DNA from: Clostridia bacterium
Lineage (GTDB): Bacteria; Bacillota; Clostridia; Christensenellales; CAG-138
Assembly (NCBI GenBank): GCA_045652385.1
Contig: JAZRUD010000056.1
Location: forward strand, 1 to 32,786
Length of the DNA stretch: 32,786 nucleotides
Direction of reading: 5' to 3'
Shown here: positions 1-32,786 of the stretch, piece after piece
Numbering within the stretch: the first letter of the stretch is position 1
Layout: every line of letters starts with the position of its first letter
Notes under the pieces: model-generated
Told to the model about the DNA's origin: nothing
Seen by the model: the letters and a program-made list of their open reading frames with translations, nothing else
Databases searched by the model: none
Position numbers and translations under genes: made by a program

Positions 1-127
1 TGTGTGAATGTTGTCTTCCTAAGCCCGCTTGGCCTCCGACTTCTTTGAAAAAGCGCGCCGAGGTCGCGGAGCCCGCGCGGTCACGGGCGCGCGACAATGA
101 AGAAACAGCTTTTTATAGCCCAAAAAT

Positions 128-151
128 GATGCTGAAAAGCATCGTTTTTTT
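128..151 (+). terminator. Rho-independent terminator-like hairpin upstream of terS
   Basis: Stem gatgct/agcatc with a gaaa loop, followed by gttttttt. Confidence 0.6.
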
Positions 152-174
152 GCATGAGATGACGGGAGGATGCC

Positions 175-624
175 ATGAGAAAAACGGGAGACAAACAGAT
201 CCCGGCGGAGATGGCAGACGAAAAGCCGGCCGGAAAGAACGCGAGCCAGTCGAAAAAGAGATCGAAGGCAAAGAGACCGAATGAAAAGCTTTCGCCGGCA
301 TCGATTTACAGAAAGATGATCGCATTCGGGAAGACCTACCAGGTCGAAAAGGAGCAAGATTTCCTGGAAGCGGCGAGAATCTACGCGGAGGAGGCAGGTC
401 TGATAGACCAGATGCGGGACAAACTGGCGGAGGACGGGCTGACCGTTCTGAAGACCTACAAGACCGGTGACGTGGAAGTGGCCCACCCGCTGCTGAGCGA
501 GCTCCCGCGCCACGTGGAAAGCGCCAACAAGTGCCTGAGCACGATCGGGAACATGATCAGTGAGCGCGGGGCGAGAGTCGAGAAGGCGAAGCGCGACCTG
601 GACAAGTTCCGCATGAACGCGTGA
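175..624 (+). CDS. terS: Terminase small subunit (P27-like)
   Basis: 149 aa with a basic N-terminus, immediately upstream of terL and downstream of the HNH gene across the window ends. RBS gggagga lies before the ATG. The family call is from memory of P27-type terS proteins. Confidence 0.7.
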   Translation: MRKTGDKQIPAEMADEKPAGKNASQSKKRSKAKRPNEKLSPASIYRKMIAFGKTYQVEKEQDFLEAARIYAEEAGLIDQMRDKLAEDGLTVLKTYKTGDVEVAHPLLSELPRHVESANKCLSTIGNMISERGARVEKAKRDLDKFRMNA

Positions 625-715
625 GGCGGGAGACGGGCATGGGGTAAAGAATGTTGCCGACCTGACGCTGGCGAGCGCGATCCTGCAATACTGGAACGAG
701 ATCATCAGCGGCGGT

Positions 716-2380
716 GTGGCCGTCGGGAAATGGATCAGGCTGCTGTATGACGTGATCCTCCAGGGGCTGACGGAGCACCGGTGGTATTACAGCCGGAAAC
801 GGGCCGAAAACGCGGTGCAGTTCATCGAGAGATACTGCCACCATTACAAGGGCCGCCTGGCGCCGCAGCGGATCAAGCTGAACCTGTGGGAACGGGCCAC
901 GATCGAGCTGATCTTCGGGATAGTCGACGACCGCGTGCGGCGGGTATTTGTTGAGGTATTCCTTGTCATCGGCCGGAAGCAGGGCAAGACGATTCTGTGC
1001 GCGGCCATCTGCACGTACCTGGCATACTGCGGGGAATACGGATCTGAGTGCTACGCACTCGCGCCGAAGATTGACCAGTCGGATCTGCTGTTCTCAGCGG
1101 TCGAGTATAACGTGCACGCGGAGCCGGAGCTGGACTCGATCACGCGAAGCACGAAGTACCGGGGCCTGTTCATCCAGGAGACGAACACGACCATCAAAAA
1201 GCTGGCGTTCTCCAGTAAAAAATCAGACGGTTATAACCCGATGTTCTGGAGCGCGGACGAGGTGGCCGCATGGCCCGGAGTGGCGGGCCTGCGGCAGTGG
1301 GAAGTCATGGTATCCGGTACCGGCGCACGTGAGGAGCCGCTGGGCATCGCCCTCAGCTCCGGCGGCTATGAGAACGAGGGACTGTTTGACGAGCTGATGA
1401 AGCGCGGCACGGCGTTCCTGATGGGGAACAGCCGGGAGAAGCACCTGCTGCCGATCCTGTACATGATCGACGATCCGGCAAAATGGGACAACCTGGACGA
1501 GCTGGAGAAGAGCCTGCCGGGCCTGGGTGAGAGCGTGAGCCGGGACTTCATCCGGAAAGAGATTGACGTCGCTCACGAATCCATCTCGAAAGAGATTGAG
1601 TTCAAGACAAAATACTGCAACCTGAAGCAGAACATCAGCACGGCCTGGCTTCGGGCGGAGGACATCGAGAAGGCCTTCGGGTGGCGGAAGCCGCTGGAGG
1701 AGATTCGCAATCATTACTGCGTGGTCGGCATCGACTTATCGCAGAGCACAGACCTGACCAGCGCGTGCCTGGTATGCGAGGCGGATGGCGTGCTGTGGGT
1801 GCACAGTCACTTCTGGCTGCCGAAGAACAGGCTGGCGGAAGCGACGAAACGCGACCAGATCCCGTATGAGATCTACATCAAAAAGGGCTTCCTGAGCCTC
1901 AGCGGTGAGGAGTTCATCAATAACGACGACGTGCTGGCCTGGTGCATGGACCTGGTGCGGAAGTACAAGGTATACCCGCTGATGGTCGGATATGACCGGT
2001 GGGGCAGCCAGGAGCTGGTGCAGAAGCTGAACGCGAAGAGCTTCAAGACCGACACCGTGACTCAGGGGTTTAACCTGAACAACGTTGAGGACACCTTTGA
2101 GGGGATGCTCAGGGAGGGGCGGATCCGGGACATGGACGACAACGACCTGCTGAAGATCCACATGGCGGACAGCGCCCAGCAGCAGGAAAGCAACACAGAG
2201 AACGCGCATCCGAGAAAGAAACTGGTGAAGCTGTCGAGCCGCGCACACGTAGACGGAATGGCGGCCATCCTGGACGCGATGGCCATGAGGCTATTCAAAT
2301 GGTCGGAGCTTGGGTCAAGGCTTGAGAACAAGGGCAAGCGGAAGAACGAGGCAGCGGAGGCCGGGGAGAGCGGAAGCTGA
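716..2380 (+). CDS. terL: Terminase large subunit (Terminase_1-like)
   Basis: 554 aa with a P-loop-like VIGRKQGKT and a nuclease-region VVGIDLSQSTD. It sits between terS and the portal gene. The start is uncertain: the frame is open from 617 and encodes terL-like residues upstream of the GTG at 716. Confidence 0.9.
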   Translation: MAVGKWIRLLYDVILQGLTEHRWYYSRKRAENAVQFIERYCHHYKGRLAPQRIKLNLWERATIELIFGIVDDRVRRVFVEVFLVIGRKQGKTILCAAICTYLAYCGEYGSECYALAPKIDQSDLLFSAVEYNVHAEPELDSITRSTKYRGLFIQETNTTIKKLAFSSKKSDGYNPMFWSADEVAAWPGVAGLRQWEVMVSGTGAREEPLGIALSSGGYENEGLFDELMKRGTAFLMGNSREKHLLPILYMIDDPAKWDNLDELEKSLPGLGESVSRDFIRKEIDVAHESISKEIEFKTKYCNLKQNISTAWLRAEDIEKAFGWRKPLEEIRNHYCVVGIDLSQSTDLTSACLVCEADGVLWVHSHFWLPKNRLAEATKRDQIPYEIYIKKGFLSLSGEEFINNDDVLAWCMDLVRKYKVYPLMVGYDRWGSQELVQKLNAKSFKTDTVTQGFNLNNVEDTFEGMLREGRIRDMDDNDLLKIHMADSAQQQESNTENAHPRKKLVKLSSRAHVDGMAAILDAMAMRLFKWSELGSRLENKGKRKNEAAEAGESGS

Positions 2381-3621
2381 TGACTGAAGCCGGCGCCGGA
2401 GAGCAGCTGAGCGGGAAGGTGAACAGTATGGGAATGTTTGAGAAGATCTTTGGCAAAAAGGACCAGACCGGGCAGATGAAAAACGCACAGGTCTTCCGGA
2501 TGCTGGAGGGATATACGCCGGTATTTACAACGTTTCAGGGCTCCGTGTATGAAAGCGAGCTGATCCGGGCAAGCCTGGACGCGTGGGGACGGCACGCGGC
2601 GAAGACAAAGCCGAATGTAAAGGGCAGCGCGCTTGAGGCGCTGAAGAACAGGCTGAAGGTCAGGCCGAACTCGTTCCAGGAGTGGAGCAAGTTCCTCTAC
2701 CAGACAGCCACCGTGCTGGGCGCCAGGAACAACGCCTTCATCGTGAAGACACGGGAGGAAAGCGACGGGACGACGAACGGGATTATCGGGATCGTTCCGG
2801 AAAGCTGGCAGATGATCGAATATAACAACGAGCCATGGATCCGGTTTTTCCTGTCAAACGGGAAACGGAGGGCCGAACGGCTGGCGGACGTCGGGATCAT
2901 GACGCGGTTCCAGTACAGGAGCGAGCTTTTCGGGGAGGACAACGAGGCGCTCAGGCCCGTGCTGGATCTGATCGGGATGCAGCGGCAGGGAATCAACGAG
3001 GGAATCAAAAACGGAGCCAGCTACCGGTTCAGCGCGCAGAGCGACAACTGGGCCAGCGATGAGGACCTGGCCGCGGAGATGGAGCGGTTCAACAAGTTTA
3101 CCTTCGGGAACAAAAAGGGATCCGGGGGCGTGATCCTTTTTCCGAACACGTACAACAACGTCACCCAGCTGAAGCAGGAGGGGTACAAGATCGACGCGGA
3201 TCAGCAGAACCACATCCGCGAAAACGTGTTCAACTACTTCGGCGTGAACGAGAATATCCTGCAAAACAAGGCCTTCGGCGACGAGTGGCTGGCCTTCTAT
3301 GAGGGATTTGTCGAATGGTTCGCGATTCAGCTCGGTGAAGTGATCAGCGGGATGCTGTACACAGACCGGGAGAGGGTCAGCTATCAGAACCAGGTATTTT
3401 TCACCAGCAACCGGCTGCAGTACATGAGCAACGCAGACAAGCTGAACGCGGTGACGCAGCTGGGGGACCGGGGACTGGCGACGCGGAACGAGCTGAGGGA
3501 GATCCTGAACCTGGAGCCGCTGCCGGCGCCGTTCGGGGATCAGATCCCGGCGCGCGGCGAGTATTACGACGTGACGAACCCGCCGGACGGAAAGACCGGG
3601 GACGGGACGAATGATGAATGA
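2380..3621 (+). CDS. Portal protein (HK97 family)
   Basis: 413 aa, located after terL and before the prohead protease. Its start overlaps the terL stop by 1 nt. Confidence 0.88.
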   Translation: MTEAGAGEQLSGKVNSMGMFEKIFGKKDQTGQMKNAQVFRMLEGYTPVFTTFQGSVYESELIRASLDAWGRHAAKTKPNVKGSALEALKNRLKVRPNSFQEWSKFLYQTATVLGARNNAFIVKTREESDGTTNGIIGIVPESWQMIEYNNEPWIRFFLSNGKRRAERLADVGIMTRFQYRSELFGEDNEALRPVLDLIGMQRQGINEGIKNGASYRFSAQSDNWASDEDLAAEMERFNKFTFGNKKGSGGVILFPNTYNNVTQLKQEGYKIDADQQNHIRENVFNYFGVNENILQNKAFGDEWLAFYEGFVEWFAIQLGEVISGMLYTDRERVSYQNQVFFTSNRLQYMSNADKLNAVTQLGDRGLATRNELREILNLEPLPAPFGDQIPARGEYYDVTNPPDGKTGDGTNDE

Positions 3622-3659
3622 TGATGATTCGTACAGACGAAACGAGGAGGGAAGCGGAA

Positions 3660-4292
3660 ATGCCGGTAAATGTGAAGGACCGGGAATACAGGATGATCAA
3701 CGTGGCCGAACTCGAGGTGCGGGAAGCGGACGACGGGAAGAAGATCGTCGAAGGCTACGCGACGACATTCGACCAGGAGTACGAGCTGTGGGGAAGCGAA
3801 CGGTACAGAGTGCTCGAGAGCATTGGGCGGAACGCGTTCGACAAGGCGGACATGCGGGACGTGATCATGCAGTACGACCATGAGGGCCGGGTGTTCGCAA
3901 GGCTGAGCAACGGCACCCTGGAGCTGAAGGCAGATGATCACGGGCTGAAGATCCACGCGGATCTGGGCGGCACCGAGATCGGCAGGCAGCTGTACGAGGA
4001 GATCAGGGGCGGGTATACCACCCGGATGAGCTTCGGGTTCTCCGTAGGGAAGGAAGAGAGAACCGAGGAGCGGGACGAGGTGAAGGACACCGTAACGGTG
4101 CACCGGAAGATCACACAGATCAAAAAACTTTATGACGTTTCTGCCGTGTCGCTGCCAGCTAACGACGCGACTGAAATATCCGCACGGAACATCGGCGAGG
4201 GAGTGATCGCCGAAGTGATGCAGGAGCTGCAGGCCATCGAGGCCCGGAAGCGGGAGAAGGAAAAGATCACTCTGATGGCAGAGATGATCTGA
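3660..4292 (+). CDS. Prohead maturation protease (HK97 / S78 family)
   Basis: Motifs IVEGYATTF, MQYDHEG (His) and RMSFGFSV (Ser). The strong RBS gaggaggg 8 nt before ATG 3660 is preferred over the ORF-track start at 3618. Confidence 0.85.
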   Translation: MPVNVKDREYRMINVAELEVREADDGKKIVEGYATTFDQEYELWGSERYRVLESIGRNAFDKADMRDVIMQYDHEGRVFARLSNGTLELKADDHGLKIHADLGGTEIGRQLYEEIRGGYTTRMSFGFSVGKEERTEERDEVKDTVTVHRKITQIKKLYDVSAVSLPANDATEISARNIGEGVIAEVMQELQAIEARKREKEKITLMAEMI

Positions 4293-4359
4293 CAGGACCG
4301 GCAGAGGCCGGGAGAAGGGCGACGGGAAAACCGGAGCCGGAAAGAAAGGAGTTTAAACC

Positions 4360-5514
4360 ATGAAGTACAAGACCATGAAAGAGATCGAGACCCGCAAGGC
4401 CGAGATCCTGCAGGAGATGGAGCAGGAAGGCGCGGATCTGGAAGCCCTGAAGAGGGAAATGGACGAGCTGAGGACGAACGCGGATCAGATCCGCCAGGCC
4501 GCAGCGACCGCGGAGGAGACCCGCAAGGCCATCGCCAGCGGCGCGGCCGGCATCACCGTGGGCGAGACCCGGAAGGCTGAGCAGACCGCGAAGACCGTGG
4601 ACGAGATCCGCGGGAGCGAGGAGTACGTGCAGGCGTTCGCCCGTTATCTGATCAGCGAGGATCCGCGCGAATGCCGCGCCCTGCTGACGAGCAACGCGAC
4701 CTCGGGCGGCCAGCTGCCCGTGCCCACCCTGGTGGACACCATTATCCGCACGGAGTGGGAGAAGGACGAGATCCTGAGCCGCGTACGCAAGACCAGCTTC
4801 CGCGGGAACCTGAAGGTACCGTTCGAGCGCGCGGCGGATCCGGCCTACGAGCACGAGGAAGGCACGACCGCGATCACCGAGGAAGACCTGACCCTGGGCG
4901 TCGTCGAGCTGAAGCCGAAGAACATCAAGAAGTTCATCCGGCTGTCCGACGAAATCGTCGCGATCGGCGGCGAGCCGCTGGTCAGCTATGTCTACCGTGA
5001 GCTGGCCCATCAGATCATCAAGCTGCTGAGCAAGAAGGCCATCACGGCTGTCGCCGCCGCGGGCACCAGCCATACCGGCAGCGCCATCGGCATCCCGAAG
5101 ATCGAGGGATCGCCGCATCTTTGCGTCGTCGTGGACGCGGAGGCCGAGCTGACCGACGAGGCGGAGAACATCGTCGTGATCATCAACCGCAAGACCGCCG
5201 CAGCCTTCCACGCGGCCCGGGTTGCCGGGAACTTCTCGGTGGATCCGTATGACGGCCTGACCGTGCTGTACACCAGCGCGCTGCCGGCGTACTCCAGCGC
5301 GGAGGGCAACGCCGTGTGGATGATCGTCGGCGACCTCGACGGCCTGCAGGTGAACTATCCCGAAGGCGAGGGCATCGTCACCAAGTATGACGACGTGACC
5401 GAAGCCGAGGCCGACATGGTCAAGGTGCACGGCCGCCAGTACGCCGGTTACGGCGTGACCGGCCCCGGACGCTTCTGCAACGTGAAGAAGGCCAGCGGCG
5501 GCGGCACGACCTGA
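4360..5514 (+). CDS. Major capsid protein (HK97 fold) with an N-terminal coiled-coil delta domain
   Basis: 384 aa with a charged helical N-terminal region of about 100 aa, followed by a capsid body. It follows the protease, has RBS aaaggag, and ends ...KKASGGGTT. Confidence 0.9.
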   Translation: MKYKTMKEIETRKAEILQEMEQEGADLEALKREMDELRTNADQIRQAAATAEETRKAIASGAAGITVGETRKAEQTAKTVDEIRGSEEYVQAFARYLISEDPRECRALLTSNATSGGQLPVPTLVDTIIRTEWEKDEILSRVRKTSFRGNLKVPFERAADPAYEHEEGTTAITEEDLTLGVVELKPKNIKKFIRLSDEIVAIGGEPLVSYVYRELAHQIIKLLSKKAITAVAAAGTSHTGSAIGIPKIEGSPHLCVVVDAEAELTDEAENIVVIINRKTAAAFHAARVAGNFSVDPYDGLTVLYTSALPAYSSAEGNAVWMIVGDLDGLQVNYPEGEGIVTKYDDVTEAEADMVKVHGRQYAGYGVTGPGRFCNVKKASGGGTT

Positions 5515-5531
5515 TGACGGAGGGCTGACTG

Positions 5532-5798
5532 ATGAAGATTAAACTGATCAGGGCAGCCAGGATCCGGCATAACGCCGGGGAGGTGGTGGACGCCTCCCCG
5601 GCGGAGGCCGGATATCTTATCTCGACCGGATGCGCCGTGGCTTTCACGGAGCCGAAGGCGAGGGAGATCCCGGAAATGGTAACCGCGGAGAACCCGGAGG
5701 CGGCGGAGGCCGCGGAGAACCCGGAGGAAACGGCGGCCGCGGAGACGCCGGAGAAGCCGAAGAGGCAGACGAGCCGGAGAACGGCGGCGAAGAAGTAA
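5532..5798 (+). CDS. Small head-module protein with an acidic ENPEE/AAA repeat tail and a basic C-terminus
   Basis: 88 aa with RBS ggaggg. The N-terminal ~45 aa (MKIKLIRAARIRHNAGEVVD...) resemble the small proteins that commonly follow capsid genes. The tail is ENPEAAEAAENPEETAAAETPEKPKRQTSRRTAAKK. Confidence 0.6.
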   Translation: MKIKLIRAARIRHNAGEVVDASPAEAGYLISTGCAVAFTEPKAREIPEMVTAENPEAAEAAENPEETAAAETPEKPKRQTSRRTAAKK

Positions 5799-5953
5799 AG
5801 CGGGACGCATGAAGAAGCTGCAGAACCCGGAGGAAACGGCAGCCGCCGAGAACCCGGAGGAAGCGGCGGCCGCGGAAACGCCGGAGAAGCCGAAGAGGCA
5901 GACGAGCCGGAGAACGGCGGCTAAGAAGTAAAGGGGGACGCATGAAGAAGCTG
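5688..5953 (+). repeat. Tandem duplication, 2 x 133 bp (5688-5820 and 5821-5953), with about 11 mismatches
   Basis: Direct alignment by eye. Each copy runs from the ENPEE repeat tail through the stop codon, the RBS and ATGAAGAAGCTG. Confidence 0.9.
5809..5931 (+). CDS. 40-aa chimeric ORF created by the duplication (MKKL + acidic/basic tail)
   Basis: It encodes MKKLQNPEETAAAENPEEAAAAETPEKPKRQTSRRTAAKK. It uses the duplicated RBS (aagcggga) and the first four codons of the downstream glycosyltransferase gene. Expression is unknown. Confidence 0.3.
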   Translation: MKKLQNPEETAAAENPEEAAAAETPEKPKRQTSRRTAAKK

Positions 5954-6559
5954 TTCAAGCTGATGATCGGTGTGCCGTGCACGGATTACATGCACGCGGA
6001 TTTCGTGAAGAGCCTCGTAAATCTGAACACGCGCATGATCCGCGAGGGGATCAGCTGCAAGGTGGAGATCATGGCCGGGACGCTGGTGTATTTCGCGAGA
6101 AACAGGCTGGCCTGCCGGGCGATCAACGAGGGATTCACACACCTGCTTTTCATCGATTCCGACATGGTTTTCGACGAGAGCACGGTGGAAGCGCTGAGAT
6201 TCAGCGGGAAGGACTTCGTATGCGGAGCCTTTCAGAGCCGGAGGCCGCCGTACGGCAGCTGCGTATTTACCAGCCTCAAGCCCCTTGAGAAGGTCAGGGA
6301 ATACGGGGCGGAGCCCTTCCGGGTGGAGGGATGCGGCATGGCCATGACCATGATCAGCACCGAGATCCTGAAAAGGGTGCAGGAGAAATATGGCAACTGC
6401 TTCGACCCTGAGACGCTGGACGGCGTCAGCTACGGCGAGGACCTGGCCTTCTGCTGGAGGGCGAAACAGACCGGAGCCGAGATCTGGTGCGAACCGACCG
6501 CGCGGGTCGGGCACATCGCGCATGTGCCGATATGGCCCGGAGAGGAGCCTGCGACATGA
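5942..6559 (+). CDS. GT-A fold glycosyltransferase-like protein (GT2-like)
   Basis: 205 aa with DxD motif LLFIDSDMVF and downstream acidic motif YGEDLAFCWRAKQTGAEIW, both typical of GT2 enzymes. RBS aaggggga. No signal peptide or TM segment. Confidence 0.72.
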   Translation: MKKLFKLMIGVPCTDYMHADFVKSLVNLNTRMIREGISCKVEIMAGTLVYFARNRLACRAINEGFTHLLFIDSDMVFDESTVEALRFSGKDFVCGAFQSRRPPYGSCVFTSLKPLEKVREYGAEPFRVEGCGMAMTMISTEILKRVQEKYGNCFDPETLDGVSYGEDLAFCWRAKQTGAEIWCEPTARVGHIAHVPIWPGEEPAT

Positions 6560-7269
6560 AGAAAATACTGATCTGCGCGCCGCTGAGGCAGGACGTGGAC
6601 ATATTTGAGGCATTCCAGGACGGGCTGGACCGGATGAGGATACCGGAGGGGTATCAGGCGGACCGGTACTGGGTCGTAAACGACTGCAGGGAGGTCATCC
6701 CGCACATCCGGGACGCGGAGTACGAATACCTGGAGACGGGGGAGGCCTACCGGAAGACGGGGAACGACCACCTGTGGAGCCTCGAGCTGATGCTGAAGAT
6801 GGGAGATCTCAGGAACAGGACGATCCGACGCATGCTGGACGGAGGATACGATTACTGGCTGAGCATCGACACCGACATCATCCCGGATCCGGGGACGCTG
6901 GAGACGCTGATCCGGGCAGACAAGGATATCGTAAGCGAGATCTTCTGGACGCAGGCGCCGGGCGGAGGATGGTGGTGCAACGCATGGATGCACGACCAGA
7001 GCGCGGGGATGCCGGAGGAATGGAAACGCCCGGGGCTTTACCGGTGCGGGATGACAGGGGCGCTGACGCTGGTCAGGCGCAGCGTATTCGAGGCCGGAGT
7101 GAGCTACGCGCAGATCCCGAACATTTATACGGCGCTGAGGGGGGAAGACCGGCACTTCTGCGTAAGAGCGGCGTGCGCGGGCTTCGAGCTTTGGGTGGAC
7201 AGCCACTGCCCGGCGAGGCACCTGTACACCCGGAAACTGTACGAGGAATACATGGCGGGGAGGACGTGA
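6556..7269 (+). CDS. Second GT-A fold glycosyltransferase-like protein
   Basis: 237 aa counted from ATG 6556, which forms an ATGA overlap with the upstream stop. DxD-like WLSIDTDIIP and RGEDRHFCVRAACAGFELW occur in the same order as in the preceding gene. Confidence 0.62.
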   Translation: MKKILICAPLRQDVDIFEAFQDGLDRMRIPEGYQADRYWVVNDCREVIPHIRDAEYEYLETGEAYRKTGNDHLWSLELMLKMGDLRNRTIRRMLDGGYDYWLSIDTDIIPDPGTLETLIRADKDIVSEIFWTQAPGGGWWCNAWMHDQSAGMPEEWKRPGLYRCGMTGALTLVRRSVFEAGVSYAQIPNIYTALRGEDRHFCVRAACAGFELWVDSHCPARHLYTRKLYEEYMAGRT

Positions 7270-7272
7270 AGC

Positions 7273-7596
7273 ATGTTCAGTGAGGTAAAGGACAGCCTGC
7301 CGGTCAGCGGGAACGGATACGACGGACAGATCATCCGGGAGATCCGCGCGGCGGTGCTGGACCTGACAACGAGCACCGAGATCCGGCTGCCGGGCGCGGT
7401 TGACATCACGCGGGACGAGGAAACCGGGGTGATCACGGACAACAGCACGATCCGGGACGACCTGGTGATCGCGGCGATCGCGACCTGGTGCAACATGCGG
7501 ATCGGAAACCCGCCGAATTACGAAAACCTGCTGAAGGCCTACGAAAGCCTGAAGGGGCAGATGAGGCTGAGCAGGAGCTACGGCGGACAGGGGTGA
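7273..7596 (+). CDS. Head-tail connector protein (gp6-like)
   Basis: 107 aa in the first position of the neck block. The helical pattern ...DDLVIAAIATWCNMRIGNPPNYENLLKAYESLK... is typical of Phage_connect_1-type proteins. Confidence 0.65.
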   Translation: MFSEVKDSLPVSGNGYDGQIIREIRAAVLDLTTSTEIRLPGAVDITRDEETGVITDNSTIRDDLVIAAIATWCNMRIGNPPNYENLLKAYESLKGQMRLSRSYGGQG

Positions 7597-7600
7597 GACG

Positions 7601-8014
7601 ATGAGACGGATGATCACTGTCACGCTGATCAGCTTCCGGCCGGACGCGCACGAGGTGGGCGAGGACCCGGTCGACCGGCAGAGAGACGTCAGGGCGCAGG
7701 AGATGAGCCTGAACCTGTACGACAGAACCGAGGCCGGCGGGCAGGGACTGAGCCCGGAGGCGAAGCTGCTGATCCCGTACGACAGGGACTACGAGGGGGA
7801 GCGCGAGCTGATATACAACGGCGAGCGCTGGACGGTTATGGACGCCGACCCCTACAAGGACTGGAACGGCGTGATCCTGAGGATCCGCAGGAAGAAGGGG
7901 AACAGCGGGAGCATGCAAGCGGCGGAGGGACCGGAGGATACCGGCGGGAGCCCGGAAGCGGCGGAGGGACCGGAGGATACCGGCGGGAGCGGAACCGCGC
8001 AGGAGGTGGGCTAA
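7601..8014 (+). CDS. Head closure / head-tail adaptor protein with a repeat-extended C-terminus
   Basis: 137 aa. The core ...ELIYNGERWTVMDADPYKDWNGVILRIRRK fits head-closure proteins. The C-terminus carries AAEGPEDTGGS twice. Confidence 0.6.
   Translation: MRRMITVTLISFRPDAHEVGEDPVDRQRDVRAQEMSLNLYDRTEAGGQGLSPEAKLLIPYDRDYEGERELIYNGERWTVMDADPYKDWNGVILRIRRKKGNSGSMQAAEGPEDTGGSPEAAEGPEDTGGSGTAQEVG
7919..7990 (+). repeat. Tandem repeat with 39-bp period, 33/33 identical core
   Basis: gcggcggagggaccggaggataccggcgggagc occurs at 7919-7951 and again at 7958-7990. Confidence 0.9.
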
Positions 8015-8380
8015 ATGCCTGAGGAATACACGGAGCTCATGACCGCCATGAAGGCGCTGACACAACAGGCAGCGACCGGAGAAATCAGACTGCCGATGGC
8101 GGAGGACGGATGGAACACGCGGCCGGACGAGGACAGCTGGGGAGAGATCCGGCTGGAATTCGAGGCGGGGGATCTGAACGGAGACGGACGGAAAACCCGG
8201 AGGGCCTACGAGGGGAGCGTGGATCTGTACAGCCGGAGGCGCAGCGGATGCGGATGGAAAGAGCTGATCGAGGAGACGCTGGAGAACATCTGCGGAGAAT
8301 GCTGGGGGCTGAACTGGCACGGATATGAGAGGGAAACCTCTCTTTTCCACTGGGAATGGGTCTTTCAGGTGGAGGAGTAA
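8015..8380 (+). CDS. Hypothetical neck-region protein
   Basis: 121 aa, tightly packed between the adaptor and the HK97 gp10-like gene. No family recognised. Confidence 0.5.
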   Translation: MPEEYTELMTAMKALTQQAATGEIRLPMAEDGWNTRPDEDSWGEIRLEFEAGDLNGDGRKTRRAYEGSVDLYSRRRSGCGWKELIEETLENICGECWGLNWHGYERETSLFHWEWVFQVEE

Positions 8381-8381
8381 G

Positions 8382-8966
8382 ATGGCATTTTCAATTCAGT
8401 GGGATGGCGCGGCAGAGCTGATGAAAAAGATGGATCAGCTGCCGGAGAAGGCCGACAAGGTGGCGGCCCAGGCGCTCTACGAGGGCGCCAAGGTAATGGC
8501 TGACGAGGTCAGCCGGGCGATCGGGAAGATCTCAACGGAACCATTCAAGTACGCCTCGGGCGGAAAGAAAAGAAAGCCATCCCCGGAGGAGAAGGCGGCG
8601 CTCATGGAAGCGCGGCACGGCGTAGCCAAATTCACGCGAACCGGGACGAGCATCCAGACGAGCGTCGGATTCGACCAGGCCGGATACGTGGATGCGAATT
8701 TCACGCACATGAGCACATGGGCCAGGACAAACTACAAGGCAACCGGATCCGGAAGCGTAAGGAGCTCAAAGCTGAAAAGCCTGGGCAAAAAGGGCGGAAG
8801 GAACCAGAAGCCGGTTGGAGCCATCGCGAACGCGATCAACAGCGGCACGAGCTTCATGCAGAAGCAGCCCTTTATGAGAAAGACCTTTTCCCAGACAAGA
8901 CCGGCGGCTGAGGCCGCCATTGAGGACGGCATCCGGAAACGGGAGAATGAGCTGAGCCTCGAATAA
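8382..8966 (+). CDS. HK97 gp10-family tail-completion / neck protein
   Basis: 194 aa counted from ATG 8382. The N-terminus MAFSIQWDGAAELMKKMDQLPEKADKVAAQALYEGAKVMADEV matches the gp10-family pattern. It lies before the major tail gene. Confidence 0.65.
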   Translation: MAFSIQWDGAAELMKKMDQLPEKADKVAAQALYEGAKVMADEVSRAIGKISTEPFKYASGGKKRKPSPEEKAALMEARHGVAKFTRTGTSIQTSVGFDQAGYVDANFTHMSTWARTNYKATGSGSVRSSKLKSLGKKGGRNQKPVGAIANAINSGTSFMQKQPFMRKTFSQTRPAAEAAIEDGIRKRENELSLE

Positions 8967-8987
8967 AAACAAGGAGGAGAACAAAAG

Positions 8988-9581
8988 ATGAGTTATGCAA
9001 ATGTCGGGATGATGTACCCCGTATTCGCGCCGCTCGTGAGCCATGAGGACGGGGCGATGCCCTCCTACGGCACCGGCCGCGTGATTCACGAGGCGAGGAC
9101 GGCCACCGTGACGAGGGAGTTCGGGGACAACCCGCTGCACGGCGACGACCGCATCGTGGACGACGACAACGGAATGACCGGGCTGCGGATCGAATTCGAG
9201 AGCACCGGCCTGGACGATGAGGACCGCGTGGCGCTTTTCGGCGAGGAAAGCGCGGGAACGACGCTCGGCGGGTACTGGGAAAGCGACAACGAGACCCCGT
9301 ACGGCGGATTCGCCTACATCCGGAAGATGCGCGGCGACGCCGGAAAGAAGTACGAGGTCTGGCTGGCGCTGAAGATCAAGTTCCAGGAGGCGACGCAGTC
9401 GACCAACACGCGCCAGGGCCAGATCAGCTGGGGAACCCCGACGATCACCGGCCGCGGCGCGAGCCTGGACGTGGACGGAACCGGCAAGGAACGCTTCCGC
9501 ATTCACCAGACCTTCGACAGCGTGGCAGCGGCGAAGAGCTGGATCAACACCATGCTGAACGTCAGCGCGGCGACGACCTGA
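8988..9581 (+). CDS. Major tail (tube) protein, phi13-like
   Basis: 197 aa with RBS aaggagga. It sits upstream of the chaperone pair and tape measure, and ends ...NVSAATT. Confidence 0.8.
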   Translation: MSYANVGMMYPVFAPLVSHEDGAMPSYGTGRVIHEARTATVTREFGDNPLHGDDRIVDDDNGMTGLRIEFESTGLDDEDRVALFGEESAGTTLGGYWESDNETPYGGFAYIRKMRGDAGKKYEVWLALKIKFQEATQSTNTRQGQISWGTPTITGRGASLDVDGTGKERFRIHQTFDSVAAAKSWINTMLNVSAATT

Positions 9582-9588
9582 TGAACAG

Positions 9589-9625
9589 AAAACAGCCGGA
9601 GAGTCTGAGGACCTCCGGCTGTTTT
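9589..9625 (+). terminator. Strong hairpin after the major tail gene (possible attenuating terminator)
   Basis: 13-bp stem aaaacagccggag / ctccggctgtttt with an 11-nt loop. The T-run is part of the descending arm. Confidence 0.55.
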
Positions 9626-9650
9626 CCTGTATCAGGAGAAAGGGAGAAAC

Positions 9651-10094
9651 ATGCAGGAACTGAAAATCGGCGGGAGGACGATCCCGCTTTTGTACAGCAC
9701 ATACGAGCTGATCGCGATTCAGAAGGAAATCGGGTGCACCGCGTTTCAGCTGAACGACGACGTATTCGGCGTGGAGAAAATCGACGAGGACGGGGAATGG
9801 GACCTGGAGAACCTGCGGTTCCGGGTGGCCATTGAGCCGGAGAGGACGGAGAAGCTGGGGAAGCTGATCCGGATCCTCGGGAACGCGGGACTCGAGGAAA
9901 ACGGGGAAAACCCGGACCTGACCGAAAAATGGATCCTGCGGAGGATGAAGCCGAGCATGATCCTCATTTACGCGGTGACCGTGATGAGCGTGATCAACGC
10001 GGGGAACAGCACAGAGGTCAAGCCCGAGAAGAACGGGGAACCCGTGGACGAGATCCTCGAGGAAGAAGAAGGAAAAAAACAGCAAGGGAACTGA
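9651..10094 (+). CDS. Tail assembly chaperone (gpG analogue)
   Basis: 147 aa, between the major tail gene and the tape measure. RBS aggagaaaggga. An A-run slippery site lies near the 3' end. Confidence 0.7.
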   Translation: MQELKIGGRTIPLLYSTYELIAIQKEIGCTAFQLNDDVFGVEKIDEDGEWDLENLRFRVAIEPERTEKLGKLIRILGNAGLEENGENPDLTEKWILRRMKPSMILIYAVTVMSVINAGNSTEVKPEKNGEPVDEILEEEEGKKQQGN

Positions 10095-10222
10095 CCTACC
10101 TGCGGGTGGTTTCCTACGGGCTGATCGCAGGAATGAACAGGAAAGAAATCGACAGAGCGAGGCCGGGCGAGGTGCTCGACCTGTACCAGTACAGGATGAT
10201 GTACGACATGGAACGGCGATAA
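9651..10222 (+). CDS. Tail assembly chaperone frameshift product (gpGT analogue)
   Basis: It joins frame 0 (9651-10079) to the -1 frame (10079-10222, stop taa). This is the conserved G/GT arrangement upstream of tape measure genes. Confidence 0.55.
10073..10079 (+). promoter_or_regulatory. -1 programmed ribosomal frameshift slippery heptamer A_AAA_AAA
   Basis: In the zero frame the sequence reads GGA AAA AAA CAG. The -1 frame is open from here to 10222 and encodes TARELTYLRVVSYGLIAG... Confidence 0.6.
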
Positions 10223-10234
10223 GGATGTGAGGGC

Positions 10235-13200
10235 ATGGCCACGAACGTAAAGATGGGCGCGGACGTCGGGAGCTTCCGGCAGGGACTGCAGCAGGCGAAG
10301 AGCGAGATCCGCACGCTGGACCAGCAGATGAAGAAGGTCGAAGCGACCTTCAAGGCGACCGGAAACGCGGAGCAGGCCATGAGCCAGAAGGCCCAGACGC
10401 TGAACAGCCGCATGGAGGCCCAGCAAAAGGCGGCGAAGGCCGCGGAGGCAGCCCTGAAGGCCATGACCGAGGCCGGGGTCGACCAGGCGAGCGAAGCGTA
10501 TCAGAAGATGACGCGGGAGCTGCTGGCGGCGGAGACCGGCATGATGGAGACCCAGGCCGCGATGAACGACCTGGCAAGCGGGACGGACAAGCTGGCAAAA
10601 AGCGCGGAGAACGCGGCGGGGAAGGCCGGGAACCTGAAGAGCCAGGTCAGCGAGATCGGCAAGCACATGAGCCTCGACCTCGTGGAGAAGGGCTTCACCA
10701 CCGTAGGCAACATGATGGAGCGGACCGGGCAGAAGGCCGTAAACCTCGGGAAGCAGCTGATGAACGTGTTCAGCCAGGTCGGCGTATGGGCGGACGACGT
10801 GAACACCCGGGCGGCATTCTGGGGCAAAACGGCGGAGGAGATTCAGCGCCTGGACGTGGCCACGCAGAAGGCGGATATAAGCACCGAGGATTACCTGGCG
10901 ATGCAGGATCAGGTTTTCCGGCGGACAAAGGACCTGAGCGCGGCGACAGAGCAGCAGATCCAGGATATGCTGGATCTGGGGCTTGTCCAGAGGGAGACCG
11001 GGAAGGCCGGCGATTTCTACGTTGCGACCTACGACAACGCCGAGGACGCGATGTGGAACATGCTGGAAGCCCTCGAGAGGATGCCGGACAGCGAGAGGAA
11101 AGTACGCCTGGCAAACGAGTACGCGTCGAAGAGCTGGCGGGAGCTGATGGTCCTGGCCGGGAAAGGGCGGGAAGCATTCAAGCTGGATTACGACAGCGCG
11201 CCCATCGTGAGCCAGGAGAGCCTCGACAACGCGCAGGAGATGCAGGACAACCTGGAGGAGCTGCAGAGGCAGTTTGAGCAGCTGAAACGCGAGGTGGTCG
11301 GGGATCTGGCGCCGAGCATCAGCGCGGCGGCACAGAATCTGGCGTCGGTATTCAGCGAGCTGAACAAATACCTGCAGAGCGAAGAGGGCAAGGAAAAGAT
11401 GTCCGAGCTCAACCAGGTGCTGACGGACCTTTTCACGGACATCACGAACATCAACCCGGAAGCCGTGGTGCAGACGGTCAAAGACACGATCGGCGGGATC
11501 CGGGACGCGTTCAAATGGATTTTCGACAATAAAGAGACCCTGAAGGGGATGCTGGGCGCGATCCTCGGCGCGTGGGGCGCGGTCAAGGTGGCCGGCACGG
11601 TATCGACCTTTATCAGCCTGATCAACAACCTGAAAGCCCTGCAGCGAAACCCGAACATCCCGATCAATCCGACCGTGCCGACGGGGCCGACGGGGACGGG
11701 AACCGGAACAGGGACGGGGACGGGCAGCGTAAATATCCTGAACTGGCCGAGCGCGATGATGGCAAACCCGGTGCCGGTATACGTGACGAACATGACGGGG
11801 CTGCCGACGGGGTCGCCGACGGGGTCCCCGACGGGATCACCGACGGGATCGCCGACAGTGCTGCCGCCGGGAGGATCGCCGACAGCGCTGCCGCCGGGAG
11901 GGAGTCCGGTATTACCGGTCATCTGGCCGACGGGGCTCGGCGGCGGAGCGGGGCAGAACCTGACAGGCGTCAACACGACGAACCTGACCGGAGGAGGGAA
12001 CGACCTCATCAAGCTGCCTCCGGGAAGCTACAGCATGACGGACGAGTTCGGACGTGCCATCGGACCGAACGGACAGCCGGTCGCGCCGAAGGTTGACGTA
12101 GGAACCGGAGGCAAAAGCCCGCTGAACGGGCTGAAGTGGGGCGTAGCTACGGCAGCCGGGCTCGCCGTGCTGTTCAAGAACGCACTGACGGAGCAGGGGA
12201 ACGACGATCTGTACAAAAGCGCCTGGGAAGACGCGGCGGGGCGTGCCGTATACGTGGACCTGGAAGGGAAAACGCACTATTACAGCCCGACAGGACCGGA
12301 GAAGCCGGGAGAGGGATCGGAAGACGCGATCATGCGTATCCTGCAGGGCATGAGCGAAAGCGGAGAAGTTCCGGCCGGGCTTTGGAAATATGACAGGACG
12401 AGGCTGGAGCAGATCTTCGGGGCCGGCGGTTTCTCGGTGACGACAGGAGAAGCGACAAGGCGCGGAGCCGGGGCGAACAGCACAAAAAAACAGACGACAG
12501 GGGAGTGGCTGAACGACCTGCAGATCTGGTACGACATCCTGAAGCAGGGGCAGGACAACCCGGAGCTGAAGGCGGGGGTCGACTGGTTCGAGGGATACAT
12601 GCAGCAGCAGTACGGCAAGGGAGCGGGCATTGAGGGAATCAAGGCCCACCTGGCCGGGCTCGGGTACCGGAGCGAAGACCTGGACTATCACATGCTGCCG
12701 GAGGACATACAGAGAATCATCCGGGATCACATTGAGCATCAGAACCAGCAGGCAGAGGCAGAGGCCGTGCGGAAGCTCGAAGAGCAGGTGGAAGAGGAGA
12801 ACGCGGAGGTCCGAAAGGCAACATACGAGGCCAACAAGGAAGCCTTCGACCAGAACGTGGAGAACGTCAGGCAGTGGTTCACGATGCTGAACAGCATGCC
12901 GGAGGACGCGACGTTCCGGCTCGGGGACGAGACGCTGGGACTGAAGGAGGCCTGGGAAAAGGCGACGAGGCAGGCACTGGGCAATTATCTGAAAAACGGG
13001 ACCGTGGACCTGATCATCAACCAGATGAAGGATCAGGGGTATTCAGACGAAGCCTTCGACGAGATGATCAGGATCCTGATGACGAAGGAGCCGAAACTGC
13101 CGGTGGAGATTGTACCGGACGCAGAGGACGCGCAGAAGAAGCTGAACGAAATGGGCCTGACCATGAACGTCGGCGTGATCATCGAGTCGGTCCGGCACGG

Positions 13201-13450
13201 AGGCGGCGGAGGAGGCCGCGGACAGGTCATGACGCCTTTTGCCAACGGGATCCCGTACGTGCCGTACGACATGCCGGCCTTCCTGCATAAGGGCGAGCGC
13301 GTGACGCCGGCCAGGGAGAACAGGACGTACAACGCGAACAGCCATCTGTACGTCGAGAACATGAACATGTCGAGCGGGATGGACGCGAAGGCGCTGGTCG
13401 ACATGATGGCCGCGCAGCAGCGGAGAACCGCGGCCGGGTTCGGGAGCTGA
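10235..13450 (+). CDS. Tape measure protein
   Basis: 1071 aa with an Ala/Gln/Glu-rich helical N-terminal part and a hydrophobic segment GMLGAILGAWGAVKVAGTVSTFISLI. It follows the chaperone pair, and the C-terminus carries FANGIPYVPYDMPAFLHKGERVTPA. Confidence 0.9.
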   Translation: MATNVKMGADVGSFRQGLQQAKSEIRTLDQQMKKVEATFKATGNAEQAMSQKAQTLNSRMEAQQKAAKAAEAALKAMTEAGVDQASEAYQKMTRELLAAETGMMETQAAMNDLASGTDKLAKSAENAAGKAGNLKSQVSEIGKHMSLDLVEKGFTTVGNMMERTGQKAVNLGKQLMNVFSQVGVWADDVNTRAAFWGKTAEEIQRLDVATQKADISTEDYLAMQDQVFRRTKDLSAATEQQIQDMLDLGLVQRETGKAGDFYVATYDNAEDAMWNMLEALERMPDSERKVRLANEYASKSWRELMVLAGKGREAFKLDYDSAPIVSQESLDNAQEMQDNLEELQRQFEQLKREVVGDLAPSISAAAQNLASVFSELNKYLQSEEGKEKMSELNQVLTDLFTDITNINPEAVVQTVKDTIGGIRDAFKWIFDNKETLKGMLGAILGAWGAVKVAGTVSTFISLINNLKALQRNPNIPINPTVPTGPTGTGTGTGTGTGSVNILNWPSAMMANPVPVYVTNMTGLPTGSPTGSPTGSPTGSPTVLPPGGSPTALPPGGSPVLPVIWPTGLGGGAGQNLTGVNTTNLTGGGNDLIKLPPGSYSMTDEFGRAIGPNGQPVAPKVDVGTGGKSPLNGLKWGVATAAGLAVLFKNALTEQGNDDLYKSAWEDAAGRAVYVDLEGKTHYYSPTGPEKPGEGSEDAIMRILQGMSESGEVPAGLWKYDRTRLEQIFGAGGFSVTTGEATRRGAGANSTKKQTTGEWLNDLQIWYDILKQGQDNPELKAGVDWFEGYMQQQYGKGAGIEGIKAHLAGLGYRSEDLDYHMLPEDIQRIIRDHIEHQNQQAEAEAVRKLEEQVEEENAEVRKATYEANKEAFDQNVENVRQWFTMLNSMPEDATFRLGDETLGLKEAWEKATRQALGNYLKNGTVDLIINQMKDQGYSDEAFDEMIRILMTKEPKLPVEIVPDAEDAQKKLNEMGLTMNVGVIIESVRHGGGGGGRGQVMTPFANGIPYVPYDMPAFLHKGERVTPARENRTYNANSHLYVENMNMSSGMDAKALVDMMAAQQRRTAAGFGS
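11678..11905 (+). repeat. In-frame low-complexity tandem repeats inside the tape measure gene
   Basis: Three repeat blocks: PTGPTG(TG)5 at 11678-11728, 4 x 12 bp ccgacgggNtcN (PTGS) at 11804-11851, and 2 x 27 bp (SPTxLPPGG) at 11852-11905. Confidence 0.85.
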
Positions 13451-13479
13451 CAGACTTTTAAGCACAAAGGTGATGGAAA

Positions 13480-14196
13480 ATGGCAAAAAGCTGGTTTGAG
13501 TGGAACGGGACACGCTGCGGGGACAAGCACCTGTGGACGGAAGGGGCCGCGCAGAAGATCCGCCCGGAGGAGAGGGCAGAGCATGTGACTATCCCGGGGC
13601 GGAGGGGCGACCTGACGAAAACCGAGGGCGAAAAGATCTACAACAGCTATATCCAGACCCTGACGATCATCACCGACACGCGGGGGCACGCGGACGAGGC
13701 GGAGAGGTGGCTGAGCGGCGAGGGATGGATCACCTTTTCAAGCGATCCGGAGAGAAAACAGCGCGCGCGGGTCATCGGCGCGGTGAGCCTTAACAGGTAC
13801 AGCCGAAACATGGACTACTGGAGCGGAGAAGTGCAGTTTTACTGCGACCCGGAGAAGGCGGCACTTACAGAGCCGGAGGACGTGACGCTGAACAGCGCCG
13901 GAACCGTCTTAAACGGCGGGGATTATCCGGCGCTGCCGAAGATCACCGTAACATGCCCGATCAACGACAGCGTGCTGATCACGGTGGGCGGGAAGGCATT
14001 CACGGTGGAGCTTGCGGAGACGGGCCTGAGCGGCTGCGTGATCGACAGCGCGGCGGAGATCGTGACAAGCCCGGACGGGACGGTGAACCTGACGGGGAGA
14101 AGCGACGGGGATTTCCCCGTTCTGCCAGCGGGGAGCAGCATGGTCAGCGGGGAATGGACCAAACTGGTGATTAAGAAAAGGGAGAGATACTTGTGA
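13480..14196 (+). CDS. Distal tail protein (Dit)
   Basis: 238 aa, directly after the tape measure. The N-terminus WFEWNGTRCGDKHLW...IPGRRGDL is typical of the siphovirus tail family. Confidence 0.78.
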   Translation: MAKSWFEWNGTRCGDKHLWTEGAAQKIRPEERAEHVTIPGRRGDLTKTEGEKIYNSYIQTLTIITDTRGHADEAERWLSGEGWITFSSDPERKQRARVIGAVSLNRYSRNMDYWSGEVQFYCDPEKAALTEPEDVTLNSAGTVLNGGDYPALPKITVTCPINDSVLITVGGKAFTVELAETGLSGCVIDSAAEIVTSPDGTVNLTGRSDGDFPVLPAGSSMVSGEWTKLVIKKRERYL

Positions 14197-17100
14197 TCCA
14201 TCTGTACTACATGGGCAACCGGAACTACGAGCGGAACGGCGACGTGATCCTGATGCCCACCAGCTGCATCGTCCGCGAACAGGGAGGCGGGAGCTACGAG
14301 CTGGAGATGGATCACCCGCAGGATCCGGACGGAAAGTGGGAGGCCCTGGAGGAGACCCTGATCATCAAAGCGCCGGTGGCGGCGGCGAGCATCCCGAAGA
14401 CCTTCAGCGGGGCCGAGGTGGACGTATACGCGGCCAACCGGGACACGGAGCTGAGGGAGGCCCCGAACGAGCCGCAGAGGATCAGCTATCCGCTGTTTGA
14501 GGCGAGCTCCGCGATGGTGACATACACCGTCGGGAGCAAGGTCAGCTACATCGGGCACAACTATCAGATGTACGCGCAGGACCCGAAGTCGGAGTACGGT
14601 TACTGGCACACGCCGGACAACTATCCGGACTACTGGCGGAGGATCGCGGATTATTCCAGCGGCGCGCAGGTGCTTGTAAGGCTGAAGAGCGGCACGGAGG
14701 TTTACCTGATCGAGCAGACGAGCGGCACCTGGTATCAGGTGATGACCAAGGCCGGCGTGACCGGATACGTCAAGGCCGAGCATCTGACATTTGTGAGGCA
14801 CCAGACGCCGGAGGAGATCGAGGCCGAGGAAATCAGGGAGCAGCTCTTCAGGATCTACAGCGTGAACGTGGACACCAAGGGGAACAAGGTGCGCGTGAAC
14901 GCACGCCACGTCAGCTTTGACGGAAACGGCGTATTCTTAGGAGACTGCGAGATCAGCCAGGCGAGCCCGGCGATGGCCATACAGAGGCAGATCGACGCGC
15001 GGCTGACAGAGTACCAGGGAGAGATCGGGACAAACCTGACCAGCGACGATTATCCGAAATACAGCGCGAAGCTGACAGGGAAAAGCGTGATCGCGGGGCT
15101 GCTCGATCCGAAGGACGGGATCGTGGCCGCATACGGCGCGCACGTATACCGGAACAACTGGGATATCGCCATCGTGGAGCCGCAGAACGCGGTCAGCGGA
15201 GTCAGGCTGCGGTACGGGAAAAACCTGCGGGGCGTCAGCTGGGGACGGAAGACCGAGAAGATGGCGACGAGGGTGATCCCCGTGGCCAAGGGAGAGGGCG
15301 GCGCCGACCTGTATCTTCCCGAAATCTTCGTAGACAGCCCGTACATTGACCGGTACGACGTGATCATGACCGAGCGGCTTGTAGTGAACGGGCAGGTCGG
15401 GAAGGACGACGGATCCGGCACGGAGACAACATGGACGGAGCAGAGCCTGTACGCGGAGATGAGGAGAAAGGCGGAGGAGCGCTTTTCCGTCGACCATATC
15501 GACGCGCCGCAGATCTCGCTGGCCGTGGAATTCACGCTGCTCGGCGACACGGAGGAATACAGGCAGTACCGGGGGCTCGAGAAGCTGCACATGTACGACA
15601 GCGTGAGCGTGAAGGATCCGCGGATCGGGCTTGACGTGATCATGACGGTCATGGAGACCGAGTGGGACGCCATCCGGAAGGAATACCGCGGGATCAAGCT
15701 GGCGGACACCGTGGACTACGGCGCCGGGACGATACCGGGGTATCAGATCCAGAGCGGGGCGATCGGCGGGAGCCATATCCAGAGCGGCGCCATCAGCGGA
15801 GGGATGATCTCGGCCGGGGCCATCACCGCGAGAACGCTGGCGGCGGAGGCTATCACGAGCGACAAGATCGCCGCGCGGGCCATCACGACAAGGGTGCTTG
15901 AAGCGGAGGCAGTGACCGCGGAGAAGATCCACGCCGGGGCCGTCACCGCGGAGAAGGTGGACACGCAGGATCTTTTCGCGGACAGCGCGGTGATCCAGTA
16001 CGTGAGCGCGCAGGCCGTGGAAGCGGTCAGGGTGAACGCGGAGACGATCACGGCGGAAACGGCGTGGATCCAGGCGCTGAACGCGCAGGCCATCGTGGCG
16101 GTGGACGCGGAGATCCAGCGGGTGGTCGCCGGGCAGATCACGACCGACGCGCTGTACGCGGGGATCGCGACGATCGCGCAGGCCATGATCGCCGGGGCGC
16201 ACATCGGGGACGCGCAGATCGACTTCGCGAACATCGCGGACCTGAAGGCCGCCATGATCCAGGCCGTGAACCTGGACGCGCAGAACATATCGACCGGCGT
16301 GCTGCGGGCGAGCATCGCCGTGATCCAGGACGGCGAGATCGACAACGCGGACATCAATACCGCGCACATCGTGGATCTTACAGCGGACAGCTTTATCGCG
16401 CACGACGCGGTGACGGACCGCTACACGATCTCCAAACTGAAGGTCAACAACGCGCAGCTGGTGACCGCGACGGTCGGCGAGCTGGTGGTCAAGGCCAGCG
16501 ACAGCCACTACTACCGGATCGACGTGGATCCGGACACCGGCGAGGTCACGACGACCGACGTGACGCAGGAGCTGAGCCCAGGCGAAATCACGGCCGGCAT
16601 TACCAGCGACGGCGTGGCGACCATCATCGAGACCGACCTGACCGTGGACGAGCTGAGCGCCAACAACTTCAGCGGCCTGAGCGCGCTGATCGACAAGATC
16701 CGGGCGGACAGGATCGACGTGGACACGCTTTTTGCCCGTCAGGCCTTTATCGGGAAACTGAACACGACGGACATCACCGGCAACTCGTACCTGCAGCTGA
16801 TGGTCAACACGAAGAACGCGACCTACACGCAGTGGGCGGACCCGGCGCTGACCCACACGGTACAGCCCGGCGACACGTGGAACCGGCGCGCGGAGACGCA
16901 CACGCACGCCACGATGGCCGCAAAGACGCACGCGGAGCTCGGCGCGTATCCGCACTGGGCGATGAGCCGGTACTTCAAGCGCTACGTACGGACGACCGGC
17001 GGCTGGGAGCTGACGGAGGATCTTAACGAAGCCCACGAGACGCAGGCGCGGATCCTGATCAGCCAGGACAGCATCCTGCAGGAAGTGGACAGCGCGGTGC

Positions 17101-19049
17101 GGCTGGCCAATGACGCGATCACGCGGACGGTGCACATCGAGACGCTGGTCAGCGAGGACGGGATCCGGGACATGATCGTGACCGAGATCTCCGGGAACCT
17201 GGACGAGATCATCGACGAGACCGCGCAGGCAGCCATTGACCGGGTGCTGGAGCTCAAGGGCGGCTACAAGCAGTGGGACACGCCGAACCCGGAGCAGGAG
17301 GAGACGATCGCGACCGGCACGCTGTGGTACAAGGACCACGGGATGCGGACGCACGGCGACATGGCCGGGAAGACGCACCAGCAGCTGCACAGCTATCCGC
17401 ACAAGAGCTTTTCCGGCGGCGAGCTTTATATGTACATCGGAACCGGGACGGCGTACGATCCGACGAAATGGGTGCTGGTGAGCGACCCGGGGACGACGTA
17501 CCAGACGAAGGTCGAACTAAATCGGACAACCGAGGAGATCAACGCGGAGGTCACGCGGATCGCGACAAGCCTGAGCGGGACGCAGACGGACATCGCGGAC
17601 CTGAGGGTGAGCATAGGGACGATCAGCGCCACCGTGACCAGCGTACAGCGGACGGCGGACGGCGCGTATCAGCAGATGGCCGGCATCCTGATCCAGAGTG
17701 ACGGGGTGCACGTCAAGGCAAGCGCGGGATCCAGCGCGGCGGGCGTGGACATCACCTTCAGCGGGATCACGCTGGCGACGAACAAGAAGCTGACCGTGAG
17801 GGCGCAGGACCTGATCATCGGGAGCGGGAGCGGGGACACGCTGAAGGCGCAGCTGGACGCGCTGAGCGACCTGGACACGCTGGTGAGGACGACCGGCGTA
17901 CCGAAGGTCGTGACGACGGCTTTCACCATCTCCGGGAGCACGATGACCATGGGCGCGACCGGGACGATCGTCGTGGCGGCCAACAAGGCCATCCAGATCG
18001 GCACCAGCGCGAGCAACAGCTTCCTGACGGTCGACAACAGCGGCGTGGCCATCTCGACGGTCAAGAGCATCGCCCTGAAGGCCGGCGGGACCTTTACGAT
18101 CAACAGTAACAACTTCGCGGTCAACAGCGACGGCACGGTGACGGTCAAGGGAACCGTGGAGGCAGCGGCGGGTAAGATCGGGACCTGGAACATCGGGACG
18201 GACAGGCTGGAAAGCGGAACCGGGAGCGGGTACGTGGCGCTGAACAGCAAGGCCAGCGACACCTACGCCATCTGGGCCGGGAGCGAGAGCCCGACACAAG
18301 CCCCGTACCGGGTCAAACGAGACGGAACGGTCTACCTGACAAGCCTGATCGTGGTTGGGGAGAATGGATCGGAAACCACGGTCAACCTGCGGACGGCCGG
18401 GCTGTGGAAGCTCAGCTACCACACGGTCAAGGCATATTCGACGAACTCGATCACGCTGTCCAATGGTGTCACCGTAAATTTTAATACGGCCGCTTCCGTT
18501 GTCCTTAATGGAAGCTGGAGCGGCAGCAGCGCGAGCGGATGGACGTTCACCGTCACAAACACGGGGAACACACAGACACAGGCGACAACGATCACGCGGC
18601 AGTTTTCGCCATCGTCAGGCTGGAACGCGAACTGGAAAAAACAGATCACGATCTCAGGAACCGGATACGGAGGCGGCTTGCTGTATCAGTGGGAGGAAGA
18701 CGCGAGCGGAGCATACTCAGCCGGGAGCCCGGTCAGCGCTGCGCTCGGGGCGCTGTCGCATGACGCCGTGTACGGGCTGACGGTTACAAAGGGCGACAAC
18801 ACCGTATTTTCGACCGAGATCGACGCCCAGGGCATTTATGACGACGCGCGCGAAGGCTACACGTTAGGCGTGTTTGTCGAGTACACAGGGCAGAAGTACC
18901 GCATCAGCAACGGCAATTACCGGAACTTTGAACTGTTCCGCAGGGAAACCAATCCCGGCGGCGGGTGGTCTTACTGGTCGGTCGGCACCGGATACGTGCA
19001 GGTCGCGGAGATCACAGACACTTTATATGTGCAGGAGGAAGAGGAATGA
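14193..19049 (+). CDS. Tail-associated protein (Tal) fused to a long fibre / receptor-binding region
   Basis: 1618 aa with a GTG start that overlaps the Dit stop. The N-terminal tail-endopeptidase-type region carries an inserted CBM5/12-like and SH3b-like segment. An Ala/Ile/Thr periodic fibre region follows, then a duplicated His-motif module and a Gly/Ser/Thr-rich distal part. Confidence 0.85.
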   Translation: MIHLYYMGNRNYERNGDVILMPTSCIVREQGGGSYELEMDHPQDPDGKWEALEETLIIKAPVAAASIPKTFSGAEVDVYAANRDTELREAPNEPQRISYPLFEASSAMVTYTVGSKVSYIGHNYQMYAQDPKSEYGYWHTPDNYPDYWRRIADYSSGAQVLVRLKSGTEVYLIEQTSGTWYQVMTKAGVTGYVKAEHLTFVRHQTPEEIEAEEIREQLFRIYSVNVDTKGNKVRVNARHVSFDGNGVFLGDCEISQASPAMAIQRQIDARLTEYQGEIGTNLTSDDYPKYSAKLTGKSVIAGLLDPKDGIVAAYGAHVYRNNWDIAIVEPQNAVSGVRLRYGKNLRGVSWGRKTEKMATRVIPVAKGEGGADLYLPEIFVDSPYIDRYDVIMTERLVVNGQVGKDDGSGTETTWTEQSLYAEMRRKAEERFSVDHIDAPQISLAVEFTLLGDTEEYRQYRGLEKLHMYDSVSVKDPRIGLDVIMTVMETEWDAIRKEYRGIKLADTVDYGAGTIPGYQIQSGAIGGSHIQSGAISGGMISAGAITARTLAAEAITSDKIAARAITTRVLEAEAVTAEKIHAGAVTAEKVDTQDLFADSAVIQYVSAQAVEAVRVNAETITAETAWIQALNAQAIVAVDAEIQRVVAGQITTDALYAGIATIAQAMIAGAHIGDAQIDFANIADLKAAMIQAVNLDAQNISTGVLRASIAVIQDGEIDNADINTAHIVDLTADSFIAHDAVTDRYTISKLKVNNAQLVTATVGELVVKASDSHYYRIDVDPDTGEVTTTDVTQELSPGEITAGITSDGVATIIETDLTVDELSANNFSGLSALIDKIRADRIDVDTLFARQAFIGKLNTTDITGNSYLQLMVNTKNATYTQWADPALTHTVQPGDTWNRRAETHTHATMAAKTHAELGAYPHWAMSRYFKRYVRTTGGWELTEDLNEAHETQARILISQDSILQEVDSAVRLANDAITRTVHIETLVSEDGIRDMIVTEISGNLDEIIDETAQAAIDRVLELKGGYKQWDTPNPEQEETIATGTLWYKDHGMRTHGDMAGKTHQQLHSYPHKSFSGGELYMYIGTGTAYDPTKWVLVSDPGTTYQTKVELNRTTEEINAEVTRIATSLSGTQTDIADLRVSIGTISATVTSVQRTADGAYQQMAGILIQSDGVHVKASAGSSAAGVDITFSGITLATNKKLTVRAQDLIIGSGSGDTLKAQLDALSDLDTLVRTTGVPKVVTTAFTISGSTMTMGATGTIVVAANKAIQIGTSASNSFLTVDNSGVAISTVKSIALKAGGTFTINSNNFAVNSDGTVTVKGTVEAAAGKIGTWNIGTDRLESGTGSGYVALNSKASDTYAIWAGSESPTQAPYRVKRDGTVYLTSLIVVGENGSETTVNLRTAGLWKLSYHTVKAYSTNSITLSNGVTVNFNTAASVVLNGSWSGSSASGWTFTVTNTGNTQTQATTITRQFSPSSGWNANWKKQITISGTGYGGGLLYQWEEDASGAYSAGSPVSAALGALSHDAVYGLTVTKGDNTVFSTEIDAQGIYDDAREGYTLGVFVEYTGQKYRISNGNYRNFELFRRETNPGGGWSYWSVGTGYVQVAEITDTLYVQEEEE

Positions 19050-19429
19050 AACAGGGGCAGATCGTTAAAGCATTCACGACACTCAAGACGCTGACGGCGG
19101 TCAAGGGGCTGCCCTTCGGGACGCTCTCCGGGCTGTACCAGGCCCGGAGGGCGTTGAGCGGGCACGTGGAGGCCCAGCAGGAAAAGGAAATGGAGATCAT
19201 CCGCGAGCTGGGCGAGGTGCTTGAGGACGGGACGATCAGATTCAACGATCCGGAGGAGGGACCGAAGGAAATGAACCGGCGGTTCCTGGAGATCGTCGGG
19301 ACCGAGATCGACGCGAAGATCGAGCCGGTGACGGTCAGGATCGACCAGGCCGCGGCGGATAAGCTGGGGCTGGACGGCGAGATCCTGGGGGCGCTGGACG
19401 GATTTGTGGAATTTGACCTGATGGACTAA
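19046..19429 (+). CDS. Hypothetical fibre-region protein
   Basis: 127 aa counted from ATG 19046, which forms an ATGA overlap with the Tal stop. Acidic; no family recognised. Confidence 0.55.
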   Translation: MKQGQIVKAFTTLKTLTAVKGLPFGTLSGLYQARRALSGHVEAQQEKEMEIIRELGEVLEDGTIRFNDPEEGPKEMNRRFLEIVGTEIDAKIEPVTVRIDQAAADKLGLDGEILGALDGFVEFDLMD

Positions 19430-19441
19430 GGAGGGAAACGC

Positions 19442-19954
19442 ATGTCGATCACCAACAAAACGATGAAGACGCTGGCGGGCAATGTTACGATCACAAAGGA
19501 CTCCGCGGACGAAAACTACGACGTGAGCAGGGTGAACAGCAACAGCGACGCTTTTGCGGACGCGATCACGGGGCTCACGGAGAACGCGACGACGGTGGAG
19601 TCCGACAGCACCACGTACAAGGGGACGCTGTCGATCAACAGCGCCACCTACACGATCACGATCATCAGGATCGGGAAAATCCGCGTCGCACAGATGGGCA
19701 TCGGCGAGGGGACCACGCTGTCCGATTATACGGGAGGCAACCTGGACATCTGCACGCTCGCGTCCGGGGACCGTCCCAAGAACGCGGTTTCCGCGACAGG
19801 GCTCGCCCGGGATAACGGCGTATGGGGCTCGGCGAATTATACGCCGGTCAGTTTAGGCGTGGCTGCCGGCGGAGGCGTGACGCTGAAGGGCAATACGAAT
19901 GCGGTCAAAACCTGCGCGTACTGTACAGGACAAGTGGTATGGGTGACGGCATAA
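19442..19954 (+). CDS. Hypothetical Thr/Ser/Gly-rich fibre-region protein
   Basis: 170 aa with RBS aaggaggg. The composition is beta-rich, as in receptor-binding head domains. Confidence 0.55.
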   Translation: MSITNKTMKTLAGNVTITKDSADENYDVSRVNSNSDAFADAITGLTENATTVESDSTTYKGTLSINSATYTITIIRIGKIRVAQMGIGEGTTLSDYTGGNLDICTLASGDRPKNAVSATGLARDNGVWGSANYTPVSLGVAAGGGVTLKGNTNAVKTCAYCTGQVVWVTA

Positions 19955-19967
19955 AGGGGGAATCGGC

Positions 19968-20291
19968 ATGATCTTTATTCCTGGGACGACGGTCAACTGG
20001 TCGGCGCGGATCCACGCGGCGGCGGAGGAGCTGGACCGGGTGGTGCTCAGCTTCTGTGTGCAGGGCGCGGAGGTGCTGGTCAAGGCATACACGGAGTTTG
20101 AGGCGGACGAGGAGGAGGGCTGGGCGGACTTCACCGTGAGCCTCACGCAGGCGGAGAGCTTGCTTTTCCCGAACGCCGCGAGGATCGACGTGCAGGCCAA
20201 CGCCATGATGGACGACGACAGGTCCGCGACGGGGGTCGCGCAGATCCTGACGGACAGGCAGCTGCATCGGGAGGTGATGGGAAATGGCTGA
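19968..20291 (+). CDS. Hypothetical fibre-region protein
   Basis: 107 aa with RBS aaggggga. It overlaps the next gene by 8 nt. Confidence 0.55.
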   Translation: MIFIPGTTVNWSARIHAAAEELDRVVLSFCVQGAEVLVKAYTEFEADEEEGWADFTVSLTQAESLLFPNAARIDVQANAMMDDDRSATGVAQILTDRQLHREVMGNG

Positions 20292-20880
20292 TCTTGTTTT
20301 TGACCTGGTCGGAACGGCGGGAAGCATCGAGATGCAGATGGACCGGATCGGGCCGCGGGGCGTGGGCATCGCGAATGTGAAGCTTAACGACGACTACACC
20401 CTGACCGTGACGCTGACGGACGGGACGAGCTATACCACGGAGAGCATCCGGGGCGAGCAGGGGGACCCGGGTCAGCCTGGCGAGGACGGAGTATCTCCGA
20501 CTGTCACGGTGACCGACATTACAGGCGGGCACCGGGTCACCATCACGGACGCGACCGGGACGCATGTGGCGGACGTGATGGACGGAAGCAAGGGAGATCC
20601 GGGGGATCCCGGTCAGCCGGGCGAGGACGGCCATACGCCCGAGAAGGGCGTCGACTACTGGACGGCGGAGGATAAGGCGGAGATCGTGGAGGACGCGGCG
20701 GAGGCAGCTGCCGGCGACCTGATCGACGACACGGCCGGGGACGGCGACACCGACAAGGTGTGGAGCGCGGACAAGGCCGCGGAGGTTGCTTCGCAGTTAT
20801 CTTCTGCTTTACAAGTGAAAAAAATATTTGTTCGCCTTTACATTCCCACGCCATTGACGTATAATCCATTCACAACTTAA
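20284..20880 (+). CDS. Collagen-like repeat tail fibre protein, apparently C-terminally truncated or replaced
   Basis: G-X-Y runs GEQGDPGQPGEDG (20452-20490) and GSKGDPGDPGQPGEDG (20584-20631). Codon composition switches to AT-rich third positions at about 20787. The ORF ends 30 codons later, inside a promoter-like sequence. Confidence 0.72.
   Translation: MADLVFDLVGTAGSIEMQMDRIGPRGVGIANVKLNDDYTLTVTLTDGTSYTTESIRGEQGDPGQPGEDGVSPTVTVTDITGGHRVTITDATGTHVADVMDGSKGDPGDPGQPGEDGHTPEKGVDYWTAEDKAEIVEDAAEAAAGDLIDDTAGDGDTDKVWSADKAAEVASQLSSALQVKKIFVRLYIPTPLTYNPFTT
20837..20865 (+). promoter_or_regulatory. Sigma-A type promoter candidate for the tyrosine recombinase gene
   Basis: TTTACA, 17 nt, TATAAT. 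It lies in the last codons of the collagen-like ORF, 128 nt upstream of ATG 20993. Confidence 0.5.
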
Positions 20881-20881
20881 A

Positions 20882-20922
20882 AGGGCGCCGGTGCACCCCG
20901 CCAAGAGTATCACCGACGCCCT
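20882..20922 (+). other. GC-rich hairpin (12-position stem with one mismatch, 17-nt loop)
   Basis: agggcgccggtg pairs with caccgacgccct. No U-run follows, so it is not a canonical terminator. Confidence 0.45.
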
Positions 20923-20930
20923 GTCCGATT

Positions 20931-20962
20931 AGGACGGGAGAATTATATCACAATCCCGTCCT
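20931..20962. other. Perfect 9-bp inverted repeat flanking a 14-bp AT-rich spacer; candidate recombinase core site or RNA hairpin
   Basis: AGGACGGGA gaattatatcacaa TCCCGTCCT, ending 31 nt upstream of the recombinase ATG. Confidence 0.45.
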
Positions 20963-20992
20963 GCGACGCAATCGAAAGGATGGGATTTATTT

Positions 20993-21976
20993 ATGTCAAT
21001 GGAAGCCAAGCTGATGATGATCCAGGACATCGAGGAGCAGCTGCAGGAGGATCTGACAGTGGCCATGATGCGGAGGGTCAAGGAAACACTGGGGAACATT
21101 CTGGAAGGGTACCAGGTCGAGCATCTGAGAGTTGACGAGAACGGCGGGACGGATGACATGCTCGGTGCATTTCTGGCAGCAAAGAAGGTCGAGGGAAGAT
21201 CTCCGAAGACGCTGAAGCGGTACAAGTTTATCATGGATAAAGTGATCCGCTTTGCAGGAGAGCCGATTGGGAAGATCCAGGTCGGGCACATCCGGGATTA
21301 TTTTGGACATGAAAAGGATCGCGGAGTCAGCAGCAGGACGCTGGACGGTGAGAGGAGTGTGATCAGCGGATGCTTCGGGTGGCTTGTGAAGGAAGAGCTG
21401 ATCCGTAAAAATCCATGCGCGAACATGAGCGTGATCAAATACACCAAGAAGGTAAAGATCCCGTTCTCGAACACGGACATCGAGATGATGAAGGAAAGCG
21501 CGAAGACGGTCCGGGATCGGGCCATCATCTGCTTTTTGCTGTCGACCGGAGCGAGGATCAGCGAGGTGTGCGCGCTTGACCGGGACGACATCAATTTTCA
21601 GGACCTCGAATGTAAGGTGCTCGGGAAGGGGAATAAAGAGCGGACGGTATATCTGGACAATGTGGCGTCGATGATGCTGCAGAGGTACCTGAAAAGCAGG
21701 ACGGACGATTCCCCGGCGCTGTTTGTCGGAAAGCGACGCGAGAGGCTGACCACTGACGGAGTGAGGAGAATGCTGAACGTGATCGAGGCGCGGAGCGGGG
21801 TCGAAAATATACATCCGCACCGGTTCAGGAGGACGCTGGCAACCGGGCTGATCAATCACGGGATGGCGATCCAGGAAGTGGCAAACATCCTGGGCCATGA
21901 GAACATCAACACGACGATGCAGTACGTTTATGTAGAGAAGCAGAATGTCAAAAACAATTACAGACGATACGCCTGA
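20993..21976 (+). CDS. Tyrosine site-specific recombinase (XerC/XerD-like phage integrase family)
   Basis: 327 aa with a SAM-like N-terminal domain (FLAAKKVEGRSPKTLKRYKF). Catalytic-region motifs are STGARISEV (Arg), HPHRFRRTLAT (H-x-x-R), LGHENINTT (His) and MQYVYV (Tyr). Confidence 0.9.
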   Translation: MSMEAKLMMIQDIEEQLQEDLTVAMMRRVKETLGNILEGYQVEHLRVDENGGTDDMLGAFLAAKKVEGRSPKTLKRYKFIMDKVIRFAGEPIGKIQVGHIRDYFGHEKDRGVSSRTLDGERSVISGCFGWLVKEELIRKNPCANMSVIKYTKKVKIPFSNTDIEMMKESAKTVRDRAIICFLLSTGARISEVCALDRDDINFQDLECKVLGKGNKERTVYLDNVASMMLQRYLKSRTDDSPALFVGKRRERLTTDGVRRMLNVIEARSGVENIHPHRFRRTLATGLINHGMAIQEVANILGHENINTTMQYVYVEKQNVKNNYRRYA

Positions 21977-21982
21977 ACAGGG

Positions 21983-22006
21983 GCCGCTCGAATGAGCGGC
22001 TTTTTT
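21983..22006 (+). terminator. Rho-independent terminator after the tyrosine recombinase gene
   Basis: gccgctc gaat gagcggc followed by tttttt. Confidence 0.75.
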
Positions 22007-22022
22007 GATGGGAGGTTAATTT

Positions 22023-22271
22023 ATGGTCTGGATCTACTGGGTGATGGTTGTCATCGGCACAGCCGGGATTGTCTGGTATTTTACCGTAACATGGATGGAA
22101 AAACGACAGTCGCGCCCTCCCGATCTGGATCCTACTGACAAGGCTGTAATGAGTGAAAACCGATGTGTGTTTTGCCAGAACGTGATCCCGGAAGGAAGAA
22201 TTGTATGCCCGGATTGTGAGCGAAGGATCATGTCAGAAGCGCACGAGAGAGGGGGGAGATACCGTGATTAA
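22023..22271 (+). CDS. Membrane-anchored zinc-ribbon protein (lysis-cassette associated)
   Basis: 82 aa with RBS gggagg. An N-terminal TM helix (VWIYWVMVVIGTAGIVWYFTV) is followed by CVFC-x11-CPDC. The 3' end overlaps the endolysin start. Confidence 0.6.
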   Translation: MVWIYWVMVVIGTAGIVWYFTVTWMEKRQSRPPDLDPTDKAVMSENRCVFCQNVIPEGRIVCPDCERRIMSEAHERGGRYRD

Positions 22272-22983
22272 AGCAAAGGATCTGATAAAAAAGGTCGCTC
22301 AGGCGTACAATGAAAAATGGGGATACATCTGGGGGAAATCAGGTCAGGTATGGACGAAAGCGGCTCAGGATGCCGCCACCCGCGAGATGACCGTTAAGTA
22401 TGGCAGTAAGTGGATCGGCAAGCGGGTCGCTGACTGCAGTGGTCTCCTCGCATGGGCGTTCAAAGAGCTTGGCGGATACATTTATCACGGATCTAATACC
22501 CAGTACGATAAGTACACCTCCAGCAGGGGGACACTGTCCAACGGCCAGCGATCCGACGGAAAGCCGATCATGCCCGGCACAGCTGTCTTTCTGCGGGAGA
22601 GCAACGGCAAGCGCGGCCACGTCGGGCTGTACATCGGAGACGGTCAGGTAATCGAAGCGAAGGGCACCAGGTACGGCGTGGTCATGTCAGATCTCGGTCA
22701 CTGGGAAGACTGGGGGGAGCTGAAGGACGTAGATTACACCGACGTTGACGGGACCCAGCCGGAACCAGCTCCGGAGCCCGTGCCGCTTACAGGGGAAGCT
22801 GTGGTGGACGTGCCGAACGATGGGACGGTCAATGTGAGGCTGCGGCCAAGCACGGGATCTAAGCTGATGCGGACACTTCCGGAGGGGGCCACCGTGCAGG
22901 TAATCGCAGATGACGGCACGTGGAGCAAAGTGTTGGTGGAAGGATATATCATGAGCCGATTCCTGAAGAAAGGAGGCGCGTGA
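22264..22983 (+). CDS. Endolysin: NlpC/P60 peptidase domain plus a C-terminal SH3b cell-wall-binding domain
   Basis: GTG 22264 is preceded by ggggggag. Catalytic-type motifs are VADCSGLLAWAF (Cys) and GHVGLYIGDGQVIEA (His). A PEPAPEPVP linker leads to the SH3b-like VNVRLRPSTGSKLMRTLPEGATVQV. Confidence 0.85.
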   Translation: MIKAKDLIKKVAQAYNEKWGYIWGKSGQVWTKAAQDAATREMTVKYGSKWIGKRVADCSGLLAWAFKELGGYIYHGSNTQYDKYTSSRGTLSNGQRSDGKPIMPGTAVFLRESNGKRGHVGLYIGDGQVIEAKGTRYGVVMSDLGHWEDWGELKDVDYTDVDGTQPEPAPEPVPLTGEAVVDVPNDGTVNVRLRPSTGSKLMRTLPEGATVQVIADDGTWSKVLVEGYIMSRFLKKGGA

Positions 22984-22985
22984 TT

Positions 22986-23285
22986 ATGCCTGCGGTCGAA
23001 GGGGTCGTGACACCGGAATATCTGTGGATCACTCTGGTCACGATCATAGCACTGGGGGCTGTGCTGCTGCTGGTGCTCAATATTATCAGCAAAGTGCGGG
23101 AGCTAAAGAAACCAAAGATGAACGAAGAAGAACTGATCAAATCCGTGAAAAAGCATGACGTCGAGCTGCAGCTGCTGCTGAAGGCTCAGATGCTCATGCT
23201 TAAGCACATGGTGGACGGGAATTCGGTGGACAAGCTGAAGGAAATGCAGGACGAGATCAACCGGTACCTGCTGACGCTTTTATGA
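22986..23285 (+). CDS. Single-pass membrane protein with a coiled-coil tail (holin-like or lysis regulator)
   Basis: 99 aa counted from ATG 22986. The TM segment is LWITLVTIIALGAVLLLVLNII, followed by a charged helical tail. Confidence 0.55.
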   Translation: MPAVEGVVTPEYLWITLVTIIALGAVLLLVLNIISKVRELKKPKMNEEELIKSVKKHDVELQLLLKAQMLMLKHMVDGNSVDKLKEMQDEINRYLLTLL

Positions 23286-23294
23286 GGAGGCAAC

Positions 23295-23528
23295 ATGATG
23301 ATTAATTGGAAAGAGTGGGCGAAGGCGGCTGGGATCCGCGCACTGCGTACGTTCGGACAGGCTGCTCTGGCGTATGTCGGATCCAGTTCGATCGTTCTGA
23401 GCGACGTAAACTGGATAGGAGCGCTGAGCGCAGGCGCGTTGGGCGCGGTCATCTCCGTGCTGATGGCGCTGGCCGGGCTGCCGGAGGTTGATAAAAAATG
23501 TCGAGATGATGATGCCTGCGATTTGTAA
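23295..23528 (+). CDS. Holin (phi LC3 / r1t-like family)
   Basis: 77 aa with RBS gaggagg. The pattern WKEWAKAAGIRALRTFGQAALAYVG plus a second hydrophobic segment and a charged C-terminus fits this holin family. Confidence 0.7.
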   Translation: MMINWKEWAKAAGIRALRTFGQAALAYVGSSSIVLSDVNWIGALSAGALGAVISVLMALAGLPEVDKKCRDDDACDL

Positions 23529-23539
23529 CGGACACGATG

Positions 23540-23572
23540 AAGGCCGAGGAGAAATCCCCGGCCTTATTTTTT
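23540..23572 (+). terminator. Terminator between the holin gene and the convergent serine recombinase gene
   Basis: aaggccg ... cggcctt stem followed by attttttatt. Confidence 0.6.
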
Positions 23573-23602
23573 ATTGCAAAAACGGAAGATGAAGGATATA
23601 AT

Positions 23603-25141
23603 TCAGGAGGCGATCTTAATCATGTAATCGCCACTGGTGAGATGGTAAAGTGTTCGTTTAGGGTCCAGAGGAATCCAATTGTCCGCACTAAACGAACACA
23701 CGAGTGCGGGAGGAAGATCGGAAGATTTTTGCCGGTCTTCTTTTTTTATGCTGAAATAGATCTGCATGTGGTCCGCATGGATCTCGACACGGGTGACAAA
23801 GGCGTCAAGCAGGCCGGCGCGGGTGAAATCCTGATCCTCATGCCCGGATCGGAATATTTCGAGGTAGCTGATGATATCGTCTTCCGTCAGCTGATCGGTG
23901 AACAGCTGCTCCGTGTCCCGGATCTGAGCGGAGAGATCCGCTTCTTCACGTTCAAGACGGAGGAGCTCCTCTTTGGTTGTATCGGTGATAATTCCGGCGA
24001 GGATCGCTTTCATCAGGTTCGATTTCTGAGTTTTTACGGACTGCAGCTGAGCACGGAGGATATCAAGATCCGTTTCCGGGAGGAGCTTCTGCTGATCCAT
24101 ATATGTCTGATGAGCCATCCAGCGGATTGAGTCATCAGAGAGGACATCGTCCCAGATGGCCCGGCAGACGGCGGATTCGAGCTGATCCCGGGCGTAACTG
24201 CGCTGATCACAGCGGTGGGCACGGTGGCCCTGACAGGTGTAGTAGTAGCAGAGTTTACCGGACTTGGAGGTGCCGCTGGTACCGGTCATGGCGGAGGAAC
24301 ACAGACCGCAGTACAATTTCCCGGTCAGCATGTAGATCCCGTTCGGCGTGCGGCGCGGGCCGCGGGGGCGAGCCTTATTCGGAAGTAGTGCCTGCACCTT
24401 GTAAAAGGTATCTTTATCCACGATCTGAGGGATCGCGTCTTCTTTGATATTGTATTTGCTGACATATGTGCCGATATACCGCTGATTGGTCAGCAGAGAA
24501 TTGAAAGATGATTTTCCCCACGCAGATCCGTGCCGGGTGCGGATGCCGCGGGCGTTCAGGCCCCGGTAAATATCCGCGTAAAGATCACCGGCAGCGACCC
24601 GGCGAAAGATCTCGCGCACGACATCAGCCTCTTCGGGCTGGATTTCATAATGACCGTCAGCGGAGCGACGGAACCCGAAGGGGACGGATCCGGTGGCGAG
24701 GCAGTGCTGGGCGTTGTTCTCGTAGCCACGGCGAATCTTCTGGGACAGCTCGGCGGAATAATACTGGGCGAGGCCCTCAAACACGGATTCGACCAGGATG
24801 CCGGAGGGACTGTCTGAGATCGGCTCGGTGGCGGAGATCACACGGACGCCGGCCTGGCGAAGCTCATATTTGTACCGGGCTGAATCGTATTTATCCCGGG
24901 AGAAACGGTCGAGGGCGTAGACCAGGACGAACGAAAAGGATCCACCATGCGCGTCTTTGATCATCCGAAGGAACTGAGGGCGCTGATCCGTTCGACCGGT
25001 CATGGCGTGATCTGAATACACGCGGAGGATCTCATACCCGTTTTGCCGGGCAAAAGCGGTGCAGATATTGATTTGCTGTTCGATGGAAGCTTCGCGCTGG
25101 GCGTTTGATGAGAACCGGGCATAAATGACAGCTGGTATCAT
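23603..25141 (-). CDS. Large serine recombinase (phage integrase type)
   Basis: 512 aa with a resolvase-type N-terminus (VIYARFSSNAQREASIEQQ, Ser nucleophile). A recombinase domain follows, then a Cys cluster (CGLC ... CYYYTC) and a C-terminal coiled coil. Confidence 0.92.
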   Translation of the reverse strand: MIPAVIYARFSSNAQREASIEQQINICTAFARQNGYEILRVYSDHAMTGRTDQRPQFLRMIKDAHGGSFSFVLVYALDRFSRDKYDSARYKYELRQAGVRVISATEPISDSPSGILVESVFEGLAQYYSAELSQKIRRGYENNAQHCLATGSVPFGFRRSADGHYEIQPEEADVVREIFRRVAAGDLYADIYRGLNARGIRTRHGSAWGKSSFNSLLTNQRYIGTYVSKYNIKEDAIPQIVDKDTFYKVQALLPNKARPRGPRRTPNGIYMLTGKLYCGLCSSAMTGTSGTSKSGKLCYYYTCQGHRAHRCDQRSYARDQLESAVCRAIWDDVLSDDSIRWMAHQTYMDQQKLLPETDLDILRAQLQSVKTQKSNLMKAILAGIITDTTKEELLRLEREEADLSAQIRDTEQLFTDQLTEDDIISYLEIFRSGHEDQDFTRAGLLDAFVTRVEIHADHMQIYFSIKKEDRQKSSDLPPALVCSFSADNWIPLDPKRTLYHLTSGDYMIKIAS

Positions 25142-25320
25142 TTTCTTCTCCTTAATTCATTGAGAATGGCAATCAGCAGGCCGATGATAATAACGCCGAT
25201 AAGATAATAAAGACGCGGAGGGACGAGAAGAGAAATGATAATTTCAGCAAGACCTGGCAAAAAAGGAATCGCAACAATAACCAGGGCGACGATCAGGGCA
25301 GTAATGACATATTTTTTCAT
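25138..25320 (-). CDS. Small two-TM membrane protein
   Basis: 60 aa counted from the internal ATG (MKKYVITALIVALVIVAIPFLPG...IGVIIIGLLIAIL). RBS ggaggag. The stop overlaps the recombinase ATG (ATGA). Confidence 0.55.
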   Translation of the reverse strand: MKKYVITALIVALVIVAIPFLPGLAEIIISLLVPPRLYYLIGVIIIGLLIAILNELRRRK

Positions 25321-25454
25321 ACAGACTCCTCCGGGTTTTTTGTAATGTTCTGCCAGTTCGGGAAACATTCGAGAAAATGATCACATTCGTCACAACATTC
25401 AGGGTTGGATTCACACAGATCGGGGGATCCGGGGCTATATTTTTCTTTATCCAT
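25317..25454 (-). CDS. Small Cys-rich acidic protein (45 aa), below the ORF-track size cut-off
   Basis: It encodes MDKEKYSPGSPDLCESNPECCDECDHFLECFPNWQNITKNPEESV. RBS agggaga. There are ATGA overlaps with both neighbours, and an alternative start at 25460. Confidence 0.45.
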   Translation of the reverse strand: MDKEKYSPGSPDLCESNPECCDECDHFLECFPNWQNITKNPEESV

Positions 25455-25456
25455 AT

Positions 25457-25870
25457 TCATTCTCCCTTTGGCGTCTCTGGGATTTGTAAAAAGCCGTTCA
25501 CTTCTGAGGCGGAAAAAGGATCCAACCTGTGGAAAGAGCGGTAACCGCCTTCAACACGGTAATACAGGATGCCGTCGACGAGACTCATGGTAAAGATAGA
25601 GCCGGGACCGGCATTGAGGTAAAATGTTTTTCCGTCAGGGTCTGCGCTCCAGCTCATAGTGGAGGAAGCAGGCAGGTAATCGCTCTGATCAGTATAGGAG
25701 CAGGCCGTGTGATCGCTTTTGAAATCAATCACGTAAAGATACCATGAATCAAACTGCGGGCGGCTTTCATAAAGGATGTACCATATGCCGATGAGATCTT
25801 CTTCCGCAGCGAAGGAGGAAGAGGATAGAAAGAGGAGAGCAGCGAGTAGAAGAGCAAGGAACTTTTTCAT
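25457..25870 (-). CDS. Secreted protein with an SPase I signal peptide (candidate prophage surface or exclusion factor)
   Basis: ATG 25870 lies 7 nt after GGAGG. The signal peptide is MKKFLALLLAALLFLSSSSFA/AEED with no lipobox Cys. The mature part is beta-rich and Trp/Tyr-rich. Confidence 0.65.
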   Translation of the reverse strand: MKKFLALLLAALLFLSSSSFAAEEDLIGIWYILYESRPQFDSWYLYVIDFKSDHTACSYTDQSDYLPASSTMSWSADPDGKTFYLNAGPGSIFTMSLVDGILYYRVEGGYRSFHRLDPFSASEVNGFLQIPETPKGE

Positions 25871-25898
25871 ATTCACACCTCCAAATAATAATCGGCCA

Positions 25899-26237
25899 TC
25901 AGGCCGGGTGGTTCAAAAGGGTGCTCAGGGCGTCGGATCTGGCCCGGTCATCAGCTGCCCGCCAGGCGCGGATCAGAGCCTTCTCATCATCGGAAAGAGA
26001 GAGGATCTCGACTCTTTTGGACACGTCGAAACCGTAAAGCCACGGAATGGTCACGCCGAAGTACATGGCGAGCGCGTTGATGATTGGCTGGCGAGGGCTG
26101 TTCTGACCGGTGACCCAGGCACTGATCGTCTGGCGAGCGATGCCGAAATCGGAAGCGATGGAAGATTGAGATTTCCCGCTTTCTTCAATCAGCTCACACA
26201 GGCGCTGCTGGAATGTGGAGACTTTCTTTTCAGTCAT
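25899..26237 (-). CDS. XRE-family HTH repressor (CI-like)
   Basis: 112 aa with HTH FQQRLCELIEESGKSQSSIASDFGIARQTISAWVTGQNSP. It is divergent from a Cro-like gene across an operator-rich region. Confidence 0.85.
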   Translation of the reverse strand: MTEKKVSTFQQRLCELIEESGKSQSSIASDFGIARQTISAWVTGQNSPRQPIINALAMYFGVTIPWLYGFDVSKRVEILSLSDDEKALIRAWRAADDRARSDALSTLLNHPA

Positions 26238-26254
26238 AAAATCACCTCTTTTCC

Positions 26255-26283
26255 ATTATATGGAAAAAGAAAAGAAAAAGCAA
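26255..26283 (-). promoter_or_regulatory. Promoter candidate for the repressor operon (PRM-like)
   Basis: On the minus strand: TTGCTT, 17 nt, TATAAT. The -10 element is embedded in the palindrome TTTTCCATTATATGGAAAA. Confidence 0.5.
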
Positions 26284-26314
26284 CCGCCAAAAGTAAAAAA
26301 TGTCCATTTAATGG

Positions 26315-26343
26315 TTGACAATGCAAATTGAACATGCTAAGAT
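26315..26343 (+). promoter_or_regulatory. Early rightward promoter candidate (PR-like)
   Basis: TTGACA, 17 nt, TAAGAT, upstream of the Cro-like gene. Confidence 0.55.
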
Positions 26344-26389
26344 AAGCTGTCCATTAAATAGACAATTCAATCAAAGGAGGTACACAACA

Positions 26390-26635
26390 ATGGAGCAGAC
26401 CAAAGGGACAGCTCTGCGCGGGAGAGTCATCGAGAAATACGGATCTCTTTCAAACTTCGCGGAGGCGCTGGGGTGGAGCGCTCGAAAGGTCAGTTACATT
26501 GTCGGGGAGAAACAATCACCGACAGCAAAGGAAACTGAAGAGATGGCGAAAAGGCTGGACGTAGACAACGCTCAGGACTTTATGCGCATTTTTTATCCTC
26601 AGATGTCCATCAAATGGACTGACATCGTGGCTTGA
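26390..26635 (+). CDS. Cro-like / XRE-type HTH protein
   Basis: 81 aa counted from ATG 26390 with RBS aaaggagg. HTH-like SNFAEALGWSARKVSYIVGEKQSP. The longer ORF-track start would read through the promoter. Confidence 0.7.
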   Translation: MEQTKGTALRGRVIEKYGSLSNFAEALGWSARKVSYIVGEKQSPTAKETEEMAKRLDVDNAQDFMRIFYPQMSIKWTDIVA

Positions 26636-26647
26636 GGAGGTTGTTTT

Positions 26648-26827
26648 ATGAGCAACTTTATCTTCATGCGGAACCTGTGTTTGGCTGTTAAGCGGTACAA
26701 GCAGGAAAATCCGGGCGTGCTGGAGGCGCGGTCTGAGGAGAGACGGCGGAGGGAGATGATAGAGGATGGAGGAGGACAAGACGATCCGGGACCAGCTCGA
26801 CGAGATCATCGGAGAGATCTGCGATAA
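26648..26827 (+). CDS. Small basic hypothetical protein (59 aa)
   Basis: Strong RBS gaggagg 8 nt before the ATG. It overlaps the next gene by 62 nt, and the C-terminal part has unnatural Arg-rich composition. Confidence 0.4.
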   Translation: MSNFIFMRNLCLAVKRYKQENPGVLEARSEERRRREMIEDGGGQDDPGPARRDHRRDLR

Positions 26828-26957
26828 CTACTGCAAGTATCCGGCGATCGCGGACGGGAAGGCATTCGCGGAGGCTGCGGATCAGGACGAGCTGGCGGAA
26901 CTGGCTCAGGCGATCCTGGACGGGTACTGCCAGAAGTGCCCGTTCATGAAAATCTGA
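26766..26957 (+). CDS. Small acidic 4-Cys protein
   Basis: 63 aa with ICDNYC ... YCQKCP. Confidence 0.5.
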   Translation: MEEDKTIRDQLDEIIGEICDNYCKYPAIADGKAFAEAADQDELAELAQAILDGYCQKCPFMKI

Positions 26958-26975
26958 CTGAAAGGAGGGAAAAGC

Positions 26976-27317
26976 ATGGAACAGGAGGCGCTGACGATCA
27001 ACGGGGAGATGTTTAAAGAGCTGCGAATTAGTATGAACTTCGCGCTGAACATCCTGATTAACCGGATGATGGAGACGAAGATCGGGGCCGGGACGGTAAC
27101 CGCGAAGATCGGGATCAAGCTGGACGAGATCACGAACGAGGACGGCGAGATTGTACGGATACCGAGCTTCTCATACTCGATCGGCATGGGGATGGCTGAA
27201 AAGGAATCCTTCAAGGGAAGCTTGCGTAGGGATCTGATCATGACCCGGAAGGACGGGAGGCTGATGATCGGGACCAACCAGGTGACGATGGACGAGATCC
27301 TGGGGGAAAAGAAATAA
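26976..27317 (+). CDS. Hypothetical early protein
   Basis: 113 aa with strong RBS aaaggaggg. Confidence 0.6.
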   Translation: MEQEALTINGEMFKELRISMNFALNILINRMMETKIGAGTVTAKIGIKLDEITNEDGEIVRIPSFSYSIGMGMAEKESFKGSLRRDLIMTRKDGRLMIGTNQVTMDEILGEKK

Positions 27318-27418
27318 GCCGGAGGCGCTGGAACGCCTGCCGGCCGGTGAAAAAAGGATTACTTAATGATTATATCACGGATAAGAGAAAAAACGCAAGG
27401 TGAAGGAGAGGATACGCA

Positions 27419-27580
27419 ATGACAAGAGCATTTAAGGCCGCGGACGGAAGATGGATCCGGACGGAGGTCACCGGGGAGCAGGCACTGCGCGCGGCGGGGC
27501 GCTGGGCTCTTTATATTATCGCGGAGGTCGGCATGGCGCTGCTGTGCGCCTGGGCGATTTTCGGGAGGGCCGGGATATGA
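27419..27580 (+). CDS. Small hypothetical membrane protein (53 aa)
   Basis: RBS aaggagagg. Hydrophobic C-terminal segment WALYIIAEVGMALLCAWAIF. The stop overlaps the next ATG. Confidence 0.4.
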   Translation: MTRAFKAADGRWIRTEVTGEQALRAAGRWALYIIAEVGMALLCAWAIFGRAGI

Positions 27581-27789
27581 GAAAACCGTCAAAATACGTG
27601 ATCACCAAGAAAATCCATGGGGAGCAGGTGTTCCTGCGGCTGATTGAGCGGGACGCCTTGATGCGGGATTGCTATACCTGGAACAAGAGCCCGCGGATGG
27701 CACTGGTATACAGCGACAAAAAGCGGGCGGAGGAGATCGCCAGGGCGTGCCGGGGCGAGGTTGTGAACGTGCGGGAGGTGGCAGAATGA
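27577..27789 (+). CDS. Hypothetical early protein
   Basis: 70 aa counted from ATG 27577 (ATGA overlap). Confidence 0.5.
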   Translation: MRKPSKYVITKKIHGEQVFLRLIERDALMRDCYTWNKSPRMALVYSDKKRAEEIARACRGEVVNVREVAE

Positions 27790-28022
27790 AACGCTATATC
27801 ATGCGAAAAGGCAGACAATACTTTTCCAGGCTGATGCTGCCGGAGAACGGTGGGAAGGCCGTGCAGAAATACACGCCGTACCGGTACGACGCGGCGGCGG
27901 TCGAGAACATGAACATGGCCATCAAATGCGCCAGGCGGCTCGGGTGCGACACGGTGGAGTCATTTGATCCGGCGACGGGGAAAGGAGAGGTCGTATGGTC
28001 GTATACCTCAGCGGCAAGATGA
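27786..28022 (+). CDS. Hypothetical early protein, weakly similar to the preceding gene
   Basis: 78 aa counted from ATG 27786 (ATGA overlap). Confidence 0.5.
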   Translation: MKRYIMRKGRQYFSRLMLPENGGKAVQKYTPYRYDAAAVENMNMAIKCARRLGCDTVESFDPATGKGEVVWSYTSAAR

Positions 28023-28291
28023 CCGGAGAGCCGGATCTGGGCCGGGCGCTTTTCAACAAGGCGCAGAAGAAACTGGAGGCGGAAGGGATTACGGTGATCA
28101 ATCCGGCCATGCTGCCGGAGGGGCTGAAGCCGGAGGCGTATATGCCGATCTGCCTGGAGATGATGAAGTGGGCCGACGTGGTCGCGATGCTGCCCGGATG
28201 GTCGGAGAGCGAAGGGGCGCAGCTCGAAAGGGCTTTCGCAAAGCGGCAGGGCATTAAGGTCAGGTACCTCACGAAGGAGGGCCGGGAATGA
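27995..28291 (+). CDS. DUF4406 / nucleoside 2-deoxyribosyltransferase-like protein
   Basis: 98 aa with RBS aaaggagagg. The pattern VYLSGKMTG...NPAML...CLEMMKWADVVAMLPGWSESEGAQLERAFAKRQGI matches my memory of the DUF4406 family. Confidence 0.65.
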   Translation: MVVYLSGKMTGEPDLGRALFNKAQKKLEAEGITVINPAMLPEGLKPEAYMPICLEMMKWADVVAMLPGWSESEGAQLERAFAKRQGIKVRYLTKEGRE

Positions 28292-28482
28292 ATAGGATCA
28301 AGGTATACGAGGATCAGTTCCTGACCGTGACGGACTGCGTGGACAGCGGGGAGCTGGTAGCCAGGCGGATCGTCATGAAAAACGAATACGGCACCATCGA
28401 GAAAGAATACCACAAGGTTTTTATGCCGGGGATGCCGGCAGTGAAGGGAGCTGCGGAAAATGACGATCACGAGAGAGGATAA
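28288..28482 (+). CDS. Hypothetical early protein
   Basis: 64 aa with an ATGA overlap with the upstream gene. Confidence 0.5.
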   Translation: MNRIKVYEDQFLTVTDCVDSGELVARRIVMKNEYGTIEKEYHKVFMPGMPAVKGAAENDDHERG

Positions 28483-28720
28483 GCTGGTCCGGGCCGAGCA
28501 GAGGCTGCAGTATGAGCTCGAGCTGGCCGCGGAGGCCGTGGAAAGGCTCGCGGGGATCACCGATCCGCACGTGCAGGCGATCCTGACGGACTATTTGCTC
28601 ATGGTTAATCACATAAGGACGGAGATCTACATGATCCACGCGGAGATGGACCGGGGAAAGGGGGCGGCGGAGGATGATCTGCCAGGGGTGCGTGTTTTAT
28701 CACCCGAGAAGGACGCGTAA
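28460..28720 (+). CDS. Hypothetical early protein
   Basis: 86 aa, helical composition. Confidence 0.45.
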   Translation: MTITREDKLVRAEQRLQYELELAAEAVERLAGITDPHVQAILTDYLLMVNHIRTEIYMIHAEMDRGKGAAEDDLPGVRVLSPEKDA

Positions 28721-28901
28721 ACCGTGCGCCGTGCTGCCGCATGTGGATTGCGGGACGATGAACCGGTGCGACATGCGGTGGCAGGCTACGGAGAGCATGC
28801 TGGCCATGAGGACGCGCAGCGAGGAGGAACAGCGGGAGCTGCGGCCGTGGCAGATGGAAATCATGGAGACGCCGATCGAGGCGCGGAGGAATGAGATATA
28901 A
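28674..28901 (+). CDS. Hypothetical Cys-containing early protein
   Basis: 75 aa with N-terminal CQGC plus two further Cys. The start is uncertain. Confidence 0.4.
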   Translation: MICQGCVFYHPRRTRKPCAVLPHVDCGTMNRCDMRWQATESMLAMRTRSEEEQRELRPWQMEIMETPIEARRNEI

Positions 28902-29015
28902 ATGGGGATATGGACGATTGAGGGTGTCGCACAGCTTTTGTGTTTAGCGGCGGTTCTGGTGGTGTTTATTTATCACATGACACATTAAATAATCCGGAAG
29001 TGGAGGTAGAAAACG

Positions 29016-29528
29016 ATGTGGAAGGAAACGTCGGCTGAGGACGTGCTGAAGATCATGCGGAACGACAGCAAAAAGCTGGATGACGCTATAAACGAGCTGG
29101 ACGAATTGAACGCGGATCTGCGGAAAGTGAGAGAGCTGATCACGAACACTGTGATCCGGTACCGTAAGGAAAAGCTGAAGAAAAAGACCCTGAAAAAAGC
29201 CGAGAGCGAAAACGCATTTTCGGAGCTGGACGATTATTCGACCAGGGAGAGCATCCGGGACTGCTACGGTTATGAAATGATCACGGAAGCGGAGATGGAC
29301 AGGCTGTTTTATTTATGGGATCTGCGGGAGGAACAGCGGAAGAAGAAAAACTGCGAAGTTTATGAGGACCGGGTGACGAAGATGCTGCAGCAGGGGATGA
29401 ATGCAATCGAGGACAGATACAGAGACAGGAAGGAAGAGCTGGAGGAAATCACATACAAAGCGACGCAGGAGGCCAGAAGGCGGGCACAAGTCATAAACGA
29501 AAGCCGCCAGGGCTTCCTGGCTATTTAA
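29016..29528 (+). CDS. Hypothetical coiled-coil protein
   Basis: 170 aa with RBS ggagg. Strongly charged helical composition. Confidence 0.6.
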   Translation: MWKETSAEDVLKIMRNDSKKLDDAINELDELNADLRKVRELITNTVIRYRKEKLKKKTLKKAESENAFSELDDYSTRESIRDCYGYEMITEAEMDRLFYLWDLREEQRKKKNCEVYEDRVTKMLQQGMNAIEDRYRDRKEELEEITYKATQEARRRAQVINESRQGFLAI

Positions 29529-29540
29529 GGTGAGGGAGGC

Positions 29541-29960
29541 ATGGAAGGACAGCAGATCAGCATGTTCCAGATGCTGGACGAATACGAGACGCAACAGATT
29601 CCGCCGGACAAGCAGAAAAAAGATATGAAGGGATGGATCATTGAAATCAGCGGGATCTTCCTGAAAGAAAACGGATATAAAGACGAATGGACGGGAGTTG
29701 AGACAAGGCCGATCATTTTTGAAGAAGACACACGAAAGGACAGAGATGGATTCACGATGCAGCACGCGCACACAATAAAAGGTCCGCATCATGGCTGGGC
29801 ATCACGTCCGAAAACGATATTCAGCAGCCGGCCATCCTGGGCGGATTGCTTGAAATATGGAAGGGATGTGGCACATAAAGAAGGATACCCGGAAGAGATA
29901 CGTTTTTATAGCCGGGATGGAGATTGGAACGGCATATATTCGTACGAAAAAGGATATTGA
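29541..29960 (+). CDS. Hypothetical early protein
   Basis: 139 aa with RBS gagggagg. Confidence 0.6.
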   Translation: MEGQQISMFQMLDEYETQQIPPDKQKKDMKGWIIEISGIFLKENGYKDEWTGVETRPIIFEEDTRKDRDGFTMQHAHTIKGPHHGWASRPKTIFSSRPSWADCLKYGRDVAHKEGYPEEIRFYSRDGDWNGIYSYEKGY

Positions 29961-30030
29961 GGAGAGGTGAATAACCGGAGCCGAATTAAGGCCCGTCGGA
30001 GAGCGGCTATCCGGGATTGCGAAAGGGTCG

Positions 30031-30300
30031 ATGAGAATGATTGAATACTCGGTGATGCTTGAGCGACACAAAGGATCATCACGGCCAGACGTATGCGTTT
30101 TCAGCGACTACGACAGAGAAAATGCGATCGCCGCGATGAGAGCGTACTGCAAGAAAAACGGTTTCACGGTATACGACCACGATGGGCGGTTTACGGTCGC
30201 CGACATCGTGCTGGTTGAGAAGGAGCCGATTGTCGGAGCTCCGATCATCAGTCGAACGCCGTATATCGAGATTTTTAACATCTATGACGAAAGACGGTGA
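30031..30300 (+). CDS. Hypothetical early protein
   Basis: 89 aa, with an alternative start at 30037. Confidence 0.5.
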   Translation: MRMIEYSVMLERHKGSSRPDVCVFSDYDRENAIAAMRAYCKKNGFTVYDHDGRFTVADIVLVEKEPIVGAPIISRTPYIEIFNIYDERR

Positions 30301-30306
30301 AGTGAA

Positions 30307-30531
30307 ATGACGGGGAGCGGCAAGCTGAGATACGTGCCGCTGGAAGGGTACAGGCACGTTTGCCCGGTATGCGGTAAAGAATTCTGGGGGATGGCAAACT
30401 GGGCATATAAAGCGGGATATAAAAACAGCCCGGTATATCTGTGCAGTTGGAAGTGCCTGCAGAAGAGACGGCAGGAAAAGAAGAAAGTAGAGGAGCTTCG
30501 GGAGGCGATCCGGCAGAATGGAGGGAAGTGA
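30307..30531 (+). CDS. Small zinc-ribbon-like protein
   Basis: 74 aa with CPVC ... CSWKC and a basic C-terminus. Confidence 0.55.
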   Translation: MTGSGKLRYVPLEGYRHVCPVCGKEFWGMANWAYKAGYKNSPVYLCSWKCLQKRRQEKKKVEELREAIRQNGGK

Positions 30532-30772
30532 GGTGGGAACATGCCGGTTATGTGGGGCAGAGATCGCATTCATCAAATGTCCGAATAATCATCTTGTGGC
30601 GGTAGAGCCGGAGCCGATCTGGGTGCAGTGGGACAGGACTGGGGGAAAGTATCTGATGGATAACGGATGCTATATCACAGGCATAGAGGTCGGAGACGCT
30701 GCGGAGGGGCCGAACATCAGGCAAGCGTGGATAAAACACGCGAGGGTTTGCCAGGGAAGGAAACGCAGATAA
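30518..30772 (+). CDS. Small Cys-containing hypothetical protein
   Basis: 84 aa with CRLC ... KC. Confidence 0.45.
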   Translation: MEGSEVGTCRLCGAEIAFIKCPNNHLVAVEPEPIWVQWDRTGGKYLMDNGCYITGIEVGDAAEGPNIRQAWIKHARVCQGRKRR

Positions 30773-30881
30773 GTATCTTCTATTATATGTCACCCCGGAA
30801 CGGATCCGGAAGCGCGGCCCGGTGCTCCGCTTAATCAGGCTCGTATGATGTTTATTAAATCAAACGTATCGGGATCCGGAG

Positions 30882-31118
30882 ATGGAGAAATCAAAACGAG
30901 GAGGACGAAAAGCCTTCCAGCGGATGATTAAGGATGTGCCAAATCTACTCCCAGAGGTTCGACTCCTCTGCCCGGTTTTCAAAAATAATCATCATTACGA
31001 AATGGAGGGGGTCACGGGGGAAACAGCAGACAAAGCCAACAGCGCGTGCGAGGAGCTGCGGGTCTGCTGGTGCCACCGTGTGGATAGCCGCCGGAGGCAG
31101 AAGGAGGGGTCGGGATGA
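30882..31118 (+). CDS. Questionable ORF upstream of rep (may be non-coding origin or leader sequence)
   Basis: 78 aa with a poor RBS, although its stop overlaps the rep ATG (ATGA). It contains a tRNA T-arm-like hairpin. Confidence 0.35.
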   Translation: MEKSKRGGRKAFQRMIKDVPNLLPEVRLLCPVFKNNHHYEMEGVTGETADKANSACEELRVCWCHRVDSRRRQKEGSG

Positions 31119-31990
31119 GCTGGGAATACGCTGACCTGTTTGATGTCCGGATCGGAGAACCAGAGCAGCTGACATTATGGACAGCAGCGGCTCCGACGGT
31201 GACGGTCGGCAGGATGGGGTACAGGACGCGGACGATAAAAGCCGGTCCGAGGTTAGAAATTGATATCTACCCGATCTGGGGGAGAGAGGACGCAGGCCGC
31301 GCGAGGAGAGCGAAAAAGCAGAACGCGACACCGGAGAGGATACAGCGAGCAAACGAAGAACGAAACAGACATCTGCTGGTTTTACTTGCGGATGCAAACT
31401 TCACAGCAGAGGATCAGCACGTGACGCTGACATATTCCGGTTCTGATCCGAGCTACGACAATACGCTGAAGTTCGTAAGGAACTTCCTGAGCCGGGTCAA
31501 GAGAGCAAGATCACGGAAGGGGCTTCCGCCGCTGAAATACATCTACAGTGTGGAGGACAATGAAGACGGGAAGCCGGTAAAGCGTCACGTGCATATGCTG
31601 ATGAGCGGAGGACTGACAAGAGAGGAGATCGAGGCGCTATGGGGGAAGGGCTTTGCAAACGTGGACAGGCTCCAGCCGACGGAGCGAGGGCTTGAGGCGA
31701 TCGCGATGTATATTACAAAACAACAGCGGAACAGACATCGGTGGTGTGCATCGAAGAATCTGAAGAGACCAGGGGATCCGGGGTTTAAGGTTAGGGTCAG
31801 CAATACAAAGGTTAGCAACAGCCGAGTGAAACGGATCGCGGCATCGGTAGAGAACAACGCGAAAGAGGTGCTGCAGAAACTGTATCCGGATTATCAATTT
31901 GTAGACTGCAGGGCATACGGGAGCGACATACTGCCAGGTGTGTACATAAAGGCACTGATGCGGAAACACGAGAGGAGGCGGATCACGTGA
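31115..31990 (+). CDS. HUH-superfamily rolling-circle replication initiator-like protein
   Basis: 291 aa with RBS aaggagggg. Three ordered motifs are present with typical spacing: HVTLTY (motif 1), RHVHMLM (HUH motif 2) and AIAMYITKQ (catalytic Tyr motif 3). Confidence 0.72.
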   Translation: MSWEYADLFDVRIGEPEQLTLWTAAAPTVTVGRMGYRTRTIKAGPRLEIDIYPIWGREDAGRARRAKKQNATPERIQRANEERNRHLLVLLADANFTAEDQHVTLTYSGSDPSYDNTLKFVRNFLSRVKRARSRKGLPPLKYIYSVEDNEDGKPVKRHVHMLMSGGLTREEIEALWGKGFANVDRLQPTERGLEAIAMYITKQQRNRHRWCASKNLKRPGDPGFKVRVSNTKVSNSRVKRIAASVENNAKEVLQKLYPDYQFVDCRAYGSDILPGVYIKALMRKHERRRIT

Positions 31991-32385
31991 GACAGATCGA
32001 GGTCATTCAGGATTATCGCTGGTTGCTGATGGAGGCCATGAGCATCAAACATCAGGCTGACGCGGTGGCAATCATAGGACGTCCGGCAGGAGTGGGAGGG
32101 CAGGCGCTGAGTATGGCTCCGGGGGCGACTAACGACAGGACAGCAGCTGCGATCCAGGCGTTTGACGGTTACATGCAGCAGCTCGAGCAAAGACGGGAGG
32201 AGCTGATGCAGATCTGTGCTCAGTTCGAGAAGATCGTGGAATCAATACAAGACCCAAGGGACAGGTGCATCATCAGGTTGTACTACGGAGCGGGAAAGAC
32301 AGAGGAGCAGGTTGCTGAGGTCATGCACATGGATCAGAGCACTGTCAACAGATATCGGGCTCGAATTTTGAGTTATTTTGCATAA
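31987..32385 (+). CDS. Late transcriptional activator (ArpU / RinA / sigma region-4-like)
   Basis: 132 aa with a GTG start after gaggagg. The C-terminal HTH is RLYYGAGKTEEQVAEVMHMDQSTVNRYRARIL. It lies just before HNH and the terminase genes. Confidence 0.62.
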   Translation: MRQIEVIQDYRWLLMEAMSIKHQADAVAIIGRPAGVGGQALSMAPGATNDRTAAAIQAFDGYMQQLEQRREELMQICAQFEKIVESIQDPRDRCIIRLYYGAGKTEEQVAEVMHMDQSTVNRYRARILSYFA

Positions 32386-32427
32386 AATAACCTTGAAAGC
32401 ATAAAAGATTCGTGAAATTATGGCAAT

Positions 32428-32748
32428 ATGGAAAACAAGGACAGAGATCAGGCGGTAGAGCCATTCTACGTATCGTGGAGATGGCGGAGGTGCCGTAGTG
32501 CCTATGCGAATTCAAAGGGGAATCTTTGCGAACGATGTCTGGCAAGAGGAATCATTGAGCCGGGAAGTAAGGAGAGACCGCTTGAAGTGCATCACAAGAT
32601 ACCATTGACAGTTGAAAACGTGAACGATCCGGAGATTAGCCTGAACTGGAACAATCTGGAATTGCTCTGTAAAACATGTCATGAACAAGAACGCAAGAGA
32701 AAGCCGCAAAGATGGACCATAGGCCCGGGCGGGAGAGTGACGATATAG
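32428..32748 (+). CDS. HNH endonuclease (terminase-associated)
   Basis: 106 aa with CERC ... EVHHKIPL ... NLELLCKTCH. It lies next to terS across the window junction. Confidence 0.85.
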   Translation: MENKDRDQAVEPFYVSWRWRRCRSAYANSKGNLCERCLARGIIEPGSKERPLEVHHKIPLTVENVNDPEISLNWNNLELLCKTCHEQERKRKPQRWTIGPGGRVTI

Positions 32749-32786
32749 CCCCCCTGGAAGAAGTCGATCGTCGAACGGGCCGCAGG

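Follow-up and report, generated by a model that had tools for sequence, protein, structure and literature searches.

Two predicted GT-A glycosyltransferases in the head-gene block of a siphophage of Clostridia and the candidate C-terminal Thr-Thr tags of its capsid and tail tube

Background

To our knowledge, a few mycobacteriophages are the only phages whose particles have been shown to be glycosylated by enzymes that the phage itself encodes; in these the glycans shield the virion from antibodies. Enzymes of the Anp1/Mnn9 and GT25/LH3 types act on protein-linked glycans or protein side chains. The glycans of mycobacteriophages are reportedly O-linked at C termini, an observation ascribed to Freeman et al. 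(2023, Cell Host Microbe). Two further reports (PMC12363180, PMC11256854) describe glycosylation of the capsid and tail-tube subunits in the phages Che8, Corndog and Myrna by glycosyltransferases (GTs) that the phages themselves encode. The protein A197 of the archaeal virus STIV has been proposed to glycosylate the major capsid protein, and replication of STIV is delayed by the A197 mutation D151E (PMC10551542).

In Corndog the GT genes gp35-38 are situated inside the head-gene block, between the portal and protease genes. The locus considered here is similar in this respect, and GTs in a head-gene block thus have a precedent. The initial annotation of this DNA was not aware of such a module in the head operon of a Firmicute phage, and no earlier description of one in Firmicute, gut or rumen phages was found in the literature outside subscription journals.

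Results

The window, that is, the whole stretch of 32,786 nucleotides that was analysed, comes from an HK97-like siphophage of rumen or gut Clostridia. The genes and segments given below between 4360 and 9581 are on the forward strand. The two GT genes, GT1 (5942..6559, 205 aa) and GT2 (6556..7269, 237 aa), are preceded by the genes of the terminase, portal, protease and major capsid protein and followed by those of the connector, neck proteins, major tail protein, tape measure and Dit (assignments by PHROGs). The major capsid protein (4360..5514, 384 aa) has the HK97 fold and matches phrog_10 (2.7e-25) and Pfam Phage_capsid (6.1e-12). The head-tail connector gene (7273..7596; phrog_5223, with a weak match to Pfam Phage_connect_2) marks the downstream boundary of the module, and the gene of the major tail (tube) protein is located at 8988..9581 (phrog_88, 1.1e-17).

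Several features noted in the initial annotation are confirmed. The GT genes are translationally coupled, as GT2 starts with the ATG at 6556 and the overlap ATGA occupies positions 6556-6559. No sigma-70-like promoters were found in the interval 4000-10500, and terminator-like matches in it occur at the chance level (5 found, 6.0 expected); thus neither kind of signal separates the GT genes from the structural ones. Both proteins lack transmembrane segments, the maximum Kyte-Doolittle hydropathy over 19 residues being 0.85 in GT1 and 0.79 in GT2. The position between the capsid and connector genes is also correct, but differs in detail, since the gap between the capsid gene and GT1 holds a gene of 88 codons and a 133-bp duplication. 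No genes of nucleotide-sugar synthesis were found within the window, and therefore the sugar donor must be supplied by the host. The phage is temperate: it encodes a tyrosine integrase and a serine recombinase, and the integrases lie 14-17 kb away from the GT genes.

The gene in the gap (5532..5798) is a conserved neighbour of the capsid gene. Its 88-aa product combines a small N-terminal domain (weak matches to DUF7210/DUF7302), an acidic linker rich in Pro, Glu and Ala, and a basic tail. The acidic Pro-rich tail had been named as a possible target of the GTs. However, the gene is kept in the GT-negative loci L105 and L113-L119. Thus the protein is not GT-dependent, and it was rejected both as a target and as a partner of the enzymes. 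The 133-bp segment is duplicated in tandem (5689..5953; two copies, 92% identical, as seen by repeat search and alignment) and reaches from the 3' end of that gene across a 10-nt spacer into the start of GT1, of which it takes in 12 nt. It is missing in a 97%-identical relative (L134). Translation of this region yields a 40-aa chimeric open reading frame (5809..5931), consisting of the first 4 codons of GT1 and the second copy of the 88-aa protein tail, which is probably a by-product of the duplication.

By predicted structure and by profile, GT1 and GT2 are GT-A glycosyltransferases, with the single Rossmann-like alpha/beta/alpha domain that binds the nucleotide sugar in this superfamily, and transfer activity is predicted for both. 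Direct searches with the window proteins are sub-threshold, and the assignment had to draw on predicted structures and on a family profile. In the PDB, sequence searches reached E 0.03 for A197 and 0.014 for COLGALT1. In Pfam, GT2 has a partial match to Anp1 (PF03452; CAZy GT62; residues 82-134; 26.5 bits, 5.4e-6, with the cut-off at 28.8), GT1 has no match to Anp1, and neither protein matches Glycos_transf_2 (PF00535; CAZy GT2) at E<=1. The AF2 model of GT1 has pLDDT 91 and pTM 0.89; that of GT2 is moderate (pLDDT 68, pTM 0.72). Foldseek finds 188 PDB matches of the GT1 model at E<=1e-3 with GT-A enzymes leading, among them STIV A197 (1.4e-11) and, at 1e-8 to 1e-6, LH3 and COLGALT1 (both about 1e-8) and ppGalNAc-T, and in BFVD the model matches GT-A proteins with TM ~0.8. 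The GT2 model matches COLGALT1 at 3.8e-9, and its top 50 matches are all GT-A enzymes.

The same relatives are recovered by the profile of the GT1 family, which matches A197 over the full length at 4e-9, Mnn9 at 7e-8, and TarP at E 0.03. Pfam Anp1 is matched by 47 of 72 relatives in this family (E<0.01), and Glycos_transf_2, weakly, by 32 of the 72 (best 2e-7). The nearest relatives of the window proteins are thus STIV A197, GT62 (Anp1/Mnn9) and GT25-type enzymes. Of the original description as GT2-like GT-A enzymes, the GT-A part is retained, whereas the likeness to CAZy family GT2 is loose, as no Pfam GT threshold is reached by the window proteins.

The DxD and GED motifs are located in both proteins as initially claimed. 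In GT1 they are D72-S73-D74 (6155-6163) and G165-E166-D167 (6434-6442), with His191 at 6512-6514 near the C terminus; in GT2 they are D105-T106-D107 (6868-6876) and G196-E197-D198 (7141-7149), with His222 at 7219-7221. The DxD and GED residues show little or no variation in alignments of 42 sequences for each protein, and D105, D107, E197, D198 and H222 of GT2 are absolutely conserved. In the broader GT1 alignment (72 sequences, 28-45% identity) D72, D74, E166, D167 and H191 are invariant. In these alignments the conservation of the motifs is far above chance. The DxD, in the GT-A fold the motif after beta-4 that binds the metal and the nucleotide sugar, aligns in both proteins with that of A197 and COLGALT1, and D167 of GT1 aligns with D151 of A197. 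The alignment suggests that the acidic residue of the ED pair would be catalytic and that the C-terminal histidine would be a metal ligand.

GT1 and GT2 are paralogues (27% identity, E 9e-10). GT1 matches the family phrog_1574 over the full length (3e-25; residues 6-197 against profile positions 14-234 of 240), and GT2 matches it at 3.7e-7. This family, labelled in PHROGs as having unknown function, comprises 5,589 clusters at 50% identity, and its members include proteins of cyanomyophages, freshwater podophages and Methanobacteriales viruses. Among GenBank phages GT1 has no close relative, with matches at 23-31% only, and GT2 has no match.

The order capsid-GT-connector is strongly conserved. 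The comparison set comprises about 120 related contigs (loci L001-L125), and in nearly all of them a GT1 homologue lies between the capsid and connector genes, next to the capsid gene or separated from it by the small gene only, which bears out the arrangement seen in the window. The order is kept even at 31-39% GT identity, and the small gene between the capsid gene and the GT1 homologue is present in some loci and absent in others. GT2 is missing from the GT1-only relatives L031, L034-L037, L042 and L044. In the freshwater T7-like phage MW202711 a GT1-family gene follows the capsid gene, and in L063 and L066 the GT gene is immediately upstream of the tail-tube gene. In a Methanobacteriales virus the phrog_1574 gene adjoins the capsid or tail-tube gene, and in cyanomyophages it is in the late region.

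The capsid protein of the window ends in ...KKASGGGTT, where the extension ASGGGTT (5491..5511, from translation) is a predicted O-glycosylation tag. The tail-tube protein ends in ...NVSAATT, with a predicted acceptor tag at 9564-9578. In the GT-containing clade of this phage, -TT terminates 36 of 40 capsid proteins (after a conserved ...NVKK or ...KP) and 26 of 34 tail-tube proteins, being carried in both by a short extension of the C terminus. In GT-lacking relatives, with GT absence scored within the retrieved part of each contig, -TT is found on 0/14 capsids and 1/10 tail tubes. The Fisher test for GT presence versus -TT gives 9e-10 for the capsid and 3e-4 for the tail tube, phylogeny being ignored. 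In a tree of the capsids from whose sequences the last 14 residues had been removed, the GT-lacking locus L105 and the GT-lacking group L112-L124 are nested separately inside the GT-containing clade, and this suggests two independent co-transitions of the GT genes and -TT. It is these two apparent transitions, with a few exceptions, that form the real support for the link. Thus the initial suggestion that the Thr-Thr ends serve as acceptors gains comparative support. In L105 the small gene and the connector gene are kept, both GTs are missing, the capsid ends in ...NVKKPS, and the tail tube ends in ...KANL, whereas in its GT-containing relatives the tail tube runs on as ...KANI[ST]xxxxTT.

The exceptions are L045, where both GTs are present and the capsid ends in ...KPGA; L107, with the end -GT; and L012, L084 and L014, whose tail tubes end in -TTEG or -TTA. 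In a distant GT clade (about 30 loci) the capsids end in ...AFVKITK and have no tag, and therefore the GT family as a whole does not need a -TT capsid tail. The T/P-rich tail-tube ends of this clade were considered as acceptor evidence and rejected, as the same ends (...QPTT, ...PTAT) occur in GT-lacking loci; for instance, L114, without GT, has the T/P-rich end ...QPTT. The GT1-only relatives, e.g. L037 and L042, retain -TT on both the capsid and the tail tube. It follows that whatever process needs the tag can do with GT1 alone, GT2 being accessory.

Discussion

Fold, synteny and the covariation of -TT with the GT genes support the original idea that the enzymes glycosylate structural proteins, the glycosylation itself being a prediction. 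On balance it seems probable that GT1 O-glycosylates the C-terminal Thr-Thr tags of the capsid and the tail tube and that GT2 extends the glycan. Both enzymes would be soluble, metal-dependent and made from the late (virion) operon alongside the structural proteins. GT1, a predicted initiating protein O-glycosyltransferase, would move a sugar in the infected cell from a nucleotide-sugar donor to the hydroxyl of the tag on the predicted acceptors. GT2, a predicted second-step (elongating) transferase, would add a second sugar or modify the second Thr. In this way the two most abundant proteins of the virion surface would acquire a coat of glycans. The acceptor residues and the order in which the two enzymes would act are predicted, and the pay-off may be shielding, stability, or adhesion or its avoidance in the gut or rumen.

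One alternative is that the GTs glycosylate some other component of the virion or of its assembly, such as internal Ser/Thr residues of the capsid, the 88-aa protein, neck proteins or the collagen-like fibre (20284-20880). Indeed, the GT of the distant clade is adjacent to the capsid gene and its capsids carry no -TT tag, in both gene orders the GT is found together with a small protein that has a basic tail (L058, L060, L063, L079), and collagen glycosyltransferases are among the best structural matches, the window encoding a collagen-repeat protein that ends in -FTT. However, this would leave the covariation of -TT on two different proteins unexplained, and the 88-aa gene persists in relatives that lack GTs. 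The GT-containing contigs encode no close relative of the collagen-like protein, and the gene of this protein is not adjacent to the GT genes; the protein was rejected as an acceptor, as no close homologues covering its C terminus were found in IMG/VR and no link is conserved. We consider this alternative unlikely. Modification of host envelope polymers (teichoic acid, S-layer or capsule precursors), which would block superinfection or alter receptors, seems more doubtful still. The prophage TarP and Gtr systems modify the host envelope in this way, leading to a superinfection block or receptor change. The phage is temperate, TarP and GtrB are among the weaker structural and profile matches, and the same interpretation has been given to GTs of gut phages (PMC8008677). 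On the other hand, the genes are embedded and translationally coupled in a late structural operon without a promoter of their own, and therefore would be silent in the lysogen. Moreover, there is no membrane partner or transmembrane segment, over 100 contigs, the T7-like phage included, have the GT in the same place beside the capsid gene, and again the -TT covariation would not be explained.

Two further readings have very little probability. The GTs could glycosylate the phage DNA (base hypermodification) and thus help it to evade restriction, and phage GTs decorating hydroxymethylated bases do exist (PMC13326640; bioRxiv 10.1101/2023.12.21.572611). However, no gene for a hydroxymethylase, a TET-like enzyme or another kind of base modification was detected among the scanned open reading frames of the window, about 8 of which are unannotated; the GT genes are in the head module rather than the replication module; and their structural neighbours are GT-A enzymes directed at proteins and glycans. 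It is equally improbable that GT1 and GT2 are catalytically dead proteins that have the GT fold and serve head assembly as structural parts or chaperones. Decoration and assembly genes often occupy this position, but the DxD, ED and His residues are invariant in diverged relatives (alignments of 42 and 72 sequences), which indicates selection for catalysis.

If the tag glycosylation by GT1 and GT2 takes place, virion glycosylation also occurs in phages that are abundant and infect anaerobic Clostridia of the gut and rumen, and its acceptors obey a simple rule, the capsid and the tail tube each ending in a Thr-Thr tag. This would be relevant for interactions of phages with mucus and with the immune system in animals, and a system of two enzymes and a peptide tag could serve the glyco-engineering of phage particles or recombinant proteins. 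It would also assign a function to an unrelated enzyme family, phrog_1574, and to thousands of phage proteins now called hypothetical. A bolder generalization, possible but doubtful at present, is that the minimal GT-A family phrog_1574 is a widespread unrecognised virion-glycosylation system, with short -TT-like tails of the capsid and tail-tube subunits acting as portable glyco-tags. In that case phages with a glycan coat would be frequent among the viruses of the gut, the rumen and aquatic habitats, beyond the mycobacteriophages.

Among other known systems, the closest by structure and profile is STIV A197 (PDB 2C0N), also a protein of about 200 aa without extra domains, whose DxD and GED motifs align with those of GT1. 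The identity is, however, only about 18%, and STIV is an archaeal turrivirus with a double-jelly-roll capsid. Anp1/Mnn9 of GT62 and the GT25/LH3-type enzymes (COLGALT1, the GT domain of LH3) resemble the window GTs in the GT-A fold and in the DxD...His metal site, but the window proteins have neither a membrane anchor nor a lysyl-hydroxylase partner. The Gtr and TarP enzymes of lysogenic conversion, which are marked by a moron-like location with an own promoter, expression in the lysogen, and membrane partners (GtrA/GtrC) or a wall polymer as acceptor, differ, as GT1 and GT2 are within the late operon, coupled by ATGA, and have no promoter and no transmembrane segment.

With Che8, Corndog and Myrna the locus shares phage-encoded GTs and the capsid and tail tube as targets, the latter predicted here from sequence. 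In all compared cases the two target proteins carry a C-terminal dipeptide of the same kind: -GS and -GS on the capsid and tail tube of Che8, -GS and -DS in Corndog, and -TT on both here. The tag is thus Thr-Thr instead of Gly/Asp-Ser, and the virion modification is a predicted one here. There is no significant similarity to Che8 gp108-110 or Corndog gp35-38 (BLASTP E at least 0.08; HMM scores at most 5.7 bits in a database of 11 sequences). The hosts also differ, Actinobacteria for the mycobacteriophages and uncultured rumen or gut Clostridia here. Unlike Che8 and Corndog, the present system consists of two minimal GT-A enzymes (205 and 237 aa) without a methyltransferase, and its position between the capsid and connector genes is fixed. 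Thus it would parallel the virion glycosylation of Che8 and Corndog, but with unrelated enzymes.

Genome organization

The candidate glycosyltransferase genes GT1 (5942-6559, 205 aa) and GT2 (6556-7269, 237 aa) lie in the late operon of a temperate HK97-like siphophage genome (32.8 kb, 58.6% G+C). All genes of this operon are on the plus strand: a putative small terminase (175-624), large terminase (716-2380), portal (2380-3621), prohead protease (3618-4292), major capsid protein (4360-5514), an 88-aa protein (5532-5798), GT1 and GT2, a head-tail connector (7273-7596) followed by neck proteins, the major tail protein (8988-9581), tape measure (10235-13450), and Dit (13480-14196) followed by a 1,618-aa tail protein. 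On circularization the HNH endonuclease gene at the right end (32428-32748) adjoins the left-end terminase genes (175-2380), and thus the window seems to be a complete, permuted genome (about 32.8 kb), in which no exact terminal repeat was detected.

The pairing of the two genes within the head block, described in the initial annotation, is real. The start codon of GT2 at 6556 sits within the ATGA closing GT1, and translation of both frames yields the catalytic motifs at the positions originally reported. No sigma-70-like promoters occur in 4000-10500, and terminator-like matches are at chance level. Neither protein has a transmembrane segment or hydrophobic stretch (maximum hydropathy over 19 residues below 0.9).

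Several other features of the genome may be mentioned. A 133-bp tandem duplication (5689-5953, copies 92% identical) reaches from the 3' part of the 88-aa gene across the spacer into the initial 12 nt of GT1. It gives rise to a 40-aa chimeric ORF (5809-5931), in which MKKL is joined to another copy of the acidic/basic tail, and is missing from the 97%-identical relative L134. The 137-aa head-closure/adaptor protein (7601-8014), another virion protein with a low-complexity C-terminal tail, carries there a duplicated acidic segment, AAEGPEDTGGSPEAAEGPEDTGGS. The middle part of the tape measure protein (approximately residues 490-540) contains simple (GT)n and (PTGS)n repeats. The region with genes at 20993-21976, 22201-22983 and 23603-25141 (-) encodes two recombinases, one a tyrosine integrase and the other a large serine recombinase, as well as an NlpC/P60+SH3 lysin. 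The tyrosine integrase is unusually located, being flanked by tail/fibre genes and this lysin.

GT1 and GT2 are GT-A glycosyltransferases

In direct Pfam searches GT1 had no match, and GT2 matched Anp1 slightly under the threshold. Both match phrog_1574, a family without assigned function (3e-25 and 3.7e-7, respectively), and they are paralogues (E 9e-10, 27% identity). The confident structure model of GT1 (pLDDT 91) is closest to A197 of STIV (1.4e-11), followed by the glycosyltransferase domains of LH3, COLGALT1 and ppGalNAc-transferases; among predicted viral structures the matches are "GT-A type" proteins from uncultured phages (TM about 0.8). The model of GT2 is of moderate quality (pLDDT 68), its matches include COLGALT1 (3.8e-9), and the best 50 are all GT-A enzymes.

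In an exhaustive HMMER search the GT1 family comprised 5,589 clusters (50% identity) at E<=1e-3 and 838 at E<=1e-10; almost all members are about 200 aa long and have a single domain. The only invariant residues in an alignment of 72 members (28-45% identity) are P12, R53, D72, D74, G132, E166, D167 and H191. As judged from the alignment, the DxD motif, the ED pair and the C-terminal histidine among them form the predicted catalytic signature of metal-dependent GT-A enzymes. The family profile matches A197 at full length (4e-9) and yeast Mnn9 (7e-8); 47 of the 72 members match Anp1 in Pfam and 32 match Glycos_transf_2. D167 of GT1 is aligned with D151 of A197, where the D151E mutation delays STIV replication; the proposed target of A197 is the STIV capsid protein (PMC10551542). 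Since structure prediction of both proteins and the GT1 family profile lead to GT-A enzymes, as the initial annotation had anticipated, we consider this assignment secure.

The position next to the capsid gene is conserved

About 120 related loci were gathered in IMG/VR, in MAGs of GTDB and in ENA assemblies; among the sources are MAGs from yak rumen, from uncultured Clostridia and from Lachnospiraceae, and one is named as a Clostridia bacterium. In nearly all of these loci the GT1 homologue comes right after the capsid gene, or after a small gene in between, and ahead of the connector gene, which answers the question of whether this placement is consistent. The order is kept even at 31-39% identity in GT1 and 36-41% in the capsid. 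GT2 is found in most close relatives; in L031, L034-L037, L042 and L044 it is absent, and GT1 is directly followed by the connector gene. L063 and L066 have the glycosyltransferase gene immediately upstream of the tail-tube gene instead, and in a few loci (L051, L073, L088) it lies in non-structural contexts.

In the freshwater T7-like phage MW202711 (L136, 3655-5633) the portal, scaffold and capsid genes and then one hypothetical gene are followed by a glycosyltransferase gene of the phrog_1574 family, which hints that the association with the capsid extends beyond siphophages. The capsid protein of this phage ends in ...RDLTTS. In GenBank, the gene lies within the structural block of a Methanobacteriales virus and adjoins baseplate genes in a cyanomyophage.

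In a distant clade of more diverged glycosyltransferase carriers, a 57-61-aa protein with a basic tail of the ...KKTTRKK type, resembling the tail of the 88-aa protein, is encoded after the glycosyltransferase gene, not before it (L058:5670-5846, L060:5684-5869, L063:6623-6796, L079:6618-6794). In L063 and L066 both genes immediately precede the tail-tube gene.

A candidate acceptor: the C-terminal Thr-Thr tag

In the GT+ clade (GT1 at least 46% identical) the capsid proteins extend beyond the conserved end (...F[VC]N[VI]KK or ...KP) by 4-8 small residues terminating in Thr-Thr, e.g. AAAVTT, SGGSTTTT, and ASGGGTT in the window. The tail-tube protein likewise ends in -TT (...NVSAATT in the window). 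Among non-redundant loci, the tag is present in 36 of 40 capsids of the GT+ clade versus 0 of 14 in relatives lacking the glycosyltransferases (Fisher p 9e-10), and in 26 of 34 versus 1 of 10 tail tubes (p 3e-4), both tests ignoring shared ancestry. Therefore a capsid tree was constructed from sequences trimmed of their 14 C-terminal residues. Two lineages without the enzymes, L105 and L112-L124, absence being scored within the examined stretch of each contig, are separately nested within the GT+ clade, implying that enzymes and tag changed together on two independent occasions. The clearest control is L105, whose capsid shares 63% identity with that of the window; the small gene and connector are retained, and both glycosyltransferases are absent. 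The capsid ends in ...NVKKPS, and the tail tube ends in ...KANL exactly where GT+ relatives continue as ...KANI[ST]xxxxTT.

Phages with GT1 only retain -TT on both proteins, which suggests that GT1 may recognize the tag and GT2 act second. There are exceptions: the L045 capsid has no tag despite the presence of both enzymes, the L107 capsid ends in -GT, and a few tail tubes end in -TTEG or -TTA. In the distant clade (about 30 loci) the capsids end in ...AFVKITK without any tag, and thus the family as a whole must also use other acceptors. The T/P-rich tail-tube ends of that clade were dropped as evidence, as the same ends occur without the enzyme (L114).

One could suppose that GT1 and GT2 modify the host envelope, similarly to TarP or Gtr. 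This would agree with the temperate lifestyle, but the two genes belong to the late operon, where they are translationally coupled, lack a promoter of their own and membrane partners, and keep their position in a T7-like phage. For glycosylation of DNA, no base-modification pathway was seen among the window ORFs scanned, and the structural neighbors of the enzymes suggest another role.

Another virion protein is a possible acceptor, for instance the collagen-like protein (20284-20880, 198 aa), in which two short G-X-Y stretches surround a "collagen-flanked surface repeat" (Pfam CFSR, 2.1e-6). The structural matches to COLGALT1 and LH3 make it of interest; however, it has no close relatives in IMG/VR, and the covariation of -TT with the enzymes would be left unexplained. 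Its own end is -FTT, the third -TT terminus of the late region; only the capsid, the tail tube and this protein, of about 20 late proteins, have one. 

It is likely that the acceptor is a virion protein, and glycosylation of the C-terminal Thr-Thr in particular is plausible and directly testable. The system is of interest in that a function and an acceptor rule, the latter a prediction with somewhat better than even prospects, would be assigned to a very large unannotated phage family.

Comparison with known systems

Phage-encoded enzymes are known to glycosylate capsid and tail-tube proteins in the mycobacteriophages Che8, Corndog and Myrna, according to Freeman et al. 2023 (cited in PMC12363180, PMC11256854 and PMC13445384). 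The acceptors in these phages are the same two proteins that are predicted here. In Che8, Corndog and the phage of the window, capsid and tail tube end in similar dipeptides: -GS/-GS in Che8, -GS/-DS in Corndog and -TT/-TT in the window. The mycobacteriophage glycans are reportedly O-linked and situated at C termini, and the broader phage population is said to have given little evidence of glycosylation. No description of a module of the GT1/GT2 type was found in the literature searched. The Corndog glycosyltransferase genes also reside in the head block, flanked by those for portal and protease. On the other hand, the Che8 and Corndog enzymes have no detectable similarity to GT1 and GT2, and there are differences in host, tag and gene position. 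The nearest relative of the window enzymes, by both sequence and structure, is A197 of STIV.

Follow-up and report, generated by a model that had tools for sequence, protein, structure and literature searches.

A candidate orphan recombinase of the invertase lineage, preceded by a structured leader, at the boundary of fibre and lysis genes in a Clostridia phage

Introduction

Rin, the shufflon invertase of Bifidobacterium prophages, is described in the passages of Mavrich et al. drawn on here as a phage-encoded, XerD-like and armless recombinase (Mavrich et al. 2018, PMC6109161). PsrA (CreX/IvrR) represents the invertases of phase-variable type I restriction–modification (R-M) loci (PMC7096588, PMC4948785), and it inverts DNA in vitro (PMC7096588). 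Cre/loxP of phage P1 and the single-recombinase Xer systems (XerA, XerH/difH and XerS/difSL) are built around armless, two-domain tyrosine recombinases. The difSL site is located directly upstream of xerS. At the level of RNA, the ribosome-binding site can be enclosed in a stem, as happens in Shine-Dalgarno (SD)-sequestering leaders and in the expression platforms of riboswitches.

Here we compare these systems with a recombinase gene found in a 32,786-nucleotide stretch of DNA from a Clostridia bacterium assembly (GCA_045652385.1, contig JAZRUD010000056.1), referred to below as the window; homologous loci are cited by their L numbers. Set against Rin as those passages portray it (PMC6109161), the window recombinase is likewise armless and encoded beside tail receptor-binding-protein or fibre genes, apart from the integrase, and in a nested clade of its homologues (42–46% identity) several C-terminal cassettes can be inverted behind a constant N-terminal gene, with a core of 11 bp. 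In contrast to Rin, the window and all leader- and XRE-type loci are without variable cassettes or repeated crossover sites, and the same passages mention no structured leader; the window is likened to Rin by architecture and setting. With the PsrA-type enzymes (PMC7096588, PMC4948785) the protein shares family and length, and its best NCBIfam match is the XerA model, the family name that the NCBI pipeline gives to its relatives in hsdS loci, but the window holds no hsdS or hsdM genes and no inverted hsdS repeats, its scanned ORFs being phage genes or unassigned. XerA is also the top Foldseek match of the AlphaFold2 (AF2) model, and a candidate palindromic site (leader helix P2) immediately precedes the gene, as difSL precedes xerS; the protein nevertheless misses the cutoff of the XerA family narrowly (219 versus 220 bits), a search of the window found no dif- or lox-like site with a 6–8-bp spacer, and the gene is not one for chromosomal dimer resolution. 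The leader resembles SD-sequestering leaders and riboswitch expression platforms in that two mutually exclusive helices would put the ribosome-binding site in a stem, and in its conserved loops and covarying stems, but it has no Rfam 15 match and no known ligand, protein or antisense partner. Our preferred reading, to which we give a probability of roughly one half, is that the window gene encodes an orphan, tightly controlled recombinase of the invertase lineage.

The recombinase and its transcription unit

The original observation of a XerC/D-like tyrosine recombinase between the last fibre gene and the lysis cassette is borne out by the protein analysis, and the gene is intact. Pfam Phage_integrase (PF00589) matches at 1.4e-39 and SAM-like N-domains match as well; R188, K212/K215, H276, R279, H302 and Y311 do not vary among 20 homologues, and the R-K-H-R-H/W-Y catalytic set and the catalytic-domain fold expected of a PF00589 member are both present. 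In the AF2 model an N-terminal two-helix hairpin (residues 3–38) and a disordered linker precede a core-binding and a catalytic domain, and the model also matches Tn1549 Int, XerD and others. No arm-binding domain was matched by Pfam or by fold comparison, no arm-like repeats surround the gene in repeat searches of the window, and with a hairpin and linker as its N-terminus the protein does not conform to the heterobivalent (lambda Int type) integrases. Judged from sequence and predicted fold, it is an armless ('simple') tyrosine recombinase of Xer type, which may well be active and belong to the invertase lineage of PsrA and Rin. A non-enzymatic role as a recombinase-fold DNA-binding regulator, in the manner of the SPbeta repressor MrpR/YopR or phi3T SroF, has a precedent (PMC10516654); homologues give weak Pfam MrpR_C_cat matches and SroF is among the structural matches, but the invariance of the catalytic residues across the family, tyrosine nucleophile included, and the inversions demonstrably mediated by members of the clade make such a role highly improbable.

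The gene has transcription signals of its own (Table 1). The promoter, earlier recognised as near-consensus, is the top-scoring site in a scan of 18500–26500, and a TATAAT stands at the equivalent spot relative to helix P1, 5' of the leader, in L001, L002, L005 and L091, while none is found there in L087 and L132. The terminator, first placed at 21983–22006, consists of a hairpin spanning 21979–22004 and a T-run that continues to 22006; it is kept in L246 and L247, and was missed by a consensus terminator scanner, G-T pairs possibly having lengthened the stem into the T-run. The reported drop in composition at the start of the cassette was recovered as a fall in GC from 0.68 at 20400–20799 to about 0.50 at 20800–21199. 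The large serine recombinase, whose three recombinase-type domains agree with its original assignment, occupies the usual integrase place adjoining the lysogeny genes, and the rolling-circle Rep gene noted earlier (PF23343) is present at 31115–31990. With its own promoter, leader and terminator the tyrosine recombinase forms a self-contained unit distinct from the canonical integrase, as had been proposed, and this generalises to many phages. A nucleotide search of 19000–23600 against GenBank phages gave no match, and no relatives of the endolysin and fibre-region proteins that flank the recombinase were found in IMG/VR.

Table 1. Coordinates of the recombinase cassette and neighbouring features in the window
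Feature	Position	Strand	Description and evidence
Collagen-like tail-fibre ORF, truncated	20284-20880	+	198 aa; Pfam CFSR/Collagen; 80% identical to residues 1-194 of 470-aa P0243
Deletion junction	20807-20811	.	CTTTA microhomology (5 bp); blastn against L372
Promoter of recombinase unit	20837-20865	+	TTTACA-17-TATAAT, sigma-70-type; 11/12 match
Leader helix P1	20883-20921	+	GGGCGCCGGTG / CACCGACGCCC, conserved loop CCCCGCCAAGAG, recurrent C.A mismatch
Leader helix P2	20931-20962	+	AGGACGGGA / TCCCGTCCT, 14-nt loop with conserved TATA.CAC; exact palindrome
Leader helix P3	20952-20988	+	Anti-SD AATCCCGTCCT (3' arm of P2) pairs with SD region AGGATGGGATT; MFE structure
Recombinase gene	20993-21976	+	327 aa; Pfam, residue conservation, predicted structure
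Intrinsic terminator	21979-22006	+	10-11 bp GC-rich stem, GAAU loop, T6; dG -16.7, z = -3.2
Large serine recombinase, canonical integrase of the phage	23603-25141	-	512 aa; Resolvase, Recombinase and Zn_ribbon_recom domains

Synteny across Clostridia phages

In many temperate Clostridia phages the recombinase gene is found where the tail-fibre block ends, next to the lysis genes. The loci compared (L001–L004; L099, L105, L095 and L135; L154, L150, L142 and L156; and phage TPELB_ph1) have tail genes on one side of it and lysis genes on the other, and most of the phages examined that carry it also have a separate canonical integrase. Three contigs of one related phage (L002–L004) are collinear by their gene lists bar one extra small ORF, and no inversion is evident among them at that level. 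Control of the gene takes more than one form: XRE-type loci have their own, dedicated XRE repressor, which is divergent and has paired operators, and leader-type loci have the conserved structured leader. The papers retrieved describe no function for this recombinase family in Clostridia phages; its distribution points to an accessory gene that temperate Clostridia phages have conserved and that is separate from the integrase.

The same evidence bears on the first role originally proposed, a second integration system giving the phage an alternative attachment site. Public records label the homologues 'integrase', and armless integrases do exist, Brujita Int being among the structural matches. 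The window protein, however, lacks an arm-binding domain, its gene stands between tail and lysis genes away from the repressor and canonical integrase, the integrative phages examined carry it together with a canonical integrase beside the repressor, and searches of the window revealed no repeats arranged like an attP. We consider a second integrase very unlikely.

The neighbouring fibre gene and a microhomology deletion

The fibre ORF next to the cassette is cut short, as noted at the outset; only its first ~175–179 codons are fibre sequence, and the last ~20 cross the recombinase promoter region. The proposed cause, a small mobile recombinase cassette inserted into the fibre gene, would fit the self-contained nature of the unit and the abrupt change at 20807, where composition shifts and where the identity of the window to L246 begins. 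Comparison with L372, a close relative that has the cassette, instead reveals a deletion in the window. The two align by blastn from 2–1016 of L372 to 19841–20811 of the window (85%) and again from 2194–4143 to 20807–22759 (96.7%), and the window is without 1,177 bp that L372 retains, comprising the C-terminal ~280 codons of the fibre and a 99-aa ORF. L372 has a full-length 470-aa fibre gene followed by the 99-aa gene upstream of the same cassette, with the same promoter, leader and recombinase gene (98% identical at the protein level) 186 nt downstream of the shared junction sequence. The fibre gene was therefore truncated by a 1,177-bp deletion at CTTTA, and since similarity to L246, L247 and L372 runs rightward across the terminator into the lysis genes, the cassette has no right-hand element boundary. 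An insertion that disrupted the fibre is refuted on these grounds.

The two breakpoints were also considered as sites of the recombinase itself and rejected, for the L372 sequences at the two points have nothing but CTTTA in common (their alignment scores 15, and 113 of 500 shuffles did as well), and no shufflon-like core occurs at either in the L372 comparison. Short contigs of ~1.6 kb were likewise examined as circular or IS-like recombinase elements, but have no terminal overlaps; because at least four of the 12 checked (L026, L044, L050 and L063) carry hsdS-like sequence, some of them are likely to stem from assembly breaks at hsdS inverted repeats.

Relatives that invert DNA

Searches of the homologue loci, a set that lies outside the window itself, with hsdS and hsdM (tblastn) gave matches in 50 loci; with a single exception these are 36–42% identical loci of cellular genomes, and in the 45 loci with a located recombinase start the matches fall within 4 kb of it. 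The clade at 36–42% identity thereby occupies type I restriction loci beside hsdS genes, as PsrA does. The recombinases of the Streptococcus pneumoniae hsdS locus (L084) and of the hsdS locus on pJM2A of Lactococcus cremoris are 36.6% (over 322 aa) and 42% (over 274 aa) identical to that of the window. The nested phage clade introduced above constitutes a tail-fibre shufflon with four alternative C-terminal cassettes: near-identical contigs differ by inversions at TTAAACACGAA, a core of ~11 bp that occurs both within the gene for a receptor-binding protein and next to that for the recombinase. In a neighbour-joining tree, built quickly from distances and carrying no support values, the clade of the window falls inside a bracket formed by hsdS-type and shufflon-type invertases. 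Phylogenetic bracketing of this kind suggests that the window enzyme may be, or may have been, an invertase.

The original suggestion that the recombinase inverts or swaps fibre cassettes stands only for the nested clade, in which inversions are observed; neither the window nor any window-type locus has partner sites. Every cassette sequence is present just once in the window, where further matches to the junction, leader and terminator are chance matches of 13 nt or less, and our repeat searches agree with the original observation that it contains no partner inverted repeat. Across 35 window-type, leader-D and XRE-type loci there are no shared inverted 10-mers, versus 21 in the shufflon control, and inverted repeats of at least 18 nt near the recombinase in 13 related loci amount to weak, imperfect pairs. 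One 19-nt inverted repeat that flanks the gene (17375–17393 and 23058–23076, 18/19 complementary) was dismissed, its arms being low-complexity CAG/CTG stretches within the coding sequence of unrelated ORFs. The window thus has the armless XerD-like recombinase of a Rin-like shufflon, adjoining tail-fibre genes and distinct from the integrase, and is without inverted crossover sites around alternative cassettes. With no partner site left, and with the fibre cut by an unrelated deletion, the recombinase appears to be an orphan; its substrate may have been lost, may be too short or divergent to see, or may lie in trans.

The structured leader, a candidate regulatory RNA

Upstream of the gene a leader of roughly 115 nt folds into helices P1, P2 and P3 at -44.4 kcal/mol (z = -3.7), a value reached by none of 200 shuffles, in keeping with the structured leader first reported. 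Its loops are conserved and its stems covary, including across distant homologues: the P1 stem is wholly replaced with pairing kept in L087, L091 and L132, P2 of L091 has a compensatory G>T / C>A change, and in a diverged leader group P1 and P2 are 90.9% paired versus 28–44% in slid controls. P3 and P2 exclude one another through their common arm. The P3 duplex, which engages the SD region at 20978–20988, reaches -20.6 kcal/mol in the window versus -9.6 when the upstream sequence is shuffled (matched by 0/200 shuffles), and the anti-SD pairing is similarly significant in six of the seven other group-A loci tested, the exception being L132 (14/200). In L091 the SD region covaries with P2, and in the diverged group SD sequestration is individually weak, 2–60 of 200 shuffles being as good.

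Covariance models detect the leader directly 5' of homologous recombinase genes and of one canonical integrase, and nowhere else; the P1/P2/P3 layout stands 5' of an unrelated 392-aa canonical integrase in L099. A scan of the whole window with Rfam 15 gave no matches at gathering thresholds, and at E <= 5 the interval 20500–22300 returned just two weak, irrelevant ones; in IMG/VR the exact P2 pattern GGACGGGA-N10-16-TCCCGTCC was not accompanied by leader features in any of the at least 120 matches listed. The leader appears to act as an RNA that limits translation of the recombinase, and may represent a novel kind of cis-regulatory RNA that serves recombinase genes. A role for P1 and P2 as DNA, protein-bound or as a folded single strand, is suggested by the recurrent C·A mismatch of P1, which would be G·T on the minus strand, and by the mixed mismatches of P2, and may apply as well. 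The minus strand of the leader folds as well as the plus strand. A minus-strand terminator or antisense RNA at P1 was considered and set aside, as the promoter scan found no minus-strand promoter and the G·U pairs of P3 form on the plus strand only; P1 alone may have such a function.

These results also weigh on a Cre/lox- or Xer/dif-like system, in which the enzyme would act at a single phage-borne site, possibly P2, in multimer resolution or genome cyclisation. The simple Xer architecture and the Rep gene fit this, each candidate site is single-copy per genome as a resolution site needs to be, and P2 of the diverged relatives (about 8-6-8) resembles 8–9-bp arms around a 6-nt AT-rich spacer. 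Distant homologues (27–31% identity) also hold the same tail–lysis position in ParM-bearing elements, which makes them look like candidates for multimer resolution; these elements are a plasmid-prophage of C. botulinum, circular and 49.9 kb in size, and phiCp-D, whose annotation shows no further integrase in the regions viewed. These phage-plasmid members, however, branch outside the clade of the window in the neighbour-joining tree, and the nearest relatives with functional evidence are invertases. Nor is P2 of the window (9-14-9), with its asymmetric 14-nt centre, typical of a crossover site, and a search for dif/lox-like 11-N(5–9)-11 palindromes found none near the cassette, 11-6-11 sites included (output for L002 was dominated by an N-run). 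The palindrome at 20931–20962 is exact, as first described, but the proposal that it serves as a recombination substrate gives way to its explanation as P2 with an anti-SD 3' arm: because that arm covaries with the SD region, and because the same layout precedes the L099 integrase, P2 is more probably an RNA device than the site of the enzyme. Of the original resolution hypothesis the shared position in ParM-bearing homologues is retained, and as a whole we regard it as unlikely.

Discussion

For the orphan, invertase-lineage recombinase that we favour, the following course of events is envisaged. The gene would be transcribed as its own unit from promoter to terminator, P1 and P2 of the nascent leader forming first; the 3' arm of P2 would then switch to pairing with the Shine-Dalgarno sequence as P3 and hide it, such that recombinase is made from only some transcripts or under some condition. 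The enzyme would perform conservative recombination between short sites, which in the nested homologue clade takes the form of inversion at TTAAACACGAA and exchanges the C-terminal cassettes of the receptor-binding protein. In the window phage no partner site is left, and the adjacent fibre is truncated by the separate 1.18-kb microhomology deletion.

The 'second integrases' of gut Firmicutes phages are routinely labelled integrase. One large family of them belongs, on our reading, to the invertase lineage of hsdS phase variation and receptor-binding-protein shuffling, and its use in integration is unsupported. About 35 leader- and XRE-type loci have no local substrate and yet keep unusually tight control, and what an orphan phage invertase recombines becomes a testable question. 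A bolder and quite unlikely extension would have the leader- and XRE-type recombinases as widespread orphan phage invertases that work in trans, on the phase-variable type I R-M hsdS invertons of the host, which the sister clade has as its substrates, or on the fibre loci of co-resident prophages, gated by an undescribed riboswitch-like leader that senses a signal from cell or phage; if true, it would mean that phages govern the phase variation of their hosts, be it epigenetic or in restriction. The fibre shufflon of Clostridia phages, for its part, appears to carry the Rin-type system beyond Bifidobacterium, and bears on the prediction of host range in gut phages.

A self-contained recombinase cassette in a temperate phage

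The cassette between the fibre and lysis genes comprises, judging from its sequence, an autonomously expressed and tightly controlled tyrosine recombinase with intact catalytic residues that belongs to the PsrA/Rin invertase lineage. The Pfam match and the invariance of R188, K212/K215, H276, R279, H302 and Y311 in an alignment of 20 homologues bear out the original prediction of an enzyme with its catalytic motifs, and the near-consensus promoter, the clean terminator and a structured leader, whose fold beats 200 of 200 shuffles (z = -3.7), were likewise recovered. The rest of the gene set (terminase, portal, capsid, tape measure, tail, endolysin and holin) is that of a temperate, siphovirus-like phage; the separate serine integrase and the rolling-circle Rep were found as predicted, as was the drop in composition at the cassette start (GC 0.68 to 0.50 near 20800).

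Features of the window and of one related locus
Feature	Coordinates	Strand	Remarks
Truncated collagen-like fibre ORF, 198 aa	20284-20880		about the first 190 residues of the 470-aa P0243, 80% identical
Promoter TTTACA-17-TATAAT	20837-20865		consensus match 11/12
Leader helix P1	20883-20921		stem wholly replaced across loci with pairing preserved; loop conserved
Leader helix P2	20931-20962		stem and loop both conserved
Tyrosine recombinase ORF, 327 aa	20993-21976	+	Pfam Phage_integrase 1.4e-39; SAM-like core-binding domains; PHROG 'integrase' families
Terminator	21979-22006		GC-rich hairpin, then T6
Large serine recombinase, 512 aa	23603-25141	-	
Rolling-circle Rep	31115-31990		
Tail-fibre (RBP) shufflon	L136 9170-11830		

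Past the terminator lies an 82-aa ORF (22023-22271) with a hydrophobic N-terminal segment and a CxxC...CxxC match to zinc ribbons that is weak and falls below threshold. The NlpC/P60-SH3 endolysin gene (22264-22983) probably starts from a GTG at 22264, which gives the two ORFs an 8-nt overlap. Elsewhere, a near-perfect 11-6-11 palindrome at 122-149 (AAAAATGATGC-TGAAAA-GCATCGTTTTT, one mismatch) lies upstream of ORF 175-624, itself followed by the large terminase gene; the palindrome resembles a bidirectional terminator, yet its geometry is dif-like. Immediately after the major capsid gene comes a 132-133-nt unit rich in GCGGAGG-type nonamers, present as two tandem copies that are 92% identical (5689-5953).

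The truncated fibre gene reflects a deletion

The coincidence of the cassette start with the end of the fibre ORF had raised the possibility of a small mobile insertion, and comparison with related phages had been proposed to define its boundaries. The sharp left edge is real, and it is a deletion scar. In the close relative L372, whose recombinase is 98% identical, the order is fibre (P0243), a 99-aa ORF, the same promoter and leader, recombinase, a small ORF and endolysin; contig L246 is of the same type. Since the blastn blocks pairing window 19841-20811 with L372 2-1016 (85%) and 20807-22759 with 2194-4143 (96.7%) meet in the window at a 5-bp overlap, CTTTA, the window lacks 1,177 bp. Beyond CTTTA the two breakpoints resemble each other at chance level (113 of 500 shuffles score as high). 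L247 matches window 21298-23828 at a uniform 96%, and the L246/L247 comparison revealed no right-hand boundary of a mobile unit. On these alignments the fibre gene was cut short by deletion, not by cassette insertion, and the mobile insertion is rejected.

An accessory gene conserved across Clostridia phages

Homologues 324-331 aa long abound. In loci with available context the gene adjoins lysis genes and either closes the tail-fibre block or follows a diversity-generating retroelement; in the exceptions, L248 and L250, it is embedded in other operons. A different canonical integrase adjoins the repressor in most of these phages, namely short tyrosine recombinases in L001-L004 and a 341-396-aa tyrosine integrase or a serine integrase in nine further loci, while the cultured Terrisporobacter phage TPELB_ph1 carries a 527-aa second integrase. 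The recombinase gene is accessory and conserved among temperate Clostridia phages; its suggested role as a second integration system was left without support. The retroelement of one related phage (L002/L003 4796-8113, L004 3951-6642) lies between tail-fibre genes and recombinase and encodes an RVT_1 reverse transcriptase with DUF6273 and CBM_5_12 proteins. Tiny ORFs of 19-24 codons just upstream of the recombinase promoter (L001 9751-9825, L005 9752-9826, L002 9626-9685) encode very hydrophobic peptides, e.g. MDIVELLFLALFIATILSTVFFRK, and are absent from the window.

Multimer resolution, also suggested at the outset, is still a live rival: distant members of the family (27-31% identity) occupy the same tail-lysis position in ParM-bearing elements. 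Clostridium phage phiCp-D (MW478291; L375/L376) and the circular 49.9-kb C. botulinum Su0604 plasmid-prophage (NZ_CP022402; L378) are such ParM/StbA-bearing, phage-plasmid-like elements, with the gene between tail and holin genes; the regions of phiCp-D viewed hold no other integrase annotation.

Relatives that invert DNA

Among protein families NCBIfam 'XerA/integron integrase' matches best, at 219 bits where the cutoff is 220, and the nearest solved relatives are archaeal XerA proteins. The AF2 model (pLDDT 81.6) comprises an N-terminal two-helix hairpin, a disordered linker and standard core-binding and catalytic domains; it has no arm-binding domain, and a lambda-type integrase identity was rejected on that ground. 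At 36-42% identity to the window recombinase, 50 loci (among L013-L085) have hsdS/hsdM matches, which lie no more than 4 kb from the start of the recombinase gene in the 45 loci where that start was located; they include S. pneumoniae (L084), S. mitis, S. suis (L052) and Allobaculum (L021). On plasmids pRV500 (L377) and pJM2A (L379) the recombinase lies between hsdS genes. These relatives in type I R-M loci are PsrA/CreX-type hsdS invertases; for PsrA, inversion of DNA has been shown in vitro (PMC7096588). Several lie on contigs of about 1.6 kb in unrelated MAGs, some with hsdS-like sequence; a likely cause, for some of these contigs, is that assembly broke at the inverted repeats of hsdS.

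A distance tree has the hsdS clade as outgroup and nests a shufflon clade (42-46% identity; L009-L011, L136, L138, L140, L239, L241, L242, L244, L245) between two leader-bearing phage clades. In the shufflon clade inverted copies of a conserved 11-bp core, TTAAACACGAA, surround the recombinase gene: one is inside a small upstream gene and another about 50 nt before the recombinase ATG, often with a second pair downstream. Near-identical contigs differ by inversion: a 561-bp segment (99.8% identical) between L239 and L242, and segments of 836 and 553 bp between L244 and L010. Relative to L136, cassettes in L245 and L138 have shifted across the recombinase gene. In L136 any of four alternative C-terminal cassettes can follow the constant N-terminus ('...KLGINT|LNTK'); the clade has up to four, each starting LNTK/LNTN. 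This is the architecture of the Bifidobacterium prophage shufflon of Rin, reported there as the first phage tyrosine invertase (PMC6109161).

The proposed inversion of fibre cassettes thus holds for this nested clade, but the window has no substrate. Every cassette sequence lacks a partner there, in direct as in inverted orientation, the absence of an inverted partner having been noted at the outset; inverted repeats in 13 related loci occur at chance level only. Inverted 10-mers that have an arm adjoining the recombinase and recur in at least two loci were sought; there were 21 such motifs in the shufflon controls (TAAACACGAA in six loci), and none in the loci with window-type leaders (leader-A, 8), diverged leaders (leader-D, 11) or divergent XRE-type repressors (16). 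Since partner sites are missing from these loci, the window recombinase appears to be an orphan with respect to cis substrates. A 19-nt inverted repeat (17375-17393/23058-23076, 18/19 complementary) flanking the fibre, recombinase and endolysin block was judged chance CAG/CTG low-complexity coding sequence. L098 and L194 share an exact 15-nt inverted repeat, GTTACTGATTTAAAG, at -2113/-2523 and -266 from the recombinase start, one arm thus lying just upstream of the gene; the pair may represent a second, independent inverton type.

Control of recombinase expression

The 183 non-redundant loci comprise 20 leader, 24 XRE, 18 operon-embedded and 121 other arrangements. In the XRE loci control of the same gene falls to an XRE-family gene, divergently oriented, together with a pair of palindromic operators that cover the -35 and -10 boxes and whose half-sites are specific to each locus. 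The module lies about 150 nt upstream of the recombinase (L089, L090, L094, L095, L099, L100, L105, L114, L135 and others), its gene encodes 72-87 aa (MIVYxDILxRLxxxGWSTYRL...), and the half-sites (AGACT, ACACC, AGATT, CCAAT) vary among loci and match inside one locus.

In the leader loci L001, L002, L005, L087, L091 and L132, the roughly 115 nt from promoter to ATG are more conserved than the protein. The P1 stem varies (e.g. GGGCGCGTG/CACGCGCCC and GGGGCAGACG/CGTCTGCCCC) around a conserved loop, CCCCGCCAAGAG. An unusual Shine-Dalgarno (SD) region is complementary to the 3' arm of P2, and this pairing, P3, is the minimum-free-energy structure of the window leader. P3 lies far above shuffled controls in seven of eight window-type loci (-17 to -21 versus about -10 kcal/mol; at most 2/200 shuffles equal), the eighth, L132, being non-significant (-15.1 versus -12.2, 14/200). 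L091 shows three-way compensation, with G>T in the P2 5' arm, C>A in its 3' arm and G>T in the SD region. In the diverged group P1 and P2 are paired at 90.9% versus 28-44% in slid controls, with five pairs changed on both sides, and P3 at 83% versus 47-67%, with visible covariation (TTTG/CAAA, TTTA/TAAA, TTTGA/TCAAA, TTTAC/GTAAA). Covariance models from either subgroup detect the other, and their matches all lie immediately before genes for homologous recombinases, down to 35-45% identity, apart from a weaker match in L099; no Rfam 15 family matches the leader. The SD of the phiCp-D recombinase is likewise hidden in a hairpin.

On our reading the leader works as an RNA device and would limit or gate translation of the recombinase. 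P1 and P2 may instead act at the DNA level, given a recurrent C.A mismatch in P1, mixed mismatch types in P2 and a minus strand that folds equally well. The same layout of P1, P2 and SD-sequestering P3 precedes an unrelated 392-aa canonical integrase in L099 (13071-13209, minus strand; z = -4.25), and leaders of this type may serve the recombinase genes of these phages more generally.
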